From: SAR324 cluster bacterium
GTDB taxonomy: Bacteria > SAR324 > NAC60-12
Length of the DNA stretch: 64,000 bases
Assembly (NCBI GenBank): GCA_014382365.1
Contig: JACNJW010000035.1
Location: 1,165 to 65,164, forward strand
Reading direction: 5' to 3'
Shown here: positions 1 to 64,000 of the stretch, in pieces
How the letters are laid out: every line of letters begins with the position of its first letter
How positions within the stretch are numbered: the first letter of the stretch is position 1
The notes under the pieces: model-generated
Database searches by the model: none
Seen by the model: only the letters and a program-made list of their open reading frames with translations
What the model was told of the DNA's origin: nothing
Position numbers and translations under genes: made by a program

Positions 1-127
1 ATCTTACTGGAGGGAAAATGGGACTGCTTTATCAGCATCATGGATCGGAAACAGGTCTTATATTTATAATGTGAAAAGAAAATAAAAGATTCAAAGGCCT
101 GATATTCATATAAACAGATTTTTGTGC

Positions 128-151
128 ATGGAGGGGTGTTTTTTCCATGCT
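128..151. terminator. Hairpin: 7-bp inverted repeat gcatgga/tccatgc with a T-rich loop and T-rich 3' flank
   Basis: Inverted repeat read directly; the loop contains a T run and the + strand continues with tttcctt. No adjacent + gene is visible in the window. Confidence 0.2.
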
Positions 152-266
152 TTCCTTATTAATAGATGACCCTAATTTAAACATCTAAGACTGACAGGAA
201 ATTTCCTACAACCCATGTGCCGGCAAACAGGAGTTGAGACAAGACACCGACAGAGGAACCACCTGC

Positions 267-1109
267 TCAAAAACCACGTACCGGCATATCCGGAGAACGC
301 TGAAGCCAGTTCCACTCCGGATAAACCGCTGATCCCTCAATTAAATGCAAGGTGAAGGCATGCCGTGTGCGGGTGGAGCGGTTTGCATAACTCATGTGGG
401 GCAGCAGGCCGTGAAGCAACACCAGTGTCCCGGCTTTCACTTCCAGTGGAACTAGTTTTGCAGTTTCCCAGGGTGTTTCATCAAAGACTTCAATTCGGGT
501 TCCATCCCCACTTTTATTACGATAGAATCGCGATTTTAAACGGTTTTTGTGTCCCCCAGGAATAGCCCAGAGACAACCGTTTTCCTGTGTTGCATCTTCC
601 ATGGCAAACCAAAATCCTTTAACGCTCAGAGGTTCGGTGTATAGAAAAGTGGAATCTTGATGACAACTGACTTCACCACCAATATGCGGTTGTTTGAAAA
701 TGAACATGGACTGCAAAATTTTCGGATCTGCAAATCCTATCTCTTTGGCAATTTCTGCTAATTCCGGAGTTCTGGAAAATTCCTCAAAAACAGGATCCAG
801 ATCGTGCATAGCATGGCCGATTTTATTTATTGATTTGGATTTTGCCTGACGCAACTCTCCTTTTTCAGTAAAGGCATCTTCCTCAAAAAAACAACTGATT
901 TTATCTCCGGACTCCATGAAATAACGGTCTGAGTGCCGGGTTTGTTCATTTGTAGTAAAAATAGAAACCGTTTCCGGAGGCTTGAAGGCTTCTACAATTT
1001 CCATGGCACGATTTCTCAATGCTTCACATGCATACTGCGAAACAAAGTCCTTCAGCACCAAAAAACCATCCTGTTCAAATAATTCAATTTCTTCTTGACT
1101 TAAAAGCAT
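267..1109 (-). CDS. Phytanoyl-CoA dioxygenase (PhyH) family Fe(II)/2-oxoglutarate dioxygenase
   Basis: 280-aa ORF with PhyH-like N-terminus (EQDGFLVL) and an HxD iron-binding box (CHQDSTF). Confidence 0.55.
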   Translation of the reverse strand: MLLSQEEIELFEQDGFLVLKDFVSQYACEALRNRAMEIVEAFKPPETVSIFTTNEQTRHSDRYFMESGDKISCFFEEDAFTEKGELRQAKSKSINKIGHAMHDLDPVFEEFSRTPELAEIAKEIGFADPKILQSMFIFKQPHIGGEVSCHQDSTFLYTEPLSVKGFWFAMEDATQENGCLWAIPGGHKNRLKSRFYRNKSGDGTRIEVFDETPWETAKLVPLEVKAGTLVLLHGLLPHMSYANRSTRTRHAFTLHLIEGSAVYPEWNWLQRSPDMPVRGF

Positions 1110-1239
1110 AGTTTCCTTGATTTTGCCTATGATATTGGTGTATTATGATAAGCACGTTCTCGCCAGTCGAGGGATGCGTCAATCTTGATTTGTGAGAAGC
1201 ACAAACTGCTTAATAATTAACTCTCAACCATTGTGGCAT

Positions 1240-1497
1240 ATGTTGTGGGAAGGACTCAAGTTGATGGGTATAGGCATGGCAACTGTCATGCTTTTTCTGT
1301 TGTTGATGATTGCCTGCATTGGGTGGGTGAAACACCTGACCCGCAATTACACCCTGCTCCAGCAGCAAGCACTCAAGTCACTGCGAAAATCCAGTACAAA
1401 CTCCACTCAACCTCTGCCTATTTCTGCTGTACCAGTAGAAGTTTTTGCGGCAGCAATTTCAAAATTTGAATCCGATAATAGCATCACGAAAACTTAA
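1240..1497 (+). CDS. oadG: Oxaloacetate decarboxylase gamma subunit (OadG-like small membrane protein)
   Basis: 85 aa from an internal ATG of the track ORF. Single N-terminal TM with an OadG-like pattern (LWEGLKLMGIGMATVMLFLLLMI). Immediately upstream of oadA. Confidence 0.45.
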   Translation: MLWEGLKLMGIGMATVMLFLLLMIACIGWVKHLTRNYTLLQQQALKSLRKSSTNSTQPLPISAVPVEVFAAAISKFESDNSITKT

Positions 1498-1543
1498 AAT
1501 CCACAGCATCAGCTGACAACCGTTACTTAGAAAGAAAAATATC

Positions 1544-3337
1544 ATGGCCAAGAAACGCATTGAATTTATGGACACATCCTTCCGGGATGGGTTTCAATCC
1601 GTCTTTGGTGCACGAGTTGCTACTAAAGATTTTCTGCCTCCACTACAGGCAGCAATGGAGGCTGGAACAACTTATTTTGAGGCCGGAGGCGGTGCACGTT
1701 TTCAGAGTTTGTTTTTTTATTGTAACGAGTCTGCCTTTGACATGATGGACACCTTCCGCAAAACGGTTGGTGCTGAAGCAAATTTGCAAACACTTGCACG
1801 CGGTATCAATGTAGTTGCTCTCAGTCAACAACCGCGGGACATGATTGATTTGCATGCAAAAATGTTCAAAAAACACGGTATTACCACCATCCGGAACTTT
1901 GATGCATTGAATGATTTACGAAATCTCAAATATTCCGGTGAACGTATCACAGCTCATGGTCTGCATCACCAGATTGTGATTGCCATGATGGATTTGCCTC
2001 CAGGTTGTGAAGGTGCACATGACGTTGAATATTACCTGAAAACTCTTCGTAATATTCTGGATTCAGATGTACCTTTTAACTCGATTTGTTTCAAAGACGC
2101 CAGTGGAACAGCCAACCCCCGTAAAGTTTTCGAAACTATCAAAGGTGCCCGGAAAATGGTTCCGGAAGGTACAATTCTACACCTGCATACTCACGACACA
2201 GCAGGTGCTGCTGTCAGTCAGTACATGGGTGCAATTGAAGGCGGAATTGACAGGATTGATTTAGCAATGAGTCCGGTCAGTGGAGGAACAGGACAGCCTG
2301 ATATCCTTACCATGTGGCATGCACTCAAAGGTACGGATTATACACTGGATATTGATCCGGATAAAATCATCAGAGCAGAAGAAGTTTTTGCTGACAGTTT
2401 TGAGGATTACTTTTTTCCTCCCGAATCCAGGATGGTCTCGCCCTTGATTCCTTTTTCGCCAATGCCAGGAGGTGCGTTGACTGCCAATACGATGATGATG
2501 CGTGATACCGGAACATTGCACCTTTTTCCTGAAGTCATCAAAGAAATGTCGGAAGTTGTACGACTTGGAGGCTTCGGTGCCTCGGTCACCCCTGTTTCTC
2601 AGTTCTATTTTCAGCAAGCCTATCTCAACGTCACACAAGGCAAGTGGAAAAAAATCAATCCATCTTATGGTAATATGGTGCTCGGTTATTTCGGCCGGAC
2701 TCCGGTGGAGGCTGATCCTGAAATTGTCAAGCTGGCTTCAGAACAATTAGAAAAACCGGTTTTCAAAGAAGATCCACTTGATATTCTGGAACCTGGAATT
2801 CCGCAAGCGACCGAGGTGCTCAAGAAACATAACCTGCCTGAAACCGAAGAGAACCTGTTCATCGCCTCAAGCTGTGAAGCAAAAGGCATTGATTATCTGC
2901 TTGGTAAAGGAAAACTTTCGATCCGGAAAAAATCGAATGAAGAAAAAAAAGAAGCTCCTCCTCAATCAAAATCTACGCCGGCTTCTTCAATTGGACCAAA
3001 GGATTACACTATTACAGTCGATGGACGAAGCTATCAAGTTCAGGTCAGTGCCGGTGGTGCACATGCACCTGTGGTATCAAGTAACTCTACTGAACCAGTT
3101 CCCGTTGCTCAAACAGCAACCGGAAATGATATCCCCGCTCCGACACCCGGAAATATTGTGAGCGTCGCTGTTGCTGTTGGCGACAGCATTTCCAAGGACC
3201 AGACGTTGTTGGTGATGGAAGCGATGAAAATGGAATCAGAAGTCAAATCTCCACAAGCCGGAACGGTTCTGGCTGTTTTTGTTAAGATTGGGGATACTGT
3301 TCAAACCGGAGATGCTCTGTTCTCGCTGGGTGAATAA
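1544..3337 (+). CDS. oadA: Oxaloacetate decarboxylase alpha subunit (carboxyltransferase plus C-terminal biotinyl domain)
   Basis: 597 aa. N-terminal carboxyltransferase TIM-barrel motifs (FMDTSFRDGFQS). C-terminal biotin attachment motif EAMKME. Confidence 0.8.
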   Translation: MAKKRIEFMDTSFRDGFQSVFGARVATKDFLPPLQAAMEAGTTYFEAGGGARFQSLFFYCNESAFDMMDTFRKTVGAEANLQTLARGINVVALSQQPRDMIDLHAKMFKKHGITTIRNFDALNDLRNLKYSGERITAHGLHHQIVIAMMDLPPGCEGAHDVEYYLKTLRNILDSDVPFNSICFKDASGTANPRKVFETIKGARKMVPEGTILHLHTHDTAGAAVSQYMGAIEGGIDRIDLAMSPVSGGTGQPDILTMWHALKGTDYTLDIDPDKIIRAEEVFADSFEDYFFPPESRMVSPLIPFSPMPGGALTANTMMMRDTGTLHLFPEVIKEMSEVVRLGGFGASVTPVSQFYFQQAYLNVTQGKWKKINPSYGNMVLGYFGRTPVEADPEIVKLASEQLEKPVFKEDPLDILEPGIPQATEVLKKHNLPETEENLFIASSCEAKGIDYLLGKGKLSIRKKSNEEKKEAPPQSKSTPASSIGPKDYTITVDGRSYQVQVSAGGAHAPVVSSNSTEPVPVAQTATGNDIPAPTPGNIVSVAVAVGDSISKDQTLLVMEAMKMESEVKSPQAGTVLAVFVKIGDTVQTGDALFSLGE

Positions 3338-3341
3338 ATAA

Positions 3342-4856
3342 ATGTCCAAGCTTGCTCAAATCATAAGTATCATTTTATTTTTTGGCTTTTCATCAATTGG
3401 ATTTTCCCAATCCACTGATGAACAGATAAAAATCGTGATGCCTACAGATGCACGAGTGATTCGAGTTGATGCAAAAATAGATCAATGGGTTTATGCTGGG
3501 GATATTCTGGCAGTGCTCAAAGACTCGAAAGGTGCAAAATTCAAGTTCCGTGCTGGTATTTCGGGACAGCTGGTTTTTTGGAGACTGCAGAACCTCAGGC
3601 ATTATGGTGCCGGTGAGACAGTTGGCATCCTGCAGGTTGCACCGGTAATTACTGAAAAAATCACGAATGGTGATGCGGTAGTTGCCTTACCTGCTTTTGA
3701 TAAAATGCTGCTTAACCTTTTCAATTCCACCGGACTCGCAGGACTGATTCGCGGACAGGGTTTGGATTGGACCGAAGGACTGGGGCGCTTAATTATGATA
3801 GGCGTAGGATTAGGCTTGCTCTACCTGGGAATCCGTAGACAATTCGAACCGCTGCTGCTGGTTCCGATTGGTTTTGGTGCAGTACTCTCAAATATTCCAC
3901 TGGCTGGACTTTCGGAACCTGGAGGACTTTTATATTATGTTTATGAAGTTGGAATCACCACAGGAATATTCCCCTTGATAATTTTCATGGGTGTTGGTGC
4001 AATGACCGACTTCGGACCAATGCTGGCCAATCCCAAAACTGCACTGCTGGGTGGTGCAGCACAATTTGGCATTTTCGGTACCTTACTGGGTGCATTAGCC
4101 TTGAACGGAATTCCCGGCATTGATTTTTCACTCAGAGATGCCGCATCTATCGGCATCATTGGGGGTGCAGACGGGCCAACTGCAATTTTTCTTGCCAGCC
4201 AGCTTTCTCCCCGTTTGCTGGGCTCCATTGCGATTGCGGCCTATTCATATATGGCAATGGTTCCAATTATTCAGCCCCCAATCATGCGCTTACTGACTTC
4301 AAAACAGGAGCGTGAAATTGAGATGACTCAGTTGCGGTACGTTTCAACGCGGGAAAAAATTATTTTTCCCCTAGTCGCGCTCAGTCTGTGTGCATTACTG
4401 TTGCCTTCTGCAGCACCGCTGATAGGTATGTTTATGTTTGGAAATTTAGCCAAGGAATGCGGAGTGATACATCGTCTTTCGGATACCATTCAGAAGTCAC
4501 TGATAAATACTGTAACAATATTTCTTGGGCTGAGTATCGGTAGCAAACTGGCTGCAGGTGAATTTCTCAACCTGGAAACTGTTGGAATTCTTGTTTTGGG
4601 AATCATCGCTTTTTCAGTGGGTACGGCAACCGGAGTGCTGATGGCAAAACTCATGAACAAGCTTTCTGCCTCTCCGATCAATCCTCTGATTGGAGCTGCG
4701 GGCGTTTCTGCGGTTCCAATGGCAGCACGGGTTGTAAATCAAGTTGGACTTGAGGCCAACTCGCAAAACCACCTGCTGATGCATGCCATGGGTCCCAATG
4801 TATCAGGTGTAATCGGCTCTGCAGTCGCGGCAGGTGTATTGTTGGCCATGCTGTAA
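3342..4856 (+). CDS. oadB: Na+-translocating decarboxylase beta subunit (OadB) with ~121-aa N-terminal extension
   Basis: Canonical OadB begins at the Met at nt 3705 ([14 protein letters not shown]...[12 protein letters not shown]...[14 protein letters not shown]). The same frame is open back to an ATG at 3342, 4 nt after the oadA stop. The extension has a hydrophobic N-terminus and a biotinyl/lipoyl-like beta-barrel pattern. Confidence 0.8.
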
Positions 4857-4897
4857 GTTCTACTGCCAAACCATTTTATGGCCCAGCATTTTATTGC

Positions 4898-6118
4898 TTA
4901 AATACCCTGACGTTCTACGAATTCAGGATAAGCATGCAGACCGAATTCACTCACATCCATTCCGTTATATTCGTCTTCTTCCGAAACTCTGATGCCTACA
5001 GAATATTTAAGTACTGACCAGACAAGCAGGCTGCTGAAAAAAGTAAACACCCCAATTACAACAATACCTTTGATTTGCGAATAAAGCACAACTTCTGGAT
5101 TGAATACTCCTACCGCCAATGTCCCCCAAATTCCATTCACCAGGTGTACAGATAAAGCACCAACAGGATCATCAATCTTGAGCCTATCAAACACTGGTAC
5201 TGCAAACACAACCAGTAAGCCTCCGATTCCTCCAATCAAAACTGCCAGTGACATACTTGGATAATCCGGTCCAGCCGTAATGGCTACCAGACCAGAAAGT
5301 GCTCCATTGAGAATCATTGTCAAATCTACTTTCTTATAGAGAAGCTGAGTCAAAACCATTGCTGCTAAAGCTCCGGCACAGGCCGCAATATTTGTGTTGG
5401 CAATTACTGCAGAAATAGCATCAATATCTGACTTTGAGCCTAAGGCCAACTGAGAGCCGCCGTTGAAACCAAACCAGCCAAACCATAAAATAAATGTTCC
5501 TAAAGTTGCCAGCGGTAAGTTAGATCCGGGAATTGGATGCATGTTTCCTTTCGAGTCATACTTACCTTTTCTGGCACCCAGCAACAAGACTCCTGCCAGT
5601 GCGGCCCAGCCGCCTACAGAATGTACAATAGTTGAACCTGCAAAATCACTGAATCCGTCAATTATTCCACCCAAACTTGTACCACCCCATGTCCAGTGTC
5701 CCTGGATCGGATAAATAACTGCAGTCAAGAACAATGTGAATCCCATGAAGGGCCAGAACTTTATCCGCTCTGCAACTGTTCCGGACACGATCGAAGCTGC
5801 AGTTGCTACAAAAACAACCTGAAAAAAGAAGTCTGACTGCAAACTGTGTCCATCTGCAGAGGTTCCGTTAAGCAAAAATCCGTCGCCAAAAAAGTCGTTT
5901 CCACTTCCATACATCAAATTGTAGCCGACAAAATAATAAGCCACGCAGGCCAGCGCATAAAGGCAAATATTTTTTGTGAGAATTGCTGTTGTATTTTTGG
6001 TACGCACTAACCCTGTTTCCAGCATCGCAAAACCTGCGGCCATCCACATAACTAAGCAACCACTAATTAATAACCAAAAACTATCAAGCACATATTTCAT
6101 TTCGACTGAAAATTCCAT
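4898..6118 (-). CDS. amtB: Ammonium transporter (Amt family)
   Basis: 406-aa polytopic membrane protein with Amt-family motifs. Directly downstream of glnK on the same strand. Confidence 0.85.
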   Translation of the reverse strand: MEFSVEMKYVLDSFWLLISGCLVMWMAAGFAMLETGLVRTKNTTAILTKNICLYALACVAYYFVGYNLMYGSGNDFFGDGFLLNGTSADGHSLQSDFFFQVVFVATAASIVSGTVAERIKFWPFMGFTLFLTAVIYPIQGHWTWGGTSLGGIIDGFSDFAGSTIVHSVGGWAALAGVLLLGARKGKYDSKGNMHPIPGSNLPLATLGTFILWFGWFGFNGGSQLALGSKSDIDAISAVIANTNIAACAGALAAMVLTQLLYKKVDLTMILNGALSGLVAITAGPDYPSMSLAVLIGGIGGLLVVFAVPVFDRLKIDDPVGALSVHLVNGIWGTLAVGVFNPEVVLYSQIKGIVVIGVFTFFSSLLVWSVLKYSVGIRVSEEDEYNGMDVSEFGLHAYPEFVERQGI

Positions 6119-6160
6119 TTCATCTCCTGTTTATAGGTTTACAAAAACTGTTGTGATTTT

Positions 6161-7048
<888 letters not shown>

Positions 7049-8218
7049 TTGTCTGAGCAAAACCCTGTTTTTATTCCAGGACCGACCAATATTCCTGAGG
7101 AAATACGCAAGGCCTGTGACATAGGCACAATGGATCACCGTTCCGCAAAGTTTTCGGAAATTATCAATCCTGCACTTGCCGGATTGAAAAAAATTTTAAA
7201 AACGGAAACCGCCGAAGTTGTTGTTTTTCCATCATCCGGAACCGGAGCTTGGGAAGCCGCCATCAGCAACACCCTTTCCGCAGGAGATAAAGTTCTGGCC
7301 GCAGAACAAGGAATGTTTTCGCAAAAGTGGATTGAGATGTGTCGGCGGCACAATCTCGAAATGCAGGTGTTTGAAGTGGAATGGGGAGAATCATGTCCGG
7401 TTTCGGCTTATGCGGAAGCACTTAAAGCGGATACCGGACACCAAATAAAAGCCGTTCTCGTAACACACAACGAAACCGCCACCGGAGTTTTGAGCGATGT
7501 TTCTGCTGTGCGTAAAGCACTCGATGCGGCAAATCATCCGGCCTTGCTTTTGGTGGACGGTGTGAGTTCGATTGCTTCTATAGATTTCAAGCTGGACGAA
7601 TGGGGAGTTGACATTGCGGTTGCCGGATCGCAAAAAGGTTTTATGTTACCTGCCGGATTGTCGATTGTCGGCATCAGTCAAAAAGCAATTTCTGCTATGG
7701 AAACAGCAACTTTGCCTCGTTTTTATTTTGATTTGCGTGAAATGATGAAGCACCTTTCTTCCGGAGGTTATCCTTACACACCGATTGTTGGGATGCTCAA
7801 CGGCTTGAAAAAATCAACCGAAATGTTGTTGGCGGAAGGTCTGGAAAATGTTTTTGCGCGCCATCACCGTTTGGCGGAAGGTGTGCGCAAAGCCGTGAAA
7901 GCTTGGGGCTTGGAAATGTGTGCGCTGCGCGAAGAAATTTTTTCTGATACGGTAACGGCAATTTTGGTTCCGGATGGTTTTGACGGCACGGAATTAGTCA
8001 ATCACGCCGCCAATAAATACGGAGTTTCCTTCGGCGGAGGTTTGGGGAGGGTTGCCGGAAAAGTTTTTCGTATAGGTCATTTGGGCAGTCTTACTGATGT
8101 GATGGCTTTGTCCGGAATTGCTGCAGCGGAAATGGCAATGGTCGATTTAGGTTTTCCGATTAAGCTCGGTTCAGGAGTTTCTGCGGCGCAAGAATATTAC
8201 CGTAATTCTGCAAAATAA
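7049..8218 (+). CDS. bhcA: Class V aminotransferase (serine/aspartate-glyoxylate aminotransferase family); BhcA-like
   Basis: 389 aa. N-terminal PGPTNIPEEI and PLP-lysine motif SQKGFMLPAG typical of the AGXT family. TTG start with SD. First gene of an A-B-C-D block. Confidence 0.6.
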   Translation: MSEQNPVFIPGPTNIPEEIRKACDIGTMDHRSAKFSEIINPALAGLKKILKTETAEVVVFPSSGTGAWEAAISNTLSAGDKVLAAEQGMFSQKWIEMCRRHNLEMQVFEVEWGESCPVSAYAEALKADTGHQIKAVLVTHNETATGVLSDVSAVRKALDAANHPALLLVDGVSSIASIDFKLDEWGVDIAVAGSQKGFMLPAGLSIVGISQKAISAMETATLPRFYFDLREMMKHLSSGGYPYTPIVGMLNGLKKSTEMLLAEGLENVFARHHRLAEGVRKAVKAWGLEMCALREEIFSDTVTAILVPDGFDGTELVNHAANKYGVSFGGGLGRVAGKVFRIGHLGSLTDVMALSGIAAAEMAMVDLGFPIKLGSGVSAAQEYYRNSAK

Positions 8219-8231
8219 AAGGAGATTTAAA

Positions 8232-9188
8232 ATGTACATTCCAACATTCGATGATGTGAAAACAGCACAAAAACGCATTGCGCCTTATATTCATAAAACT
8301 CCGGTTTTGACCAGTACTTTTATGAATGAATTAAGTGGGGCAGAATTGTTTTTCAAATGCGAAAATTTCCAAAAAGCCGGAGTTTTCAAAGTTCGGGGTG
8401 CAACGAATGCAGTTTTTGGTTTGAGTGAGGAATTGGCAGTCAAAGGTGTGGCCACTCATTCTTCCGGGAATCATGCTTTGTCGTTGGCTTATGCCGCAGG
8501 TCGCAGGGGAATTCCGGTTACGGTCGTCATGCCCCACACCGCTCCGGAAGCAAAAAAATCGGCGGTGCGCGGGTACGGCGGGAGCATTGTTGAGTGCGAA
8601 CCCAGCACTTCATCGCGTGAAGAAACTTTTGCCAAAGTTGTCGCTGAGTCCGGTGCGGATTTTGTGCATCCGTACAATGACCCGCGTGTAATTTCTGGGC
8701 AAGCAACTTGTTCGCTGGAATTGTTGGAACAAGCCGAAAATTTGGATGCAGTGATTGCGCCGATTGGTGGTGGCGGAATGGTTTCCGGAACTTGTTTGGC
8801 ATTGTCAAATGTTGCTCCGGAAACCAAAATTTATGCGGCAGAACCGAAAAATGCCGATGATGCTTACCGCTCCTTCAAAGCCGGAAAAATCATTGCCGAT
8901 GATGCTCCGGTAACAGTAGCCGACGGCCTGAAAGTGCCGCTCAAAGATTTGACATGGCATTTTGTTTCAAACCATGTTGAAGATATTCTGCTGGCCACTG
9001 AGCAGGAAATCATTGATGCCATGAAGTTGATTTGGCAAAGGATGAAAATCGTCATGGAACCGTCAAGTGCGGTGCCGCTTGCGACCATCCTGAAAAACAA
9101 AAACACCTTCGCCGGAAAGCGGGTTGGTGTGATTATTACCGGAGGCAATGTTGATTTGGACAAATTGCCCTGGAACAACTCAAATTAG
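8232..9188 (+). CDS. bhcB: PLP fold-type II serine/threonine dehydratase family; beta-hydroxyaspartate dehydratase (BhcB)-like
   Basis: 318 aa. PLP lysine motif FKVRGA and glycine-rich loop GGGGMVSG. Confidence 0.6.
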   Translation: MYIPTFDDVKTAQKRIAPYIHKTPVLTSTFMNELSGAELFFKCENFQKAGVFKVRGATNAVFGLSEELAVKGVATHSSGNHALSLAYAAGRRGIPVTVVMPHTAPEAKKSAVRGYGGSIVECEPSTSSREETFAKVVAESGADFVHPYNDPRVISGQATCSLELLEQAENLDAVIAPIGGGGMVSGTCLALSNVAPETKIYAAEPKNADDAYRSFKAGKIIADDAPVTVADGLKVPLKDLTWHFVSNHVEDILLATEQEIIDAMKLIWQRMKIVMEPSSAVPLATILKNKNTFAGKRVGVIITGGNVDLDKLPWNNSN

Positions 9189-9197
9189 GAGAGCTAA

Positions 9198-10370
9198 ATG
9201 AATACAATATCTAGCACCGGACTTTCCGGTTACGAAAATTTAGAAGTCGGTTATGATGTTCCGGCAATGCCCGGAATGAATGAGGCGGATATTCAAACAC
9301 CATGTCTGATGATTGACCTCGACGCGCTGGAGCGCAACATTAAAACCATGGCCGGATTTGCCAAAGAGATGGGAGTACGCCATCGCATACACGGCAAAAT
9401 GCACAAGTCGGTTGACATCGCGAAACTGCAAAGAGACATGGGCGATTCTTGCGGAGTTTGCTGTCAAAAAGTCTCAGAAGCGGAAGTTTTTGCGCGAGGC
9501 GGAATCACTGATGTTTTGGTTTCAAACCAAGTACGCGATGCTGTGAAAATCGACCGTTTAGCACGTATTCCAAAACTGGGCGCACGAACCATTGTTTGCG
9601 TTGATGATCTTGAAAATGTCACTGATCTTTCTGCTGCCGCCGTCAAACACGGGACAACACTCGAATGTTTGGTCGAAATTGATTGCGGTGCAGGGCGTTG
9701 TGGAGTTGCGGCAGGTCAGCCGGTTGTCGAGATTGCCAAAGCGATTGAAGCCGCACCGAACTTAAAGTTCTCCGGAATTCAGGCCTATCAGGGTGCAATG
9801 CAACACATGAAAAGCTACAACGACCGCAAAGCCAAAATCGAGATCGCTGTTGAAATGGTTTCGCGTTCGGTGGAAATGCTGCAAGCCGAAGGACTGGAAT
9901 GCGACATTGTCGGCGGTGCCGGAACCGGAAGTTATTATTTTGAAGGTACATCGGGAGTCTATAACGAATTGCAATGCGGTTCCTACGCCTTCATGGATGC
10001 CGATTATCAAACCATTGAAGATGAAAACGGAAAACCGATTTCCGAGTTTGAAAACTCAATGTTCATTTTAACTTCGGTGATGAGCCACTCCAAAGCCGAC
10101 AAAGCCATTTGCGATGCGGGCTTGAAAGCACAATCTGTGGACAGCGGTTTGCCTTATGTTTTTGGGCGCAAAGATGTGGAGTATATCAAATGTTCGGACG
10201 AACACGGAGTGATTTCCGATCCAAACGGTGCGCTGAAAATCAACGAAAAGTTAAAATTAGTTCCGGGCCATTGCGACCCGACTGCTAATGTTCACGATTG
10301 GTATGTCGGTGTACGCGGCGGAAAAGTTGAAGCTCTGTGGCCGGTTTCGGCTCGCGGCAAGGCGTATTAA
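9198..10370 (+). CDS. bhcC: Alanine-racemase-fold (DSD1/D-threo-3-hydroxyaspartate dehydratase/aldolase) family; BhcC-like beta-hydroxyaspartate aldolase
   Basis: 390 aa. Fold-type III PLP lysine region HGKMHKS. Family typical of D-serine deaminase and D-3-hydroxyaspartate aldolase. Confidence 0.55.
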   Translation: MNTISSTGLSGYENLEVGYDVPAMPGMNEADIQTPCLMIDLDALERNIKTMAGFAKEMGVRHRIHGKMHKSVDIAKLQRDMGDSCGVCCQKVSEAEVFARGGITDVLVSNQVRDAVKIDRLARIPKLGARTIVCVDDLENVTDLSAAAVKHGTTLECLVEIDCGAGRCGVAAGQPVVEIAKAIEAAPNLKFSGIQAYQGAMQHMKSYNDRKAKIEIAVEMVSRSVEMLQAEGLECDIVGGAGTGSYYFEGTSGVYNELQCGSYAFMDADYQTIEDENGKPISEFENSMFILTSVMSHSKADKAICDAGLKAQSVDSGLPYVFGRKDVEYIKCSDEHGVISDPNGALKINEKLKLVPGHCDPTANVHDWYVGVRGGKVEALWPVSARGKAY

Positions 10371-10389
10371 ATATTAACAAAAAATAATC

Positions 10390-11355
10390 ATGATTATCGT
10401 TCCAGAAAAAGCCATTCCAAATTTAATCGACCGTACAACTTCCTTCAAAGCAGTCGAAGCTGTTTTTGCCGCAATGTCAAACGGCGATGCCTATAATTTT
10501 CCGGTCATCCGTGAAGACATTGGTTACGTCGATGCGCTTTACGGTTTCAAATCTGGCTTTGATAAAGCTGGTTTAACACTTGGTTTGAAGTCCGGAGGGT
10601 ACTGGCCAGGTAATGCAGAAAAAGGTCTCACCAATCACCAATCCAGCATATTCCTTTTTGATGCTGATACTGGCCAAGTGAAAGCGTTGGTTGGCGGGAA
10701 TTATCTGACGGCCATACGTACGGCGGCTTCTTCAGCTATTTCCATCAAACACCTGGCTCGTGAAGACTCCAAAGTTTTGGGCATGATCGGTGCGGGGCAT
10801 CAATCGGCATTTCAGTTACGGGCGGCAGTCGAGCAACGCAATTTTGAACGCATTGTCGGCTGGAACCTCCATCCGGAAAGGCTGTCTCGTTTGGAAGAAG
10901 TTTCTGCAGAAATCGGTTTGCCGTTTGAGGCTGTAAGCTTGGAGGAATTAGGAAAAGCGTCTGATGTTATTATTTCCATTACATCCAGTTTTGCACCAAT
11001 CTTAAAAGCAACTCAAGTCAAAGCCGGCACCCACCTCGCTTGTATGGGAACCGACACCAAAGGCAAACAGGAAGTCGAAGCTGAACTGGTCACTAATGCT
11101 ACTGTTTTCACCGATGAAATTGCACAAGCAATCTCCATAGGAGAATGCCAGCACGCTTTTACCAACGGCAGTTTGAAGGCAGAGGATATTTCGGAAATCG
11201 GCCCCGTCATTTCCGGAAAACATTCCGGCAGAACAACAACAAACGAAATCACTCTTTTTGACGGAACCGGAGTCGGCCTTCAAGATTTGGCTGTAGCAAC
11301 TGTTGCTGTCGAGTTGGCCTTAGAATCAGGAGTTGCTATTGAAGTCGAAAACTAA
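10390..11355 (+). CDS. bhcD: Ornithine cyclodeaminase/mu-crystallin family; BhcD-like iminosuccinate reductase
   Basis: 321 aa. OCD/mu-crystallin Rossmann motif GMIGAGHQSAFQL. Confidence 0.55.
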   Translation: MIIVPEKAIPNLIDRTTSFKAVEAVFAAMSNGDAYNFPVIREDIGYVDALYGFKSGFDKAGLTLGLKSGGYWPGNAEKGLTNHQSSIFLFDADTGQVKALVGGNYLTAIRTAASSAISIKHLAREDSKVLGMIGAGHQSAFQLRAAVEQRNFERIVGWNLHPERLSRLEEVSAEIGLPFEAVSLEELGKASDVIISITSSFAPILKATQVKAGTHLACMGTDTKGKQEVEAELVTNATVFTDEIAQAISIGECQHAFTNGSLKAEDISEIGPVISGKHSGRTTTNEITLFDGTGVGLQDLAVATVAVELALESGVAIEVEN

Positions 11356-11437
11356 TAATCTGTATTATTTTATTGATCCTTTTATTCATTTCATTTAATC
11401 TTAAGCAATTGAAAATGTACAATTAATTAGGAGGCTT

Positions 11438-13030
11438 ATGAACAACATAAATATTTCCGGAAAGATGCATCCGGGATTTGAGATAATTCTGACAGAGGAA
11501 GCACAGGAATTTTTAATCAAACTGCATCAAAGATTCAACAATACCCGCAAAGCTCTATTAGGGCGCCGCTCAGAAATTCATCAAAAAATTCTTGCAGGTG
11601 AAAATCCTATATTTTTACCTGAAACCGCATCTGTCCGTAAAGGAAACTGGCAAGTAGCACCCATTCCTGATGACCTGCAGGACCGCCGCTGTGAAATTAC
11701 AGGACCCGCAGAAGCAAAGATGATGATCAACGCACTCAATTCCGGTGCAAAAATTTTCATGGTCGATTTAGAAGATTCGATTACACCCAACTGGTTCAAT
11801 CAAATCCAGGGACAGGCAAATTTATCGGCTGCCTACGAACGCACGCTTGAATTTAACAGTCCGGAAGGCAAGGAATATCGACTAAATTCAGGAGAGCTGG
11901 CAACATTAATTGTCCGTCCACGTGGCTGGCATCTGGAAGAAAAGCATATCCTGATTGATGGTGAGGTTGCTTCAGGTTCACTGGTGGATGCCGGACTTTA
12001 TCTGTTCCACAATATCAAACGAACCCTGAACAAAGGTACCGGTCCGTATTTTTATCTGCCGAAACTGGAAAACCATTTGGAAGCCCGTTTGTGGGATGAG
12101 GTTTTTGCCTTTGCAGAACAGGAGTTGGGTGTAACACATGGCACCATCAAGGTGACTGTGCTGCTGGAAACTATTTTGGCTTCTTTTGAAATTGATGAAA
12201 TTCTGTATGAGTTGCGTGAACACATGGCTGGAATCAATGCCGGACGTTGGGATTATATGTTTAGTGCAATCAAAAAATTTCGGCATGTACCGGAATTCCT
12301 CTGGCCGGACCGTGCACAAGTCACGATGACTGCACCAATGATGAGGGCCTATACTGAATTGCTGGTACAGACTTGTCATAAACGTGGTGCACATGCGATT
12401 GGAGGAATGGCTGCTTTTATTCCCAGCCGCCGTGACGCGGAAGTAAACCGCGTTGCGCTGGCCAAAGTTAAAGAGGATAAGGAACGCGAAGCACAAGATG
12501 GTTTTGACGGCTCATGGGTCGCACACCCTGACCTGGTTCCGGTTTGTACTGATGTTTTCAGCAAGGCTTTTGAAGACGGCAGAGTAAATCAAAAGCACCG
12601 CTTGCGTGAGGATGTTCAAGTAACACCGGAGATGCTGCTGGATTTTAAAATACCGGGAGGAAAAATAACTGAATCCGGTTTGCGCAACAATATCAGTGTG
12701 GGAATCCAATACATTTCTGCCTGGTTAAAAGGTACAGGTGCAGTAGCTATTTTCAATTTGATGGAAGACGCGGCAACAGCTGAAATAGCCAGATCACAGG
12801 TTTGGCAATGGATTCAACATCCTGAAGGAAAATTGGATGACGGTCGTAATATCACGGTTGAGATGGTGCAAAAGCTGATTCCTGAGGAACTCGCAAAAAT
12901 CCGGGAAACTTATGATGATGCATATGATGAAGAAAAGATGAATCAGGCCCGAGACTTGTTTGTCTCATTGGTTATCGAAGAGGATTTTGAGGAGTTCCTT
13001 ACTGTTAGGGCCTATGATCAGTTGGACTGA
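11438..13030 (+). CDS. aceB: Malate synthase A
   Basis: 530 aa with malate synthase A N-terminal and catalytic-region motifs. Good SD (AGGAGG). Confidence 0.85.
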   Translation: MNNINISGKMHPGFEIILTEEAQEFLIKLHQRFNNTRKALLGRRSEIHQKILAGENPIFLPETASVRKGNWQVAPIPDDLQDRRCEITGPAEAKMMINALNSGAKIFMVDLEDSITPNWFNQIQGQANLSAAYERTLEFNSPEGKEYRLNSGELATLIVRPRGWHLEEKHILIDGEVASGSLVDAGLYLFHNIKRTLNKGTGPYFYLPKLENHLEARLWDEVFAFAEQELGVTHGTIKVTVLLETILASFEIDEILYELREHMAGINAGRWDYMFSAIKKFRHVPEFLWPDRAQVTMTAPMMRAYTELLVQTCHKRGAHAIGGMAAFIPSRRDAEVNRVALAKVKEDKEREAQDGFDGSWVAHPDLVPVCTDVFSKAFEDGRVNQKHRLREDVQVTPEMLLDFKIPGGKITESGLRNNISVGIQYISAWLKGTGAVAIFNLMEDAATAEIARSQVWQWIQHPEGKLDDGRNITVEMVQKLIPEELAKIRETYDDAYDEEKMNQARDLFVSLVIEEDFEEFLTVRAYDQLD

Positions 13031-13035
13031 CTTTT

Positions 13036-13536
13036 CTACTGCAGACGTTGAGGAACTTCCTCATCATTAGTCTGCTGCCAGTTTTGCCAAAGCATCCGGA
13101 TACTGACACCGGTTTTCGGATGTTCCCAGGCAGGATTGAGCTCAAGTAGCGGTAACAAAACAAAACTGCGCTTTTCCAGTTCCGGATGTGGAATTCTCAA
13201 ATTATCCTTGTCAATAATTTCATCTGCATAAGCTAAAATATCAATATCAATTGTCCGCGAACCCCACCGCTCGTTACGGACTCGTCCAAGTTTGTTTTCA
13301 ATCTTCTGACATTTATTCAGTAGCTCAAATGGAGAAAGCATAGTCAAACCACAAAGCACAAGATTGAGATATTTTGGCTGTGGCATCTTCAAAAGCGGCT
13401 CACTTTCAAAAATTGAAGAAACTCGAAACTGCTGCAATGGTAGCGACTTTAATTCAGCACAGGCCTGCTTCAGTAAGTCCAGACGATTTCCTAAGTTGCT
13501 CCCCAGACCTAAATGCACTAAAATAGCTTCTGTCAT
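13036..13536 (-). CDS. folK: 2-amino-4-hydroxy-6-hydroxymethyldihydropteridine pyrophosphokinase
   Basis: 166 aa. HPPK signature LGLGSNLGNR. Confidence 0.8.
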   Translation of the reverse strand: MTEAILVHLGLGSNLGNRLDLLKQACAELKSLPLQQFRVSSIFESEPLLKMPQPKYLNLVLCGLTMLSPFELLNKCQKIENKLGRVRNERWGSRTIDIDILAYADEIIDKDNLRIPHPELEKRSFVLLPLLELNPAWEHPKTGVSIRMLWQNWQQTNDEEVPQRLQ

Positions 13537-13626
13537 TATCCGTTTTTAAGTTTGAATTATTGTTAGCATGAGCTTAGCACAGTTGCTGCTAGAGTCGCAA
13601 ACAGAAGCCCGACCAGTTAAGTCAAA

Positions 13627-14184
13627 ATGATACGTATCATCGCAGGAGAATACAGAGGACTAAAATTAAAAGTCCCTACAGGTCAAGATGTACGGCCCAC
13701 TTCAGATCGGGTGCGTGAAGCACTTTTTAATCTGCTTACTCCACTGTTAAATTGGGAAAAGATGACTGTACTAGATCTTTATGCCGGTAGCGGTGCCCTG
13801 GGTTTGGAAGCCCTAAGCCGGGGTGCACTAAAAGCAGTCTTTGTAGAATCTTCACGAAAGCAAATGAAAATTATAAGGCAGAATATTGAACTGCTTTCCC
13901 TGAAGCAAACAAAATTTGAGTTAGTTCAGGACCGTGCCGGAAAATGGATTACTCTTTTTGCAGATCCGCAAAATCCGGCTTTAGTTTTTCTTGATCCACC
14001 ATTTTCAAGTAACGAGTACAAACTTTTGCTGGAAAAATTGTCACTGCTGCCTACAATCAGGTCTGGCTCTCTGATTACTGTAGAATCAACTCAAACCCGT
14101 GAAATTTTGTTTCCGAATAATTTAGAACTTATAAAACACCGCCGATACGGTTCTATCACGCTTGATATTTTACGCAAAGGCTGA
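13627..14184 (+). CDS. rsmD: 16S rRNA (guanine966-N2)-methyltransferase
   Basis: 185 aa. AdoMet-binding motif LDLYAGSGALG and DPPF motif. Confidence 0.75.
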   Translation: MIRIIAGEYRGLKLKVPTGQDVRPTSDRVREALFNLLTPLLNWEKMTVLDLYAGSGALGLEALSRGALKAVFVESSRKQMKIIRQNIELLSLKQTKFELVQDRAGKWITLFADPQNPALVFLDPPFSSNEYKLLLEKLSLLPTIRSGSLITVESTQTREILFPNNLELIKHRRYGSITLDILRKG

Positions 14185-14281
14185 TTCGGCTTGAACACAA
14201 TAATCTTGCCTTGATGGCACCACTAGCCTAATCTTAAACTGAACCACAAATGTTTTTATATAAATTTTACTGTTTTAGGGC

Positions 14282-15097
14282 ATGAGTTTTTTTGCAAAAA
14301 TTGATCGGGAGACACTGCCTCAACATGTTGCCATCATCATGGACGGTAACGGACGCTGGGCTACTCAACGCCGAATGCCAAGACTTCAGGGCCACCGCAA
14401 TGCAGTCAAAGCAGTACGATCCTGTGTCGAAGCTTCAGCAGAGTTGGGTTTAAAAATCCTGACCCTCTATGCATTTTCTACAGAAAACTGGCAGCGCCCA
14501 AAAAAAGAAGTTTCTGCACTGATGAATCTATTTTTTGAGTTTTTGGAAAAGGAACTGCAGACGATGTTGAAAAACAACGTGAGGTTTCAACTGATAGGAG
14601 ATCGAGACGGATTACCGGATTTTCTACAAAAACGCTTGAGCCACGCTCTTGAATCCACTGCAGGCAATACAGGTCTGTTGCTGAATTTGGCAATTAATTA
14701 CGGAGGTCGGGATGAAATGGTACGTGCAGTCCGTACTATTGCAGAAGCAGTTAAGGAAGGAGATTTACTTCCGGAAAATGTTGATGAAGCCTTGATTTCT
14801 GCTAACACCTATACGGCAGGACAACCTGATCCGGATTTAATCATCCGTACCAGTGGTGAGCTTCGTCTTTCAAACTTTTTGATTTGGCAGGCAGCCTATG
14901 CTGAATTTTATTTTACAGAAGTTTTGTGGCCAGATTTTACTAAAGAAAATCTGTATGAGGCTCTGGTGGAATTCCAACAAAGAAAACGCCGCATGGGACG
15001 AACAACAGATTCAGGTGTATATGTTGAAACAGTCATGGATGCTCCACTCAAAGTTTCCAGCATCAATAAAGAATTCACTTCCGGAGCCACTGCCTGA
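14282..15097 (+). CDS. uppS: Undecaprenyl diphosphate synthase
   Basis: HVAIIMDGNGRWA cis-prenyltransferase signature. Confidence 0.85.
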   Translation: MSFFAKIDRETLPQHVAIIMDGNGRWATQRRMPRLQGHRNAVKAVRSCVEASAELGLKILTLYAFSTENWQRPKKEVSALMNLFFEFLEKELQTMLKNNVRFQLIGDRDGLPDFLQKRLSHALESTAGNTGLLLNLAINYGGRDEMVRAVRTIAEAVKEGDLLPENVDEALISANTYTAGQPDPDLIIRTSGELRLSNFLIWQAAYAEFYFTEVLWPDFTKENLYEALVEFQQRKRRMGRTTDSGVYVETVMDAPLKVSSINKEFTSGATA

Positions 15098-15106
15098 GAT
15101 TAATTT

Positions 15107-15934
15107 ATGAGTGAGACCAAGCCCCCTTCTGATTTATCCGCAAGAGTCAAAACCGGGATTCCACTGGCTGCAGGAATTATACTGTTGCTCTTTACGCCAA
15201 CTTATATTATTGGTCTGATTGTGCTTGTTGTGGCTTTCATTGGAGCACAGGAACTTACCGGGATGCTGTCTGCTAAAAGTGGCAAAGCTGAAACAGTGAC
15301 TCTCCCGGAGTGGTTGTTACCAGGAACTGCTGTACTGATGGGGCTGGGAGCACTGGCCGGTGAAACCGGACTTCACGGGGCCTTGCTGCTCAGTGCTCTG
15401 GGCTGGATATTTTATGAACTGGTTTTCACACCAAAAAGTGAACTATCCAAACTGTCCACACTGGGTTTCGGTATGTTTGGTATGGTCTGGGCGGTCTGGA
15501 GTGTTTTACACATTACACTGATTAAAACACTTCCGGATGGAACTGCTTTACTGTTCTATCTTTTACTCGTAATCAGTTTCAGCGACATCTTTGCTTATTT
15601 TGGCGGAAAACGTTTTGGTAAATCTTTGCTTGCTCCGAACATTAGTCCAAAAAAAACCTGGGAAGGCAGTTTTTTTGGAATAGTGGGAGGAGGTCTAGTT
15701 GGTGCGGTTTTTGGCGAGCTGACAATGTCAATGTTCTGGCTTTATGGTTTTGTCCTGGCCATGCTGCTGGCAGTTGTTGGACAACTTGGTGATTTAGTTG
15801 AGTCAAAAATAAAACGGCTCTGTGATGTCAAAGATTCTGGAACACTATTGCCCGGACATGGCGGCATCCTTGACAGGATTGACGGACACATGCTTGCTGC
15901 ACCGGTCTTTTATTATTTGCTGCAACTCGGATGA
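15107..15934 (+). CDS. cdsA: Phosphatidate cytidylyltransferase
   Basis: 275-aa polytopic membrane protein with CdsA C-terminal motifs. Position between uppS and dxr. 4-bp overlap with dxr. Confidence 0.75.
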   Translation: MSETKPPSDLSARVKTGIPLAAGIILLLFTPTYIIGLIVLVVAFIGAQELTGMLSAKSGKAETVTLPEWLLPGTAVLMGLGALAGETGLHGALLLSALGWIFYELVFTPKSELSKLSTLGFGMFGMVWAVWSVLHITLIKTLPDGTALLFYLLLVISFSDIFAYFGGKRFGKSLLAPNISPKKTWEGSFFGIVGGGLVGAVFGELTMSMFWLYGFVLAMLLAVVGQLGDLVESKIKRLCDVKDSGTLLPGHGGILDRIDGHMLAAPVFYYLLQLG

Positions 15935-17184
15935 AATCCTCTGAAAGCACTTCAAACTGTCAGCTAACTCCAGCCTCAGTTCCTGCCAAAATAACGGTCC
16001 TTGGAGCAACCGGTTCGATTGGTCTCAATACACTCGAAATAGTTCGGCAGTTTCCGCAAAAATTTCAAATTGAAGCCTTATCCTGCCGCAATTCTATTGA
16101 GATCTTGGTTGAACAGATCAAAGAATTTAAACCTCGGCTGGCATGTGTAGACAACAGCAAGCAGGCACGTGAGCTGCGTGATGCTTTTCATAACGACGGC
16201 TCCGGATCGGAAACTGAGTTTGTCTGGGGTGTTGAAGGATTAATGCAGATTTCCAGTGCTCCTGAGGTAGATTTGGTTGTGGCTGGAATTGTTGGTGCTG
16301 CAGGACTAAAGCCCACATTTTCTGCAGTCGAAGCCGGAAAAACGGTGGCTGTAGCAAACAAAGAACCGCTGGTAATGGCTGGAGAGTTATTTGTACAGAC
16401 AGCCAAAAAAACTGGCGCAAAGATCTTGCCAACTGACAGCGAACACAACGCTATTTTCCAAGCACTGCACAACGAACCTGTTGAACGTGTGGCCCGCTTA
16501 ATTCTGACTGCTTCCGGAGGCCCCTTCAGGGATCGCTCTCTGGCGGAATTTGAACAAATTACACTTGCTGAAGCACTGGACCACCCAAACTGGGAAATGG
16601 GACAAAAAATAAGCATTGATTCTGCCACAATGATGAACAAGGGTCTGGAAATTATTGAGGCACACTGGCTATTTAATGCACCGGTTGAAAATATTGATGT
16701 GGTGCTGCATCGTGAAAGTATAATCCATTCCATGGTTGAGTTTGTGGACGGATCTTTTTTGGCACAAATGGGATTACCTGATATGAAGGTTCCAATCGCC
16801 TATTGTCTTGGCTGGCCAGAACGTCTGCCTATGAAAATTCCCCGCCTGGATCCACTCTCAATGAATACACTCCATTTTGAAAAAATTGATCCGCAACGAT
16901 ACCCGTGCCTTAACCCTGCCATCGAAGCAGCCAAGCAGGGAGGAGCAGCACCAGCTGTTTTGAACGGCGCCAATGAAACGGTTGTGAGCGCCTTTTTGAG
17001 TGAAGAAATCCGTTTTGTAGAGATTGCTAAAATTATTACTGCTGTAATGCAAAGCCTGAAAGAGGCGACAATGCAAGCAGATCTGCCTGATTATCTCAGG
17101 GAAATCTGCACACTTGAAGATGCAGAACAAGCTGATCAATGGGGACAGGAACAAGCCGGCAATATGCTGGAACAGATTAACTAG
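15931..17184 (+). CDS. dxr: 1-deoxy-D-xylulose-5-phosphate reductoisomerase
   Basis: ITVLGATGSIG NADPH-binding motif and Dxr catalytic-region conservation. Confidence 0.85.
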   Translation: MKSSESTSNCQLTPASVPAKITVLGATGSIGLNTLEIVRQFPQKFQIEALSCRNSIEILVEQIKEFKPRLACVDNSKQARELRDAFHNDGSGSETEFVWGVEGLMQISSAPEVDLVVAGIVGAAGLKPTFSAVEAGKTVAVANKEPLVMAGELFVQTAKKTGAKILPTDSEHNAIFQALHNEPVERVARLILTASGGPFRDRSLAEFEQITLAEALDHPNWEMGQKISIDSATMMNKGLEIIEAHWLFNAPVENIDVVLHRESIIHSMVEFVDGSFLAQMGLPDMKVPIAYCLGWPERLPMKIPRLDPLSMNTLHFEKIDPQRYPCLNPAIEAAKQGGAAPAVLNGANETVVSAFLSEEIRFVEIAKIITAVMQSLKEATMQADLPDYLREICTLEDAEQADQWGQEQAGNMLEQIN

Positions 17185-17207
17185 TTGCATTTAAATCATA
17201 GGAATAA

Positions 17208-17594
17208 TTGAGTTCATCTAATTTAGTATTAACTGTCTTGAAAGAGACTTATACCATTCATAAGCTTGAGCGTAACACTACCTTGCCGGAAGTGTTGACT
17301 GAGTGTGAATTTTACAGTCTGAGCAAAACACAGCAAGAATTATCTCTGGTTTGTTCAGAACAAATTTTTATTCAAAGTGAAAACAGCAGCTCAGACTGGA
17401 AATGTCTGAAAGTAGCAGGACCGCTCGACTTTAATCTGACTGGTATACTTGCTGGACTTTCTGATACACTGGCAAAAGCAAAGATCAGTATCTTTGCCAT
17501 TTCTACATTTAACACAGATTACATTTTGATTCAAAAACAAGACCTGGAAGCTGCTCAAACTGCACTTATCAGTCAAGGATATCAGTTTAAATAA
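17208..17594 (+). CDS. Small ACT-domain-like hypothetical protein
   Basis: 128 aa. ACT-like beta-alpha-beta-beta-alpha-beta pattern. Conserved position between dxr and rseP. Confidence 0.35.
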   Translation: MSSSNLVLTVLKETYTIHKLERNTTLPEVLTECEFYSLSKTQQELSLVCSEQIFIQSENSSSDWKCLKVAGPLDFNLTGILAGLSDTLAKAKISIFAISTFNTDYILIQKQDLEAAQTALISQGYQFK

Positions 17595-17621
17595 ACGTAA
17601 CCATTCTTTTTTTAGCTTATA

Positions 17622-18938
17622 ATGACTACCATTTTATCATTCCTAGCAGTGCTTGGAATTCTGATTTTCATCCATGAACTCGGTCACTATCTCGCCGCCC
17701 GCCATGTAGGAGTACGCGTAGAGGCTTTCTCAATCGGCTTTCCGCCAACAGCATGGGGAAAGCAGATTGGAGAAACTGAATACCGTATTTCGTGGGTTCC
17801 TCTGGGAGGTTATGTCAAATTATTTGGACAGAATGTTAGCGATGAAAATCCGGATGACCCCACAAATTATGCGGCAAAATCAATATTTCAACGGCTTTAT
17901 ATTCTTGTTGCAGGACCGCTGATGAATCTATTGTTTGCCTTAATCATTATGCCACTGGTTTTTTGGATTGGGATGGATGTTCCTGCTTATTTAAATGAGG
18001 TTCCACGCATTCAAAATATCCTAAGCGGAGGCTATGCTCAAAAATTAGGAGTCCTTCCCAATGATGAAATTATAGCGGTGAATGCTAACCCTGTTAAAAA
18101 CTGGGAAGAACTGCATAGTACGATGGGGCAAATTTCACCTGCTGACAGTTTCAGCCTGGAAGTTTATCGAGGTGGTAATTCAGTGGCTCTTGAAGGCTCT
18201 GCTCATGAAATGCTCCGAGCCGGATCAATGGGTTGGTCACCTTTTATGGCACCGGTTGTTGGAGGATTTACCAAACTATCTCCTGCACAACAAGCCGGAA
18301 TCCGAGTAGGTGATCTAGTTTCTGCTATCAATAACAGTGCAATTCAGGACTGGAGTGAGATCTCACCGGCAATTCAAACTATCATGAATAGTAAGCTTGA
18401 TTCTGCAAATAATTCAGAAACAAACATTGCTGTTGAATTACAGAGAAATGGTGAGCTTCTATTAGTAGAAGTTGTTCCCTATTTGGAAGAAAATTCACAA
18501 CGCTGGCTTTTGGGCATGAGCATGTCAAAGATTACGCGCTCACACTCCTTTACTGAATCAGTTAAATTGGGAACCTTCCGCTTGTGGTTTCTGAGCAAAG
18601 CTACCTTTGGGTTTCTGGCTCAAATGTTCCAGGGAGAAGGATCGATGGATGATCTTGGCGGTCCGGTCAAAATCGGGATGGTGATTGGTGATGCTGTACG
18701 CAGTGGCTTGGCTGACCTGCTGTTTTTGATGTCATTCATCAGCCTTCAACTTGGTATCTTCAATTTACTGCCGATTCCTGCTTTGGACGGAGGGCATATC
18801 TTTATGTTGTTGATAGAAAAAATAAACGGTGCTCCTCTAAGTGTGGCTTTACGCGAAAGATCTCAGATGCTTGGTTTTTCTGTCCTAATCTCTTTGATGA
18901 TTTTTGTTACATGGAACGATTTAGTGAGCTTGCTCTGA
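17622..18938 (+). CDS. rseP: RIP zinc metalloprotease (site-2 protease) RseP
   Basis: HELGHY zinc motif, PDZ region, and C-terminal LDGG motif. Confidence 0.8.
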   Translation: MTTILSFLAVLGILIFIHELGHYLAARHVGVRVEAFSIGFPPTAWGKQIGETEYRISWVPLGGYVKLFGQNVSDENPDDPTNYAAKSIFQRLYILVAGPLMNLLFALIIMPLVFWIGMDVPAYLNEVPRIQNILSGGYAQKLGVLPNDEIIAVNANPVKNWEELHSTMGQISPADSFSLEVYRGGNSVALEGSAHEMLRAGSMGWSPFMAPVVGGFTKLSPAQQAGIRVGDLVSAINNSAIQDWSEISPAIQTIMNSKLDSANNSETNIAVELQRNGELLLVEVVPYLEENSQRWLLGMSMSKITRSHSFTESVKLGTFRLWFLSKATFGFLAQMFQGEGSMDDLGGPVKIGMVIGDAVRSGLADLLFLMSFISLQLGIFNLLPIPALDGGHIFMLLIEKINGAPLSVALRERSQMLGFSVLISLMIFVTWNDLVSLL

Positions 18939-18956
18939 ATGTACCTCCATTTTTAC

Positions 18957-18985
18957 TTGACAAGTTTTTAACTTTACTATAAATT
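18957..18985 (+). promoter_or_regulatory. Candidate sigma70-type promoter (TTGACA, about 15-17 nt spacer, TATAAA) for the repeat-protein gene
   Basis: The two hexamers are read directly from the sequence. A strong SD (AGAGGAGA) precedes the ATG at 19153. Confidence 0.3.
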
Positions 18986-19152
18986 TCACTAACGATCATT
19001 TTCATATTGAAAGATGACTGGCAACCGCAGATTATGAAAGGCTATGGAAGTGGATACTGCGGTAAGTATAATCCACTTTCATAAAGACAATAAACTACTC
19101 TTCATGAGCAACTTGGAGAGATATCTTTTTAACGCAAACAGAGGAGACTAAA

Positions 19153-20151
19153 ATGGCAGAAGAAACAACAGGCGGTGAGCCGCAAGCAGGACCGGGACCG
19201 GATGCAGGTCCTCCTCCAGCTGGAGAAGTAAATATAGACGGAAACACACTTTCTTCAGATGGTGAAGGCAACATGAGCTTTGAAGGAGCTGATGGGGCAC
19301 ATGGTGAAATGAGTGCAGACGGATCTGCATCATTTCAAGGACCGGAAGGTTCAGGAATATCTGGAGAAATGAATGCTGATGGTTCAGGATCATGGACTGG
19401 TTCGGACGGTACTACTACTTCTTGGGAAGCCGGTGAAGCTCCTCCTAATGACTTGCCCGGAATGGAAGCACTTCCTGATATGGGAGAAATCGCCAACTCC
19501 CCTGAAGCAGTAGAAGCTTTTGGCGGCCCTCCTCCGGGAATGATGGATGGCGAACCTGGGATAGGTCCAATGCATGGAGACATGGAAGGAGTGACAGGTG
19601 ACGTATCTGGCTGCTCGGGTGACATGACTGGTGTAACTGGAGACGTGTCTGATTGTTCTGGCGATATGTCAGGATGCCAGGGTGATATGACTGGCTGCGA
19701 AGGCGACATGTCTGGAGTCACAGGTGATGTTTCAGATTGTTCTGGAGACATGACTGGTTGTCAGGGTGACGTATCTGGCTGCTCTGGCGACATGACTGGT
19801 TGCGAAGGTGACATGACTGGAGTCACTGGTGACATGGGGCCATACGCTGGTGACATGACTGACGTGACTGGTCCTCCACCAGCTGAAATGATGGGTGCTG
19901 AGGGCGACCAAGGAATGGGTGCCATGGATCAAGCATTTGCTGACCCAGGAATGGATCCTGGAATGGCTCCTCCAGGGGATGATCCAATGGGAGCTGCACT
20001 TGACGATTCTGCTGCGGCAAGTGATGCCGGTGGTGCAGCTGGAGGCCAAGGTCCAGGACCAGACCCAATGGCTGATATGCCTGACCCAGGGATGGATCCT
20101 GGAATGGATAAAGAGCCTGAAGACGACCAGGATGGTGGTGCTATAGGTTAA
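19153..20151 (+). CDS. Acidic Gly/Asp/Met/Cys/Pro-rich repetitive protein with 14 tandem heptads GD(M/V)xG(C/V)x; no recognisable signal peptide
   Basis: 332-aa ORF with its own promoter-like hexamers and a strong SD, followed by a hairpin. No family assigned. Confidence 0.55.
   Translation: MAEETTGGEPQAGPGPDAGPPPAGEVNIDGNTLSSDGEGNMSFEGADGAHGEMSADGSASFQGPEGSGISGEMNADGSGSWTGSDGTTTSWEAGEAPPNDLPGMEALPDMGEIANSPEAVEAFGGPPPGMMDGEPGIGPMHGDMEGVTGDVSGCSGDMTGVTGDVSDCSGDMSGCQGDMTGCEGDMSGVTGDVSDCSGDMTGCQGDVSGCSGDMTGCEGDMTGVTGDMGPYAGDMTDVTGPPPAEMMGAEGDQGMGAMDQAFADPGMDPGMAPPGDDPMGAALDDSAAASDAGGAAGGQGPGPDPMADMPDPGMDPGMDKEPEDDQDGGAIG
19576..19872 (+). repeat. 14 tandem copies of a 21-nt (7-codon) repeat inside the ORF, imperfect at the DNA level
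   Basis: Protein residues 142-240: GDMEGVT GDVSGCS GDMTGVT GDVSDCS GDMSGCQ GDMTGCE GDMSGVT GDVSDCS GDMTGCQ GDVSGCS GDMTGCE GDMTGVT GDMGPYA GDMTDVT. Copies differ mostly by synonymous substitutions. Confidence 0.8.
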
Positions 20152-20168
20152 TACCAGTTGAGATCATG

Positions 20169-20202
20169 TAAGTGGTGCACTAAATTTTTTTTGCACCACT
20201 TA
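20169..20202. terminator. Perfect 11-bp inverted repeat TAAGTGGTGCA-N12-TGCACCACTTA (hairpin; candidate intrinsic terminator/attenuator or regulator site)
   Basis: Read directly. Lies 18 nt after the stop of the repeat-protein gene and 120 nt before the ABC transporter gene. Loop and 3' flank are T-rich. Confidence 0.4.
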
Positions 20203-20321
20203 TTTGACTATTTTATTATCCCAAACAAACCCACAACATGTGTGCCATTTAGAGAGATACACACCTCTTCGTTTTTCTTCAAAAATACTAATCCTAAAAC
20301 CTTCTTAAAAATAAATCCACT

Positions 20322-22547
20322 ATGTTTGGCAAGAAAAAAAATGAAATTCTTGTTGATCACAGGCTGGCTTATTGCGTCTCTTTGACCACCAGAAGGCATG
20401 GAGTATATATAAATCGTGAGGAGGTAGAAAAAAAATTCCCTGAAGACGATCCTCCAAAAACCACTAGAGAATTAAATGCTTTTCTCGCAGAGAGAAAACT
20501 TGAAGCAAATCCAATAAATATTTCAACAGATGATTTCAAGGATAAAAATTTCGTATTTCCCTGTGCAGTTCCATTTACGAATGGTCAGTCAATCATAGCA
20601 TTAAGTGTACTGAAGAAAGACGATGATTTTTTTGTTAAGTTTCTTGACCCGTTAGACCCTCAAGCCAGGCAACAGGAAGTTGGAATAAATGAATTTGAGA
20701 AACTTTGGAAAAATATTGTTTTTTCAGTAAATGCACTAAGAGGTACTGAAAGTAAAGAAAGATCTTTTGATTTAGAATGGTTCCTTCCTGAATTATGGAA
20801 ATGCAGATATATGCTTCTTTGTGCTTTCATAATTTCTATTCTACTGAATATATTATCATTTACTCCTATAATTTTCATACAGATAGCCTTAGATAAAGTT
20901 GTAGGATATAAAGCTATTTCTACTTTATATGTACTGACAGCAGGAGTTGTTGTTGCACTAATATTTAATGCAATAATGGGTTTTATTCGCGATTACATTT
21001 TCAATTACATAGGAGATATACTTGAGTCCAGAATTGCAACTGATGTCTTTGACAAATTGCTGGGACTACCCTTAATAGAAGTTCAAGGAGAAAACATAAC
21101 TAAATTTGGGGGCTCAATGCAATCAATTACAGCCTTAAGGAATACTCTGGTCATGAGAGTGTTTAAGGTAGTTTTCGATTTGACTGCTGTACTCGTTTTT
21201 GTCCCAGTTATGTTTGCATATAATTTCCTGATGGGAATAATAGTGCTTGGATTTTCTCTGTTGATGGGTTTTAACAAAATCATTTTTAACAATATTGCAG
21301 GTAAATCTCCAGAAATACTAAACGAAGTGGAAAGTAGTAAAAACAGTCTGGTTCGCGAAACCCTGCATGGAATGACAATGCTCAAAGAGTTTGAAGAGGA
21401 AGAATCGGAGAGGAAAAATTGGCGAAAATCTGCTGCTGCTTCAATTATGTTAAGATCAAAGAAAAATCAGGTAAACAGCGCATCCACCGAGATTAACAGC
21501 TTTCTTCAACAAGCAATGACAATTGTAATTATCTTTACTGGAGTACAATTAGTTTTTGCTGAGCAGCTTTCTGCTGGTTCAATCATAGCGATTAATATGG
21601 TCGCTGGAAAATTAACCTCTCCTATTATTGCTGCAATCACATTATTTGGTGAAAGAACACAAATATTAAACCTTATCTCTCAAATAGGTGAGATTTGGAA
21701 TAAGGGAAAAGAACAATTGGGAGCAGGTGTTCACTCAGCCATAAGTGGAAAATATACTTTTGATAAAATTTCAATGAGTTTTGGAGATGTAAAAGCATTA
21801 AACAAAATATCTTTTGAGCTAACACCAAAATCCAAAGTTGGAGTAGTGGGTCCTACTGGAGCAGGCAAAAGCACATTGTTAAATATTCTTGCAGGAACAT
21901 TTCATCCTACAGAAGGTAGAATGGAAATAGATGGAGTAGGAATAAATCAATATGATTTATCATATTACCGTTCGCAGGTTATGCTGTTGGATAAGAAACC
22001 CATATTTTTTAAAGGTACAATAGAAGACAATATGTCCCGGGTGACACACAACATTGGTAAAAATGAACTTGCACACATTTTTGCTTTAACAGGATTTGAT
22101 GAACACCTACAAAAACTGCCTGAAGGTATTCATACAACAATTGATGAAACTGCCAGCCAATTGGCTGGTGGAGCTGCAAGCCTGCTTGCACTTTCAAGGG
22201 CTTTGCTTGCAAATCCAAAAGTCTTGCTTTTGGATGAGTTTGCAGATTCACTTGATATTGATACCAGAATTAAATTACAAGATAACTTTTCTACTATCGC
22301 CAGTGAAAGAACCGTGGTCGATGCTCAAAATGTAATAAGTCATGAATTAGATTCAATATCGAATTATGATAAAATTATTGTCTTAGATGGAGGTAAAGTA
22401 GTTGGACAAGGCAAGCATGAGCAGCTGCTTGTTAGTTGTGAAATTTATAGGCAAATGCTGGAAAAAGAAAAAAAATTGAGTGCAATTGGTGAATCGAAAA
22501 ATACAGAAACAAAAGAAAATCCTCCTGTGGATCAAGAAAATGCTTAG
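20322..22547 (+). CDS. Type I secretion/bacteriocin-type ABC exporter with N-terminal C39-peptidase-like domain, 6-TM exporter domain and C-terminal ATPase
   Basis: 741 aa. N-terminal ~150 aa resembles the C39 Cys-box (LAYCVSLTTRRHGVYINREEV). Then a type I exporter TMD. Walker A GPTGAGKST, Walker B LLLDEFADSLD, H-loop SHE. The signature motif reads LAGGAASL rather than LSGGQ. Confidence 0.75.
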   Translation: MFGKKKNEILVDHRLAYCVSLTTRRHGVYINREEVEKKFPEDDPPKTTRELNAFLAERKLEANPINISTDDFKDKNFVFPCAVPFTNGQSIIALSVLKKDDDFFVKFLDPLDPQARQQEVGINEFEKLWKNIVFSVNALRGTESKERSFDLEWFLPELWKCRYMLLCAFIISILLNILSFTPIIFIQIALDKVVGYKAISTLYVLTAGVVVALIFNAIMGFIRDYIFNYIGDILESRIATDVFDKLLGLPLIEVQGENITKFGGSMQSITALRNTLVMRVFKVVFDLTAVLVFVPVMFAYNFLMGIIVLGFSLLMGFNKIIFNNIAGKSPEILNEVESSKNSLVRETLHGMTMLKEFEEEESERKNWRKSAAASIMLRSKKNQVNSASTEINSFLQQAMTIVIIFTGVQLVFAEQLSAGSIIAINMVAGKLTSPIIAAITLFGERTQILNLISQIGEIWNKGKEQLGAGVHSAISGKYTFDKISMSFGDVKALNKISFELTPKSKVGVVGPTGAGKSTLLNILAGTFHPTEGRMEIDGVGINQYDLSYYRSQVMLLDKKPIFFKGTIEDNMSRVTHNIGKNELAHIFALTGFDEHLQKLPEGIHTTIDETASQLAGGAASLLALSRALLANPKVLLLDEFADSLDIDTRIKLQDNFSTIASERTVVDAQNVISHELDSISNYDKIIVLDGGKVVGQGKHEQLLVSCEIYRQMLEKEKKLSAIGESKNTETKENPPVDQENA

Positions 22548-22564
22548 GTTTGGGAAATAACTAA

Positions 22565-24313
22565 ATGACTGTAGCAACAAACACATTGAAACCCCAATTA
22601 TTAGTGCTGAAAAAAGGGGAGTATGTCTTTGAAGAAGGAGATGAAGCAATATTTGCTTATGTTCTCACTGAAGGCACAATTGAGATTGTTGCAATTATCA
22701 AAGGAGAAGAACTGGTTCTGGGAAAAGTAGAAAAAGGGACTATTTTTGGAGAAATGGCAATAATTGATGGCTTCCCGAGAAGCGCATCAGCACGTGCTGC
22801 CACTGCTTGTAAAGTACAAGAAGTTGGTCATAAAGAATTTCTTAATTATATTTCTAAAAAACCGGATGCTGCATTCCAAATAATGGGTAGACTATCTGGT
22901 TTTGTCAGGTCTGCTGATAAAAAAGCAAGTGAAAGTTTTTTGCTTCGTAAAACAGGTGTAAGTGAGGAAGAAGAAGATGGAAATAATGATAAGACCGACA
23001 TCGTTGCTGTACATAATTTTGAAGACACAGAGTCGATTTATGCCAGACCTCCTGCTAAACCTGTCATCGTCACTGCAGTCAGTTTGATCCTATTCATGTT
23101 GGTCATGACCCTCTGGGCATCTTTTTCTTTTGTTGATAAAACAGTTTCTGCACGTGGTAAATTCACAAATACTGCACCTAATATTGAAATTCAATCTACT
23201 GGTAGTTCAATTATTGAGGAATTAAATTTAGAACGAGGTCAATTCATTACAAAAGGAGAAACAGTTGCAAAACTTGATGGCACTGTTGTAAATGCAAATC
23301 TCAAAATTACCAGAGACAAAATATATGCAGTAAAAAATAAAATTTTGCGCCTTGAACTTCAAAAAATATCAATCTTACAAAAATCCTTAAATGAGGAATC
23401 TCTGGTTGAACTGGACAGTATTAACAAAGAAATATTAAACAGACACTTTGATGAATTTATGATTACAATGAAAACATTTTCTTCTGATCTTTTACGGTTA
23501 GAAACAGAAATTGTTTCAATGTCTGCAGATAAAGATTTAATTCGTGACCAGCTGGATATAAAAATTAAAATTGAAGATGGAAAAAAGAAGTTGTTTGAGA
23601 AAAATGTTGGTTCATTAATGGACACATTGAGTTCTACTGATCAAAGAATTTCTGTGAACCGTCAATTATTGTCAACAACTGGAAGTATCAAAAAACTCAA
23701 ATCAGAAAAAACAGCACTTGATGACCAGAGATCCTCTTATTTGACTGGAGAATTAGCAGGAATCGCAGTAGAACTTTCTTCTTTTAATGATCAATTACTT
23801 CAATTAAATGAGGAGTTAATTAAAAATGAATTAGAGAGAAGCAATTTATTTATTAAATCTCCAGTTGAAGGTGTTGTCTTAAATTTGCCTACAATTACGA
23901 TTGGATCTCTCATAAATAAAGGAGAGCCTATAGTAACATTAGTAAGAGCCGGATTACCCCTTGTTTTAGAGATTGATGTAGATCCAAAAGATGCCAGTGA
24001 TTTGTATAATGGGAATCCTGTTTCAGTCAAAATTGATGCCCTGCCATTTCAACAGTTTGGAGACCTGGCAGGAACCCTGGTCTATATTTCAGATGATACT
24101 GTAGAAGAATCCCTTCAGGGAGAATCCGGTGCTTTTTATCGTGGAAGAGTTCATGTTAAAGATTCTGAAATTATGGGATTGCCTGAAGAATTCGATTTAA
24201 CACCAGGTATGCTGGCAACTGCAGATTTAAAAGTAGGCAAAAGAAGATTGATTACATATTTTACAAATCCAATTCTAAAATCACTTTCAAGTGCTATGCG
24301 TGAACCGGATTAA
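22565..24313 (+). CDS. HlyD-family membrane fusion protein with N-terminal cyclic-nucleotide-binding (CAP-family) domain
   Basis: 582 aa. Residues ~15-120 carry cNMP-binding motifs (GEYVFEEGDEA...FGEMAIIDG..RSASARA). One TM (VIVTAVSLILFMLVMTLWASF). Long coiled-coil and a C-terminal HlyD beta-barrel region (...PGMLATADLKVGKRRL...). Confidence 0.7.
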   Translation: MTVATNTLKPQLLVLKKGEYVFEEGDEAIFAYVLTEGTIEIVAIIKGEELVLGKVEKGTIFGEMAIIDGFPRSASARAATACKVQEVGHKEFLNYISKKPDAAFQIMGRLSGFVRSADKKASESFLLRKTGVSEEEEDGNNDKTDIVAVHNFEDTESIYARPPAKPVIVTAVSLILFMLVMTLWASFSFVDKTVSARGKFTNTAPNIEIQSTGSSIIEELNLERGQFITKGETVAKLDGTVVNANLKITRDKIYAVKNKILRLELQKISILQKSLNEESLVELDSINKEILNRHFDEFMITMKTFSSDLLRLETEIVSMSADKDLIRDQLDIKIKIEDGKKKLFEKNVGSLMDTLSSTDQRISVNRQLLSTTGSIKKLKSEKTALDDQRSSYLTGELAGIAVELSSFNDQLLQLNEELIKNELERSNLFIKSPVEGVVLNLPTITIGSLINKGEPIVTLVRAGLPLVLEIDVDPKDASDLYNGNPVSVKIDALPFQQFGDLAGTLVYISDDTVEESLQGESGAFYRGRVHVKDSEIMGLPEEFDLTPGMLATADLKVGKRRLITYFTNPILKSLSSAMREPD

Positions 24314-24368
24314 TTAATTTTGCAGTTGATAAAACAGGCCACTGCAGTCCTCTTCAACACCTCGTTTG

Positions 24369-25742
24369 TCAAGTCAGCCAGACACTCCAATAAGAATAAG
24401 CAAAAACAATAATCAGAAAAATTCCTGCCAAATTAAAGAAAAATCCAAATTTTGCCATTGTTTGTACATTCACCACGCCACTGCTCATCGCAATTGCATT
24501 TGGCGGAGTAGCGATAGGAAGCATGAAAGCATAACTTGAACAAATTGTGGCAACCATCAAAAAAAGCCGAGTATCCAGCCCATTTCTTTCAGAAACTTCA
24601 TAGAGTACTGGCAAGAGCATTGAAATCAGTGCTGTGTTGCTTGTTATTTCTGTTGTAAATGTGACCAGTAAAGCAATGATCAGCAGCAGCAGCAAAGGAG
24701 GAAGAGTTGTTATGCTTGAAAGCTGTTCAGCCAGTACCTGTGACAGTCCTGTGTGTGAGAAGGAGTATGCAATGGAAAAACCTGCACCAAAGAGGAACAT
24801 TATTTCAAAGGGAATTTTTTTGGTATCTTCCCAAACCAGCAGGTTGAATGGAGGAACAAACATCAGCAAACCAAAACTGAGTAGAATTGCTTTTTCGTTA
24901 AGATTCAAACCGGGATAATAAGGTTCTAGTGGTGAATTGGCAAAGAGGAGCAGTACCAGTGCGCCAAGTGTGTACATCAGTTTTTTTTGATCAAAACTTA
25001 AAGCATCCAACGCTTTGACTGAATCCAGTTTTTTGCTTTCAAGTCCAAAGGAGAGAACGAAGGAAACAACAAAAAACATCAACAAGGCCAGTGGTGCCAC
25101 CATTAATACCCATTGAATGAAGGGTAATGTTTCGATGCCCTTATCTTCTAAAACACCATATAAAATCAGATTGGGCGGTGTTCCAATTGGAGTAGTAATA
25201 CCTCCAACACTAGCTCCATATGCAATTGCCAGAGCAAAGCGGATTTTTAGAGTAACATCAGTCGTCAAAAAGAAGGCCAGTGGCATCAGCAATAAAGTCG
25301 TTGTTGTATTTGATAGACAGGAGCTTAAAACACCGGAAGTGATCGAAAGCGCAAAGATCATTCCTCGGGGTGTTTCAGGAAATATCCGCAGCATTTTTGT
25401 GGCAATCACTTTATGCAAACCAGTCTTTTCAACTGCAATCGCCAGCATAAAACCTCCGAGAAACAAAAATATGATTGACTTAGAATAGTTTGGTACGATC
25501 TGGTTGACTTCTGCAATATCAAAAGCTGGAAAAAGAATAATCGGCAAGAGAGATGTAACTCCAAAAGGAATTGCTTCGTTACTCCAATAAATCACCATTG
25601 CGGCAATCAGACTGAGCAGCATTGCCTGAGTATGAATTAAGATCATACTGCTCAAAACATAGATCAGACCTCCAAATGCCAGTCCGCTCAAAATACCAAC
25701 CCAGGAGTGTTTATGCTTGATTCCTTTTGTTAAAATACTCAT
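24369..25742 (-). CDS. DASS/SLC13-family anion:Na+ symporter (ArsB/NhaD permease superfamily)
   Basis: 457-aa polytopic protein with two SNT(T/A) hairpin motifs (LSNTTTTLLLMP; TSNTALISMLLP). Confidence 0.6.
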   Translation of the reverse strand: MSILTKGIKHKHSWVGILSGLAFGGLIYVLSSMILIHTQAMLLSLIAAMVIYWSNEAIPFGVTSLLPIILFPAFDIAEVNQIVPNYSKSIIFLFLGGFMLAIAVEKTGLHKVIATKMLRIFPETPRGMIFALSITSGVLSSCLSNTTTTLLLMPLAFFLTTDVTLKIRFALAIAYGASVGGITTPIGTPPNLILYGVLEDKGIETLPFIQWVLMVAPLALLMFFVVSFVLSFGLESKKLDSVKALDALSFDQKKLMYTLGALVLLLFANSPLEPYYPGLNLNEKAILLSFGLLMFVPPFNLLVWEDTKKIPFEIMFLFGAGFSIAYSFSHTGLSQVLAEQLSSITTLPPLLLLLIIALLVTFTTEITSNTALISMLLPVLYEVSERNGLDTRLFLMVATICSSYAFMLPIATPPNAIAMSSGVVNVQTMAKFGFFFNLAGIFLIIVFAYSYWSVWLT

Positions 25743-25827
25743 TTTTGTCTTTAAGGAAAATAATTCTACCGCCTCATGCTGAGGCTGATTATTGTTGAAA
25801 CAAATCAGTAGTTATAATCAATTTTTG

Positions 25828-27075
25828 TCAATGAAGAATTTGACTCATATTTAACATCGGCAAGAGGACTGCGAGTGCAATAAACCCGACAACGCCGCCC
25901 AGGACCAATATCAAGGCAGGTTGCAAAAGAGAGGTCAGGGCTTCCAGCAAGGTATTTACTTCTTCCTGCATTCGGTCTCCCACTTTTTCCAGCAGTTCAT
26001 CTACTCTTGCAGCTTCTTCGCCAATTGACACTACATGCCGAACGTATTCAGGAAAATAATCAATTCGTGACATTGCAGCAGAAAGAGGAACTCCCTTATC
26101 GTTCACATCAATAATCAGTAAATCCAGTTTATTTATAAATACTTTGTTAACTACAACATGTTTTGATATTTCGAGAGTAGTTTTTAAATCAACTCCACTT
26201 TTTAATAACGTACTAAGTGTCTGACAGTAGCGGGCAACCATGATTTTTATCCGCAGATTTTTCAGTAACGGGAGTTTCAGTTCAAGTTGGTCGCGCAGTG
26301 TACGACCGCGTTTACTGCGCAAAAATGTTATTGTTCCGGAGGCAATTACAAAAAATGCCAGCAACAGCATAAACCAATGATTTACCACAAAATCACTGAC
26401 ATTCATTAAAACCCGTGTTGGCAACGGCAGTGCCGCTTCCTGTTTTTCAAAGATGCGGGTGATTTTTGGTACTATAGTTGTGACCATAAATATTACTACT
26501 GCCACTCCAAAAACCATCATGAAAGCGGGATAAATGAGAGCACCCTGGATCTTAGAGTGTAAACGCTCCTGTGCTTCATAATAGTCTGCAAGCCTTCTCA
26601 TTATTGAACCAAGGTTGCCGGCATTTTCTCCGGAACGAACCATACTTACATACATTGCAGGGAAAACTTCCGGATGCATTTCCATTGCTCCAGCCAGCGA
26701 TACACCTTCCATCACCCGTCCACGTACTTCTGATAGTATGCTCTGAAAACCGGAATCCTCAGTCTGTGGAATTATTAATTGAAAAGCCTTGTCATAAGGA
26801 ATGGTGGCATCCAACAATACTTCTAACTGACGGGTAAATTGAGTTAACACCTTACCTGAAACACCTTTATTAAAAGATATTTTGGGCCAGTTTAATTTGC
26901 TGCTTTTTACAGCTCCAGCATGTTTTTTTCTGGTAAACCGGCTGGTTCGAATTTCCTTGGGAAAAAGTTCTTTAGAGCGTAAATATTGTCGAACTTCAGA
27001 TTCAGAAGCAGCATCTTTGGTTCCCTTGTGCAAAGTACCCTCACCATCAAAGGCCTGATAATTATAGATCGGCAT
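25828..27075 (-). CDS. gspF: Type II secretion system F / type IV pilus PilC family inner-membrane platform protein
   Basis: 415 aa. N-terminal YQAFDGEGTLHKG...EVRQYLRSKELFP motif and two T2SSF repeats. Confidence 0.75.
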   Translation of the reverse strand: MPIYNYQAFDGEGTLHKGTKDAASESEVRQYLRSKELFPKEIRTSRFTRKKHAGAVKSSKLNWPKISFNKGVSGKVLTQFTRQLEVLLDATIPYDKAFQLIIPQTEDSGFQSILSEVRGRVMEGVSLAGAMEMHPEVFPAMYVSMVRSGENAGNLGSIMRRLADYYEAQERLHSKIQGALIYPAFMMVFGVAVVIFMVTTIVPKITRIFEKQEAALPLPTRVLMNVSDFVVNHWFMLLLAFFVIASGTITFLRSKRGRTLRDQLELKLPLLKNLRIKIMVARYCQTLSTLLKSGVDLKTTLEISKHVVVNKVFINKLDLLIIDVNDKGVPLSAAMSRIDYFPEYVRHVVSIGEEAARVDELLEKVGDRMQEEVNTLLEALTSLLQPALILVLGGVVGFIALAVLLPMLNMSQILH

Positions 27076-27080
27076 TTTTG

Positions 27081-28358
27081 CTATTGCTTCAAATAAGTTT
27101 CCAGTGTTTCTTTTGACGCCTGTAGAGAGTTCATGTCGTTCGGTTCAACACGGACTTTTGAGGATTGTACTTTCCATTTCCATTGATTTTCTTGAGCATC
27201 ACTCATGATACCCTGCCGGCCTCGTCCGTCCGGCGCAAACTCTGCCTGAGCAAGCACATAACCTTGACCGGTACTTTTTTCACTTGCTTCCAATATTACA
27301 GATACATATTCATATTGTGGATTATCTGGTGCACCTGAAAGCTCACTGTTATGAATCTGCCTGGCTGCATTCATGGCCACACGGGCACGCTCCCTGGCGG
27401 TTCTTGCTTCCGGAGCAATAATACGAACCAACAAACGTGTCCGTGTTGAACTGCTCTGATCTTCGACCATCAAAACCTGATAGGGTGGAATAGGACTGTT
27501 ATTATTTGCAGTCCTGACTTTCTGTGCAGACAACTGACTCAACAGCAAAATCAGTAATGCCAGTAAAGAACCAATTGCTAAAAGAGACCAACGTTCCCAA
27601 CTATGTTTCATAAACGATAAAAACCTGGGCCAGCGAAGCATAAGCGGAGGAAAAAATGGGATGCTCCAGACAACAAGAAAAACTCCGGCAAGTGGTGAAA
27701 ATAAAGATATTCCCACTCCAAGAGAAATACTTAAAATTGAAAACAGCCAATCCATCACATAACCCTCAATATGTTTAACTTTTGGCTGTTCAGACTCTGC
27801 AGCTGAATCTCTAACCACAGTTCCACCACCATCAGCTAATGCTGGAGGTTCCGGAATACTTTCGGTAACAGGCGGCAGTTTCAAGGATTCTTCTTCAATA
27901 TCTTTGGCTGCCAGATATATTGAATTGCACCAGATATTTGCTGAATATAATGTTGACTCACAACTTGGATTTGGTACCGGTAAATTCTGTAATGCTGTGT
28001 GTAGTGGTAGAACCAAACTGTGCATTTTGCTGCAGGAAGAACAACAACTGGAACTATTTATTTTTACTTTTTGCTGCCCATTCTGCTGCAGGTCCAGCAA
28101 ACGTGATTGGTGTGATTTTTGTTGATATACAAAAGAATTTTCACCAAGTTTGTCCTTGAACAGGGCCATATTCCAGTACAGCATCTGCAAGGTTTGATAG
28201 TTGATGGCCTTTTTTGCCAAATCTTCAAAAAGAGAGAAAAACACCTCATTTTCATCAACTTCTTCCCCAGCAGATTTGCTGAGTAAATTCATTTTTTCGT
28301 CAAAATCTTTGGCAGTAACCCCAAATGCACGTAAATCTTCGGGAATGGAAACAGTCAT
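27081..28358 (-). CDS. Hypothetical membrane protein co-oriented with gspF (cytoplasmic N-domain, hydrophobic core, C-terminal domain)
   Basis: 425 aa, no confident family. Architecture loosely resembles GspL-like platform partners. Cys-cluster CCSSCS. Confidence 0.35.
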   Translation of the reverse strand: MTVSIPEDLRAFGVTAKDFDEKMNLLSKSAGEEVDENEVFFSLFEDLAKKAINYQTLQMLYWNMALFKDKLGENSFVYQQKSHQSRLLDLQQNGQQKVKINSSSCCSSCSKMHSLVLPLHTALQNLPVPNPSCESTLYSANIWCNSIYLAAKDIEEESLKLPPVTESIPEPPALADGGGTVVRDSAAESEQPKVKHIEGYVMDWLFSILSISLGVGISLFSPLAGVFLVVWSIPFFPPLMLRWPRFLSFMKHSWERWSLLAIGSLLALLILLLSQLSAQKVRTANNNSPIPPYQVLMVEDQSSSTRTRLLVRIIAPEARTARERARVAMNAARQIHNSELSGAPDNPQYEYVSVILEASEKSTGQGYVLAQAEFAPDGRGRQGIMSDAQENQWKWKVQSSKVRVEPNDMNSLQASKETLETYLKQ

Positions 28359-28463
28359 GACAAGGCAGGATAATGCAGGTTTACGCTAAACAGTTGACGC
28401 TGAGCAGTTCTGTCCGTAAACTAGAGACTGCCGCTTACTTTAATTATACACTAGGAGTTTAAT

Positions 28464-29654
28464 ATGGCAATGGACTATCCTCCATTGAAAAGAGTACCGG
28501 GGTTTTCTTGGCTTGGTATAAACCTGGGCATCAAGGATGAAACTTTAGATTTTGGAGTTATTGCCTCAGACTGCAAATGTTCTGCTGCAGGTGTATTCAC
28601 CAAAAACAATTTCCCTGGCGCACCTGTCATAGTGGGACGGGAAAATTTGCAAAACGCTCAGCTACAGGCCATTGTTGTCAACTCCAAAATTGCCAATGTT
28701 GCCACAGGAAATGTCGGAATTGAAGATGCAAAAAATATGTGTCGCTGGACCGGAGAAGCCTTAGGAATTGATCCGGAACTTGTTTTGCCTTCCTCAACCG
28801 GTGTGATCGGCCGCCGCTTACCTGTTGAACAGATCAGTATAGGCTGTAAGCTCATTCCTGAAAATCTAGGCTCATCTCCGGAATATATTGAAAAATTTGC
28901 CAGGGCAATAATGACCACAGACAAACAGCCGAAATGGATTTCTGATTCAATTGGAAAGGCTACTCTGCTTGGAGTTGCCAAGGGTGCCGGAATGATTGAA
29001 CCAAACATGGCAACCATGCTCAGTTATTTTGTGACAGATGCTCAGCTGAACCCTGAACAACTACAAAAAATTCTTCTACGAGTTGTTGACAAGTCCTTTA
29101 ACCGCGTTTCAATTGATTCTGACACCTCAACTAGTGATACTGTCATAATTCTGGCAAATGGACTGGCTGGCCCCGTTGATTCAGAAAATTTTGAAAATAT
29201 ATTCTCAAACTGTGCAATACACTTGAGCAAAGAAATTGCACGCGATGGAGAAGGCTCAACTAAGCTGATTGAGCTCAAAGTTACAGGTGCAGAATCTCAG
29301 CAAATGGCTTTACAGATTGCAAAATCAGTCATCAATTCACCGCTGGTCAAAACTGCAATCCATGGAGCCGATCCCAACTGGGGGCGTTTTGTAATGGCTG
29401 TCGGTAAGGTTTTAGATTATCCTGTCTGCCTTGATGATTTAACAATCCAGTTTGGCAAGGGCAGCCAAAGTCTGACTGTTAATTCTGCCAGCCTCGCTGC
29501 TGGTACTGTAAATTTAAACGCCATTTCTCAATTGCTGAACAATAAGGAAGTCTACCTGAAAATCGTGGTTGGTGACGGTGAATACTCAGAAACCGTCTGG
29601 GGTTGTGATCTGACTAAGGGCTATATTGAAGAGAACGCATTTTACACTACCTGA
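28464..29654 (+). CDS. argJ: Bifunctional glutamate N-acetyltransferase/amino-acid acetyltransferase
   Basis: 396 aa. Autoproteolytic ATML site and ArgJ N-terminal motifs. Confidence 0.8.
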   Translation: MAMDYPPLKRVPGFSWLGINLGIKDETLDFGVIASDCKCSAAGVFTKNNFPGAPVIVGRENLQNAQLQAIVVNSKIANVATGNVGIEDAKNMCRWTGEALGIDPELVLPSSTGVIGRRLPVEQISIGCKLIPENLGSSPEYIEKFARAIMTTDKQPKWISDSIGKATLLGVAKGAGMIEPNMATMLSYFVTDAQLNPEQLQKILLRVVDKSFNRVSIDSDTSTSDTVIILANGLAGPVDSENFENIFSNCAIHLSKEIARDGEGSTKLIELKVTGAESQQMALQIAKSVINSPLVKTAIHGADPNWGRFVMAVGKVLDYPVCLDDLTIQFGKGSQSLTVNSASLAAGTVNLNAISQLLNNKEVYLKIVVGDGEYSETVWGCDLTKGYIEENAFYTT

Positions 29655-29725
29655 ATAAGATTGCTGGCATGAGAGCTTAGTTCTCAGGAATAATCAAAAT
29701 ATCATCAAAATTAAAGTAAAATAAT

Positions 29726-30787
29726 TTGCAAACAAGTGAACAAAAGTCCCACGGTAAAAATATAAAAACTGGGATCCTGCTGATAAATCTTGGTACACCT
29801 GATGCGCCACGGACACGTGAAGTACGTGCATATTTGAAAGAATTCTTTGCCAGTCGGCGGATTCTGGACATTAACCCTGTCTGGCGTTGGTTCTTGGTAA
29901 ACTTGCTGATACTACCTTTTCGCCCCAGACTCTCTGCAAAAGCCTATCAACAAATCTGGCTGGAAGATGGTTCTCCGTTTTTAGTCCATAGTCTGCAGTT
30001 GAAAAATTCACTGACTGAACAATTTGCTGCAGAAAATATTCCTGTTGAACTGGGAATGCAGTGTGGAAATCCCAGTTTGAAAAGTTCCCTGGAAAGGCTG
30101 AGAAGACTTGAATGTAACAATATTATCGTGCTACCACTTTATCCACAGTATGCCTCCAGTACATATGGTTCTGCAATAGAAGAGCTCTACAAAGAAATTA
30201 TAAATGACTGGAATATACCGTTTCTGCAAATCATTCCTCCTTTTTATTCTGATCCACGTTTTATTACTGCCTGGACAAAAGTGGGTTCAGCTTATCTTGA
30301 AAATGAACCGGACCATGTTTTGTTCAGTTTTCATAGTCTTCCGCTACGGCATTTACAGAAGAGTCACAGCAGTAAAACTTTCTGTAAGAATGAAAATGGC
30401 TGCTGTCTGGAATTAGTAAATGAGAACCGCAACTGTTATAGTGCTCAATGCTATCAGACAGCAAAATTAATTGCAGAAAATTTGAACTTGGAAGAAAATA
30501 AGTGGTCAGTGAGTTTTCAGTCCCGATTAGGACGAACGGAATGGATCAAACCATACACGGAAACACATCTCAGACAGCTTGCAGAACGAGGGGTCAAGAA
30601 AGCCTTGGTATTTTGTCCGTCATTTGTGACAGACAATCTGGAAACGCTTGAGGAAATTGGGATTCGGGCAGCGGTACATTTTCGTCAGTACGGAGGAGAA
30701 GAGCTTAAACTTGTACCATCTTTGAATAATAACCCGGAATGGGTTGAGGCTCTGAGCTCAATTATCAGGCAAAAATTAGCCTGCTGA
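29726..30787 (+). CDS. hemH: Ferrochelatase
   Basis: ILLINLGTPDAP N-terminal signature. Apparent TTG start. Confidence 0.8.
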   Translation: MQTSEQKSHGKNIKTGILLINLGTPDAPRTREVRAYLKEFFASRRILDINPVWRWFLVNLLILPFRPRLSAKAYQQIWLEDGSPFLVHSLQLKNSLTEQFAAENIPVELGMQCGNPSLKSSLERLRRLECNNIIVLPLYPQYASSTYGSAIEELYKEIINDWNIPFLQIIPPFYSDPRFITAWTKVGSAYLENEPDHVLFSFHSLPLRHLQKSHSSKTFCKNENGCCLELVNENRNCYSAQCYQTAKLIAENLNLEENKWSVSFQSRLGRTEWIKPYTETHLRQLAERGVKKALVFCPSFVTDNLETLEEIGIRAAVHFRQYGGEELKLVPSLNNNPEWVEALSSIIRQKLAC

Positions 30788-30799
30788 TTTTACAAGTAT

Positions 30800-31786
30800 T
30801 TATTTTTTCCAAAGTAAATATACTTTGGCACTCATGCCTGCCCTCAATTTGTGATCCTTGTTGTCTGCTTTGACAAATATCGGGAAGCGTCCTGTTTCCG
30901 GATCTGCGGACCATGAAATTCGTTCTATTGTTCCAGAAAATTTGGTGTTCTGATAACCTGGTGTAGTAAAGACAACTGACTGCCCCTCACTTATATTAGG
31001 TAGATCTTCTTCTCCCACCTGTATTCCAATTTCCACCTGAGTGATGTCTATAATTTGAAAAAGAACTGCGCCTGGAGTGATCACTTCTCCCTCTTCAAAA
31101 AATTTTGCAGTAATAATTCCTGTAATTTTTGCTTTGATTTGAGTGTCTCCCAGAGTTTCCTCACGAAGTGCAACATCATGTTTAGAACGCTCCACCGCTA
31201 AACGAGCATTTTCCACTCCCAACTGAGCACGCTTAACTTCCTGCTCCGTTCGCTTTAAACCAAGTATAACGTTTTTTAGTGCCAATTCTCCTCGATTGTA
31301 CTGTAACTGCAATGACTCTAATTGTGAACGGGTAGAGGAACCTTGATTAAATAAAGTTTTTTCATCTAACAACCTGCGTTGAATGTCCTTCAAATTTGTT
31401 TCCAAATCTTTGACATTATTAACACTGACTGCAATTTGTACTTTTGCCAAATTGAGTTGTACTTCACGATCAGCCACACTATTTTCATTAACTTTGTGCT
31501 GCAATCGGGTTAATTCCAGTTGCCGTTTCTGTGTTTCATGATGGAGTGTGAGCAGCAACTGATCTTTGGCAACAGTTTGATTCTCTTTTACATGAATAGC
31601 CGTAACTCTTCCGCCAACACTGGCCTGAACTTTCAGGGTTTCTGCTGCCTGAATTATGCCGGAAAGAGAAATTGGATTCTGCACGTAATCTGCAGCTTTT
31701 GTTTCCAGTGAAGTTGCTGACGTTGACAAAGGTAAAACTAAAACTAGCGCTAATGAATTACAGAAAATTTTTAGACGAATAAACAT
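30800..31786 (-). CDS. Efflux/secretion periplasmic adaptor (HlyD/MFP family) with signal peptide
   Basis: 328 aa. Biotinyl-lipoyl-like hairpin, coiled-coil, beta-barrel pattern. Downstream of TolC on the same strand. Confidence 0.65.
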   Translation of the reverse strand: MFIRLKIFCNSLALVLVLPLSTSATSLETKAADYVQNPISLSGIIQAAETLKVQASVGGRVTAIHVKENQTVAKDQLLLTLHHETQKRQLELTRLQHKVNENSVADREVQLNLAKVQIAVSVNNVKDLETNLKDIQRRLLDEKTLFNQGSSTRSQLESLQLQYNRGELALKNVILGLKRTEQEVKRAQLGVENARLAVERSKHDVALREETLGDTQIKAKITGIITAKFFEEGEVITPGAVLFQIIDITQVEIGIQVGEEDLPNISEGQSVVFTTPGYQNTKFSGTIERISWSADPETGRFPIFVKADNKDHKLRAGMSAKVYLLWKK

Positions 31787-31823
31787 ATAACTCCTCTTTT
31801 AAAAATGTGAAAAATATTATTTT

Positions 31824-33398
31824 TTAATTCAACTCGTACTGCTCATAAAATCCTCCAGCCAAAGCCAGTAATTCTACTCGGACTTTCTCTTGACGAATCC
31901 GGATAAGGATTAGCTGCTGTTGTGCTTCCACCACATCCTGTTGATACTGTGAAATTCGATAGCTGGTACTTTTACCTAACTTGAAGCGCTCAATTTCATT
32001 ACGTAACTGATCTTGAGAAAGCAGACTCACTGCTGATGCAGTTGTTTGTTCCTTCTCAATCAAACTCAATGTACGTAATAAAGATTGTAAGTTGACATCC
32101 AACTGAGATTTACGATCCTCTATCTGCAGAATTAGCTGTTGCTGCTCCAGACGTTTGCGCTGGATGTTTTCACTGGTAGCCTGATCTCCCAATGGAACGT
32201 TCCAGGTCAGTGTTGCACTCAAACCATGAAGTTTGCTTTTAGCAAAATCGGCTGTTCCACCAAAAGCACTTTTGCTGTAACCATTTAAGATATAGGACAA
32301 GTTCAAGTCCAGGTTAGTCTTTTGTTTGTTAAATTCCTGTTCCAACTGCTGCCGATTTTGCTCCAATGTAGCTTTTGTCAATCCAATTTGGGAATCGTGC
32401 TGATAGATTTTTTCCAACAGCTCTGTAACATTCTCCGGAACGACAGACTTAGCTCCCGGCTTATCTACTGGAAAAAGACCAACAGGTAAGTTTTTCAAAT
32501 TAAGTGCTGCACGAACCTGATCTTCGACGCGCAGAGCGTCTAATCTTGACGAAAGCAGGCCCTGACGATTCCGCATCAATTGAGTTTCAGTAACCCTGAC
32601 TTCAGTTGAACTCAACATACCTGCCTCAAGTTTTGCCTGATTGTCACGTAATAATTTTTCTGACAAATCTACTGCTTTCTTTTTAACCTCAATAGTTTCT
32701 AATATTCCAACTAAATCCCAATATATTGATGCAACTTGCTTAAGCAGAGACAATTCCGTTTGACTGGTATTCAGCCTTCCTCTGGTCAGACCAATTTCCG
32801 CCAACCGGACTGGTATTTCGTTAAATTCTGTACCCCAATCCTGAAAAATTGGTATCGAAATGCTGCTGGTTAAGCTAACCGTGTTCAGTACATCTCCAGT
32901 AGTTCCAGCAGTAACATCACCACCTAGTTCCGCCTGCGAAAGAGTTGTTGATTTTTTGCTTTTTTCAGAATAAGTCAGGCCATAAGTCAAACCGCTGTCA
33001 GTACGCTGACTGTATGCAGAAGAAAAAGATATGCTGTTGGTACTGCTTCCGCAAAGTTCTGCGGGAGAACAACTTGAAGAGGCGGTTAGAGCTGGGGTAT
33101 TGGAGTAAGCAAAACTCGTTGTAATGCTGGGAGTGTTTCTTTCTTCTGCCGCATTCACGGCACGTTGTGCTGCATCGTTACCAAGTTTTGAGACCTTCAG
33201 CAAAATGCTCCTGTCAATTGCCAGCTGCAATACTAGTTTAAGCGGGACTTCCGCCATTTCGCGGCCGTCCACTGTTATCAAGTTAACCTGTTTCAACAGC
33301 TGGGCAGTTGCAGTCTGTGCATGAACTGGAGCTGTACCTGCAAAGACAAACAACAATAGAAAAAACATTTGTATTTTTATTAATTTTTTCAAATACAT
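31824..33398 (-). CDS. tolC: TolC-family outer membrane channel
   Basis: 524 aa. Signal peptide, two coiled-coil/beta repeat halves typical of outer-membrane efflux proteins. Confidence 0.7.
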   Translation of the reverse strand: MYLKKLIKIQMFFLLLFVFAGTAPVHAQTATAQLLKQVNLITVDGREMAEVPLKLVLQLAIDRSILLKVSKLGNDAAQRAVNAAEERNTPSITTSFAYSNTPALTASSSCSPAELCGSSTNSISFSSAYSQRTDSGLTYGLTYSEKSKKSTTLSQAELGGDVTAGTTGDVLNTVSLTSSISIPIFQDWGTEFNEIPVRLAEIGLTRGRLNTSQTELSLLKQVASIYWDLVGILETIEVKKKAVDLSEKLLRDNQAKLEAGMLSSTEVRVTETQLMRNRQGLLSSRLDALRVEDQVRAALNLKNLPVGLFPVDKPGAKSVVPENVTELLEKIYQHDSQIGLTKATLEQNRQQLEQEFNKQKTNLDLNLSYILNGYSKSAFGGTADFAKSKLHGLSATLTWNVPLGDQATSENIQRKRLEQQQLILQIEDRKSQLDVNLQSLLRTLSLIEKEQTTASAVSLLSQDQLRNEIERFKLGKSTSYRISQYQQDVVEAQQQLILIRIRQEKVRVELLALAGGFYEQYELN

Positions 33399-33715
33399 CC
33401 TTTGCTGTAAGAGAAATACGAAACTGTTTTGTTTAACATTTCAGTTTCAAGTTAAATCCAGTTTAGCTCAAGTTTAAGCAGAAATCATTTCTGCAGTGTA
33501 ACGAATTGTATCCACTGAAGCTACTTTACACTTCAGTTTCACACAATCATAAGGAGCGCTTTATTCTGCATTTTTATTGATTTAATTACAAGTTTTATGC
33601 TATTTCTAGCATTACTTATTTTGTAAATATAAACCTCAGTGCTGAGTCATAAATGCAAAATTATAGCACATCATATCTTAACAATAGTTTTGCTTCACAC
33701 ATTATGAGTTAAATC

Positions 33716-34120
33716 ATGGCCGACAAAACAACTTTATCTGAAGAAGACTGGCAAGAGCGGTTAACTCCGGAACAATTTGAAATCTGTAGAAAAAAAGGTA
33801 CTGAAAGACCATTCAGTGGAGATTATGTTGAGACAAAAAACAAAGGCACATACCATTGTTCCTGTTGCGGAAATGAATTATTTAAATCTGAAGAAAAATT
33901 TGATTCTGGTTCCGGCTGGCCCAGTTTTTGGGATTCAATAGGTGAAGACAAGGTACGAACACAGGAGGATCATAGTTTGTTCAGGCAGAGGACGGAAGTA
34001 CTTTGCAGTCAGTGTGACGCACATTTAGGCCACGTTTTTGAGGATGGCCCACTGCCGACAGGTTTACGCTATTGCATAAATTCTGTTTCACTCGTTTTTG
34101 AGGAAGACAAGGAATCTTGA
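33716..34120 (+). CDS. msrB: Peptide-methionine (R)-S-oxide reductase
   Basis: 134 aa. Two CxxC zinc motifs and GWPSF catalytic motif. Confidence 0.85.
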
Positions 34121-34188
34121 TCTGGCGCCCTTTTCCTGTCAGAATAAGAAGATCGACTTAACTATTCTAAATTACAATTTGAAGCAAA

Positions 34189-34733
34189 TGAAAATCTGTT
34201 CCGATGTGGATGGAGTAATCCTGGATTACATTCAGGGATTTATTGATTTCACAAAAAGAGAAAATATCCCCTACACACACAATCCAGAACTTTATGGTGT
34301 CATCCGGAATTTTCCCGACAACTTTCAGGTCAGGGATCAATTTCATGCAGGAGATTCATTGTGCCGTTTAAACTTTATTACCGGCTCACTCGAAACATTG
34401 AATTTACTGGCCAGTGTGCATGAATTACATCTCGTTACTGCTTTGGAACCTGAACAGTCTCTAAAACGTGCTGAGAATTTAAAAACTCTTAACTATGACT
34501 CTTTACAGTGTGTTGGTGATCAACGCAAAGAACAAATTATAGTCGAAGAGCTTCAGCCGGATGTAATGATTGAAGATCGTCCGGAGTTGATCGAAGCATT
34601 TCATCTTGCTGGGCTAAAAGTAATTTTTCCCGACTGGCATCCCTACACAAAAGGAATGGAGCGTTTTGCAACTCCTTTTTCCTGCTGGGAGGAAGTTCCG
34701 GATTTGCTCAAACAAGCTGTTCATCCAAATTAA
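34189..34733 (+). CDS. HAD-superfamily 5'(3')-deoxyribonucleotidase (NT5C-like)
   Basis: Motif I DVDGVILDY as in the NT5C family DxDGVxxDF. Start taken at the internal ATG because the track ORF start overlaps msrB. Confidence 0.5.
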
Positions 34734-34769
34734 TATTATAATTATTTTTCTTCAACTGAAAGTTAGTTC

Positions 34770-35426
34770 ATGTCACATATTTATTCAATATATTTTGCAG
34801 GTGATTTGTTTAACCACAAGGATCTGGTCGGCAACCTGCTGCTCTCTGAGGCTATCGAAAAAGAGTCAGCTGGACGCTATGTCTGTGTTGTACCTCAACA
34901 TCTTGAACAAAGCACCAGTCGTTCTGTTGATATCCGCAACAATGATTTAAGTGAAGTTGTTAAAGCAGACTTAATCCTTGTCAATTTTGATGGTACCGAG
35001 CTCGATTCAGGAACAGTAATCGAATTTTTGTTTGCCAAAGCACTCGACATACCCGCTGTTATTTTGCGTTCTGATTTCCGCTCAGCAGGTGACCAGGAAC
35101 GTGGTGACCCTTGGAATTTGATGTGCTCCGGCTATCCACGCACGCGCACAGTAACTTTGAATGCCATGACCTGGTATCAGGAAGCCTGGAACGAAGGTGG
35201 TGGCACCTCTGCTGTGCTTGCACGTTTCTACCAGAAATTATCAAAAACCATCAATGCTGAATTTGAGCTCGTACTCAAAGAAAACTCTCTGATTGACAGT
35301 GAACAAATGCTGCAGAATGTCTATGAGTGGGCTTTGCGTTTTCCTGGAAATGGTTTCTCTGATTTGTTTAGTGAAGAAGAACTCAGGACCTTGCTTGAGA
35401 ATAAAAAAAATAAAAACTCAGTCTAA
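34770..35426 (+). CDS. Nucleoside 2-deoxyribosyltransferase-like (NDT/LOG-like Rossmann) protein
   Basis: 218 aa. IYFAGDLF N-terminal motif and DGTELDSGTVIEF catalytic-Glu region typical of the NDT family. Confidence 0.5.
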   Translation: MSHIYSIYFAGDLFNHKDLVGNLLLSEAIEKESAGRYVCVVPQHLEQSTSRSVDIRNNDLSEVVKADLILVNFDGTELDSGTVIEFLFAKALDIPAVILRSDFRSAGDQERGDPWNLMCSGYPRTRTVTLNAMTWYQEAWNEGGGTSAVLARFYQKLSKTINAEFELVLKENSLIDSEQMLQNVYEWALRFPGNGFSDLFSEEELRTLLENKKNKNSV

Positions 35427-35445
35427 TTTAACTAATAAGTTTTAA

Positions 35446-36879
35446 ATGCAATTTGAGCCTGTCATCGGTTTGGAGATTCATGTCCAGTTGGCAACTGCAT
35501 CCAAAATATTTTGCAGTTGTTCCACAGAGTTTGGTAAACCTCCAAATTCAAATACTTGTCCGGTTTGTCTGGGGTTACCTGGAGCACTGCCCGTACTGAA
35601 CCGCAGGGTTCCAGAATTTGCAGCACAACTTGGACTTGCTTTGAACTGTGAAATCCGGTTGGATTCGCAATTTGCACGTAAAAACTATTTCTATCCCGAC
35701 TTGCCAAAAGCCTATCAGGTTTCGCAATTTGACCGGCCAATTTGTGAAAATGGCTGGCTGGAAATTGAAACAGAATCCAGAGGTAAAAGTCGAATCGGTA
35801 TCACTCGAATACACATGGAAGAAGATGCAGGAAAACTGGTTCATGCAGAAGGTAGTGATGAAAGTTTGGTTGATTTAAATCGTGCTGGTGTACCTTTACT
35901 GGAAATAGTAAGTGAACCGGATGTCCGATCTGCAGAAGAAGCCAAAGCCTACATGGAGAAAATCCATGCAATTGTCACTGCAATCGGTGTTTCTGATGGT
36001 GATATGGAAAAGGGGCACTTGCGTTGTGATGCCAATGTTTCATTGCGTCCGCATGGACAAAAAGAATTTGGAACCCGGACAGAAACTAAAAACCTGAATT
36101 CTTTTCGCTTTGTGCAACAGGCAGTAGTATACGAAATAGAAAGACAGCGCGAAGAAATTCTGGATGGCAAAACAATTGTACAGGAAACCAGGCTCTGGGA
36201 CACCGACCGTAAAATCACTTTCAGTATGCGTTCCAAAGAAGAAGCCGATGAATACCGCTATTTTCCTGATCCGGATTTGCCTATAGTAGAGCTTTCTGCA
36301 GAACTAGTGGAAACTTTTCGGAAAAATCTTCCGGAACTTCCTGAAGCAAAACAGCAGCGTTTTATGGCAGAACTCGGCTTAAACAATTATGATGCAAAAG
36401 TACTTTCTGCAGGACGTGAAATGTCAGAGTATTTTGAAAAAGTACTGACTCATGGTGCAGCACCAAAACTTGCCTGTAACTGGATAATTGGTGATTTGAC
36501 TCGTGTCATGAATGAATCCGGAAAATCACTCAGTGAAATCGGCCTTCTTCCGGAGCATTTGGCAGACTTGACTAAACTTATTGAAAAAGGTGAGATCAGC
36601 AGCAAAATTGCAAAAACCATCTTTGAGGAAATGCTTGTCTCGGCAAAAACTCCTGCACTGATTGTTGAAGAAAAAGGCTTGAAACAAGTTTCAGATGAGG
36701 CAGAGCTTGGCAGAATTGTTGATGAACTGCTTGTTGCAAACCAGCAGCAGGTAGAGCAGTATCGGACTGGAAAAACACAATTGCTGGGTTTCTTTGTAGG
36801 ACAGATGATGAAACAAACTCGAGGAAAAGGTAACCCTGCTGTAATTAACCGGCTGTTGAAGGAGAAACTTGATGTTTAG
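35446..36879 (+). CDS. gatB: Asp-tRNA(Asn)/Glu-tRNA(Gln) amidotransferase subunit B
   Basis: [16 protein letters not shown]-terminus and full-length GatB conservation. Confidence 0.9.
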
Positions 36880-37570
36880 CCTGAAAAAAACAATTTTATT
36901 TTTAGAATGGACATCAATTTTAGGACTGCTGGTCTGTGGACTGTGGGTATTTTTAAAGCTACCAATGGAAACCAGTCAGGGATTTCCACAAAAAATTATG
37001 TATCTGCATGTGCCTTCAGTGATTACGACATATCTGGCATTTTTTGTTGTCTTTGTTTACAGCATCGCCTATCTTTGGAAACGAGAGTTGATGTTTGATC
37101 AGATGGCAAAAGCCTCTGCAGAGGTTGGTTTGGTTTTTTGTGCACTTGTTCTGGTAACAGGTGCAATCTGGGGACGGCCGACCTGGGGAACCTACTGGGT
37201 TTGGGATGCACGCCTGACCACAACTCTGCTCTTGTTTTTAATTTTTATGGGCTACTTCCTGTTACGGATGTCGGTTAATGATCGAGATAAAGAAGCCCGT
37301 CTGGCTGCAGTTTTAGGTATTATCGGTTTTTTAGATATTCCCATAATTCACAAATCAGTTGAATGGTGGCGGACCTTGCACCAGCCCTCAACTCTATTTA
37401 AGACCGATTCTGGAGAAGCAAAACCGTCGATGCCTCCGGAATTGTTATATCCGCTTCTGGCATCAATATTAATTATGTTGGCTTTTTATCTCTACTTACT
37501 GCTCATGCGTTTTGAGGCAGAAAAACGCCAGGATGAACTGAATCAACTACTTGCTGAAACACAGGATTAA
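36872..37570 (+). CDS. ccmC: Heme exporter protein C (cytochrome c maturation system I)
   Basis: WWD domain ([12 protein letters not shown]). GGAG SD 7 nt upstream of the ATG. Overlaps the gatB stop. Confidence 0.8.
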
Positions 37571-37735
37571 ATGCTAATAGGTTTAGAATACGTTATAGCT
37601 GCATATGTAATTTGGCTCAGCACATTTGTAATTTATATATTATTGACAAAACGGCGGTTGAAAATCGTAAACTCATCCGTAGCTGCATTGCAGGAAAGAA
37701 AATCAAAAATTGATGATAACTCTGTAAATGTATAG
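37571..37735 (+). CDS. ccmD: Heme exporter protein D (small single-TM protein)
   Basis: 54-aa ORF not in the track: MLIGLEYVIAAYVIWLSTFVIYILLTKRRLK... It starts 1 nt after the ccmC stop. Size, position and TM fit CcmD. Confidence 0.5.
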   Translation: MLIGLEYVIAAYVIWLSTFVIYILLTKRRLKIVNSSVAALQERKSKIDDNSVNV

Positions 37736-37753
37736 CCAAAAGCTTCAAAAACT

Positions 37754-38176
37754 ATGAGACATAAAATATCTTCTGCAGATAGAAATTTTTTAGCTGCTTT
37801 TGAATCCTGTGAACTTAGTACAGCAAATTTTCACCATCGTGAACACCTTCGTTTAGCTTACATTCTGCTGGTTCAACTTAGCTTAAATGATGCACAAAGC
37901 AAATTGAAAAAAGATCTGCTCCAATTCTTAGAATTTAATGGAATTAACAACACAAAATATCACGAAACACTTACCTGGGCCTGGCTCCTCGCTGTCAGGC
38001 ATTTTATGTGTAAATCCGAGCCAATGCAGGATTCAGAGTTGTTCATGAAGGACAATCAGATTTTGCTGGACAAAGAAATTATGTATACACACTACACCCA
38101 CAAACTGATAAACTCGGAGCTGGCACGAAAAACTGTGCTTGAAGCAGATCTGGAGCCAATCCCACTTTATGAGTGA
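37754..38176 (+). CDS. Hypothetical protein inserted between ccmD and ccmE
   Basis: 140-aa ORF, no recognisable family. Confidence 0.35.
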   Translation: MRHKISSADRNFLAAFESCELSTANFHHREHLRLAYILLVQLSLNDAQSKLKKDLLQFLEFNGINNTKYHETLTWAWLLAVRHFMCKSEPMQDSELFMKDNQILLDKEIMYTHYTHKLINSELARKTVLEADLEPIPLYE

Positions 38177-38202
38177 AATACAAAATTATTAATAAGAAAA
38201 CA

Positions 38203-38640
38203 ATGAAAACACGAACAAAATTCGTAATAGGAGGAGCAGTAATTATTGCAGTAATTACTGCATTATCGATCCAGAGTTTACAGGAAATGACGGTTTTCTT
38301 TTATACTCCTCAAGAAGTTCTGGCCAGTCCAAATGAGTTTGAAAACAAAACAATCCGCATTGGTGCACTTGTACAAAAGAGCAGTGTAGAATGGGATGCG
38401 CAAGCTATTAAACTTTCATTCAACATAACGGAAGACGGCAAAAAATTTATTCCAGTTATCTATGCCGGAGTTAAACCTGATTTGTTCCGTGAAGGACAGG
38501 GTGTTGTTGTTGAGGGGAAAATGCAGGGACAACATTTTGAAGCTCGACAATTGCTGGTCAAACACAGTGAAGAATATTCAGTTGAAACTGAACATCAGAA
38601 AACAAAAGAAGAATATTACAAATCGATTCAGACAAATTAA
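38203..38640 (+). CDS. ccmE: Cytochrome c-type biogenesis heme chaperone
   Basis: N-terminal TM, OB-fold region, heme-binding His in LLVKHSEEY. The internal ATG is preferred over the GTG at 38173. Confidence 0.75.
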   Translation: MKTRTKFVIGGAVIIAVITALSIQSLQEMTVFFYTPQEVLASPNEFENKTIRIGALVQKSSVEWDAQAIKLSFNITEDGKKFIPVIYAGVKPDLFREGQGVVVEGKMQGQHFEARQLLVKHSEEYSVETEHQKTKEEYYKSIQTN

Positions 38641-38673
38641 CCCCAGGAATCGTGGAACATTAGACAGAAGTTA

Positions 38674-40956
38674 ATGACTTCTGAATCTTGTTTCCTCCAA
38701 CATGTCTCAAGGGACTTGCCGCTCAATATGTCATTACGTCTCCAGGAATTACTGAAAAATTACAAAGAATTAATTGCTTCCGATCCTAACATCCGTAACA
38801 GGATGCTGGCAGTAGTCGTCTTATTGTTTTTGCTGCTTGTACTGGTAATGTTCAGTATGCAACAGGGATTTTCAGTACTTGAGCAATCAGGATCGCAGTT
38901 GATGATATTTGTGGCAATCAATGTAAATATTGTCCTGCTGGCAATTGTTTTTTACCTGATTGCACGGAATCTACTCAAGCTTTCTTATGAGCGCCGGCGT
39001 CATGTTCTTGGTGTTAATTTAAAAACAAAACTCATTACTTCCTTCATTGTCCTCTCTTTACCGGCAATGGGTTTTCACCTTTTTGCCAGTTTCTTCATTG
39101 CCACAAACCTGGAGTCCTGGCTCAAAGGTCAACAGGAGTCTATGCTGCACAGTGCCCAAAATGTTTCTGAAGCATACCACAACAATCTCCGCAAAACCAT
39201 GGAACTCCAAAATATGATCTGGGAAAATCATTTGAAAGAGAATCCTGGAGAATTAGAGATGCTGACTCCACCGAAAAATGTTGGGGCAGACGCGACTCTT
39301 TACTCCAAAGATCAGGAGTTGATAAAGCAGTGGATTCAAAATGAGATAACACAACTCTATTGGAAAAACCCTTCATTAAATGACTGGTACCAGATAAAAG
39401 CAAAAAACCAAACATGGTTTACTGCAGACTTGGGTGAGCGCTACATTTACCGCCTGATCAGGCCCATTGTACTGGATAACAAAAAATTATATTTAGAGAC
39501 TTTTTATCCGGCAACACCACATGCTTCAGGAGCAGTTAACGAAATCATTGCCCAGGATCAAAACAGTCAATTTTTTACAGAATCTGAAGATTTGGTGCGC
39601 GGCTATTATTTGATCATTTTTCTGTTGATGACTCTCTTTATTATTTTTGTGGCCACCTGGCTGGCTTTCTATCTGGCACGTGGTTTTGTGCAGCCTATCG
39701 AAGATCTGGCACTTGCTACGCAACGTGTTTCAGAAGGTGAATTGGGTTATCAGGTAGAGCTGCGTGGGCCTTTAGACAAAGACTTTGCCTTATTGATGCA
39801 GTCGTTTAACTCCATGAGCCGAGATCTGCTTGAAAATCAGGTTGCACTGAATAAAACAACCATGCATCTCCAGGAAAGCCATCGGACTCTGGAAAGCCAG
39901 ATTCGTTTTGTTGAGCTTGTTTTGGAAAACATCACAACTGGTGTCATGTCTTTGGATATGGCTGGAAGAGTCGAAATTTTAAATCACTCTGCGAAACAAA
40001 TGCTCCAACTGAAAAGCAACTCAGAGGGTAGAAAACACTACCGGGAGGTTCTGGAAAAAGAATCGCTTGAAATGTTTGAGGAAATGGTGGCACAAATTGA
40101 GTCTGCAAAAGAACGCTCCATTTCCCGCAACCTGATCGTTCACAAAAAAGAGGGTCCTGTTCAAGTTTCAGCAACTCTTCTGCTCCTGCAAAACAGTGAA
40201 GGTAAATCTGCAGGAATGGTCTGTGTTTACAACAACATTACAGAAATACAACGTCTGCAGCGGGCCCGTGCATGGAGAGAAGTAGCACGGCGTATTGCCC
40301 ATGAAATTAAAAACCCTCTCACTCCAATCCAACTTTCTGCAGAGCGGATCCAGCGAAAATATGCGGGAGAGGTTTCAGATGATGTTGCGCTTCAGCAGTC
40401 AACACAGACTATCATCAAAGAAGTTCAACATCTAAAACAGATGGTCAGTGAATTTTCCAACTTTGCAAAAATTCCTGAAACAAATCCTCATTTAAGTGAT
40501 TTGAACCAAATTGTCAGGGAAGCCCTTTTACTATATCATGAAAACATGCCTGCCAGAATTTCCCTGAATACTGAGTTAAGTGAGTCACTTCCGCAACTTC
40601 CATTAGATAGTGACCAAATACGGCGGGTTGTTATCAATTTAGTCGACAATGCTATCAGTTCAATTGAAAAAAAAGGAGCGCTTTCGCGTATTTTCCGTCA
40701 GGGAGAAATCATTGTCCGTACCCGTCATGTTCCTGATTTGAACATTATTTTCCTTGATGTCGAGGATAACGGAACCGGAATTTCTCCAGAAATTTCAGAC
40801 GATCTTTTTGAACCTTATACAACAACCAAAGAGCATGGTACCGGACTTGGACTGACCATCGTCAGTCAAACTATTTCCGATCACAACGGCTTCACCCGTT
40901 TCCGCAATTTAGAATCCGGTGGTGTCTGTTTTACAATCGAACTTCCTGTTGCTTGA
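38674..40956 (+). CDS. NtrY-like sensor histidine kinase (membrane sensor, HAMP, PAS, HisKA, HATPase)
   Basis: 760 aa. H-box AHEIKNPLTPIQLSAERI characteristic of NtrY-type kinases. G-box DNGTGI...GTGLGL. Confidence 0.7.
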   Translation: MTSESCFLQHVSRDLPLNMSLRLQELLKNYKELIASDPNIRNRMLAVVVLLFLLLVLVMFSMQQGFSVLEQSGSQLMIFVAINVNIVLLAIVFYLIARNLLKLSYERRRHVLGVNLKTKLITSFIVLSLPAMGFHLFASFFIATNLESWLKGQQESMLHSAQNVSEAYHNNLRKTMELQNMIWENHLKENPGELEMLTPPKNVGADATLYSKDQELIKQWIQNEITQLYWKNPSLNDWYQIKAKNQTWFTADLGERYIYRLIRPIVLDNKKLYLETFYPATPHASGAVNEIIAQDQNSQFFTESEDLVRGYYLIIFLLMTLFIIFVATWLAFYLARGFVQPIEDLALATQRVSEGELGYQVELRGPLDKDFALLMQSFNSMSRDLLENQVALNKTTMHLQESHRTLESQIRFVELVLENITTGVMSLDMAGRVEILNHSAKQMLQLKSNSEGRKHYREVLEKESLEMFEEMVAQIESAKERSISRNLIVHKKEGPVQVSATLLLLQNSEGKSAGMVCVYNNITEIQRLQRARAWREVARRIAHEIKNPLTPIQLSAERIQRKYAGEVSDDVALQQSTQTIIKEVQHLKQMVSEFSNFAKIPETNPHLSDLNQIVREALLLYHENMPARISLNTELSESLPQLPLDSDQIRRVVINLVDNAISSIEKKGALSRIFRQGEIIVRTRHVPDLNIIFLDVEDNGTGISPEISDDLFEPYTTTKEHGTGLGLTIVSQTISDHNGFTRFRNLESGGVCFTIELPVA

Positions 40957-40972
40957 AAAGAGTAAACCAGCA

Positions 40973-41392
40973 ATGAAAATATTTCAGCAAGTTCTGCAGT
41001 TCAAGACCCGCGGCAAAGGGCTGCTGGAAATCACAAACGAAGTCCAGGAGATAATACGAGCCTCTGAAATTACTTCCGGATTATGTAGTTTATTTGTTCG
41101 GCACACTTCAGCAAGTCTTGTTATTCAGGAAAATGCCGATCCTGATGTTCAAGAGGATCTCGAATATTTTTTTGGAAAGCTGGTTCCGGAAAACGATTTA
41201 GGATATACTCACACCATGGAAGGGCCAGATGACATGCCTTCACATATCCGAAGTGCCTTAACCAGAACATCTGAGCAGATTCCAATTATCGGTGCTAAAA
41301 TGCTTTTGGGAACCTGGCAGGGAATTTTTCTCTGGGAACACCGCTCGACTGGTCATAGCAGAAATGTGGTAGTGCATATTTCCGGAAATTAA
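40973..41392 (+). CDS. YjbQ/UPF0047 family protein (secondary thiamine-phosphate synthase-like)
   Basis: 139 aa from the internal ATG. YjbQ-like conserved core (LLEITNEV...SLVIQENADPDV). Confidence 0.65.
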   Translation: MKIFQQVLQFKTRGKGLLEITNEVQEIIRASEITSGLCSLFVRHTSASLVIQENADPDVQEDLEYFFGKLVPENDLGYTHTMEGPDDMPSHIRSALTRTSEQIPIIGAKMLLGTWQGIFLWEHRSTGHSRNVVVHISGN

Positions 41393-41483
41393 TTCTTGTA
41401 TTTGGCTTGTGAATACTTTCATGCTGCTTTAAAGTTCAAACTTTTTTAACTAAAAACTTATTCCAGAAAAAAACACTAGATCC

Positions 41484-43163
41484 ATGCAAACAAAATTTAT
41501 ATTTATTACCGGAGGTGTAGTTTCCGGTCTGGGCAAAGGAATTGCTGCTGCTTCTATCGGAGCATTACTTGAGTCAAGGGGTCTGACAGTCAGTCTAATG
41601 AAATTAGATCCCTATATAAATGTAGACGCCGGTACCATGAATCCCTTTCAGCACGGTGAAGTTTTTGTCACGGTGGATGGTGCAGAAACAGACTTGGATC
41701 TTGGACATTACGAACGCTACACAAATGCTGTCCTGACCCGCAGGCATAACCGTACAACCGGTCAGATATATGATGCCGTTATTCGAAAAGAACGTGCCGG
41801 TGACTATTTGGGTGCAACTGTTCAGGTGATTCCGCATGTAATTGATGAAATTAAGGACACGATCTCTGAAGCTGCCAGATTGGCAAAAAATAATGACAAA
41901 TCAGGTACTGCTCCAAACGCAGATATTTGTATTGTAGAAATCGGCGGTACTGTTGGAGATATTGAATCCCTGCCTTTTCTTGAAGCAATCCGTCAGTATA
42001 GACATGATCATGGTCGAGAAAACACTTTGTTCATTCATTTGACTTTGATTATTCAAACTACAGAAATGAAAACTAAACCTACTCAGCACAGCGTAGGTAA
42101 ACTGAGGGAAATCGGAATTCAGCCTGATATCCTGATCTGCCGTACTTCAGAGATGCTGACGGAAAAAGTTCGTAGCAAAATATCTCTCTTTACCAATGTT
42201 CCGGAAAATTCTGTTGTGAATGGACTTGACGTTGAGTCGGTATATGAAGCTCCATTGATGTTTCATCAACAGGAGTTGGACAATACAATCATGAGCTATC
42301 TACAAATGTGGACAGGAAGTCCAAAGCTGCAGCCCTGGGTTGATTTGATTGATAATTATAAAAATCCGCAGGATGAAGTTGATATTGCTTTTATTGGAAA
42401 ATATGTTGCACACCGGGATTCCTATGAAAGTCTGAATGAGGCGTTGCTGCATGGTGGTATTGCAAACCGCCTGAAAGTTAATCTGCATTATATTGATTCA
42501 GAATTTTTAACTGAAGAAAATGTAGTTGAGCAGTTGAAAGATATGGATGGTGTGCTCGTTGCTCCAGGTTTTGGAGAACGTGGTACTGAAGGAAAGATAT
42601 CTGCAATCCAAATTGCCAGGACAAAGAAAATACCTTTTTTTGGCATCTGCCTCGGAATGCAAATGGCATTCATAGAGTTTGCACGCAATGTTGTTGGAAT
42701 TAAAACTGCAAATTCTGGTGAGTCCCGACCGGACCATCCTGAAAACGTGATTGATTTGATGCCGGAACAAGAAGGACAGGAGGAAACTGGTGGTACAATG
42801 CGCCTTGGCAGTCAAACTACTGAACTGAAAAAAGGCACCCTGATTGCTGATATATACAATAAAACAACAATTTCAGAACGACATCGGCACCGCTATGAAG
42901 TAATGAATTATTTTGTTCCCAGGTTTGAAGAAGCAGGAATGACTATTTCCGGCCGTCATCCTGAACGCAATTTAGTTGAAACGATTGAACTGCAAGAACA
43001 TCCTTGGTTCATTGGTTGTCAATACCATCCTGAACTCCAATCAAAACCACTAAGACCACATCCTCTGTTTTCTGCATTTATAGCAGCCTCTTATGTTAAT
43101 CGACAGACAAGACTAGGTCTTAAACAAAATTCGAAAAAAACAGTCACTACTTCAAATGTTTAA
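41484..43163 (+). CDS. pyrG: CTP synthase
   Basis: KFIFITGGVVSGLGKG P-loop and C-terminal glutamine amidotransferase (GICLGMQ). Confidence 0.9.
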   Translation: MQTKFIFITGGVVSGLGKGIAAASIGALLESRGLTVSLMKLDPYINVDAGTMNPFQHGEVFVTVDGAETDLDLGHYERYTNAVLTRRHNRTTGQIYDAVIRKERAGDYLGATVQVIPHVIDEIKDTISEAARLAKNNDKSGTAPNADICIVEIGGTVGDIESLPFLEAIRQYRHDHGRENTLFIHLTLIIQTTEMKTKPTQHSVGKLREIGIQPDILICRTSEMLTEKVRSKISLFTNVPENSVVNGLDVESVYEAPLMFHQQELDNTIMSYLQMWTGSPKLQPWVDLIDNYKNPQDEVDIAFIGKYVAHRDSYESLNEALLHGGIANRLKVNLHYIDSEFLTEENVVEQLKDMDGVLVAPGFGERGTEGKISAIQIARTKKIPFFGICLGMQMAFIEFARNVVGIKTANSGESRPDHPENVIDLMPEQEGQEETGGTMRLGSQTTELKKGTLIADIYNKTTISERHRHRYEVMNYFVPRFEEAGMTISGRHPERNLVETIELQEHPWFIGCQYHPELQSKPLRPHPLFSAFIAASYVNRQTRLGLKQNSKKTVTTSNV

Positions 43164-44403
43164 GCAACTGATCTTCAAAACACTGCCTGTCTTGCTCTTC
43201 TTTTTCAGTCTTGTTGTAACTGAACCTGCCTGGAATTTGAATCAAAAAAGTTTCAGTTCACCAAACAGTGGCTACAAAATCACACGCAATACACTGAATC
43301 ACTTACAAAGAGAAGGCTTTTCAAAAACACTTACTGGTCTGCTGTCTCCCATCTTGAATAATGTTTATCTCAACCGCAAAAAATTTATTGCCGACTTGCC
43401 GATACATCTCACGAAAAAAGAACAGGATCTTCTTTTACGCTTTGCTTCAACAGAGCAAATAAAAATACAGGCTGATGAATTCAGCAGTGATCTTAATGAA
43501 AATGCTGCCGTTTTCCGTGGAAACGTAAAAGGAGTCATTCCCAGAGAAAACATAGAGTTGGCTACTGCAAAACTTCGTCTGGTCTCAGGAAATGGAAGTA
43601 ACTTCGAAAAATTGATTGGTGAGGGTGGTGTTCAGATCAAACAATGGGACAGAGAGGTTCGCTCTGATTTTGCAATTTATACACAGATTGATCTTGAAAA
43701 ACCAGTACCTGATAAAATTTCTGCTGAAACAATCCGGACGCCTCAGCAAACATTACAGCTGAAAGGTAAAGTCCTGATGAAAGCCGCTCAGGGCATGGTA
43801 AACAGCGAAACTGTTTTTGTGGATCTTCTTCAGCAACAGGCTGTCCTGGAAGGTCAGGATGCAAGCAGTGACGGTCGCATTCGGGTTGAAGCAAATCTCA
43901 CTGAACTGGAAACAAACCAAGATCAGCAGGACAAGGCAAACAAAACAGCTCCTGCAGAAGATGGCTCCAAGAATCCTACTCAACCAAGCAAAGTTATTTT
44001 ATTTGCCTCACGAGCAGTGTTGGACAATACAAAGCATCAGGCAATGTTTGAGGGTAATGTTGAAATGGAACGAAACCCCGATAAACTCTATATAAATGCA
44101 GGGAAAATCACTTTACGTCTGAATGACTTACAGGAACTGCTCTCTATCAAGGCTGAGCAGGGTGTCTGTTTTGAGCAACCTGGACGTGTTGCTAAAGCCG
44201 AACAGGCTAACTTTAATGAAATTGAACAAACCATTTTACTTGAAGGAAATGCGGAGGTTCAGTCAGGACAATATCATCTGCAGGGCAACTCTATCAATTT
44301 ATATCTTGATGTAAATAAAGGAGTGGCTCAGGGTGATAACAAAGCCCCCATCCAAATGACAATCCTGGGAAAACAGTCCCCGTCAATCTTTGCCTGTAGA
44401 TGA
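43156..44403 (+). CDS. Secreted protein with OstA/LptA-like beta-jellyroll repeats (LptA-like, unusually long)
   Basis: 415 aa. Signal peptide. Two regions with the F.GNV...ad pattern of the OstA_N fold. Confidence 0.4.
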   Translation: MFKQLIFKTLPVLLFFFSLVVTEPAWNLNQKSFSSPNSGYKITRNTLNHLQREGFSKTLTGLLSPILNNVYLNRKKFIADLPIHLTKKEQDLLLRFASTEQIKIQADEFSSDLNENAAVFRGNVKGVIPRENIELATAKLRLVSGNGSNFEKLIGEGGVQIKQWDREVRSDFAIYTQIDLEKPVPDKISAETIRTPQQTLQLKGKVLMKAAQGMVNSETVFVDLLQQQAVLEGQDASSDGRIRVEANLTELETNQDQQDKANKTAPAEDGSKNPTQPSKVILFASRAVLDNTKHQAMFEGNVEMERNPDKLYINAGKITLRLNDLQELLSIKAEQGVCFEQPGRVAKAEQANFNEIEQTILLEGNAEVQSGQYHLQGNSINLYLDVNKGVAQGDNKAPIQMTILGKQSPSIFACR

Positions 44404-44825
44404 AAATTGGCTCAGCTGCAGCTACTCAACAGCAAACTACTAAAGTAAATAAACGACCGCAATTAGCTCTTGATGCAGCTTTTAAAAACTCAGGATCAGG
44501 AATTCAAATTTACATCGAACGACCTGGACACGGAGACAAATCAAAAGACGGCAGTCACCTCAAAGTGCACTATGAAGGCTGGCTGGCAGAGGACTTCAAA
44601 TTGTTTGACAGCAGCCGGGCAAAGCGACGTCCTTTTGAGTTTAATTTAGGAAAAGGCAACGTAATTACCGGCTGGGATGAGGCTCTCAAAGGTGTAAGGG
44701 AAGGTACAAAACTGCAGCTTAAAATACCTGCCAGACTGGCTTACGGCCGGGAAGGAGTTTCCTCAATGGGAATCCCGCCAAATGCCAATTTGATCTTCAA
44801 GGTAGAAGTCCTTAAAGTAACCTGA
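44400..44825 (+). CDS. FKBP-type peptidyl-prolyl cis-trans isomerase
   Basis: FKBP core (VHYEGWLAEDFKLFDSS...GWDEAL...IPARLAYG). Confidence 0.75.
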   Translation: MKIGSAAATQQQTTKVNKRPQLALDAAFKNSGSGIQIYIERPGHGDKSKDGSHLKVHYEGWLAEDFKLFDSSRAKRRPFEFNLGKGNVITGWDEALKGVREGTKLQLKIPARLAYGREGVSSMGIPPNANLIFKVEVLKVT

Positions 44826-44919
44826 AACAAAGTCATTTTTTCTGAACAAGCAGCTTTTACTAACTCCACTTTGATGCAGATAATCTAAAATTCAACAGAA
44901 ATTTGCATAAAATTATTCT

Positions 44920-45687
44920 ATGAAACCGGCAAACAGAAGAACTGAAATCGTGAAGATGGTTCGGCAGCGCAACCGCATTACTGTGGATGAACTGGCAGCT
45001 AAGCTTCATATTTCGCGGGAAACCGTAAGGCGGGATTTAACTATGCTGGCCAAAACGGGGGAAATTCAAAAATATCACGGTGGAGCTTCATTACCAACTA
45101 TGCTGGGAGAAGGTCCTTTTTTAAGCAGAATGGGCAAAAACACAGAAGCCAAAGTTCTGATTGCAGAGGAAGCAGTAAAACTAGTAATCCCGGGAGAAAC
45201 TCTTTTTATTGATACCGGTTCAACCACACTTTATTTTGCTGAAAAACTGGCAAAAATACCGGATTTAACAGTAGTTACAAATTCTGCAGAAATTGCCAGA
45301 ACGATCAGCATTGCTCCTCTACAGTCTAAAGTGTTTTTGCTGGGAGGAGAGTTCAGTGCAGATAATCGTCAAACTTTTGGAAGTCTGGCTATCTCACAAA
45401 TTCACTCCTTCCGTGCGCATCATGCCATTCTTGCCGTTGGTGCACTTGATTCACAAACCGGAGTGATGGATTTCAATATCAACGAAGCACAAGTCGCACA
45501 AGCCATGCTCACACAAGCTGAATCTTTAACTATTTTAGTGGATAGTTCAAAATTTGAAAAAATTGCTTCATTTGAAGTATGTGAGCTTGAGAGAATCACC
45601 AACCTGGTCTGTGAACAGCCTCCTCCAGATGAAATAAAAGAAGCCCTGTTGAAAGCAAAAGTAAACATTTGTTGTGCTGCCGTATAA
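44920..45687 (+). CDS. glpR: DeoR-family transcriptional regulator (GlpR-like)
   Basis: N-terminal HTH (ITVDELAAKLHISRETVRRDL) and DeoR C-terminal sugar-phosphate-binding domain. Confidence 0.75.
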   Translation: MKPANRRTEIVKMVRQRNRITVDELAAKLHISRETVRRDLTMLAKTGEIQKYHGGASLPTMLGEGPFLSRMGKNTEAKVLIAEEAVKLVIPGETLFIDTGSTTLYFAEKLAKIPDLTVVTNSAEIARTISIAPLQSKVFLLGGEFSADNRQTFGSLAISQIHSFRAHHAILAVGALDSQTGVMDFNINEAQVAQAMLTQAESLTILVDSSKFEKIASFEVCELERITNLVCEQPPPDEIKEALLKAKVNICCAAV

Positions 45688-45758
45688 TAACCTCCTCATA
45701 TAAATCCAGTTGTAAAATAATAGTTGACTGAACGGTTGTTTTATTCTACTATTCGGTC

Positions 45759-47216
45759 ATGACAAAACTGCTTAATATTAAATCTACTACAAAGGATAAT
45801 TCAAACAGTCCTTCATTACTTGCAACTGCAGATGTTGCTGTGATCGGCGGGGGAGTGGTCGGTTGTGCGGTTGCCAGGCGGTTAGCCCTTGAAGGAGCTT
45901 CGGTTGTTTTGCTGGAAAAAGCAGCAGACATTCTTGGCGGTGCCAGCAAAGGCAACAGTGCTATTCTTCATACTGGATTTGATGCTCCGATAGATTCGTT
46001 GGAAATGGAATGTGTCCGTAACGGCTACCATGAATATCTGCAAATTCATAAAAGCCTCAATCTTCCGGTGCTTAAAACTGGAGCACTTGTGGCAGCCTGG
46101 ACTGAAGAAGAAGTAGAGCGTTTTGCTGGTATTTTAGCAAAAGCACAGCATAACGGCATTGAGGATTTGCGTTTACTGAATCCGGAGGAAACCCTCAAAC
46201 TGGAACCTAAGCTATCGAGCAGTATTCGGGCAGCCATTCTCGTTCCTCGGGAATTCGTGATTGATCCTTGGTCTGCACCGCTGGCATATCTGAAACAGGC
46301 TCTGGCAAATGGAGGGCAAGCAATTTTTAACGCCGAAGTACTCAGTGGCGATTTCGATGGTTCAAACTGGCTGCTTCAAACAAGTCGTGGCGGAGTAAAA
46401 GCTAAATATGTCATTAATTGCGCCGGACTATACGGTGATCTACTGGATCGGAATCTGCTTGGAGAAAGCAAATTCACAATCAAGCCGCGCAAGGGCCAAT
46501 TCGTAGTTTTTGACAAAGCAGCGAATGCTTTGATTCAAGCAATTATTTTACCTGTACCTACAGAACGCACAAAAGGGATTGTGATTTTTCCCACAATTTT
46601 TGGTAACCTTGCAGTTGGTCCAACTGCAGAAGAGCAGGAAAGCAGGAATGATGCATCCGTGCACAAAAACACTTTGAACGATCTGCATACACAGGCTGTT
46701 AATAGAATTCCTGCACTTGCCAATATTCCGATCACGGCCACTTATGCCGGAATTCGTCCGGCAAGTGAAAAGAAAGAGTACCGGATTGTTGAAGATGTAT
46801 CCCGTAACTGGATCACACTTGGAGGTATTCGCTCCACCGGATTAACTTCTGCACTCGGTCTCGCTCAACATGTACTCGGCCTGCTTGAAAATCAAGGCGC
46901 TGAATTTGAATCCCTCTCTGAACCTGTTGTGCCACAGGTTCCTAATCTTGCGGAACATTTACAACGCGATTGGGAAACTCACAGTGGACATTCAGCCGGA
47001 TACGGTGAAATTGTGTGTCATTGCGAAATGGTCACGCAACGCGAAATTTCCAACGCACTTGAAGGCCTTGTGCCTGCAGGAAGTGTTGACGGTTTGAAAC
47101 GCAGAACCCGCGCCACAATGGGGCGCTGTCAAGGATTCTATTGTGCCGCGCGACTTGCCGAATTGACTGAAGGGAGATTCGAAGAACCATTTGCCGTTGG
47201 AAAAGCCCATGGATAA
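45759..47216 (+). CDS. glpA: FAD-dependent glycerol-3-phosphate dehydrogenase, GlpA-like with C-terminal BFD-like [2Fe-2S] domain
   Basis: GxGxxG FAD motif (VIGGGVVGCA). C-terminal Cys cluster CHCEMV...GRCQGFYC. Confidence 0.6.
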   Translation: MTKLLNIKSTTKDNSNSPSLLATADVAVIGGGVVGCAVARRLALEGASVVLLEKAADILGGASKGNSAILHTGFDAPIDSLEMECVRNGYHEYLQIHKSLNLPVLKTGALVAAWTEEEVERFAGILAKAQHNGIEDLRLLNPEETLKLEPKLSSSIRAAILVPREFVIDPWSAPLAYLKQALANGGQAIFNAEVLSGDFDGSNWLLQTSRGGVKAKYVINCAGLYGDLLDRNLLGESKFTIKPRKGQFVVFDKAANALIQAIILPVPTERTKGIVIFPTIFGNLAVGPTAEEQESRNDASVHKNTLNDLHTQAVNRIPALANIPITATYAGIRPASEKKEYRIVEDVSRNWITLGGIRSTGLTSALGLAQHVLGLLENQGAEFESLSEPVVPQVPNLAEHLQRDWETHSGHSAGYGEIVCHCEMVTQREISNALEGLVPAGSVDGLKRRTRATMGRCQGFYCAARLAELTEGRFEEPFAVGKAHG

Positions 47217-48225
47217 AAGTGTTCTGAATGACAATTGCGATGTGGCAATTATTGGTTCCGGACCAGCCGGACTGGCTGCTGCAATCCTCTTGAAATATTC
47301 CGGAATCCAAAAAGTTGTCGTTTTGGAACGTGAAGCCGAAGCTGGTGGAATTCCCCGGCATTGCGGTCACCCCCCATTTGGTATTCGAGAATTTAAACGT
47401 ATTCTGACCGGACCGAAATATGCGAAAAAGCTCGTTGAAACTGCATTAAATGCAGGAGTTGAGATTGTGCTTAAAACGACAGTGACCTCGCTGGGTACTG
47501 AAGGTGAACTCAGTCTTGTATCACCTGAAGGCCCAAGTCAACTTTCAGCAAAACGTGTTCTGCTGGCTACCGGAATTCGGGAAACTCCGCGCTCTGCAAG
47601 ATTCGTTTCCGGAAGCCGTGCTTTGGGCATCTGCACCACCGGCACACTGCAGTCGATGGTTTATTTGAAAAACCGGATTCCGTTTCGTAGTCCGCTGGTC
47701 GTGGGTACAGAGATTGTCAGTTTTTCTGCACTGCTCACTTGCAAAAATGCAGGCATTCAGCCAGTTGCAATGCTGGAAGAAAAACCGCAGCCCCATGTAC
47801 GTTGGCCGATTTATCAACTGACCCGCTGGTTTTGCGTACCATTATTACTGCAAACAAGCATCGTCAATATTCTGGGCACTGAACGTGTAGAAGCAGTTCA
47901 AGTTTCTGATGAAAACGGAAATGTCCGCGAAATTGCTTGTGACGGAGTTTTATTCACGGGACAATACACTCCGGAATCCAGTTTAGTCCGAGAAAGTCAT
48001 CTTGAGCTTGATCCGGAAACAAACAGTCCTGTTGTTGATTCATTTGGACGTTGTTCTGATCCGGTCTATTTTGCTACAGGAAATATGGTGCAGCTACCTC
48101 GGAATCAAGCCAGGGTTCCTATTTTTTATCTGGCTGAAAACCTGCCAAATCCAGTGGACGATGCGGGTCAATGCTGGAGTCAGGGCCGAGCAGTCGCAAA
48201 AAACATCGTGAAAGATTTGAACTGA
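47209..48225 (+). CDS. FAD/NAD(P)-binding oxidoreductase (GlpB-like partner?)
   Basis: IIGSGPAGLAAA dinucleotide-binding motif. 8-bp overlap with the upstream gene. Confidence 0.45.
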   Translation: MDKSVLNDNCDVAIIGSGPAGLAAAILLKYSGIQKVVVLEREAEAGGIPRHCGHPPFGIREFKRILTGPKYAKKLVETALNAGVEIVLKTTVTSLGTEGELSLVSPEGPSQLSAKRVLLATGIRETPRSARFVSGSRALGICTTGTLQSMVYLKNRIPFRSPLVVGTEIVSFSALLTCKNAGIQPVAMLEEKPQPHVRWPIYQLTRWFCVPLLLQTSIVNILGTERVEAVQVSDENGNVREIACDGVLFTGQYTPESSLVRESHLELDPETNSPVVDSFGRCSDPVYFATGNMVQLPRNQARVPIFYLAENLPNPVDDAGQCWSQGRAVAKNIVKDLN

Positions 48226-48262
48226 AGTTTGTCTTTTGCCTCCACTTATAAACGAATGTAAA

Positions 48263-49681
48263 ATGAAACTTGGAGCCATCGATCAGGGAACTACCAGTTC
48301 CCGTGCATTGCTGCTATGTGATGAAAAAGCTGAGGTTTGTGCAACATTCAAACATCAGCAAATATATCCCCATGCCGGTTGGGTGGAACATGATCCGAGA
48401 GAATTACTAAAAAATGTGCTGGCTTGCACAACTGTACTCAAAAATGCAGATGCACTGGGTCTAGATAATCAGGGAGAAAGCTGTCTGGCATGGGATAAAA
48501 AAACAGGTGAACCTCTTGCTCCAGTCATCGTCTGGCAGGACAACCGTACCTCAAATGTTATTGAAAAATTAAAAAATGAAGGACACGAAGAGCGAATAAA
48601 AGAGTTATCCGGACTGCCGTTGGATCCGTATTTTTCTGCCACTAAATTGGCCTGGCTGTTGGAAAAAATTCCTGAAGCAAAAATACTTTTGCGTGAAAAG
48701 CGTTTGGCTCTCGGAACAACTGATGCGTTTTTCCTGCAACATCTCGTGGGTCGTTGTGTCACGGATGTGACGACCGCTTCGCGCACTTCGTTAATGAATT
48801 TATCCACACTAGAATGGGATCCAGAACTTTGTGAATTATTCGGTATACCTCAGGAAACTTTACCGGAAATTCTGCCAACCCAAACTGAATTTGGTGAGTT
48901 GAATGTAAAAGGCCGAAAGATTCCGCTTCTTGCCAGCATAGTTGATCAACAGGCCGCACTTTACGGTCATGGCTGCCGCAAAGCAGGTGACGCAAAAATC
49001 ACACTCGGTACTGGTGCCTTTGCGCTGGCTATCAACGGTAACTCTCCGGAAATGAACAATCCGCATGGACTGTTACCAACGGTGGCCTGGCAATTGGGAA
49101 ATGAGGTTCCGATTTTTGCTCTGGACGGTGGAGTCTACAACGCTGCATCTGCAGTGAATTGGGCTCACTCATTGGGGCTTTTTTCGACTTATGAAGAAAT
49201 CAATTCTTTTGAAAAACCTCCTGCAGTTGAACGAGGTTTAATTTTTGTTCCGGCACTTTCCGGTCTGGGATGTCCGCATTGGCAAAGTGAAACAAGGGCT
49301 GGTTTTGAAGGTCTTTCTCTGGATACCGGACCATTGGACATGGCACAAGCCCTTTTGGAAGGAGTAGCTTTGCGAATTGCCGAAGTGATTTTAGCCATGG
49401 ACAAAAGCGTTTCTATTGGTGAAGAAATCACCATCGACGGAGGCTTATCCAACAATTCCTACATTTGTCAGTTTTTGGCAGATGTTTTGGGCCGACGTAT
49501 CCGCGTTACAAATGAAGCGGAGTTGACTGCCATCGGCTGTGCACAAATGGCTGGAGTTGGTTTAGAAGAAGTTTGCCTTTTCGGAAATGGAGGCCGGCTT
49601 TATCTTCCAAAGGGTAAACTGCGTCAGGACTGGATAGAAATTTTTTCAGCGGCAGTCGCCCGTCTCTCTCAATCAACTTGA
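48263..49681 (+). CDS. glpK: Glycerol kinase (FGGY family)
   Basis: Strong match to GlpK N-terminus (AIDQGTTSSRA...YPHAGWVEHDP...VWQDNRT...DPYFSATK). Confidence 0.8.
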   Translation: MKLGAIDQGTTSSRALLLCDEKAEVCATFKHQQIYPHAGWVEHDPRELLKNVLACTTVLKNADALGLDNQGESCLAWDKKTGEPLAPVIVWQDNRTSNVIEKLKNEGHEERIKELSGLPLDPYFSATKLAWLLEKIPEAKILLREKRLALGTTDAFFLQHLVGRCVTDVTTASRTSLMNLSTLEWDPELCELFGIPQETLPEILPTQTEFGELNVKGRKIPLLASIVDQQAALYGHGCRKAGDAKITLGTGAFALAINGNSPEMNNPHGLLPTVAWQLGNEVPIFALDGGVYNAASAVNWAHSLGLFSTYEEINSFEKPPAVERGLIFVPALSGLGCPHWQSETRAGFEGLSLDTGPLDMAQALLEGVALRIAEVILAMDKSVSIGEEITIDGGLSNNSYICQFLADVLGRRIRVTNEAELTAIGCAQMAGVGLEEVCLFGNGGRLYLPKGKLRQDWIEIFSAAVARLSQST

Positions 49682-49688
49682 AAAAGAC

Positions 49689-50723
49689 TTATTTTTCACT
49701 TATCACTGCAAATAGTTCTTCCCACAAATCTGCTGATTTATCTGCATCAAGATCTGCTAAGGTTCCACCCAGTAATTTTAAATGTTTCCGGAGTTCCTGG
49801 ACAGAGCGGATTTTTAAACTCAAAGTAAGGTCGTCATTTTCAAAATAAGGATCGCTCTCAAGTGTTATCCTTGGAGCTAAATTAAGGCGCTGAAGTCGCT
49901 GTTCAAAGCGCTTCCGCATTGCACTCAATTCCGGATAGCGCAAGGTTTCCAGTTGCTGTTTCAGTAAACGATACCGAACAGGACTTTGCAGACTGGAACG
50001 TCCAAGAATTTCCAAAATTTCCGGAAGTTTTAATACTTCAGCCACAGAAATCTGCAATAAGCGACTTACTTCATCCAACAGCTGAAGCAAATTACGCCAC
50101 TTTTTTCCAGTGACTTCCATTCTTGTGCAGAGTGCAGTTACGTCCGGAAGAACACTCTGCGAAAATTTCAGCAGGGGCAACAAATCTTCACAACCCAAAT
50201 TCAGTAATGCTTTCTGCAGAGTCATTGTTTTTAAAACAATATTTAAATCCAACAATTGACGAACAAGTCTAACTGAAGGTTTCAGGCCAAATTTAGGGAA
50301 AACCTGTGCGGCAATTTCTGCGTTGCTAAAATCCAAATCATGCAGCTGCTTCAAAATTCTGCCTACATGCACGCCGGAATAATTACTTGAAGACGTATTT
50401 AAAGTTTCCAGGCGAACATATACGACTTCCCGTTCCGGCATAGATTCGGAAATAATTACGCACGGAATTGAGATTTTCTCTTTGTTCTGCAGGGAAGTTG
50501 GGCCGTTGTTTGCGAGCCAGGAAATGCGCTTAAAACCATCAATGACTCGGTATTTTTTTCCTGGAACTGCCTGTACCAGTAGAGGATAAAGGACTCCATT
50601 CTGCTGAAGTGAATCCCGAACTGCAGTTGTGAGCACCCGAGGGAACCAGTTGTATTGGAGATCTTTTAACTCAATTTGGTCAAGATGGAGAGTGGAAAAC
50701 TCCCATTCAGGTTGTATTTTCAT
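49689..50723 (-). CDS. ParB/Srx-fold (DGQHR-like) domain protein of unknown function
   Basis: 344 aa. N-terminal LYPLLVQAVPGKKYRVIDGFKRISW resembles the ParB N-domain/DGQHR motif with the GERRxRA arginines replaced. Confidence 0.35.
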   Translation of the reverse strand: MKIQPEWEFSTLHLDQIELKDLQYNWFPRVLTTAVRDSLQQNGVLYPLLVQAVPGKKYRVIDGFKRISWLANNGPTSLQNKEKISIPCVIISESMPEREVVYVRLETLNTSSSNYSGVHVGRILKQLHDLDFSNAEIAAQVFPKFGLKPSVRLVRQLLDLNIVLKTMTLQKALLNLGCEDLLPLLKFSQSVLPDVTALCTRMEVTGKKWRNLLQLLDEVSRLLQISVAEVLKLPEILEILGRSSLQSPVRYRLLKQQLETLRYPELSAMRKRFEQRLQRLNLAPRITLESDPYFENDDLTLSLKIRSVQELRKHLKLLGGTLADLDADKSADLWEELFAVISEK

Positions 50724-50837
50724 TTAGCAATTGCTGAGGAAGGATTTTTGCAGTTCATTCGATAAGATTGTGTTATTTTCAGTATCTTCAAACTGGATCT
50801 CAGACTCAAGTCCAGAACTTTAATTACAACAAAAAAT

Positions 50838-51248
50838 ATGCTTGATCCAGCTTTGATCAGCCTGCTTGCTCTTGGAGCTGCGGCCTTGTTTGGACTGCAG
50901 GGTGCTCTAATTCTCGCTGTAAAGCATAATCTTGTCAGGAGCAATCATCATGGCTCTGCCTGCAGCAAAATTGTTCTTTCCAAAGAAGCATTCATTGCCA
51001 AAATTCCGGTAGCATATGGAGCCGTGGTTTTTTATGCACTGGTCTTGTACTTGTTGATCAGCGGGGTTTTTCTGCAGGAAATGCCGCTGTTCTGGCTCAA
51101 TACAGGAGTTGTTGTTGCACTGCTGGTGACTTGTTATTATGCATATTTGATGTTCTTTAAATTACGCCTTGTTTGCATGGGTTGCCTGCGTATCTATCTG
51201 GCAAACCTGCTGATGGGAGCTTCACTGCTGGCTTATCATTTTTATTAG
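50838..51248 (+). CDS. Small VKOR-like (vitamin K epoxide reductase family) membrane protein
   Basis: 136 aa. Loop motif SACSKIVLSKEAF..IPVAYGAVVFY and a TM CxxC (CMGC). Only one loop Cys is visible. Confidence 0.4.
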   Translation: MLDPALISLLALGAAALFGLQGALILAVKHNLVRSNHHGSACSKIVLSKEAFIAKIPVAYGAVVFYALVLYLLISGVFLQEMPLFWLNTGVVVALLVTCYYAYLMFFKLRLVCMGCLRIYLANLLMGASLLAYHFY

Positions 51249-51723
51249 TTTTTCCTCGACAGCTCATTTCATTTTCCTGATTGATTTTAATTATGCTGCA
51301 AAGTAGCTCATTTTAGATATTGTTTACGCAATTATTGTCATGCTGTGATTTTCTGTTTCCGGTTTGAGTTTTGATGAACCTTTTGACTTCTGCAACAGAA
51401 AAGGTCATGCTTATTATATATATAATAAATCCCCGAGTATTTAAGTTCTGGAAAATCTTGCAGACAGTACTAAGATTAGTTTTCCGGGACTTCCTGAAAT
51501 AACAAACAATTCCTCTAAAATTTCCTTTCCTGCCGATACTCTTAAAGAATTTGTTTTGTCACTCTAATTTTGGTAGAATTACAGGTCAAACTAGAAAGAA
51601 TCAATTCAGGAAAACTTCTCTGCTAAATAACTTCCATTCAAATAATAAAAGGGAAACCATCAAGAAGAAACTTTAGCTTTTTGAGAAAAGATCCTGATTA
51701 ACTCCATTCAAAACATTGACAAC

Positions 51724-54669
51724 ATGTCTTCTATTTTCAGTGCTTCAAAAAAATCACAATCAAATAATCCTGGCAGCCTGTGTGTACTTGAGCAGAGGGA
51801 CAGATTTGTTCACCGTCATATCGGACCCTCTGAAAATGATATTTCAGGTATGCTGGAAAGCCTGGGAATGAGTTCTCTGGACGAGTTGATCAACAAAGTG
51901 GTGCCGGATTCAATCCGCATGTCCGGTGAACTGGATTTGTCCGGCAGCCGTACAGAAACAGAAGTTCTGGCTGAACTTCGCAACATTGCGAATCGCAATC
52001 AGCTTGCACAATCAATGATCGGCATGGGCTATCACAACACAATCATGCCCGGAGTCATACAACGCAATCTGCTGGAAAATCCAGGCTGGTACACTGCGTA
52101 CACACCATACCAGCCTGAAGTTTCTCAGGGACGTCTTGAGGCCCTGCTGAACTACCAGCAAATGATAATCGACCTGACAGGTATGGATGTCGCAAATGCT
52201 TCACTCCTGGATGAGGCTACTGCTGCAGCTGAAGCAATGACATTTTGCAAAAGAATTACACGCAGCAAAAGCATGCGTTTTTTTGTGGCAAACGACTGTC
52301 ATCCTCAAATAATTGATGTTTTGAAAACCAGAGCAGAACCTCTGGGTTTTGAGCTGGTCTGTGGAAATCTCCTAGAACAGTTTGAAAAACCGGAAGTAGA
52401 CCTATTTGGTGCCCTGATTCAGTATCCAGGAACTTACGGGAAGATTCATGATATTGAAAAACTGATCGAAAATTGGCACGAGTCCGGTACCCTGGTGACT
52501 GTTGCCTCAGATCCGCTGAGTCTCGTTTTACTTAAACCACCTGGTGAATTGGGTGCAGATGTGGTCATCGGCAGTTCACAAAGATTTGGTGTCCCAATGG
52601 GATTTGGTGGACCGCATGCTGCTTTTTTTGCTGCCCGTGAAAAAAATATGCGGAGCATTCCTGGACGAATTATCGGCGCTTCCATAGACCGTAGAGGTAA
52701 AACTGCACTGCGGATGGCCCTGCAGACCCGTGAACAACACATTCGCCGTGAAAAAGCGACAAGCAACATTTGTACTGCACAGGTTTTACTGGGTGTGATT
52801 GCTGGCTGTTATGCCGTATATCATGGTCCGGACGGCTTGAAAATTATCGCCCGGCGGGTTCACAGGTTGACCAGAATTCTCCAGGCAGGTTTGACGCAGC
52901 TAGGAATTACTGTAGATAATGAAAATTTTTTTGATACCCTCACTTTATCTGTTGCAGAGAAACGCAACAGTTTTTACCAGAGTGCACTGGAAAATGGAAT
53001 TAATCTACGTAAAATTGGTTCAGATAAATTAGGAATAAGTCTGGATGAAACCACCTCCAGAGAAGATGTTGCTGCACTTTGGTCGGTCTTTGCTGCTGAT
53101 AACAAATTACCCTCAGTTGAAGAACTGGATTTGCAAATTGCAGACGACAGCAGTGATAACGGAATTCCGCAAAAGCTGCGCCGGAACTCAAAAATATTAA
53201 CACATCCGGTGTTCCATCAATATCATTCGGAAACTGCAATGCTGCGTTATCTCAGATACCTTCAGGACAAAGATATTGCTCTGGACCGGGCTATGATTCC
53301 ACTGGGTTCCTGCACAATGAAACTCAATGCAACTGCCGAAATGATCCCGATCAGTTGGCCTGAGTTTGCCAATATCCATCCCTTTGCCCCGTCTGAGCAG
53401 ACCGAGGGCTACCGGGAAATGATTACTGATCTTGAAAATGACCTGGCACGCATTACCGGCTTTGATGCAGTTTCAATGCAGCCGAATTCAGGTGCTCAGG
53501 GAGAGTATACCGGATTACTGACTATCCGCTCCTACCATAAATCCCGTGGCGAGGGGCAGCGGAATGTCTGCCTGATTCCCAGCTCTGCACACGGCACAAA
53601 TCCTGCGAGTGCCATGATGGCCAGCATGAAAATAGTCATCATCAAGTGTGATCATGATGGAAACATCGATGTGGATAATTTGCAGGAATTAGCAGAAAAA
53701 CATGCTGATAATCTTGCCGCCCTGATGATAACCTACCCTTCTACCCATGGAGTTTTTGAGGACAGCTTAATCCGGATATGTGAAATTATTCATAATTACG
53801 GCGGTCAGGTTTATATGGACGGTGCAAACCTGAATGCTTTGATGGGCATAGCGCAGCCGGGAAAATTAGGACCAGATGTTCTGCACATGAATCTGCACAA
53901 AACTTTTAGTATTCCTCACGGCGGAGGAGGTCCAGGAATGGGACCTATCGGTTTGAAAACACATCTTGCTCAGTTTGCACCAAATCACAGCGTTGTTAAA
54001 ATCGAGGGCTTACCACTGGAAAATACTGCTGTTTCTGCAGCACCATGGGGCAGTCCCAGCATCCTGCCGATATCCTGGGTTTATATCAAACTCATGGGAG
54101 GTTTTGGTTTGAAAAAATCTTCTCAAGTTGCAATTCTAAATGCCAATTATCTGGCACAGCGTTTAAAAGAGCATTTTCCGATTGTCTACACCGGTAAAAA
54201 TGGACTTGTTGCACATGAGTGTATTATCGATGTTCGGCCCCTGAAAGAGCTCTGTGGAATCACTGAGGAGGACATTGCCAAGCGTTTAATAGATTATGGT
54301 TTCCACGCACCAACCATGTCCTGGCCGGTGCCCGGAACTCTAATGATTGAACCCACCGAAAGTGAGCCGAAAGCAGAAATCGATCGTTTTTGTGAGGCCA
54401 TGATTTCGATCCGTGAAGAAACAAAACGTGTTGAATCCGGAGAGTGGGACAAAATTGATAATCCGCTAAAAAATTCGCCGCATCCGTCAGAAGATCTTAC
54501 TGATTCTGAATGGACTCATCCCTATTCTCAGGCAGCAGCAGTTTACCCTTTGGCTTCACTCCGCCGTCACAAGTATTGGCCTCCTTCAGCCCGTGTGGAC
54601 AATGTGCACGGTGATCGAAACGTGGTTTGTTCCTGTCCACCGCTGGAAAATTATGAGGATGGAGAGTGA
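51724..54669 (+). CDS. gcvP: Glycine dehydrogenase (decarboxylating), fused alpha-beta form
   Basis: 981 aa. N-terminal [10 protein letters not shown] and PLP-lysine region. Full-length GcvP architecture. Confidence 0.9.
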
Positions 54670-55406
54670 ATCCTGCCGACAACTTCGGAATTGTACACAA
54701 TCTTCCTTTTGAGGAGTATCAACAACTATCCGGCCTGAATCAATCGACCATCAAGCAGTGGCTTTCAACTGCACCCAAACAACATCATGCATACAAAAAT
54801 CTGCAGGCTTTACAGTTTGGAAGTGCCGGACACTGCCTGCTGCTTGAACCGGAGAGATTTGAAAAACTTTATGTCCGTGCCCCAAATGGTTTACGCCAGC
54901 GTGGAAAACTGGGCAAAAAGCGCTGGACCGAATTTTGTGAACAGCATAATGGAAAAATAGTTTTACGTGCCAATGAATGGGACAGCTTAACAACTATCCG
55001 TGAAATCTTTCTGCTTCATCCACAAATCAAAAAACTGTGGACTGCAGGAAAAGCAGAGGTGTCTTTATTTTGGCAGGACACAGAATATGGTATGGACTGC
55101 AAGGCACGGCTGGACTGGTTTGATGCCAAGTCTGGTACAATTGTTGATCTTAAATTTACAAAAAATATTGGCGATAGTTCAATCCAAAAACAGATTGAAA
55201 ATTATTATGCCATTCAGGCTGCCTGGTACTGTCGTGGGATATTTCAGTTAAGTCAAATAACTGCCGCATTTTTGTTCGTCTTTATCGAAAAATATGCACC
55301 CTATAAAATCCGCGTGATTTCTGTCTGCGAAAATGTATTAGAACTTGGACTACACAAAATTGAGGTTGGCATCAACAATATTTCCCAAAATAAAAATGAC
55401 AACTAG
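54666..55406 (+). CDS. PD-(D/E)XK nuclease (RecB/Cas4/lambda-exonuclease-like fold)
   Basis: 246 aa. Motifs D...IVDLKFTK and QxxxY ([13 protein letters not shown]). 4-bp overlap with the gcvP stop. Confidence 0.5.
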
Positions 55407-56760
55407 TCCTCGCCCGCTTGAATCGGTCTCAGTTTTATTCATGTTTGAGGAGCAGGTTTTTGCAGTACAACGACAGTCGTATCTACTGGCCTTTCCCGGC
55501 TACCATGCTTTTCCAGGTGGGAAAATAGATCATGACGAACTTTCAACTCCATTTAAAACAAAGTTTCTCTGTGACAGAGATGCTCTGCTAATGAGAGCCC
55601 TGCAAAGAGAAATTAGTGAAGAATTAGGTTACGATCTGGAGAAAGGAATTCTGAGTGGTGAGGTGTTGTCTGTCAGTGAACTTGCTGAAGCCCTTGCACC
55701 ACCTTTTGCGCCGGTTCGTTTCAGAACGTGGTTTTACCGGGTTGACCTGAAGGAACGTCTTAATTTTAAAATTGATCCGGGAGAATTCAGCAGTGGTTTT
55801 TGGAGTACACCTGCTGAGCTGCTCAAAACTTATATTACAGGCAAGAGCTTGATGGTTCCACCTGCACGTTGGGTTCTAGACGGTTTAGTCAATAATCCAG
55901 CAGCCACTGAATTCGGAGATTTGTCACAGGATTTTTCTGAAGGAGCTAGGATACCAACACTGGAAATGCTCGATGGGATTCCGATGCTTGCGGTTCGCTC
56001 AGCAACTCTTCCGCCTGCCAGCCGAACCAATGCATTTCTGCTGGGAGATCCTGGTGCAGCAAAAATTCTGGTTGATCCGTCACCTGATTCTGAAGAAGAA
56101 TTTCAACGCCTGCTCAACACCATAAAAGACAAACTACTGGATGCAATTTTCCTGACTCATCATCATCCTGATCATCACCAGTTTGCAAACCTGCTGGCCC
56201 GCAAACTGAAAGTTCCAATTATTCTCAGCCGGGATACCCGGCAGCGGCTGACTGAAAAATTTGGAGAAGTATATTTTGAGCAAGTTGAGCTGCAGTTTGC
56301 AACAGAAAATCAAGAGGTAACAAGCTGGCATGGTTCCGCAGTAAGGGTTTATGAGATTCCCGGACATGATGCCGGACATCTTGGTTTAGCACCGGACTCA
56401 CTGGACTGGTTTATAGTTGGTGACCTGATTCAGGGAATTGGGACAGTAGTAATTTCTGCACCTGAAGGAGACATGGCAACCTATTTTGCAACACTTAAAA
56501 AAGTGATTGCCCTCAATCCGGCTGTCATCATACCTTCACACGGAATCCCAATGCGCAGTACACACCGTCTTCAGGAAACATTAAAACATCGCCAGCAACG
56601 CGAAACACAAATACTAACTTTACATAAATCCGGAAAATCCAAAGCGGAAATTCTGGAAGAGCTTTACGTTGGAATAGACCAGCGCCTGTATCCACTGGCG
56701 CTGAAAAATATCGAATCCCACTTGCTGAAGCTGCAAAAAGAAAAACAAATAAACGAATGA
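55396..56760 (+). CDS. Nudix hydrolase fused to a metallo-beta-lactamase-fold hydrolase
   Basis: Nudix box GGKIDHDE...REISEELGY in the N-terminal ~150 aa. HxHxDH motif LTHHHPDHH in the C-terminal domain. The start is uncertain: 55345 or 55396. Confidence 0.55.
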   Translation: MTTSPRPLESVSVLFMFEEQVFAVQRQSYLLAFPGYHAFPGGKIDHDELSTPFKTKFLCDRDALLMRALQREISEELGYDLEKGILSGEVLSVSELAEALAPPFAPVRFRTWFYRVDLKERLNFKIDPGEFSSGFWSTPAELLKTYITGKSLMVPPARWVLDGLVNNPAATEFGDLSQDFSEGARIPTLEMLDGIPMLAVRSATLPPASRTNAFLLGDPGAAKILVDPSPDSEEEFQRLLNTIKDKLLDAIFLTHHHPDHHQFANLLARKLKVPIILSRDTRQRLTEKFGEVYFEQVELQFATENQEVTSWHGSAVRVYEIPGHDAGHLGLAPDSLDWFIVGDLIQGIGTVVISAPEGDMATYFATLKKVIALNPAVIIPSHGIPMRSTHRLQETLKHRQQRETQILTLHKSGKSKAEILEELYVGIDQRLYPLALKNIESHLLKLQKEKQINE

Positions 56761-58997
56761 AATCACATAAAAAAACAATTCTCCGGATGTTGGAAAAACA
56801 CGGAGACTCATTATCTGTAAAACAAATCCGCGGTGCACTTGGACTTAATAAAGCCGCAACTATAAAATTGAAAGCAGAATTACAAAAACTAATCAAAACC
56901 GGGAAAATTGCCAAACATGGTACCCGCTATTTTAAAGTTCAGGAAACAAAAAACAGAGCTCTGACAAAACCTGCAAAAAAAGCCAAAAAAGAAATTGAGC
57001 AAAAAGAACTGATCTGGAAACAAAGACCAAAGCGTCAACAAATAAGCAGTTCAGGAAAAACTGAAAAAGGCTATTTCACTCGAAATCGAAAAGGCTTCGG
57101 TTTTGTTGCCATTGGAGGTGGCCGTCCGGATGTTTTCATCGGCGAACAGGAGCAGGGGTTTGCCATGGAAGGTGATTTGGTACAAATTGGAATCTTCCGG
57201 AAACGCGGTTTTCGCAGCAAACAAAAAGGAGAAATCATCAAAGTTCTTGAGCGTGCATCCAGAGAAATACTGGCACGTTTAAAAAGAACTAAACGTAAAA
57301 CCGTTGCCGTTCCGGTACATCCTAATTCCGGCCTGCCCTTCCTCTGGATTGCTCAGGAGGATGATTTACCTGAACTTGAAACTGGAACTCTGGTTGAAGT
57401 TGAGTTACTGGAAGAAAGCAAACATCCAAAAAAATCCTTTGCTGCACCCAGCGGAAAGGTCTTGCGGGCTCTGGAAAACACCAGTGACCACGAATTGGGC
57501 TTTCAACTGATTCTTAATGAAAACCTGATTCGAACCGAGTATCCAGAAGCAGCCCTGACACATGTAGATAATTTTTCAAAACAGGTTCGCTATGATGCTT
57601 CTTCCGGACGCCGGGATTTGCGTGAGCTGGAGTTTGTGACAATTGACGGAAAAACCGCCCGCGATTTTGATGATGCGGTCTGTGTACTTCCGGACAAAGA
57701 TTCTGCCGGTGGATTCCGGCTTTTTGTGGCAATTGCAGATGTGGCCCATTACGTACGCCCACTGGATCCGGTTGACGAAGAAGCGCTTCTGCGTGGAACA
57801 AGTGTCTATTTTCCAACTCATGCAGTACCCATGCTGCCTGAGGCTCTTTCCAATAATTTATGCAGTTTACGTCCAAATGTGAACCGGCTGACATTGACCT
57901 GTGAAATGCGGATTGATTCCGTAGGTGAAGTAGTCGGCTACTCACTTTCAGAAAGTATTATCCGCAGCCGAGCCCGTCTAATTTATGAGGATGTGGCCGA
58001 CTTACTTGATGGACGAAGCTCTTCTATACGTGAACCGAAACTGCAGGCAAATATCCGGAAAATGCACAAACTGGCAAAAATTCTTGAACAAAAAAGGATT
58101 AAGCGTGGTGCAGTACAGTTCAGTTTTGCTGAAGAAGTCTTTGAATTTGATGCAGACCAGCAAATGACTGGTATCGGTAGAAGTTATCAATCCAGTGCAA
58201 TGAAACTGATTGAACAGTTTATGCTGGAAGCCAATGAAACTGTCGCCAGACACTGCGTGAAAAATAAAATGCCTGCTCTTTACCGTGTACACGACAAACC
58301 GGACCTGAGAAAACTGCAAAAACTGCAGCAAACTTTTTTTCGCTTTGGTGTACGCACATCCCTGACAAAATTAGCAAACCCTCAGGAGTTTAATGCAGTC
58401 ATCGAGCAAATTCAGGAGTTGCCCCATTTTGAACAACTGCAGGTTCTTTTGCTGCGTACAATGGCTTTGGCAGTCTATCAGACAGCAAACAAGGGTCATT
58501 TTGGTCTGGCGGCAAAATATTATGCTCATTTTACTTCACCGATCCGCAGGTATCCGGATTTAGTTGTACATCGTGCAATTAAGGAAAAACTACACAGGGA
58601 TCAGGGTTTAAAGACTAAACTTTTGCTGGTAAACAGTGAGTTGGCAGAGCAATGTTCCCAACAGGAACGAAGAGCAGAAAAAGCTGAGCGCCAGAGTATT
58701 GACTTGATGAAAGTTGATTTTCTGGCTCCACATGCAGGACAAACTTTTCAGGCTGTTGTGACTTCTGTTGACAGTCAGGGGTTTCGGGTAAATCTGGAAC
58801 CCCACGGGCTTGAATGGTTATTACCCCTCGACTCAATGCCGGATGATACTTATCAGTATGATGAGATACGGCTAAGCTTACAGGGGCGCTACAAAAACCG
58901 AACGCTGCAGGCAGGACAACGTCTGGAAATAAGACTTCTGCGTGCAGATCCAATTCAGCGGACACTGGAATTTACAGTGGAACACTGGTTGAGCTGA
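56757..58997 (+). CDS. rnr: Ribonuclease R
   Basis: 746 aa. N-terminal HTH, cold-shock domains, RNB catalytic domain, C-terminal S1 and basic tail. Confidence 0.85.
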   Translation: MKSHKKTILRMLEKHGDSLSVKQIRGALGLNKAATIKLKAELQKLIKTGKIAKHGTRYFKVQETKNRALTKPAKKAKKEIEQKELIWKQRPKRQQISSSGKTEKGYFTRNRKGFGFVAIGGGRPDVFIGEQEQGFAMEGDLVQIGIFRKRGFRSKQKGEIIKVLERASREILARLKRTKRKTVAVPVHPNSGLPFLWIAQEDDLPELETGTLVEVELLEESKHPKKSFAAPSGKVLRALENTSDHELGFQLILNENLIRTEYPEAALTHVDNFSKQVRYDASSGRRDLRELEFVTIDGKTARDFDDAVCVLPDKDSAGGFRLFVAIADVAHYVRPLDPVDEEALLRGTSVYFPTHAVPMLPEALSNNLCSLRPNVNRLTLTCEMRIDSVGEVVGYSLSESIIRSRARLIYEDVADLLDGRSSSIREPKLQANIRKMHKLAKILEQKRIKRGAVQFSFAEEVFEFDADQQMTGIGRSYQSSAMKLIEQFMLEANETVARHCVKNKMPALYRVHDKPDLRKLQKLQQTFFRFGVRTSLTKLANPQEFNAVIEQIQELPHFEQLQVLLLRTMALAVYQTANKGHFGLAAKYYAHFTSPIRRYPDLVVHRAIKEKLHRDQGLKTKLLLVNSELAEQCSQQERRAEKAERQSIDLMKVDFLAPHAGQTFQAVVTSVDSQGFRVNLEPHGLEWLLPLDSMPDDTYQYDEIRLSLQGRYKNRTLQAGQRLEIRLLRADPIQRTLEFTVEHWLS

Positions 58998-59030
58998 AAC
59001 ATTAACCAAAAAACAAAATAATATAATAAA

Positions 59031-60860
59031 ATGGAAAATACCACAACAAATAATCGTATCCGAAACATTGCCATCATTGCACATGTTGATCATGGAAAAA
59101 CCACACTCGTTGATCACATGTTCCGTCAGAGTGGACTCTTTCGTGATAATCAGTCTGTAGATGAACGTATCATGGACAGTATGGATTTGGAACGTGAAAG
59201 AGGAATCACAATTGCGGCAAAAAACTGTTCTGTCACCTGGAATGACACAAAAATAAATATTCTTGATACTCCCGGACACGCAGATTTTGGCGGAGAAGTT
59301 GAGCGTGCCCTGATGATGGTAGATGGTGCAATCCTGCTGGTTGATGCTTCAGAAGGTCCTTTACCGCAAACTCGATTTGTCCTGAAAAAAGCCCTTGAGG
59401 GTCAGAAAAAAGTGGTGGTGGTAATCAATAAAATTGATCGACAGGATGCACGTGTCACAGAAGTCTTAAATGAAATATATGACCTGTTCATTGACCTGGA
59501 TGCAACTGAGGAGCAACTTGAATTTCCAGTCTTGTATGCAATCGGTAAGGATGGCATTGCCAAACATGATATGGAGGATGATTCTGATAGTCTATTTCCT
59601 TTATTTGAGATAATTGTTAAAGAACTGCCTGCACCAAAACATACTCCCTCAGAACCATTTCAGATGCTGGTTGCAGATTTGGATTACTCTGACTATCTGG
59701 GTCAGCTGGCAATTGGCCGTGTTGCAAATGGTACTGCTGCAAAAAACGAACAGCTGGTTTGTATTGGTGAAGGAGACAGGGAAATTGCCCTGCGGGCCAG
59801 TAAAGTTCAGGTTTATGAAGGCTTTACCATGCAAGAAGTAGATCAGATTGAACCGGGTGAAATAATGATTCTGGCTGGAATCGAAAATGTCCGGATCGGT
59901 GATACAATTTGTACCAAAGAACAGCCCAAAGCACTCAAAAGAATTACCGTTGATGAGCCGACCATCTCCATGTATTTCTACACCAACACCTCACCCTTTG
60001 CAGGTCAGGAAGGAAAACTGGTTCAGTCAAATAAAATTAAAGAGCGGCTTTACAAAGAATCTCTTTCAAATGTTTCGCTGCAGTTTGAAGAAACAAAAGA
60101 TGCCGAACGCTTTCTGGTCAAAGGTCGGGGTGAGCTGCAGATGGCAATTCTGATTGAAACTATGCGGCGCGAAGGTTTTGAACTCGCAGTTGGTCGGCCT
60201 GAAGTTATTTATAAAGAAGAAAAGGGAGAACGCTTGGAACCAATTGAGCATGTTTATGTGGATTGCGAAGAAGGATTTTTAGGTATAGTATCCGAAAAAC
60301 TATCACTGAGAAAAGGTCGGATGATCAATCTGGTAAATCACGGCACAGGCCGGGTTCAGGTTCAGTTTAACATTCCATCCCGAGGACTAATCGGCTACCG
60401 CAACGAGTTTTTAACTGATACACGGGGCACCGGAATTTTAAATTCATATCTTTCAGGATATGAACCATTTAGAGGTGATTTTCCTATCCGTTTTACCGGC
60501 TCAATTGTAGCAGACCGCCAGGGTAAGGGTGTCCCGTATGCACTTTTCAATTTGGAACCGCGTGGAGTTTTGTTTATCACTGCAGGTGAACGTGTCTATG
60601 AAGGCATGATCATTGGTGAACATAACCGTGACTCCGACCTCAACGTAAATCCCTGTAAAGAAAAGAAACTCACGAATCACCGTGCTTCCGGAAAAGATGA
60701 AAACACTGTGCTGACACCAATTATTCCCATGACTTTAGAAAGAGCAATTGAATTCATCCGTGAAGGTGAGATTGTTGAAGTCACTCCGGATAATATTCGT
60801 TTACGCAAAGTCTTGCTCTCCGCAACCGGACGTCATACTGCGCGGCCGCCAAAATCATGA
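59031..60860 (+). CDS. typA: Translational GTPase TypA/BipA
   Basis: AHVDHGKTT G1, DTPGHADF G3, NKIDR G4. 609-aa length typical of BipA. Confidence 0.9.
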   Translation: MENTTTNNRIRNIAIIAHVDHGKTTLVDHMFRQSGLFRDNQSVDERIMDSMDLERERGITIAAKNCSVTWNDTKINILDTPGHADFGGEVERALMMVDGAILLVDASEGPLPQTRFVLKKALEGQKKVVVVINKIDRQDARVTEVLNEIYDLFIDLDATEEQLEFPVLYAIGKDGIAKHDMEDDSDSLFPLFEIIVKELPAPKHTPSEPFQMLVADLDYSDYLGQLAIGRVANGTAAKNEQLVCIGEGDREIALRASKVQVYEGFTMQEVDQIEPGEIMILAGIENVRIGDTICTKEQPKALKRITVDEPTISMYFYTNTSPFAGQEGKLVQSNKIKERLYKESLSNVSLQFEETKDAERFLVKGRGELQMAILIETMRREGFELAVGRPEVIYKEEKGERLEPIEHVYVDCEEGFLGIVSEKLSLRKGRMINLVNHGTGRVQVQFNIPSRGLIGYRNEFLTDTRGTGILNSYLSGYEPFRGDFPIRFTGSIVADRQGKGVPYALFNLEPRGVLFITAGERVYEGMIIGEHNRDSDLNVNPCKEKKLTNHRASGKDENTVLTPIIPMTLERAIEFIREGEIVEVTPDNIRLRKVLLSATGRHTARPPKS

Positions 60861-60902
60861 TTTCAACAAAGTGTGGTAATTGACTGAAAAGGAACAGAAA
60901 CC

Positions 60903-61595
60903 ATGTTCAGCTACAAATCCTTTAGTGAAGGTCTGAAATCCAGCCTGCCGATTGTGGCAGGGTATCTTCCAGTCAGTTTTGCCTTTGGAGTGGCAGCAGA
61001 AGGAGCAGAATTGGGAACGTTGCCTGCGGTTTTTACTTCACTCTTCATTTATGCCGGAGCCAGCCAGTTTGCACTGGTTGGCCTGCTCAAAGACGGTGTC
61101 CCCATTCTGAGTGCTGCATTAATTACACTTGGCCTGAACATTCGACACTCCCTCTATGGCCCAGCTTTATCCCGGGATACTGAAAATTTTTCATTGAGAG
61201 AACGTCTGCTTTCTGCCTTCGGTCTAACTGATGAGGTATTTGCAGTCGCATTTTCCCGTATCGGAAAAAGACCTGCAGCAACCAGATTCTGGTGGCTCAT
61301 GGGTTTGGAGTTTGCTGCATATACCAGTTGGGTTGGCGGTACCTTAGCCGGAAGCATCAGCGGAGTGCTGCTGCTCAGTCATTATTCTTTTTTAAGACCG
61401 GCACTTGCATTTGCACTGCCGGCTCTTTTTCTCAGTTTGCTGCTTTCCATGCTCAAACCCAGCAATCGTTCGGCAGTTTTAATTTCTCTGATTCTGGCAG
61501 CAGTTTTCCATTGGAGCGGACACACAGAAACTGGAATCATTGCTGCGGCACTGCTGGGACCAGGACTTGGAATTATCGGCAGGAGATGCCAGTGA
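60903..61595 (+). CDS. azlC: AzlC-family branched-chain amino acid exporter component
   Basis: 230-aa membrane protein with AzlC motifs (GASQFA). Confidence 0.7.
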   Translation: MFSYKSFSEGLKSSLPIVAGYLPVSFAFGVAAEGAELGTLPAVFTSLFIYAGASQFALVGLLKDGVPILSAALITLGLNIRHSLYGPALSRDTENFSLRERLLSAFGLTDEVFAVAFSRIGKRPAATRFWWLMGLEFAAYTSWVGGTLAGSISGVLLLSHYSFLRPALAFALPALFLSLLLSMLKPSNRSAVLISLILAAVFHWSGHTETGIIAAALLGPGLGIIGRRCQ

Positions 61596-61921
61596 AAACA
61601 GATTTTATCTTTGCTGTGCTGCTGATTGCAGTTGGAACATATCTAATTCGTGCAGTTCCGTTTGTACTTAGTTCCAGAAGTGCAACAGAAAAGAAAAACC
61701 GGACTCAAATCCAGCTTTTTTTTCAACTGATGGGGCCTTCAATTATTGCTGCTTTACTGGTGGTTTCGCTGGAATCTCCTCTGGAACCAGGGGCTTCCTC
61801 CCAACTGGTTAATGCAGCTTTTGGTTTTGCAGGAGTAACAGTAAGTCGGTGGCTTTGGAATAATTCTGGAATTAGTGTACTTGCAGGCATTGTCTGTTTT
61901 ACTGCGGCGCTGCTGGTTTAA
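61586..61921 (+). CDS. azlD: AzlD-family small membrane protein
   Basis: 111 aa from the internal ATG (MPVKTDFIFAVLLIAVGTYLIRAVPF). 10-bp overlap with azlC. Confidence 0.55.
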   Translation: MPVKTDFIFAVLLIAVGTYLIRAVPFVLSSRSATEKKNRTQIQLFFQLMGPSIIAALLVVSLESPLEPGASSQLVNAAFGFAGVTVSRWLWNNSGISVLAGIVCFTAALLV

Positions 61922-61935
61922 AAGCCACAAAAATT

Positions 61936-62856
61936 TTATTCAGCAGTTTCCGGTATATCAAAACTCAAACGGCCCAGTCTGCCTGCCCTGAAATCACGAA
62001 GCAGCAGACTTTCCGCACGTGGGTGATCAATTTCTCCTCCGCCTTTCAGGCAACCTCGTTTTTTGGCAATTTTTTCCAGCAAATCTCCAGGAAGCAAACC
62101 CAGATCTTCCCGAGCCAACTGATAGTGCTGCAGAAGCTGCTCCGGTGCTTTTTGCAGTAAAATTTCCAACAAATAGTCACTCAACATCGAAGTTCCAACA
62201 ACAGAATCTTTGATGGCACCAGTAATCGTCAACCGTAAACCAGCTTCGCGATTTTCTATTTTTGGCCACAGAATTCCGGGAGTATCCAGCAGTTCAACAT
62301 CTTTGCCCAATTTGATCCAGTCCTGATGTTTTGTCACTCCGGGATTAGGCCCTGTTTCGGCTGCTTTACGCTTTGAAAGTCTGTTTATTAAACTGGATTT
62401 GCCAACATTTGGAATACCTGTAATCAACAGTTTGAGTGATGGAGGACGTATTCCACGCCTATTAAAATTGGCCCATTTTTCCTGCATTAATTTGCGTGAT
62501 AGTGGTAGTATATTTTGCAGTTCCCGTTTGTTCATTGCATCCACAAAAAGGAATGGTGTCGTTTTTTTTTGAAAGTAGGCAACCCATTTTCTGGTTATTT
62601 CTACATCTGCCAAACCGGTTTTATTGAAAAGCAGGATCCTCTTTTTTTGCTGCAGCATTTCCTCAAAATCCAGATTTACCGAAGAAAGCGGAATTCTTGC
62701 GTCCCTCATTTCCAAAACAACATCAACACGTTTGAGCTGTTTCGCCAAGGCTTTTTTGGCTTTCAGCATATGACCTGGATACCAATTTATATCCGGTGTA
62801 TCCCAGCTTTTACCCAATAGTTCCGGTGCTTCTATGACTCCGTATTTGATCCGCAT
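61936..62856 (-). CDS. rbgA: Ribosome biogenesis GTPase A (YlqF/RbgA)
   Basis: Circularly permuted GTPase. INWYPGHMLKA signature and GIPNVGKSS P-loop. Confidence 0.75.
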   Translation of the reverse strand: MRIKYGVIEAPELLGKSWDTPDINWYPGHMLKAKKALAKQLKRVDVVLEMRDARIPLSSVNLDFEEMLQQKKRILLFNKTGLADVEITRKWVAYFQKKTTPFLFVDAMNKRELQNILPLSRKLMQEKWANFNRRGIRPPSLKLLITGIPNVGKSSLINRLSKRKAAETGPNPGVTKHQDWIKLGKDVELLDTPGILWPKIENREAGLRLTITGAIKDSVVGTSMLSDYLLEILLQKAPEQLLQHYQLAREDLGLLPGDLLEKIAKKRGCLKGGGEIDHPRAESLLLRDFRAGRLGRLSFDIPETAE

Positions 62857-62862
62857 TTTGCT

Positions 62863-63750
62863 TTACCAGTAGTATGTTGTGCTGATTACCTGCTCATCCG
62901 GTTCTGCTTCAGCCTTTTCTTCAACTTCCTGATCCTGCAGTCGTCTCTCAGTAGCGAGCATACTGCCCTGTTCAATGATGTCACGAATAACATCTTTTCC
63001 GGCTACCCGGCCTTCATCATCTGTGTAGCCCAAATCTTCAACAGAGAGCTGCTCCTGAACAATCTGCTCCATTTCATCAAAGAGCGTTCCCATGCTTAAA
63101 TCGAATTTCCAGTCAGGATTTTCATAAAAACTCTCTGCACTCAGCAGAGCCAGGAAAACAACTCTGTAGGGATCAATGCCCTTTTGTTCTGCAACCGCAA
63201 CCCGCAAATCAGACCACCTGTCACCTTCCAGCAAATCTGTTTTTGGATCACCAAATGTACCTTCAGCTAAATCAACATAGGCATAGACATCAAAATGTAC
63301 TACATATGCTTCAAGTTGATCTACTAAGTGCTGATAAACCTCAAGACCTTTTGCAGATACCTGATAATAGTTGTCGCTGCCGACTGTCAGAGTACCCCGC
63401 TGCTCCATAAAGTTCAGCAGGGCCTCTAGTCCCTGGTCGTCTTCCTCAAAAAGAGCCAGATTCAAACGACAGCTTTCATTTTCCTTCAGCTCTTTTTCAA
63501 CTTGTGTCAAAGCTTCTTTTGCTTCAGACAGTTCATCTTTTTCAAAGCCCAGTTGTTGTTCCTGTTCTTCGGAATGAAAAAAACCTTTTTTCAGTTCAGC
63601 AACTTCCTTTTCAAGTAGACTCACGGATTCAAGCAAATCTTCTTTTTCGTGCAGCAGCAGATCAAAACGCATCAACTGATCCAGGAGCAGTAATGCCCCA
63701 AATTCCTGTTTTGATTCCGGACTCAAAAGACTTAAAGCAGTAGATTTCAT
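62863..63750 (-). CDS. Acidic hypothetical protein upstream of rbgA
   Basis: 295-aa ORF, Glu/Asp/Leu-rich, with coiled-coil-like segments. No family recognised. Confidence 0.35.
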   Translation of the reverse strand: MKSTALSLLSPESKQEFGALLLLDQLMRFDLLLHEKEDLLESVSLLEKEVAELKKGFFHSEEQEQQLGFEKDELSEAKEALTQVEKELKENESCRLNLALFEEDDQGLEALLNFMEQRGTLTVGSDNYYQVSAKGLEVYQHLVDQLEAYVVHFDVYAYVDLAEGTFGDPKTDLLEGDRWSDLRVAVAEQKGIDPYRVVFLALLSAESFYENPDWKFDLSMGTLFDEMEQIVQEQLSVEDLGYTDDEGRVAGKDVIRDIIEQGSMLATERRLQDQEVEEKAEAEPDEQVISTTYYW

Positions 63751-64000
63751 GAAAAACTTATATTACAAAAAACTATTAATTTGTTCTTCTCAACAATAAT
63801 GAGATTGATCTATCAAAAAAAACCTGTTAGAAACTAACCTATAAGTTAGAATAACTTACACTTTATCACATTCAGAAATTATTCGCATCAGCTTCAATGG
63901 ATGTGCTTCACTTAACAATTTAATATTTGAGCTGCTTAACACAGCACAAAAAACAGTAAGTAAAAAAGGGGTTATTGTGCAGGATAACGACAACAGGCAA

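Follow-up and report, generated by a model that had tools for sequence, protein, structure and literature searches.

The enzymes of the beta-hydroxyaspartate cycle (BHAC) have been characterized in Paracoccus denitrificans, where they convert two molecules of glyoxylate to one of oxaloacetate with no loss of CO2 (PMC11323563 and work it cites). With aspartate as amino donor, BhcA aminates one glyoxylate to glycine and releases oxaloacetate; BhcC then joins the glycine to another glyoxylate, forming beta-hydroxyaspartate, which BhcB dehydrates to iminosuccinate, and BhcD uses NADH to regenerate aspartate from iminosuccinate (PMC11323563 and work it cites). The bhcABCD genes of P. denitrificans are activated by BhcR, and in the literature searched the cycle is given as a trait of the Alpha- and Gammaproteobacteria (PMC11323563). 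Glyoxylate is also consumed by malate synthase A (AceB), encoded in aceBAK-type glyoxylate shunt operons.

The bhcABCD-aceB block analysed here (7049-13030) belongs to an uncultured deep-ocean SAR324 bacterium, a host outside the Alpha- and Gammaproteobacteria, the groups in which the BHAC is described. SAR324 is placed in "Deltaproteobacteria incertae sedis" in the NCBI taxonomy and forms a phylum of its own in GTDB. The window, that is, the whole 64-kb stretch of DNA analysed, contains the following features.

4898-6118, - strand: amtB, divergent from bhcA
6161-6499, - strand: glnK, divergent from bhcA
6812-6840, + strand: candidate sigma-70-type promoter (TTGACA 6812-6817, 16-nt spacer, TAAAAC 6834-6839)
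6841-7048, + strand: presumed 5' leader, ~200 nt, from the candidate promoter to bhcA
7049-8218, + strand: bhcA, L-aspartate:glyoxylate aminotransferase, class V PLP enzyme, 389 aa, TTG start
8232-9188, + strand: bhcB, beta-hydroxyaspartate dehydratase, fold-type II PLP enzyme, 318 aa
9198-10370, + strand: bhcC, 3-hydroxy-D-aspartate aldolase, DSD1-family, 390 aa
10390-11355, + strand: bhcD, iminosuccinate reductase, ornithine cyclodeaminase/mu-crystallin fold, 321 aa
11356-11437, + strand: bhcD-aceB spacer, 82 nt, AT-rich
11438-13030, + strand: aceB, malate synthase A, 530 aa
51724-54669: GcvP, glycine cleavage protein

All five open reading frames of the block lie on the + strand, separated by gaps of 13, 9, 19 and 82 nt, and the ORF call returned exactly the coordinates and lengths given in an earlier note on this DNA. 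The Pfam families are also those that the note had named (Aminotran_5; PALP; Ala_racemase_N with D-ser_dehydrat; OCD_Mu_crystall), and malate synthase A does lie directly downstream of bhcD (Pfam MS_N, MS_TIM-barrel and MS_C; TIGR01344). The AT-rich region of about 550 bp across which the block was said to face glnK-amtB measures 549 bp, with 27% GC over 6500-6999.

The P. denitrificans bhcR-bhcABCD cluster (Pden_3917-3922 region) has the same four families in the same order and at near-equal lengths, and its chemistry is presumed to be common to the SAR324 block. Unlike that cluster, the SAR324 block faces glnK-amtB rather than a divergent IclR-type bhcR, has malate synthase A as its next gene downstream, and has a TTG start for bhcA. 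The earlier note's claim that an IclR-type BhcR is missing holds across the 64-kb window, where a Pfam or NCBIfam scan of ORFs 120 aa or longer turned up no IclR-family gene; nor did the same scan find glycolate oxidase glcDEF or isocitrate lyase. A divergent IclR-type gene lies within 600 bp of bhcA in 41 of 45 non-SAR324 loci, and an aceB homologue is present in the fetched flank of none of 42 such loci, whereas every SAR324 bhc locus is without bhcR and has aceB. A missing BhcR and an adjoining malate synthase A are thus unusual among bhc loci.

Identity of the Bhc proteins and of AceB

The four proteins pass all four NCBIfam Bhc equivalog cut-offs, in agreement with the earlier reading of the block's composition and order as BhcA-D. 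BhcA scores 706.9 bits against NF045640 (cut-off 650; next-best model 184.6) and aligns to it from residue 1 (1-388 of 395); BhcB scores 599.3 against NF045641 (cut-off 550), BhcC 714.5 against NF045642 (cut-off 690), and BhcD 572.6 against NF045643 (cut-off 500). Among solved structures, BhcC and BhcD are closest to their P. denitrificans counterparts, BhcC to 6QKB (71% identity, E = 6.5e-184) and BhcD to 6RQA (61% identity, E = 3.6e-127). The nearest solved structures to BhcB are serine racemases, and its FKVRGA lysine motif is present; the SQK PLP-lysine motif of BhcA aligns with that of the Arabidopsis serine-glyoxylate aminotransferase 6PK1. The four ORFs are full length, with PLP-lysine and Rossmann motifs intact, and the TTG start of bhcA has a GGAG seven nt upstream. 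The genes are contiguous on one strand in the order A-B-C-D, an order common to every complete non-SAR324 locus examined. On these sequence grounds the block is a genuine bhcABCD operon whose four predicted products are orthologous to the Bhc enzymes. Between SAR324 lineages all four bhc genes have dN/dS values of 0.04-0.12 and have been under purifying selection.

Other assignments were rejected on score. BhcB reaches 356.1 bits as an L-threo-3-hydroxyaspartate ammonia-lyase (NF005454, cut-off 452), and 219.7 and 192.6 bits as EutB of ectoine/hydroxyectoine use (cut-offs 413 and 413.35, respectively). BhcD reaches 167.3 bits as EutC of the same pathway (cut-off 471.65). BhcC matches the D-threonine aldolase 7DIB at 352 bits and BhcC 6QKB at 614.8. 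The BhcC ORF is 390 aa here and 384 aa as called in sister lineages.

AceB scores 737 bits against TIGR01344 (cut-off 594.5) and contains the MS_N, MS_TIM-barrel and MS_C domains. Above about 64-68% identity its relatives are SAR324-type or unnamed only, and named non-SAR324 matches start at 61-63% (Chloroflexota, Thermaerobacter, Calditrichota). The gene therefore looks to be the host's own SAR324 aceB, with the bhc block placed in front of it. The likeness to aceBAK-type operons consists of an AceB that passes TIGR01344 and consumes glyoxylate; in contrast to those operons, the SAR324 aceB has no adjacent isocitrate lyase or aceK and is the last gene of the bhc operon. In published SAR324 pangenomics, isocitrate lyase is reported only for ecotypes from beneath the deep chlorophyll maximum (DCM) (PMC8364033).

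Candidate promoter and probable origin of the block

An alignment of five SAR324 glnK-bhcA spacers contains the conserved blocks ATTGG..CCAC..TTGACAAAT and ATGTAA.ACTA, and the remainder of the spacer is not conserved. The candidate promoter lies inside this sole conserved island, which is kept among SAR324 lineages diverged to dS > 1, and we infer that the element at 6812-6840 has promoter function. An automated promoter scan chose a different, overlapping candidate, and that one is not conserved. The presumed leader (6841-7048) has no Rfam family match at E<=5, an unexceptional fold energy (z = -0.63) and no credible small ORF, and neither it nor the homologous spacers contain a sigma-54 consensus. 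A terminator scan found no internal + strand terminator in bhcABCD-aceB and detected none between 11355 and 11438, and an AGGAGG stands six nt before the aceB ATG in the bhcD-aceB spacer. bhcABCD and aceB probably form one transcription unit, read from the conserved candidate sigma-70-type promoter some 200 nt ahead of bhcA.

The window Bhc proteins share 79-86% identity with homologues from Alphaproteobacteria, within which they nest. BhcC is 82-86% identical to homologues from Stappia, Pseudohalocynthiibacter, Rhizobiales, Colwellia and Shewanella, and BhcA is 81% identical to the protein of a metagenome-assembled genome labelled "Rhodobacterales bacterium UBA3080" (locus L001) and about 70% identical to those of many Rhodobacterales. 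Top identities are 81% for BhcA (L001), 86% for BhcB (L114), 85% for BhcC (L023) and 80% for BhcD (L114); the closest locus differs among the four genes, and therefore no single donor is named. In neighbour-joining trees, midpoint-rooted and built from a limited sample, the SAR324 Bhc sequences are monophyletic (100/100 bootstraps), and the concatenated tree groups them with UBA3080 (L001; 100/100), inside sequences accompanied by bhcR. The canonical loci whose proteins best match those of the window (L001/L116, both UBA3080, L023 and L114) all carry bhcR, unlike the SAR324 window. They also differ in GC content (52-62% versus 42-47% in the window) and in their downstream genes, which encode GAPDH, a TRAP transporter or a ferric reductase instead of AceB.

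Base composition and synteny bear on the same point. The GC3 of the four bhc genes (0.42-0.47) is the highest of 24 genes measured, compared with 0.37 +/- 0.04, and overall GC is 47% in the block and 44% in the flanks. An empty site is found on the SAR324 contig L105, which shares the oadGAB-amtB-glnK synteny of the window but has glnK adjoining aceB and no bhc remnant; the glnK-amtB surroundings are the native context. Taken with the trees, these data suggest that a SAR324 ancestor took up the bhc block, without bhcR, from an alphaproteobacterium-like donor, and that the acquired block now sits between glnK and the host aceB.

Loss in sister populations and alternative readings

The pathway is incomplete on several sister SAR324 contigs. 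Three sister lineages have inactivated bhcA independently: intact bhcBCD and aceB accompany a near-complete in-frame deletion of bhcA in L014, a bhcA nonsense mutation, K48*, in L016 and L021, and another, E315*, in L022; the truncated 314-aa product of the E315* allele is represented in many assemblies, its cluster numbering 69 sequences. bhcC and bhcD have been deleted at least twice, and independent inactivating events number at least five. The reduced bhcB-aceB loci L026, L027, L109 and L110 occupy the same chromosomal site with the same flanks as the window, with BhcB at 87-93% amino acid identity and an orthologous aceB, and differ in that bhcA, bhcC and bhcD are gone or persist as remnants of 70-220 nt. 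The bhcB of two reduced loci compared gives dN/dS 0.06 at dS 0.21. The AceB and BhcB clusters of the reduced form have 940 and 666 members, and those of the window form 61 and 8. In the commonest SAR324 form, bhcB and aceB are the only genes of the block left, and they are still under purifying selection. The bhc pathway thus appears to be an accessory trait that is being dismantled in sister SAR324 populations, and the losses of bhcA, bhcC and bhcD imply that the complete cycle may be of marginal value in the clade.

We consider it likely that the locus is a genuine BHAC operon in SAR324, acquired without bhcR, probably co-transcribed with aceB, and accessory. A SAR324 ancestor would have gained bhcABCD from an alphaproteobacterium-like donor between glnK and aceB, and bhcABCD-aceB would be read as one transcript from the sigma-70-type promoter. 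Because the five genes are proposed to be co-transcribed, glyoxylate could be drained two ways at once, to oxaloacetate by the BHAC and, with acetyl-CoA, to malate by AceB. Sister populations would then have lost the pathway stepwise, often keeping bhcB and aceB. Against this account are the TTG start of bhcA, the missing regulator, the window without a glyoxylate source, and the sister-lineage losses.

Several of these points could be read otherwise. The cycle may not be closed in SAR324: BhcC, BhcB and BhcD could form a linear route from glycine and glyoxylate to aspartate or oxaloacetate, with glycine coming from elsewhere, for example from another aminotransferase or from C1/glycine-betaine catabolism, and BhcA dispensable. 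Such a route would fit the finding that loss strikes bhcA more often than any other gene of the block, with bhcBCD and aceB left intact; it would also fit the wide spread of the E315* product and the GcvP encoded in the window, which makes glycine a metabolic hub here. We nevertheless think it unlikely: the window bhcA is intact, with an identical protein on 10 contigs, and its long-term dN/dS is 0.07-0.12, and the nonsense alleles are for these reasons taken to be recent; since other lineages have lost bhcC and bhcD too, erosion is not confined to bhcA. A silent or decaying relic, out of use for want of its activator and poorly translated from TTG, would account for the failure to find bhcR in the 64-kb window (BhcR activates bhcABCD in P. 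denitrificans; PMC11323563), for the five or more inactivating events and for the far greater abundance of the bhcB-aceB form. This is quite improbable given four full-length ORFs with intact motifs, the dN/dS of 0.04-0.12 across them, the well-spaced Shine-Dalgarno sequence of bhcA, and a promoter island conserved between lineages at dS > 1.

Two further readings concern what the block is. The earlier note had named paralogy with ectoine/hydroxyproline or D-serine catabolic enzymes as the outcome that would overturn its claim. Pathways for ectoine/hydroxyectoine, hydroxyproline, D-serine or D-threonine catabolism do use the same four superfamilies, and weaker matches exist to EutB, EutC, threonine dehydratases and D-threonine aldolases, but every paralogue model falls far short of its own cut-off and of the Bhc model scores, the Bhc cut-offs are all exceeded, and in the comparison with P. 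denitrificans that the note had proposed BhcC and BhcD are closest, among solved structures, to BHAC enzymes. The paralogue reading is extremely improbable and effectively refuted by the equivalog scores. The high identity to Alphaproteobacteria, together with a bhc GC3 slightly above that of the flanks, could instead point to an assembly or binning chimera in which an alphaproteobacterial fragment was joined to a SAR324 contig. The probability of this is close to negligible: four other independent contigs (L014, L015, L022, L026) have the glnK-bhc junction and nine contigs with bhcD intact have the bhcD-aceB-folK junction, and these contigs, drawn from ENA and JGI assemblies, share about 79% nucleotide identity with the window; moreover, the SAR324 copies form a clade of their own, and the GC of the block is near that of its flanks and away from the 52-62% of the nearest proteobacterial loci.

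Returning to the genuine, accessory operon, we offer one extension tentatively, as doubtful but possible: the BHAC operon may have been repeatedly and independently reduced to a bhcB-aceB module, under strong purifying selection and dominant in the ocean, in which BhcB would have a stand-alone role outside the cycle. If so, BhcB might deaminate environmental beta-hydroxyaspartate to oxaloacetate, or it might be a serine/threonine dehydratase or racemase co-expressed with malate synthase, and the intact window operon would be the ancestral state of a pathway undergoing repurposing. Beta-hydroxyaspartate is a residue in many marine siderophores.

Implications for SAR324

Few bacterial groups are as abundant in the dark ocean as SAR324. 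The enzymes predicted here are of known kind in an unusual genomic setting, and knowledge of BHAC enzymology is unchanged; what is new, as read from the genes, is a known pathway in SAR324, without its usual regulator and directly in front of aceB. The locus is a clean natural case in which a pathway was captured without its own regulator and then lost step by step, and whether intact alleles are present could be used to tell ecotypes apart in metagenomes. Form I RuBisCO is found in deep SAR324 ecotypes (PMC8364033), and the BHAC could therefore salvage phosphoglycolate-derived glyoxylate in SAR324, a role that is speculative. A complete, selectively kept bhcABCD would extend carbon-neutral glyoxylate/glycolate assimilation to SAR324 and would give it a second glyoxylate sink alongside malate synthase.

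Identity of the bhcABCD–aceB block

The block at 7049–13030 had been read in an earlier note as bhcABCD, the genes of the beta-hydroxyaspartate cycle (BHAC), followed by malate synthase A. All five ORFs were recovered at exactly the coordinates and lengths it had given, with intergenic gaps of 13, 9, 19, and 82 nt, and Pfam confirmed the four enzyme families and the malate synthase as named.

Genes of the bhc–aceB block and its upstream neighborhood
1192–1497, + strand: candidate oadG, with oadA and oadB the Na+-translocating oxaloacetate decarboxylase genes just beyond glnK-amtB
1544–3337, + strand: oadA (OadA scores 324.8, well below the equivalog cut-off of 756.5)
3342–4856, + strand: oadB, Na+-translocating oxaloacetate decarboxylase
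4898–6118, divergent from bhc: amtB, "marine subtype", upstream of the bhc block
6161–6499, divergent from bhc: glnK, upstream of the bhc block
7049–8218, + strand: bhcA, 389 aa, TTG start; Aminotran_5
8232–9188, + strand: bhcB, 318 aa; PALP
9198–10370, + strand: bhcC, 390 aa; Ala_racemase_N and D-ser_dehydrat
10390–11355, + strand: bhcD, 321 aa; OCD_Mu_crystall
11438–13030, + strand: aceB, 530 aa; three malate synthase domains

All four Bhc proteins score above the curated cut-offs of their NCBIfam equivalogs (BhcA, 706.9 against 650; BhcB, 599.3 against 550; BhcC, 714.5 against 690; BhcD, 572.6 against 500), and the adjoining AceB is malate synthase A (TIGR01344, 737 against 594.5). The alternative that the earlier note had itself named, that the four genes are paralogues serving other pathways, is excluded: the models for EutB (219.7 against a cut-off of 413), EutC (167.3 against 471.65), and L-threo-3-hydroxyaspartate ammonia-lyase (356.1 against 452) all miss their own cut-offs. 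Because the Bhc cut-offs are exceeded and the paralogue cut-offs are missed, the recognition of the block as a putative BHAC operon is supported as far as sequence can support it.

Among solved structures, BhcC and BhcD come closest to the BHAC enzymes of Paracoccus denitrificans (6QKB, E = 6.5e-184, 71% identity, and 6RQA, E = 3.6e-127, 61% identity, respectively). For BhcA and BhcB there is no such P. denitrificans structure, and the top structural matches are a plant serine-glyoxylate aminotransferase and serine racemases, respectively; the PLP-lysine motif is conserved in both. The TTG start of bhcA is preceded at a good distance by GGAG, and the BhcA model alignment begins at residue 1. 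At 390 aa, the bhcC product of the window is longer than those of sister SAR324 lineages (384 aa) and P. denitrificans (387 aa), and translation may actually begin a few codons 3′ of 9198 (region 9198–9215).

Locus architecture and origin

Most bhc loci outside SAR324 carry a divergent IclR-type gene, bhcR, within 600 bp of bhcA (41 of the 45 with enough upstream flank, the exceptions being L032, L038, L055, and L065), and none of the 42 with enough downstream flank has an aceB homolog there. In contrast, bhcR is absent from, and aceB present in, every SAR324 bhc locus. The earlier note was right that BhcR is missing: none of the ORFs scanned in the 64-kb window (120 aa or longer) is an IclR gene. 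It was also right that the block faces glnK-amtB over an AT-rich region, a 549-bp spacer with 27% GC over 6500–6999. This spacer is little conserved across SAR324 except for an island consisting of TTGACA (6812–6817), 16 nt, and TAAAAC, which is likely the bhc promoter and would give a leader of about 200 nt.

Other regulatory candidates in this region were rejected. A riboswitch or leader RNA 5′ of bhcA finds no match in Rfam at E ≤ 5 in 6450–7100, the folding is unexceptional (z-score −0.63), and the whole window gives zero Rfam matches at gathering score. A sigma-54/NtrC promoter common with glnK is not indicated, as no TGGCAC-N5-TTGC-like site with the invariant GG/GC occurs in five SAR324 spacers, and the spacer encodes only low-complexity ORFs of 21–51 aa rather than a small regulator. 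No + strand terminator was found between bhcD and aceB, and aceB is preceded by its own AGGAGG; we infer that bhcABCD-aceB is co-transcribed.

The donor of bhcABCD would have been alphaproteobacterium-like and the recipient a SAR324 ancestor; the genes now lie immediately upstream of what appears to be a native aceB. BhcC is 82–86% identical to proteins from Stappia, Pseudohalocynthiibacter, Rhizobiales, Colwellia, Thalassotalea, and Shewanella, while BhcA is 81% identical to that of "Rhodobacterales bacterium UBA3080" and about 70% to those of many Rhodobacterales; the nearest locus differs by gene, and none is closest for all four. In neighbor-joining trees with midpoint rooting, the three SAR324 lineages are monophyletic for each Bhc protein and for the concatenate (100/100 bootstraps), and in the concatenate tree they join UBA3080, a metagenome-assembled genome (MAG) with its taxonomy taken as labelled, again with 100/100 bootstraps and among sequences from bhcR-carrying loci. 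AceB relatives fall gradually from 92% to about 64–68% identity, all SAR324-type or unnamed, and the named matches at 61–63% are from Chloroflexota, Thermaerobacter, Calditrichota, and Kapabacteria, with Proteobacteria not among them. The four bhc genes have the highest third-position GC of the 24 window genes measured (0.42–0.47 versus 0.37 ± 0.04).

A further SAR324 contig, L105 (AceB 80% identical), keeps the PhyH-oadGAB-amtB-glnK synteny, although with an amtB of another type (34% identical), and its glnK directly adjoins aceB. No bhc remnant is detectable between the two genes (7245–9593; 418-bp spacer). The arrangement in L105 could predate the insertion or result from a clean secondary loss. 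Although the BHAC yields oxaloacetate, a functional link of bhc to oadGAB or glnK-amtB was rejected: these neighbors also accompany aceB in the bhc-less L105 and so belong to the native context.

An assembly chimera is excluded as the source of the bhc block in a SAR324 contig because its junctions recur: that of glnK and bhc was found again in four further independent contigs, and that of bhcD and aceB in nine. The SAR324 bhc loci were gathered through exact-protein look-ups; a BhcA scan of genome contigs returned Alphaproteobacteria only and no SAR324 species representative. Contigs L108 and L114, considered as a second SAR324 lineage with canonical bhcR-bhcABCD because of their equal length (41,861), were treated as unrelated on account of their GC content (51% versus 61.5%).

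Selection and gene loss in sister SAR324 populations

Between SAR324 lineages, dN/dS is 0.04–0.12 for bhcA–D (dS about 0.7–1.4), with similar values for aceB, amtB, and glnK, which indicates that bhcA–D functioned during most of their time in the clade. In sister SAR324 contigs, however, bhc genes have been lost repeatedly and recently. The homolog of window 7049–8218 is inactivated independently in three cases in which bhcBCD and aceB are intact. In L014 (about 8360–8400), bhcA is near-completely deleted in frame, leaving a 12-codon stub, with a break at this deletion junction in another contig of that study. L016 (230–1399) and L021 (302–1468), from different assemblies, share TAA at bhcA codon 48. 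In L022 (3357–4526) the stop, TAA, falls at codon 315. Sequencing error does not account for it, since the truncated 314-aa product recurs across many assemblies in a cluster of 69 sequences. A TTG directly follows the L022 stop, and BhcA may be made there as two split pieces.

Further reduction leaves only bhcB and aceB. In L026 (2868–4453), L109 (5461–7001), and L110 (380–1914), bhcB is kept and bhcA, bhcC, and bhcD persist as remnants of 70–220 nt. In L027 (36–1300), bhcB is followed directly by aceB; its AceB is close to that of the intact L015 (93% identity, dS 0.36), so bhcC and bhcD were probably lost there independently. This reduced form is the most abundant SAR324 form of the locus: the AceB 90%-identity clusters have 940 members for the reduced form versus 61 for the window's, and the BhcB clusters 666 versus 8. 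Between two reduced loci, bhcB has a dN/dS of 0.06 at dS 0.21, purifying selection that suggests a separate function for which bhcB is retained. In the window the operon is intact, and its BhcA recurs as an identical protein on 10 contigs; the locus is thus accessory, polymorphic, and eroding, with the window showing one of its states. AmtB is 95% identical between L015 and L022 and 88% between each and the window, whereas BhcB and BhcC of L022 are nearer the window (93–94%) than L015 (91%), a gene-tree conflict that suggests recombination between SAR324 lineages at the bhc locus.

Predicted role in glyoxylate assimilation

In P. denitrificans, BhcA converts aspartate and glyoxylate to oxaloacetate and glycine, BhcC condenses glycine with glyoxylate to beta-hydroxyaspartate, BhcB dehydrates this to iminosuccinate, and BhcD reduces iminosuccinate to aspartate with NADH. 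The genes documented here as orthologous, conserved in order, intact, and under purifying selection in SAR324 would encode enzymes running the same scheme on glyoxylate, to which AceB would add a second reaction, glyoxylate plus acetyl-CoA to malate. A linear route from glycine and glyoxylate to aspartate, with bhcA dispensable, would agree with the bias of losses in sister contigs towards bhcA, but bhcA is intact and conserved in the window, and bhcC and bhcD have been lost in other loci; both facts weaken this alternative. Nor does a silent relic fit all the evidence: the activator BhcR is missing and sister loci are eroding, but the motifs are intact, dN/dS is low, and the promoter island is conserved. 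The locus is best read as a BHAC operon, correctly recognized in the earlier note.

Neither glycolate oxidase nor isocitrate lyase is encoded in the 64-kb window. A 485/344/481-aa trio (45759–49681) considered as glcDEF belongs instead to a glycerol utilization cluster (44920–49681): a DeoR/GlpR regulator is followed by a glycerol-3-phosphate oxidase-like flavoprotein, a second flavoprotein (an FAD oxidoreductase), and the glycerol kinase GlpK, and every member scores below its equivalog cut-off. A 981-aa ORF, also considered as a glcDEF member, is the glycine cleavage P-protein GcvP; gcvP and the 475-nt gap ahead of it span 51249–54669, and no glycine riboswitch was found in the window (Rfam, gathering score). 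Elsewhere, in 19153–24313, a 332-aa ORF without family match contains tandem 21/42/84-nt repeats (19575–19872) with a unit of about seven residues, GDMTGC-like. It lies directly upstream of type I secretion ABC (20322–22547) and HlyD (22565–24313) genes and, given this adjacency, may encode a secreted repeat protein.

Proteins identical to those of the block, together with the flanking Dxr, appear on a 125-kb contig in two MAG records under the name "SAR324 cluster bacterium"; NCBI taxonomy places this group in Deltaproteobacteria incertae sedis. In the papers searched, the BHAC is described for Alpha- and Gammaproteobacteria (PMC11323563), and a SAR324 pangenome study treats the glyoxylate shunt and RuBisCO, not the BHAC (PMC8364033). 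The searched literature holds no substantive joint mention of the hydroxyaspartate cycle and SAR324, making SAR324 a host clade without an earlier BHAC report in that literature, although the supplementary taxonomy of the original 2019 Nature paper may list such sequences. The locus is unusual in being without BhcR, in the joining of bhc to a native aceB, and in its active loss from sister populations. While the biochemistry is unsurprising, its occurrence in a very abundant dark-ocean group is ecologically relevant.

Follow-up and report, generated by a model that had tools for sequence, protein, structure and literature searches.

Three genes lying in the same direction between rseP and a DASS permease gene in a SAR324 cluster bacterium encode a repeat protein, an ABC exporter and an HlyD-type adaptor with a cyclic-nucleotide (cNMP)-binding N-terminus. 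Do they make up a dedicated secretion system with its own substrate and, if so, of which kind? A first-pass annotation of the 64,000 nucleotides that we analysed as a whole, here called the window, had read them as an export cassette unlike any described system. We found every feature of this layout in place (Table 1), the core of that reading withstood all three refuting checks set out with it, and our literature search returned no paper describing the combination of a cNMP-HlyD exporter with an acidic repeat protein. Judged from the sequences, the locus rather likely combines a dedicated type I secretion system (T1SS), of a subtype not yet described, with the substrate that belongs to it.

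Table 1. Features of the export locus and its surroundings, as positions in the window or, where marked aa, as residues of the protein named above
Feature	Position	Strand	Basis or remark
rseP	17622-18938	+	Peptidase_M50 + PDZ
Promoter-like TTGACA-17-TAAATT	18957-18985	+	Consensus scan, 10/12 matches
Leader of the putative cargo gene, ~165 nt	18986..19152	+	Sequence reading
Two overlapping stems in the leader, ACCGCAG/CTGCGGT and AAGTGGAT/ATCCACTT	19025-19079		
SD of the putative cargo gene, AGAGGAGA	19141-19148	+	
Putative cargo ORF, 332 aa	19153-20151	+	ORF call; 53 homologues; conserved position upstream of ABC-MFP
N-terminal module, ~seven 9-10-residue D-G-x repeats (aa 26-94)	19228..19434	+	AF2 and sequence
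Heptad array, 14 perfect GD[MV][ST][GD][CV]x (aa 142-239)	19576..19869	+	TRF, AF2, sequence
C-terminal module (GMGAMDQAF ... DDPMGAALDDSAAAS ... acidic tail ... DDQDGGAIG)	19870..20148	+	Homologue conservation
RNA hairpin, 12-bp stem, 12-nt loop	20168..20203	+	RNA fold
HlyB-like ABC half-transporter, 741 aa	20322-22547	+	Pfam ABC_membrane + ABC_tran
C39-like domain	aa ~15-140		
TMD	aa 165-432		
NBD	aa 493-705		
HlyD-family adaptor (MFP), 582 aa	22565-24313	+	Pfam, NCBIfam
Cytoplasmic cNMP-binding domain	aa 14-~125		Followed by acidic linker and HlyD-like juxtamembrane motif
TM segment	aa 167-185		
Periplasmic HlyD body	aa 186-582		
DASS/CitMHS permease	24369-25742	-	
RND-type adaptor	30800-31786		Adjoins the TolC-like OEP gene
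Candidate TolC-like OEP, outer-membrane	31824..33398	-	Pfam OEP; ~7.5 kb downstream of ABC-MFP pair

The ABC exporter and its adaptor

The ABC protein aligns over its full length, N-terminal C39-like domain included, with the HlyB structures 7sgr and 8dck (E 3e-75). Its top NCBIfam model is TIGR03375 (aa 14-703), with 361 bits against a cut-off of 693; TIGR01846 gives 354 bits, below its cut-off of 726, and the bacteriocin/PCAT models TIGR01193, TIGR03796 and NF045998 match in part. NCBI labels the identical protein merely "ATP-binding cassette domain-containing protein". The C39-like domain seen by the first-pass annotation is present, and Pfam Peptidase_C39 aligns with aa 16-136 at 19.6 bits, under its gathering score of 22, but Arg14 occupies the position of the catalytic Cys and a Ser that of the catalytic His. 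By these residues, the domain is non-catalytic and of the HlyB/CLD type. Of the two architectures originally proposed, type I and bacteriocin-type export, the former therefore appears to stand, as HlyB-type secretion with a C-terminal signal, and the latter to fall.

In the NBD, Walker A is intact, the signature reads LAGGA and a Lys replaces the Q-loop Gln, so that ordinary ATP-driven transport is not to be assumed. Among 66 partner ABC proteins, 65 lack the LSGGQ signature and 62 lack the Q-loop Gln, which was unexpected.

A CAP-type domain had been claimed for the adaptor, and the profiles bear this out: PF00027 (cNMP_binding) matches aa 14-98 with 67.7 bits, far above the gathering score of 27.5, and TIGR01843 (type_I_hlyD) matches aa 168-580 with 257.6 bits against a cut-off of 208.65. 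The protein, which is 100 % identical to a SAR324 MAG protein in NCBI, also matches HlyD (8dck_C) over aa 166-580, and it retains the HlyD juxtamembrane motif EFxPD..EIE.RP C-terminal to the cNMP domain. Its phosphate-binding cassette, FGEMA[IL][IL]DGxPRSA[SG]A, is canonical in its FGE...RSA residues, which match E72, R82 and S83 of CRP, and is kept in ~35 family members at 25-44 % identity. On this evidence from profiles and motifs, the protein is a genuine type I adaptor of the HlyD family with a cytoplasmic CRP/PKA-type cNMP-binding N-terminus and an intact cassette. The N-domain also matches TIGR03896 weakly (E 1.2e-3).

The domain could instead take another ligand, such as the ppGpp/GTP of HetC or the 2-oxoglutarate of NtcA, or serve in dimerisation or as a scaffold, with no control by cyclic nucleotides. 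The CRP/FNR superfamily is diverse in its ligands, and the ORFs scanned in the window showed no cyclase gene. The Pfam-positive cNMP domain of HetC did not respond to cAMP or 2-oxoglutarate and bound GDP, GTP and ppGpp (Kd 59 uM; PMC10986499), which makes the ligand of the adaptor uncertain. We nevertheless consider such a departure unlikely, if by no means negligible: the cassette still has the Glu and the Arg-Ser-Ala through which CRP and PKA touch ribose and cyclic phosphate, its conservation over so many divergent members is typical of true cNMP binders, and the best PDB sequence matches of the N-domain are proteins that bind cAMP or cGMP.

The putative cargo protein

The hyper-acidic repeat protein is probably the cargo of the adjacent exporter, as its sequence and setting suggest. 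Its 332 residues include 67 Asp and Glu versus one Lys and no Arg (G75 D44 P33 A32 M30 E23 C8 K1 R0), and its N-terminus, MAEETTGGEPQAGPG..., is free of the basic and hydrophobic features of a signal peptide, as first described. No relatives, and hence no characterised intracellular homologue, were matched in Pfam, NCBIfam or the PDB, and the Pfam library, RTX-repeat model included, found no RTX nonapeptides even at E<=10. The 53 homologues are metagenomic and all unannotated. In the SAR324 relatives L009-L012 the gene keeps its place upstream of the exporter genes, and this synteny persists among SAR324 relatives whose exporters share as little as 70-74 % identity.

AF2 models the protein with moderate confidence (mean pLDDT 57), and a fold search with the model gave no significant match. 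The N-terminal module is predicted as beta hairpins with a ~9-residue period (pLDDT 65-75) and the heptad array, whose 7-residue register is unbroken, as a strict 7-residue beta pattern (pLDDT 70-80); TRF finds periods of 21/42/84 nt in the repeat DNA. The D-G-x module is also present in L010, L078 and L079, and helical modules take its place in other family members. Heptads vary in copy number among homologues and are missing from some, and the 8 Cys are sited in heptads, where homologues alternate V, A or C. By this comparison, the heptads are an optional insert and the Cys unconserved, and the family is defined by its C-terminal module and low Lys/Arg composition. The first-pass picture of a thiol-rich, acidic heptad-repeat protein thus holds for the Gly, Asp and Met content, the heptads and the acidity, but it overstated the Cys content, and neither heptads nor thiols define the family.

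The C-terminal module is kept in the SAR324 homologues, and in other lineages cargo-family proteins have C-termini that align with it (A4). An HMM of this region built without SAR324 sequences recovers L012b (1.8e-11), L011 (7.6e-5) and L010 (1.9e-4). The protein of the window matches the cross-lineage C-terminal profile weakly and with hhalign alone (E 1.5e-3, probability 17 %), so that its link to the family is partly transitive, via L010, L011, L012 and the N-terminal module of L009. Its conservation suggests that the module is probably the type I secretion signal region, which would remain uncleaved.

Expression signals and the intergenic hairpin

Promoter hexamers and a strong SD had been noted before the cargo gene. 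Both are present, but promoter-like sites are no commoner than chance, with 20 found in this AT-rich region versus 16.6 expected and no enrichment over shuffles; TTGACA-17-TAAATT is only suggestive as the cargo promoter. An Rfam search of the leader gave no match. The leader sequence is unconserved among relatives, all of which have a strong SD.

The hairpin reported after the cargo gene is likewise there, with a stability of -16.8 kcal/mol and a regional z-score of -3.1 versus shuffles, and it is conserved across 7 SAR324 loci, where 2 of 11 pairs show compensatory changes. The U-rich tract behind it is interrupted and runs to ~20221. A simple terminator scan did not call the hairpin, because the loop is 12 nt long and the U-tail broken; in relatives the loop spans 10-14 nt, and L010, L011 and L012 have a broken U tract or none. 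Long loop and weak U tract make termination doubtful, and it is quite possible that the element is a 3'-end mRNA stabiliser, a processing site or a DNA-level protein-binding inverted repeat, not a terminator or attenuator. Conservation of the arms, AAGTGGTGCAC/GTGCACCACTT, beyond the needs of pairing also speaks for such a role. However, the two single-base arm differences preserve pairing, as G.U/U.G wobbles, only on the sense strand, and the stem in L012 is lengthened through compensatory change; both points speak for a structure formed by RNA rather than for an operator in the DNA. The antisense fold is no more stable than the sense fold. Whether the element stabilises the mRNA or partly terminates its synthesis, the outcome would be alike, with cargo mRNA exceeding exporter mRNA.

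Distribution and linkage

The ABC and cNMP-HlyD system forms a widespread, mostly marine clade in many lineages and is not unique to the SAR324 genome; full-length fusions of cNMP and HlyD domains account for ~50 of the 150 top-ranking clusters (50 % identity). In a neighbourhood survey of 80 metagenomic loci (610 kb, some loci being near-duplicates), we selected acidic, low-Lys/Arg, Gly-rich ORFs by composition only. All but one of the 37 lie within 1.5 kb of the ABC and cNMP-HlyD pair, and the cargo gene is the sole ORF in the window to pass a near-identical filter. At loci with both flanks, such an ORF adjoins the pair in 17 of 28 cases (16 from the cargo family and 1 RTX), as it does in 11 of 17 adaptor clusters at 70 % identity. 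It may stand upstream, downstream or convergent, and this variable position points to a functional link, not to a gene order passed on by descent. The family proteins are modular, 250-480 aa long, and share the C-terminal module. The neighbourhood comparison proposed at first pass hence reveals a pair usually accompanied by homologous acidic proteins, and recurrence in many marine bacteria widens the reading beyond the single SAR324 locus.

Alternative readings of the cassette

A minority of cNMP-HlyD loci adjoin RTX-like or HlyC genes (L016/L017, L059, L071) or a conserved ~107-aa protein (L016, Chitinimonas L104) instead. The pair might export such a substrate, be it an RTX protein whose gene lies elsewhere, some small protein or a non-protein compound, with the acidic protein accessory or unrelated, for example a cytoplasmic chaperone, a cation buffer or a regulator. 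That 11 of the 28 complete loci have no acidic ORF beside the pair, and that the NBD motifs leave the transport mode open, would fit, but we regard this reading as distinctly unlikely. The only two ABCs that we found with canonical NBD motifs (L016 and Chitinimonas L104) come from the RTX- and 107-aa-linked loci, although RTX-adjacent L071 is degenerate, whereas the acidic proteins concentrate in the degenerate-signature subclade to which the ABC of the window belongs. They show every generic hallmark of T1SS substrates besides the conserved C-terminal module, and the ABC retains its C39-like domain, which in HlyB is the substrate-binding domain for large unfolded substrates.

We also considered a bacteriocin-type PCAT system in which the C39 domain would cut the cargo N-terminus, MAEETTGG/E..., after a double-glycine leader. 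The partial PCAT model matches and the M-x-E-x-x-T-G-G-E start of several SAR324 homologues speak for it, but the missing catalytic residues effectively refute it. Moreover, the C39 score is below threshold, HlyB/LssB models and structures match best and over the full length, the 8-residue "leader" is much shorter than known GG leaders and is missing in P0001, P0002 and all non-SAR324 family members, and a cargo of this size is no peptide. It is just as improbable that the 332-aa ORF is an artefact frame of tandem DNA repeats. The repeat DNA does open long ORFs on both strands (138 and 105 aa antisense), and the exact protein is missing from a 15-billion-sequence collection in which the proteins of the neighbouring genes are present. 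Yet the homologues are conserved as proteins, non-repetitive N- and C-terminal parts included, across many lineages in which the DNA has diverged; a strong SD with the right spacing occurs in every lineage, and heptad variation stays in frame.

Proposed mechanism

In the preferred reading, a dedicated T1SS with its own substrate, the acidic protein is taken as the substrate because it has no signal peptide, is very acidic, carries Gly/Asp repeats and has a conserved C-terminus. It would be made in excess over the exporter, since the hairpin would terminate or stabilise most transcripts after the cargo gene. Unfolded cargo would be recognised via the C-terminal module and the C39-like domain and threaded C-terminus-first through an ABC/adaptor/TolC-like channel into seawater; the TolC-like OEP of Table 1 is a candidate outer-membrane partner, and its neighbourhood with the RND adaptor recurs in L004 and L005. 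Outside the cell, the heptads and D-G nonamers may, like RTX repeats, take on a beta fold, probably with Ca2+ or other cations bound. In HlyD, it is the extreme N-terminal segment that links substrate engagement with the recruitment of TolC. The cNMP domain would replace this segment, so that binding of cAMP or cGMP would most likely gate channel assembly or opening; if so, secretion is tied to the second-messenger state of the cell. For the extracellular role, our best guess, weakly held, is cation or trace-metal binding (30 Met, 67 acidic residues, some Cys).

Comparison with known systems

The Escherichia coli haemolysin system (HlyB-HlyD-TolC/HlyA; 7SGR/8DCK) shares the half-transporter with a non-catalytic C39-like domain, HlyB being the best PDB match of our ABC, an adaptor related through 8dck_C and TIGR01843, and an acidic, signal-peptide-free substrate rich in Gly/Asp repeats. 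Its substrate gene also lies directly upstream, and a terminator separates hlyA from hlyB, where our locus has the hairpin. It differs in the N-terminus of its adaptor, where we find the cNMP domain, and in its LSGGQ signature and Q-loop Gln; our ABC stays below the TIGR01846 and TIGR03375 cut-offs, and our cargo carries GD repeats of 7 residues along with D-G nonamers in place of GGxGxDxUx, has next to no Lys or Arg, and comes with no acyltransferase (HlyC) partner. RTX proteins in general likewise carry tandem short Gly-Asp repeats N-terminal of a C-terminal signal, are acidic, have no signal peptide and are encoded beside HlyB/HlyD-type exporters, and the short beta strands predicted at the repeat period of our cargo resemble theirs; their repeat has 9 residues rather than 7, and the 8 heptad Cys and extreme Lys/Arg depletion set our protein apart.

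In the LapA/LapBCE system, c-di-GMP governs a T1SS adhesin through LapD-LapG: the receptor stands apart in the inner membrane, and a protease in the periplasm acts on the retained adhesin. A nucleotide second messenger decides the fate of a T1SS substrate there, as proposed here, but no sensor is fused to the adaptor, and messenger and cargo differ. Legionella LssB/LssD (TIGR03375), an HlyB-like system that exports the large repeat protein RtxA (PMC6959600), provides the top NCBIfam model of our ABC, N-terminal domain included; our protein scores about half the family cut-off, the cargo is unrelated, and LssD has no described cNMP domain. A CRP-type nucleotide-binding domain also accompanies peptide export in HetC of Nostoc PCC 7120, whose attached domain is required for function and bound ppGpp, GDP and GTP rather than cAMP (PMC10986499), and in the cyanobacterial bacteriocin clusters (including TIGR03896, "bacteriocin-type transport-associated protein"), with CAP_ED on the ABC or on stand-alone proteins and HlyD carrying the type_1_hlyD domain only (PMC4558948). 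These exporters join an active C39 domain to GG-leader peptides, whereas ours pairs a non-catalytic domain with a far larger cargo and bears the sensor on the adaptor; by analogy, they offer a precedent for a cNMP-type domain that controls a peptide or protein ABC exporter.

Organization of the locus

The cassette comprises three open reading frames between rseP and a DASS/CitMHS permease gene, at exactly the positions proposed in the first-pass annotation (see table). They encode the putative export substrate (cargo), a hyper-acidic repeat protein; an HlyB-like half-transporter (ABC); and the adaptor, an HlyD-family protein with an N-terminal cNMP-binding domain (cNMP-HlyD). Among the related loci, mostly metagenomic contigs and numbered with the prefix L, this gene order is kept in L009, L010, L011 and L012 (SAR324), at exporter identities as low as 70-74%. 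The permease lies between the adaptor and a T2SS-F gene in the window lineage only; in L004, L005, L006 and L012, T2SS-F directly follows the adaptor, and the permease is therefore a lineage-specific insertion in the window. GC3 is 0.26 and 0.22 for the ABC and adaptor genes (20322-24313) versus 0.40 and 0.38 for dxr and rseP (15931-18938), with the cargo gene at 0.33; the low values may reflect a foreign origin or different codon constraints. The window also holds an OEP gene next to an RND-type adaptor, which is a candidate TolC-like partner, and OEP-like genes adjoin the ABC-adaptor pair in L020 and in the Chitinimonas locus L104. No nucleotide cyclase was found among the window ORFs that were scanned.

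Positions of the cassette, its flanks and signals, and of features in related loci
Feature	Locus	Position	Strand	Remarks
rseP	window	17622-18938		Peptidase_M50 + PDZ; flank of cassette
Sigma-70-like site	window	18957-18985		10/12 match
Leader stems	window	19025-19079		overlapping
Strong SD	window	19141-19148		upstream of cargo
Cargo ORF	window	19153-20151	+	332 aa
Antisense ORFs	window	19335-19751; 19732-20049; 19823-20068	-	within cargo gene
Hairpin	window	20168-20203		12-bp stem, 12-nt loop, ~-17 kcal/mol; interrupted U-rich tract after
Second small hairpin	window	20250-20280		AGAGAG...CTCT
ABC gene	window	20322-22547	+	741 aa
Adaptor gene	window	22565-24313	+	582 aa
DASS/CitMHS permease	window	24369-25742	-	other flank of cassette
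OEP gene	window	31824-33398	-	adjoins RND-type adaptor
Cargo duplication site	L002	8808-8954		SAR324
Cargo duplication site	L012	3051-3188		SAR324
Cargo fragment	L003	7857-8669		head-on to truncated ABC
Assembly palindrome	L008	1-110		contig start
~107-aa protein	L016	5018-5768		motif MxxxxF[IV]DGV.E[IV]S[IV]..GVVRVD[LM]F[ST]Y...
~107-aa protein	L104	5418-5738		same motif
MORN-like acidic protein	L067	2740-3540	-
MORN-like acidic protein	L068	3950-4366	-
MORN-like acidic protein	L069	8732-11749	-

The ABC exporter

The ABC protein carries the generic NCBI name 'ATP-binding cassette domain-containing protein'. It has the Pfam domains ABC_membrane and ABC_tran, and its top NCBIfam models are those of the LssB and HlyB T1SS subfamilies (aa 14-715, about half the trusted cut-offs). 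Its closest solved structure is HlyB (7sgr/8dck, E 3e-75), with an alignment that starts at residue 15 and, over aa 15-150 in the case of 7sgr, takes in the C39-like domain. This full-length alignment and the adaptor's match to TIGR01843 bear out the type I export architecture that had been read from the sequence at first. The bacteriocin-type export proposed along with it does not survive closer inspection. The catalytic Cys and His of C39 peptidases are replaced by Arg14 and a Ser, respectively (counted from the [RQ]-H-G motif), no double-glycine leader is conserved across the cargo family, and the protein falls far under the cut-offs of the bacteriocin and PCAT NCBIfam models; a bacteriocin/PCAT exporter was rejected on the missing catalytic residues. 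Of the C39-peptidase-like domain assigned to the exporter, the domain match stands (Pfam Peptidase_C39, aa 16-136, 19.6 bits, just below the gathering score) but the peptidase does not: with both catalytic residues replaced, the domain is C39-like but non-catalytic (a CLD), like that of HlyB.

The nucleotide-binding domain (NBD, aa 493-705) contains the Walker A (GPTGAGKST) and Walker B (LLLDE) motifs and the H-loop His; the signature reads LAGGA and the Q-loop Gln is replaced by Lys, so that the motif set is not canonical. When 66 partner ABC proteins of cNMP-HlyD adaptors, including those of L024-L103, were aligned to HlyB, LSGGQ was missing in 65 and the Q-loop Gln in 62. Signature variants include LAGGA/LAGAG (SAR324), LSQSH, LPNSY and LSQGT; some proteins have lost the H-loop His, Walker A is preserved, and most keep the Asp-Glu of Walker B. 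The one canonical NBD in the set is that of L016, an HlyC/RTX locus, and the Chitinimonas protein (L104), examined separately, is canonical too. A degenerate signature and Q-loop across a clade are unusual for homodimeric exporters; in half-transporters such as these, neither ATP site would be canonical.

The adaptor and its cNMP domain

The adaptor scores 257.6 bits against TIGR01843 (type_I_hlyD, cut-off 208.65, aa 168-580), and its periplasmic part matches HlyD (8dck_C) and LipC (5nen). At its N-terminus, PF00027 (cNMP_binding, aa 14-98) matches with 67.7 bits at a gathering threshold of 27.5, and PDB sequence matches to this part include cAMP-binding proteins, PKA-R, PKG, CRP and SthK. The phosphate-binding cassette FGEMAIIDGFPRSASA aligns with IGELGLFEEGQERSAWV of CRP and keeps both the Glu and the Arg-Ser-Ala with which CRP contacts the cyclic phosphate; almost all of the 37 family members aligned (25-44% identity) have this cassette. 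These features confirm the CAP-type domain seen earlier on the adaptor, which we assign as a cNMP-binding type with cAMP or cGMP as putative ligand. Its placement on the adaptor rather than the transporter was likewise correct, as the ABC protein has no PF00027 match and starts directly with the CLD. The single TM helix (aa 167-185) and the known topology of HlyD place the cNMP domain and an acidic linker in the cytoplasm. Since the juxtamembrane HlyD motif (EFxPD..EIE.RP) is retained between sensor and TM helix, the sensor has been added in place of HlyD's extreme N-terminal segment. A protein of an NCBI SAR324-cluster MAG matches the window adaptor with 100% identity, and the source organism is accordingly a SAR324 bacterium.

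An exhaustive HMMER search of 1.84 billion representatives returned, among the best 150, about 50 clusters (50% identity) of full-length cNMP-HlyD fusions, counted as such when the alignment ran from query residue ~10-20 to 581. Named members belong to SAR324, to Gammaproteobacteria, Burkholderiaceae and Betaproteobacteria TMED156 MAGs, and to the cultured Chitinimonas koreensis (WP_028446597.1). A library of papers was searched for cNMP-HlyD adaptor fusions and for type I secretion in SAR324; no description of such an adaptor fusion was found in it, in keeping with the initial view that a sensor on the adaptor is not a described system.

The cargo and its family

Cargo contains 75 Gly, 44 Asp, 33 Pro, 32 Ala, 30 Met, 23 Glu, 8 Cys, one Lys and no Arg. 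Fourteen heptads GD[MV][ST][GD][CV]x run in perfect register from aa 142 to 239, TRF detects periods of 21, 42 and 84 nt in the gene, and there are also 9-10-residue D-G repeats with a consensus unlike that of RTX nonapeptides. Nothing at the N-terminus resembles a signal peptide, as had been stated; 'Cys-rich', however, overstates the eight Cys that are present, and homologues alternate between Val, Cys and Ala there. In the AF2 model (mean pLDDT 57), the two repeat regions (pLDDT 65-80) form beta structure that follows the repeat period, and the C-terminus is disordered. A Foldseek search of the PDB with this model gave nothing at E<0.01; the weaker matches were generic ones (single-layer beta-sheet, MORN, tailspike). 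Pfam has no match for cargo or for ten diverse family members, and NCBIfam and the PDB have none for cargo.

Proteins of the cargo family are modular. Three kinds of N-terminal module occur: a helical repeat of ~45 aa ('..AF.EA.EGGA.P..AF.AA..AA'), present in 1-8 copies, a Met-rich module ('MFP..PPMPPE...GMEAF..AM..GGDMGAAFEAMGDVMGP'), and D-G nonamers, the type found in the window. The Met-rich module is common to SAR324 loci (L009/L001) and non-SAR324 loci (L018/L024/L042/L047). The heptads, which had been noted as a feature of the cargo, form an array in the window but are optional in the family (found in SAR324, L041, L053 and L055). The C-terminal module has the consensus 'GMGAL.DALGG ... 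ADAAIGAAMD.AM.QGGAP ... acidic ... D..SAGMG*'. An HMM of it built without SAR324 sequences detects the SAR324 proteins L012b (1.8e-11), L011 (7.6e-5) and L010 (1.9e-4). Because window cargo matches the module by profile-profile comparison only (E 1.5e-3), its membership rests partly on its clear homology to these SAR324 proteins (59-61% identity across the C-terminal half). As the acidic protein of L018 has no significant BLASTP match (with composition adjustment) to window cargo or to the protein P0015, its homology to the window was established through shared modules (the L009 N-module) and profile methods. In a set of 5.8 billion proteins, the C-module profile found 22 short unannotated fragments, without names or new context.

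The exact window cargo (19153-20148) is missing from a 15-billion-sequence collection that holds the ABC and adaptor of the same contig. Also missing are seven of nine tested cargo-family ORFs (window, L009, L041, L063, L066, L076 and L099 sampled), which were either overlooked by gene callers or given other start codons. Contigs very often end in or beside the heptad-repeat gene (L001, L002, L004-L008, L053, L058, L077, L083), and L008 begins with an assembly palindrome. For the cargo fragment of L003, an inversion was considered and a chimeric assembly judged to be the case. The repeat gene breaks assemblies. Antisense ORFs in the cargo gene (for example ...SPVTPDMSPSQPVISP...) are tandem-repeat by-products, not genes. 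Some SAR324 genomes have two cargo paralogues (L002, L012), with a duplicated rseP 3'-end fragment (aa ~390-438) between them and the junction in the 5' arm of the post-cargo hairpin, which indicates tandem duplication of a unit of rseP 3' end, leader and cargo; the window has a single copy.

Association of acidic proteins with the exporter pair

A search of JGI metagenome contigs, with aligned, diverse cNMP-HlyDs as the query, gave 80 loci (34-94% identity to the seed). Six-frame ORFs of at least 80 aa with D+E > 14%, K+R < 4% and G > 9% numbered 37 in 610 kb, and all but one (36/37) lay within 1.5 kb of the ABC-adaptor pair, which supports the proposed tie between the repeat protein and its exporter. 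With a near-identical filter, cargo is the sole ORF to pass in the 64-kb window. Among the 28 loci flanked by 1 kb or more on each side, 17 have an acidic neighbour (16 of the cargo family, one RTX protein), as do 11 of 17 adaptor clusters (single linkage, 70% identity). Same-strand neighbours occur both upstream and downstream of the pair, convergent ones downstream, and this variable placement argues for functional linkage rather than frozen synteny. From the conserved C-module and the N-terminus without signal peptide, we propose that the acidic protein would be secreted via an uncleaved C-terminal signal.

Other loci have different neighbours. In L016/L017 (coral metagenome) and L104, loci of the subtype with canonical NBDs, a conserved protein of ~107 aa is encoded immediately upstream of the ABC gene and could act as a small substrate or as an accessory factor. 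L016 additionally encodes HlyC and a divergent RTX-like protein of 1501 aa, RTX-like neighbours are also present in L059 and L071, and the Chitinimonas koreensis locus is without acidic cargo. No adjacent candidate substrate is present at L029-34, L043, L064/74, L075 and L094. Given these exceptions, the cNMP-HlyD family has at least two subtypes, and the window belongs to the acidic-cargo subtype. One adaptor cluster has a convergent downstream acidic protein of another kind, with MORN-like G-x-G-x-Y/F repeats and a shared C-terminal tail ('...DADGYEDD.S..(P/L)IDDPLKLP(E/P)E'), which may be another cargo type.

Expression signals

The strong SD and the hairpin on either side of the cargo gene were both found as first annotated. 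The promoter-like hexamers exist as a sigma-70-like site, but such sites are not enriched over shuffles in the region. Overlapping stems in the leader (ACCGCAG/CTGCGGT and AAGTGGAT/ATCCACTT) are pseudoknot-like or mutually exclusive; a riboswitch or attenuator was considered here, but the leader is not conserved in L002, L009 or L011. An Rfam search of 18800-20400 (E<=1) returned nothing, and leader and hairpin match no described RNA family.

The hairpin stem AAGTGGTGCAC/GTGCACCACTT is kept in seven SAR324 loci despite diverged flanking intergenic DNA, with compensatory change in 2 of 11 pairs. In L011 and L012, single-base arm differences leave wobble pairs (U.G or G.U) only when read as the sense strand, whose fold is at least as stable as that of the antisense strand; this points to a transcribed RNA structure. 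Efficient intrinsic termination is doubtful because the loop is long and the U tract poor; the hairpin is compatible with partial termination and also with 3'-end stabilisation of the cargo mRNA, either of which would raise cargo above exporter expression. A comparable excess of substrate over exporter is known for hlyA-hlyB. About 45 nt before the ABC start codon lies a second small hairpin followed by GTTTTTCTTC. It is kept in L004-L009 and could serve as a further attenuator or belong to the region where ABC translation is initiated.

Proposed mechanism and significance

We infer the functions of the cassette from sequence and genomic context. Cargo would be made in excess over the exporter, recognised unfolded through its own C-terminal module and the CLD, and exported through ABC, adaptor and a TolC-like OEP; once outside the cell, its Gly-Asp repeats would fold, probably together with cations. 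Channel assembly or opening would be gated by the cNMP domains on the cytoplasmic side of the adaptor. The composition of cargo hints, weakly, at an extracellular role in binding cations or trace metals.

The degenerate ATP sites also allow a different reading, that of a distinct machine for polyanionic proteins. The main driving force of export would be electrophoretic and come from the inside-negative membrane potential, with NBD nucleotide and cAMP/cGMP at six adaptor N-domains serving as gates and not as motor; once exported, a polyanion with much Met and Asp and in some cases Cys would scavenge or buffer trace-metal cations in seawater. The idea draws on both ATP sites lacking the LSGGQ Ser/Gln and the Q-loop Gln and on the ~67 negative versus ~1 positive charges of cargo, and we consider it improbable. 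The cassette is not a categorically new machine; it appears to be a new T1SS variant that joins an adaptor-borne second-messenger sensor to a degenerate-signature ABC and an unannotated cargo family.

Type I secretion is usually pictured as a simple, constitutively competent three-component pump, regulated by transcription or substrate retention, and the HlyD N-terminus is believed to link the engagement of substrate with the recruitment of TolC. A sensor at this coupling position would switch a T1SS directly and post-translationally, and its location opens the long-standing question of what triggers channel assembly to experiment, by adding or removing ligand. Cultured relatives in Chitinimonas koreensis offer an experimental way in to the sensor. 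The system is abundant in uncultured ocean bacteria (SAR324, marine Beta- and Gammaproteobacteria MAGs), and SAR324 is one of the most abundant deep-ocean lineages. As the cargo family is unannotated, breaks assemblies and has many ORFs absent from public collections, a possibly abundant class of secreted marine proteins is now invisible.

Comparison with known systems

The window ABC resembles HlyB in its N-terminal non-catalytic C39-like domain and differs from the HlyB/HlyD T1SS in its LAGGA signature and Q-loop Lys. Whereas RTX proteins carry nonapeptides GGxGxDxUx, cargo has heptads GD[MV][ST]G[VC]x and D-G repeats; assignment to the RTX family was rejected on repeat length, and no Pfam repeat family matched at E<=10. 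PCAT and bacteriocin exporters combine a catalytic Cys-His C39 domain with a GG-leader substrate; in the cassette both catalytic residues are replaced, and the cargo family has no conserved leader of this kind. In HetC, an essential cNMP-like domain on the ABC protein bound ppGpp, GDP and GTP rather than cAMP (PMC10986499), so Pfam-positive cNMP domains can bind other nucleotides. Cyanobacterial bacteriocin clusters have CAP_ED on the ABC or on a stand-alone protein, with an HlyD that is only type_1_hlyD (PMC4558948). In HetC and these CAP_ED exporters, the nearest precedents, the sensor thus sits on the ABC or on a separate protein, whereas in the window cassette it sits on the adaptor.

Follow-up and report, generated by a model that had tools for sequence, protein, structure and literature searches.

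The window, a 64,000-nt stretch of DNA from a SAR324 cluster bacterium, carries, in this order, dxr, rseP, an ORF for a 332 amino acid acidic protein, and genes for a type I secretion system (T1SS) ABC exporter and an HlyD adaptor. The ORF begins with ATG behind a Shine-Dalgarno sequence (Table 1), and AGGAG(A) is found at an equal distance before the start in related loci, where both this signal and the ATG are conserved. A promoter-like site was seen further upstream; because a blastn search for conservation of the upstream DNA in related loci found none, this call stays weak.

Table 1. Features of the proposed cargo-exporter region, in window coordinates
Feature	Position	Strand	Basis or remark
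Promoter-like site TTGACA-17-TAAATT	18957..18985	+	10/12 matches; tentative
Shine-Dalgarno AGAGGAG	19140..19146	+	6 nt before ATG (7-13 nt upstream); read directly
CDS, 332-aa acidic modular repeat protein	19153..20151	+	ORF list, composition, homologues; proposed type I secretion cargo
N-terminal "DG" repeat domain, residues 23-95	19219..19437	+	Predicted single-layer beta-meander
Pro/Met/Glu-rich linker, residues 96-141	19438..19575	+	pLDDT 44-58, composition
14 GD(M/V)(T/S)G(V/C)x heptads, residues 142-239	19576..19869	+	Predicted right-handed beta-helix
Conserved C-terminal module, residues 240-332	19870..20148	+	Proposed secretion/targeting region
Stem-loop, 12-bp stem, then U-rich tract	20168..20203	+	Between cargo gene and ABC gene; terminator- or attenuator-like
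Type I secretion ABC exporter, HlyB/LssB-like	20322..22547	+	NCBIfam, PDB; starts 170 nt downstream of the ORF
HlyD-family type I secretion adaptor, N-terminal cyclic-nucleotide-binding domain	22565..24313	+	TIGR01843, PF00027
TolC-family outer-membrane factor, possible third component	31824..33398	-	PF02321, 2.9e-21

Coding evidence

The protein has more than 130 marine homologues (53 plus 80), at 35-79% identity, in which the sense frame is the only one free of stops, over 300-570 codons. The dN/dS ratio of the gene is 0.29-0.66 (given also as 0.3-0.5). Counts by codon position cannot tell sense from antisense here, as third positions are common to both, and stop counts and conservation of the full-length ORF were used as the coding test instead. 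It had been noted in the original prediction that the antisense frame is also open over the repeats, and the possibility had been left that the ORF is not translated. The antisense is partly open, in that ORFs of 138 and 105 amino acids span the repeats, and an antisense frame with third codon positions in common gives a similar dN/dS; however, 3-9 stops interrupt the antisense frames across the gene, where the sense frame has none. Outside the repeats, conservation of the N- and C-terminal regions is confined to the sense frame, which also yields a confident AlphaFold domain. Non-translation is effectively refuted, and the chance that the ORF is spurious, or that the antisense is the translated frame, is negligible. 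From the Shine-Dalgarno sequence, the homologues, the dN/dS ratio, and the single stop-free frame, we conclude that this is a real gene.

The stem-loop between the ORF and the ABC gene has a folding energy of -23.7 kcal/mol (z = -4.5) and is kept in 26/26 distinct intergenic sequences examined, with compensatory changes at two of nine core pairs. A search of positions 18800-20500 against Rfam gave no match.

The exporter genes and their synteny

The best NCBIfam matches of the ABC exporter are TIGR03375 (1e-107) and TIGR01846 (1.5e-105), both under their curated cut-offs, and its best PDB match is HlyB over the full length (residues 15-707, E 3e-75). The N-terminal 155 amino acids match only the C39-like domain of HlyB (7sgr, 3zua) and no active C39 peptidase; there is no catalytic Cys, and His13 occupies the catalytic position, equivalent to HlyB Tyr9 in an alignment extended by two residues. 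Judged by these matches, the exporter belongs to the HlyB class, its C39-like domain being non-catalytic. In its ABC signature motif, LAGGA takes the place of LSGGQ. The adaptor matches TIGR01843 above the cut-off (2e-76) and PF00027 at residues 14-98 (9e-19). The operon itself encodes no outer-membrane factor; the TolC-family gene in Table 1 lies outside it, and its assignment as third component of this system is uncertain because it has a separate adaptor gene of its own as partner, at 30800-31786. The secretion genes directly downstream of the ORF were not mentioned in the original prediction.

A double-glycine-leader bacteriocin or RiPP precursor was considered as the product of the ORF and rejected: the exporter has no catalytic Cys, the protein is 332 residues long, and the TGG at residues 6-8 of its N-terminus (MAEETTGGEPQAGPGPD) is missing in the closest homologues (P0001 and P0002).

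Sixty related loci had sufficient DNA downstream to be informative; in 33 of them, 162-187 nt separate the last gene with the C-terminal module from the start of the ABC gene. The exporters of related loci are 87-100% identical, whereas cargo identity between the loci is 35-77%. The same cargo-ABC arrangement is found in an NCBI MAG locus (L091) and in L007; in the latter, the 20.6 kb fetched, of which ~9 kb is upstream, has no rseP match. One Logan contig (L004) that seemed to hold an inverted arrangement was discarded, as it has a chimeric junction inside the ABC gene. It should be noted that the synteny sample is one lineage with exporters at least 87% identical, so that adjacency counts for less than if it were conserved among distant taxa.

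Modular organization of the protein

The protein is 22.6% Gly, 13.3% Asp, 9.9% Pro, 9.6% Ala, 9.0% Met, and 2.4% Cys, with 67 acidic residues (D+E) against a single basic one (K+R) and a pI of ~4.05; there are eight Cys and two His residues. The acidic character and the 14 uninterrupted heptads are thus as first described. We found no signal peptide and no hydrophobic or transmembrane segment, the maximum Kyte-Doolittle average over 19 residues being 0.34, and neither the whole protein nor any of its modules has a meaningful Pfam or NCBIfam match up to E<=10. The protein had been thought largely disordered outside the heptads: the linker has a pLDDT of 44-58, and AlphaFold predicts the C-terminal module to be disordered with two short helices, but the N-terminal repeat domain is predicted to be ordered, as a beta-meander with a pLDDT of ~90.

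The C-terminal module follows the pattern PPAEMMG..GDQGMGAMD..DDPMGAALD..AA..DA..GQG.PD.MAD..(E/D)DDQ.GGA(I/V/L)G, and the description of its repeats as PGMDPGM units needs correcting, the sequence DPGMDPGM being present twice. It is the sole region common to every family member, including those without heptads: besides the heptad proteins, it is carried by proteins with ADGSSG repeats (L085, L087, and L088), by one with GDPGM repeats (L036), and by the heptad-less P0052.

The heptad block

All 14 heptads are in register and each starts with GD, although the block ends at residue 239 and not at 240 as first given. The chance of 14 GD pairs at a period of seven is ~5e-22 per start position (G = 0.226, D = 0.133). 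At the DNA level, Tandem Repeats Finder reports periods of 21, 42, and 84 nt, with 65-77% match. Alternation of a Val and a Cys type had been proposed; both types are present, but the alternation is loose at position 6, which reads V C V C C C V C C C C V Y V.

A set of 665 heptads, taken from 50 members of the family, shows just two fixed residues, G1 (100%) and D2 (97%). At position 3, Met, Val, and Cys occur in the proportions 55:29:5, with Ile and Leu besides, and position 6 is Val, Cys, or Met at 48:22:9, with Ala and Ile. The number of heptads per family member ranges from four to 32.

The earlier statement that the heptad belongs to no known repeat class, and is distinct from RTX, pentapeptide, hexapeptide, and collagen repeats, stands, there being no Pfam, NCBIfam, or PDB sequence family match at E<=10. 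Two heptad proteins carry the IMG label YjbJ (UPF0337), which we treat as a low-complexity artefact, as they have no Pfam match to CsbD. Heptads of the form G-[DN]-hydrophobic-[ST]-x-hydrophobic-x occur elsewhere in 719 protein clusters at E<=1e-10; these are unannotated and span autotransporters, phage-like proteins, and small proteins. Sub-threshold matches of distant heptad proteins to RiPP_TigB, and their matches to zero-stretch coiled-coil families, were judged compositional.

Fold of the heptads and alternative explanations

AlphaFold, run on the monomer, predicts the heptads to form a right-handed three-sided beta-helix with moderate confidence (pLDDT 70-80), and the result is a beta-solenoid whether or not an alignment is supplied. 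A novel fold had been suggested, but the predicted one is a known architecture: its backbone superimposes on Ag43, TibA, and MpAFP region IV at 2.7-3.5 Å over 100-108 residues. A search of a viral structure library gave no match at E<=0.001. Two observations count against a beta-helix, namely the pLDDT itself and the hydrophobic spacing at positions 3 and 6, which is also the a/d spacing of a coiled coil. The protein could thus still be a T1SS cargo in which the heptads form a trimeric alpha-helical fibre, with Met/Val at a and Val/Cys at d, like the stalks of trimeric autotransporters or the P22 tail needle. The family profile does retrieve such stalk repeats, for example GNVTTLQ of P0074 (YadA_stalk and YadA_anchor), which have the same G-[DN]-hydrophobic-[ST]-x-hydrophobic-x register; those repeats match the P22 gp26 coiled coil (4lin, E 1.6e-12), the profile itself matches 4lin weakly (E 1e-3), and a monomer run could not have built a trimer. 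However, in the stalk and gp26 repeats, which solved structures show to be alpha-helical, a heptad contains one Gly at most and never Pro. In the SAR324 repeat there are two Gly to each heptad (G5 in 65%, in addition to the fixed G1), and ~6% of heptads contain Gly4-Pro5 (GDMGPVT), which would break a helix; the repeat is also rich in Thr, Ser, Val, and Asp, all, like Gly, poor helix formers. Nor does the 332 amino acid protein have a YadA domain, anchor included, in Pfam up to E<=10. With the beta-solenoid predicted under both AlphaFold settings, we consider a coiled coil unlikely. A beta-helix core between low-complexity tails, in a protein lacking a signal peptide, is also what a cytoplasmic acidic scaffold or polymer would present, bactofilin-like or a disordered regulator, with exporter adjacency then being incidental. 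Such a role is highly improbable: bactofilin (PF04519) gives no Pfam match at E<=10 and the resemblance is at the fold level of a moderate-confidence model only, the ABC gene follows at a fixed distance, the C-terminal module is common to unrelated passengers, and a charge balance of 67 acidic residues to one basic would be expected to oppose folding or polymerization at cytoplasmic cation levels.

The protein had originally been put forward as a candidate soft-metal binder, sequestering Cu(I), Cd, or Zn through Met, Cys, and Asp, and its content of Met (9%) and Cys (2.4%) invites that idea. Met is enriched family-wide, also outside the heptads (PGMDPGM, AEMMG); a neighbouring repeat protein in the related locus L005 is Met-rich as well (MPADAMGGMDADMM; C terminus not seen), and a few MxxM or MxxxM spacings exist. 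The positions are not conserved, however. Across the 665 heptads Met exchanges with Val, Ile, or Leu and Cys with Val, Ala, or Ile, and at aligned columns in orthologues the Met and Cys residues of the window protein are replaced by Val, Leu, Ile, or Ala; the sole invariant side chain is Asp, a hard ligand. The protein has no CxxC, CxC, CC, or MxM motif and only two MxxM; no metal-binding family of Pfam or NCBIfam is matched, and the neighbours encode a protein exporter, with no metal-homeostasis or resistance gene adjacent to the ORF. Because they are substitutable and motif-less, with few His and no adjacent metal gene, the Met and Cys residues look like interchangeable hydrophobic core positions rather than metal ligands. 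Known Met-rich Cu(I)/Ag(I)-binding proteins, such as CusF, PcoE/SilE, and the Met-rich loops of CueO/CopA, share the high Met content and partial predicted disorder, but the SAR324 protein lacks a conserved MxxM, MxxH, or HxxM array, has almost no His, tolerates Val, Leu, or Ile in place of Met, and has no metal-resistance gene context. Soft-metal binding as the function is very unlikely.

A proposed cargo of the adjacent exporter

We regard it as likely that the ORF encodes a cargo of the adjacent SAR324 T1SS, with a beta-helix that would fold outside the cell. The reasoning is that a conserved C-terminal module on unrelated passengers, with the exporter ~170 nt after, is a T1SS cargo signature, here without RTX nonapeptides. 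The gene adjoins both an ABC exporter and an HlyD adaptor, the product has no signal peptide and a pI of ~4, and the Gly/Asp-rich heptads run directly into the C-terminal module. The residues LDAVTSIF make up 46% of the last 50 positions (family mean 52%), a value within the 38-56% range that has been reported for proven Ehrlichia cargo without RTX repeats (PMC3417381). Against this, the residues KHPMWC make up 24% of the same 50 positions, compared with 6% in HlyA, and the region is rich in Pro and Met, so that its composition appears only partly typical of described T1SS signals; eight Cys are unusual for a T1SS cargo, the LAGGA signature of the exporter departs from LSGGQ, and the operon lacks an outer-membrane factor gene. 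Exporters of the HlyB class that have a C39-like domain have moreover been described for RTX proteins, and the SAR324 protein contains no GGxGxD nonapeptide.

In the mechanism we envisage, the C-terminal module would be an uncleaved secretion or recognition region, and charge repulsion among the acidic residues would keep the chain unfolded in the cytoplasm while it is threaded through a channel of ABC exporter, HlyD adaptor, and outer-membrane factor. Once outside, the heptads would adopt a beta-helix in which each turn takes about three heptads, with Met/Val (position 3) and Val/Cys (position 6) in the core and Thr/Ser facing outward. The invariant Asp residues would stack in ladders needing counter-cations, perhaps seawater Ca2+ or Mg2+, though this cation dependence is pure inference; in that case the heptads could serve, as RTX repeats do, as a folding ratchet driven by cations outside the cell. 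The mature protein probably has a structural or adhesive role at the cell surface or in the extracellular space, and the cargo probably evolves fast, changing copy number between strains.

A broader reading, doubtful but possible, is that the GD heptad is an undescribed extracellular folding repeat that replaces the RTX nonapeptides in an HlyB-class T1SS with a C39-like domain, forming a beta-helix of 21 residues per turn whose Asp ladders need seawater Ca2+ or Mg2+, and that the SAR324 proteins are one branch of the 719-cluster heptad class. More speculatively still, this Met-rich secreted family might also bind Cu(I) and so add to marine metal-ligand pools.

Among the uncultured bacterial groups of the dark ocean, SAR324 is one of the most abundant. 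We know of no secreted proteins described for it, and a literature search found no papers combining SAR324 with type I secretion terms. The locus offers a concrete candidate cargo-exporter pair: hypervariable, very acidic repeat proteins with one common C-terminal module, and an HlyB-class exporter together with an adaptor bearing a cyclic-nucleotide-binding domain. If our interpretation is correct, an HlyB-class T1SS with a C39-like domain is not restricted to RTX cargo, there is a second Gly/Asp-repeat solution for proteins unfolded inside and folded outside, a widespread heptad repeat without domain-database annotation gains a first handle, and a tempting but unsupported "metal-binding" annotation is removed.

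Comparison with known systems

The predicted helix superimposes on proteins from the beta-helical adhesins and ice-binding proteins. These proteins, the self-associating autotransporters Ag43 and TibA and region IV of the T1SS adhesin MpAFP, a Ca2+-dependent beta-helix, are extracellular and have Thr/Ser-rich outward faces, as predicted for the SAR324 heptads. Identity to them is only 5-18%, they have ~19 residues per turn, and Ag43 and TibA use type V secretion.

The tandem-repeat proteins of Ehrlichia chaffeensis are non-RTX cargo of a T1SS, and their secretion was demonstrated experimentally (PMC3417381). They too are acidic (pI ~4), with tandem repeats, no signal peptide, no canonical RTX, and an intermediate LDAVTSIF content in the C-terminal 50 residues; their repeats, unlike those of SAR324, are long Ser/Glu-rich units rather than heptads, and no sequence similarity to them was detected. 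Precedent for heptapeptide repeats in experimentally secreted T1SS cargo may be provided by the Rhizobium glycanases PlyA and PlyB, likened here by title alone, "with a novel heptapeptide repeat motif" (Finnie et al. 1998, title cited in PMC3034196).

The RTX proteins (HlyA, CyaA) secreted by T1SSs of the HlyB/HlyD/TolC type differ in the repeat itself. Theirs is a nine-residue GGxGxDxUx unit forming a two-sided, 18-residue beta-roll, whereas the seven-residue SAR324 unit GD(M/V)(T/S)G(V/C)x is predicted to form a three-sided helix of ~21 residues per turn; the regular expression GG.G.[DN] has 0 matches in the 332 amino acid protein, which has no HemolysinCabind match in Pfam up to E<=10, its C-terminal region is rich in Pro, Met, and Asp, and the protein contains Cys. 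In other respects the two are alike: both are acidic and lack an N-terminal signal, Gly/Asp-rich tandem repeats stand directly before the C-terminal region, and the repeats form, or in SAR324 are predicted to form, parallel beta structure with hydrophobic residues inside. The loci are also organized alike, with the cargo gene directly upstream of genes for an ABC exporter with a non-catalytic C39-like domain and for HlyD, and with a hairpin between the cargo and exporter genes.

Coding Status and Composition of the ORF

The 332-amino-acid ORF was found as originally predicted, with an ATG start and, from our reading of the sequence, AGAGGAG 7–13 nt upstream; in related loci, Shine–Dalgarno sequences show the same spacing to the start codon. 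Searching 5.8 billion proteins yielded 53 homologues, which all come from marine metagenomes and lack a functional name, and a DNA-level scan added 80 further loci; the genome-collection matches were SAR324 cluster MAGs. The worry that antisense ORFs cross the repeats was well founded, in that such ORFs exist. Among orthologues, sense-frame dN/dS is 0.29–0.66, a ratio mirrored in one antisense frame because third codon positions are common to both, and there are no stops in the sense frame and 3–29 in each other frame. Conservation of the non-repetitive N- and C-terminal parts is confined to the sense frame. On four grounds (homologues, dN/dS together with stops, Shine–Dalgarno placement, and sense-only conservation), the ORF is a gene.

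The protein is rich in G (22.6%), D (13.3%), P (9.9%), A (9.6%), and M (9.0%), with 2.4% C, and it contains 67 Asp plus Glu residues versus a single Lys or Arg (pI ~4.05). The predicted count of 14 uninterrupted heptads held, each starting with GD, but the block ends at residue 239 (142–239), and V and C alternate only loosely at position 6. By our own arithmetic, 14 GD pairs at period 7 have a chance of ~5e-22 per start position. Tandem Repeats Finder detected DNA periods of 21, 42, and 84 nt that match at only 65–77%; such divergence at the DNA level marks the repeats as old rather than as products of recent slippage.

The Met and Cys content had been taken as that of a soft-metal (Cu(I), Cd, Zn) binder, and Met enrichment is indeed real throughout the whole family. 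However, across 665 heptads from 50 proteins, position 3 is M (55%), V (29%), C (5%), T (4%), I (3%), or L (3%), and position 6 is V (48%), C (22%), M (9%), A (6%), or I (6%), and aligned columns with Met or Cys in the window protein often hold V, L, I, or A in orthologues. No CxxC, CxC, CC, or MxM motif was found in the window protein, which has only two His residues. From these substitutions, the missing ligand motifs, and the two His residues, Met and Cys occupy generic hydrophobic positions, and the soft-metal reading is not supported, although the family-wide Met enrichment leaves it a small probability. The remaining positions are G (position 1, 100%), D (position 2, 97%), T or S (position 4, 51% and 36%), G (position 5, 65%), and T, S, E, or A (position 7); the sole invariant side chain is a carboxylate.

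Exporter, Adaptor, and Gene Neighbourhood

The window gene order is uppS, cdsA, dxr, rseP, this ORF (the proposed cargo gene), a type I secretion system (T1SS) ABC exporter, and an HlyD adaptor, with a TolC-family gene 7.5 kb away; this synteny recurs in the NCBI MAG locus L091. Across positions 19000–24300, G+C is 51–55% in the cargo gene and 31–37% in the ABC and HlyD genes (flanks: 40–47% upstream, 40–41% downstream), and the high cargo value probably reflects Gly, Asp, Ala, and Pro codons. No gene of the DUF4875 protein's size was called at the matching position in L004 or L091.

Features of the window and of related loci (L-numbers)
Feature	Location	Strand	Remarks
Cargo ORF	19153-20151	+	332 aa
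Stem-loop	20168-20203		Directly after cargo stop, before ABC start codon; -23.7 kcal/mol, z = -4.5
T1SS ABC exporter	20322-22547		Directly after cargo gene in order
HlyD adaptor	22565-24313		TIGR01843 above cut-off; N-terminal cyclic-nucleotide-binding domain PF00027, residues 14-98
DUF4875 protein	27081-28358	-	425 aa, domain C-terminal; between T2SSF and ArgJ
rseP 3'-end copy	L008 10652-10813		Last ~45 codons, after cargo gene and before second cargo gene
ABC/cargo junction	L004 9984-10000		Logan contig
Acidic-repeat ORF	L085 865-2364
Acidic-repeat ORF	L087 815-2311
Acidic-repeat ORF	L088 109-1452
Acidic-repeat ORF	L036 4-405
Acidic-repeat ORF	L005 5072-5878
Acidic-repeat ORF	L002 7949-9031

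Among solved structures, the ABC protein is closest to E. coli HlyB, which it matches along the full length (E 3e-75). For its first 155 residues, the HlyB C39-like domain was the sole match, with no active C39 peptidase among the hits, and His13 lies at the catalytic-Cys position when that alignment is extended by two residues. The protein is therefore a HlyB-class exporter whose C39-like domain is non-catalytic. The ABC signature motif is LAGGA instead of LSGGQ, which is not a sequencing error since the motif in L007 is identical, and the protein has four residues more than HlyB just before the H-loop; the ATPase site may be degenerate in a homodimeric exporter. The cyclic-nucleotide-binding domain, also present in the adaptors of all four related loci checked (L004, L007, L015, and L091), suggests cAMP- or cGMP-gated export.

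RseP, cargo, ABC, and HlyD were located across all 90 fetched loci. Sixty loci have sufficient downstream sequence, and in 33 of them the ABC gene (87–100% identical to the window's) starts 162–187 nt downstream of the stop codon of the final module-bearing gene; this count takes in two outliers, one at 215 nt and one at 2792 nt (L008, which has an intervening second cargo gene). Most of the remaining 27 are first copies in multi-gene arrays, laid out as rseP, cargo 1, a duplicated rseP 3'-end remnant, cargo 2, and so on to ABC and HlyD (e.g., L008, L036, L038, and L082). Similar copies of the last ~45 rseP codons follow a cargo gene in L001, L026, L043, L047, L054, L057, L059, and L066. The remnants are a footprint of tandem duplication of a unit that runs from the rseP 3' end through the intergenic region to the end of the cargo gene. 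L007 retains cargo, ABC, and HlyD, with no rseP match within the 20.6 kb fetched (~9 kb upstream). Cargo identity between loci is only 35–77%, with 4 to 32 heptads per protein, whereas the exporter is at least 87% identical. The stem-loop is present in 26/26 distinct intergenic sequences examined, with compensatory changes at two core pairs, and resembles the attenuator between hlyA and hlyB. At the L004 junction, the 3' third of ABC meets a cargo gene in inverted orientation, most likely through chimeric assembly.

C-Terminal Module and Passengers

Alignments and ORF read-outs from related loci revealed a conserved C-terminal module of ~90 amino acids (PPAEMMG..GDQGMGAMD..DDPMGAALD..AA..DA..GQG.PD.MAD..(E/D)DDQ.GGA(I/V/L)G), and by these comparisons the family is modular, the C-terminus being the part common to its members. 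Most members combine heptads with an alpha-helical Ala/Glu-rich domain; in the window protein and its homologues P0001 and P0002, heptads accompany DG repeats; L085, L087, and L088 encode ADGSSGSYSADGSSTHTDADGNSHSMD repeats alone, L036 encodes GDPGMAAGDPGGPPPGDM repeats, and P0052 is a Met/Pro-rich protein without heptads. The window protein's N-terminal domain shares 42% identity with the ADGSSG repeats. Further very acidic repeat classes are ADGSSG...DADGN, GQGGEQGG, GDPGMAAGDPGG, and MPADAMGGMDADMM, some motifs of which we take to resemble DxDxDG Ca2+-binding loops. Where their C terminus is visible, they carry the module and belong to the same arrays; the ORFs in L002 and L005 extend past the contig ends, placing the C terminus outside the sequence.

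The candidate C-terminal secretion signal is unusually Pro- and Met-rich. Its LDAVTSIF content is 46%, well below the 66% of HlyA but within the published range for proven cargo under a criterion used for non-RTX cargo (PMC3417381).

Predicted Fold and the Wider Heptad Class

With a 50-sequence alignment, AlphaFold predicted eight short strands in residues 21–100 (pLDDT ~90), a strict 7-residue strand pattern in the heptads (pLDDT 70–76), and a disordered C-terminus, so that the disorder originally expected outside the heptads applies to the C-terminus and not to residues 21–100. The heptad block alone, without an alignment, gave the same solenoid (pLDDT 74–81). Structural matches to the heptad model include Ag43 (2.7 Å over 106 residues), bactofilin (2.1 Å over 84 residues), MpAFP (2.8 Å), TibA, and pectate-lyase-like proteins; helices with 14–15 residues per turn fit poorly (9–10 Å), and the model suggests a turn of about three heptads.

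Searching 1.84 billion cluster representatives with the family profile gave 3910 matches at E ≤ 1e-3, of which 719 also passed E ≤ 1e-10 and 42 passed E ≤ 1e-30; nearly all matched through the heptad block. At least four consecutive G-[DN]-x5 heptads occur in 80 of 142 new proteins from the best 150 matches, most with Thr/Ser at position 4 and hydrophobic residues at 3 and 6; Gly is the majority at position 5 in 21 of the 80. These sequences point to a widespread class, G-[DN]-hydrophobic-[ST]-x-hydrophobic-x, of 719 clusters at E ≤ 1e-10 (e.g., P0069–P0210). No Pfam or NCBIfam model covers its repeat, nor did the annotation sources searched give it a meaningful name. P0069 is a phage-like giant with heptads; we read P0122 as an S8-protease autotransporter-like protein and the C-terminal region of P0158 as LamG-like, and the small heptad proteins P0138, P0161, P0174, and P0081 have a common C-terminal ER..G..V.DL motif. 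IMG labels P0009 and P0081 'uncharacterized protein YjbJ (UPF0337 family)', which looks like a low-complexity mis-annotation; neither of the two sequences scanned, the window heptad block and P0081, had a Pfam match to CsbD/UPF0337.

A trimeric coiled coil is a genuine rival for the SAR324 heptads because the profile matches include trimeric-autotransporter stalks (P0074), whose GNVTTLQ heptads match the alpha-helical coiled coil of P22 gp26, and the SAR324 profile itself touches gp26 (E 1e-3). We nevertheless rate it lower, because the SAR324 heptad has two Gly residues, plentiful Thr/Ser/Val, and recurrent Gly-Pro heptads, and because the AlphaFold models consistently predict a solenoid. The fold of the SAR324 heptads is probably beta-helical.

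Proposed Role

These loci combine modular architecture, fixed adjacency to a HlyB-class T1SS, and a common C-terminal module. The window protein has no signal peptide, transmembrane segment, or RTX nonapeptides, and the best explanation, which we consider reasonably likely, is that it belongs to a SAR324-specific family of non-RTX cargo for type I secretion. The C-terminal module would serve as an uncleaved secretion and recognition region, and in the cytoplasm charge repulsion would keep the chain from folding. Once exported, the heptads would form a beta-helix in which stacked Asp residues would depend on Ca2+ or Mg2+. The product is probably a fast-evolving surface or extracellular protein, structural or adhesive. 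In such cation-driven folding, the heptads would be a functional analogue of RTX repeats, for which that folding role is described (PMC5018854).
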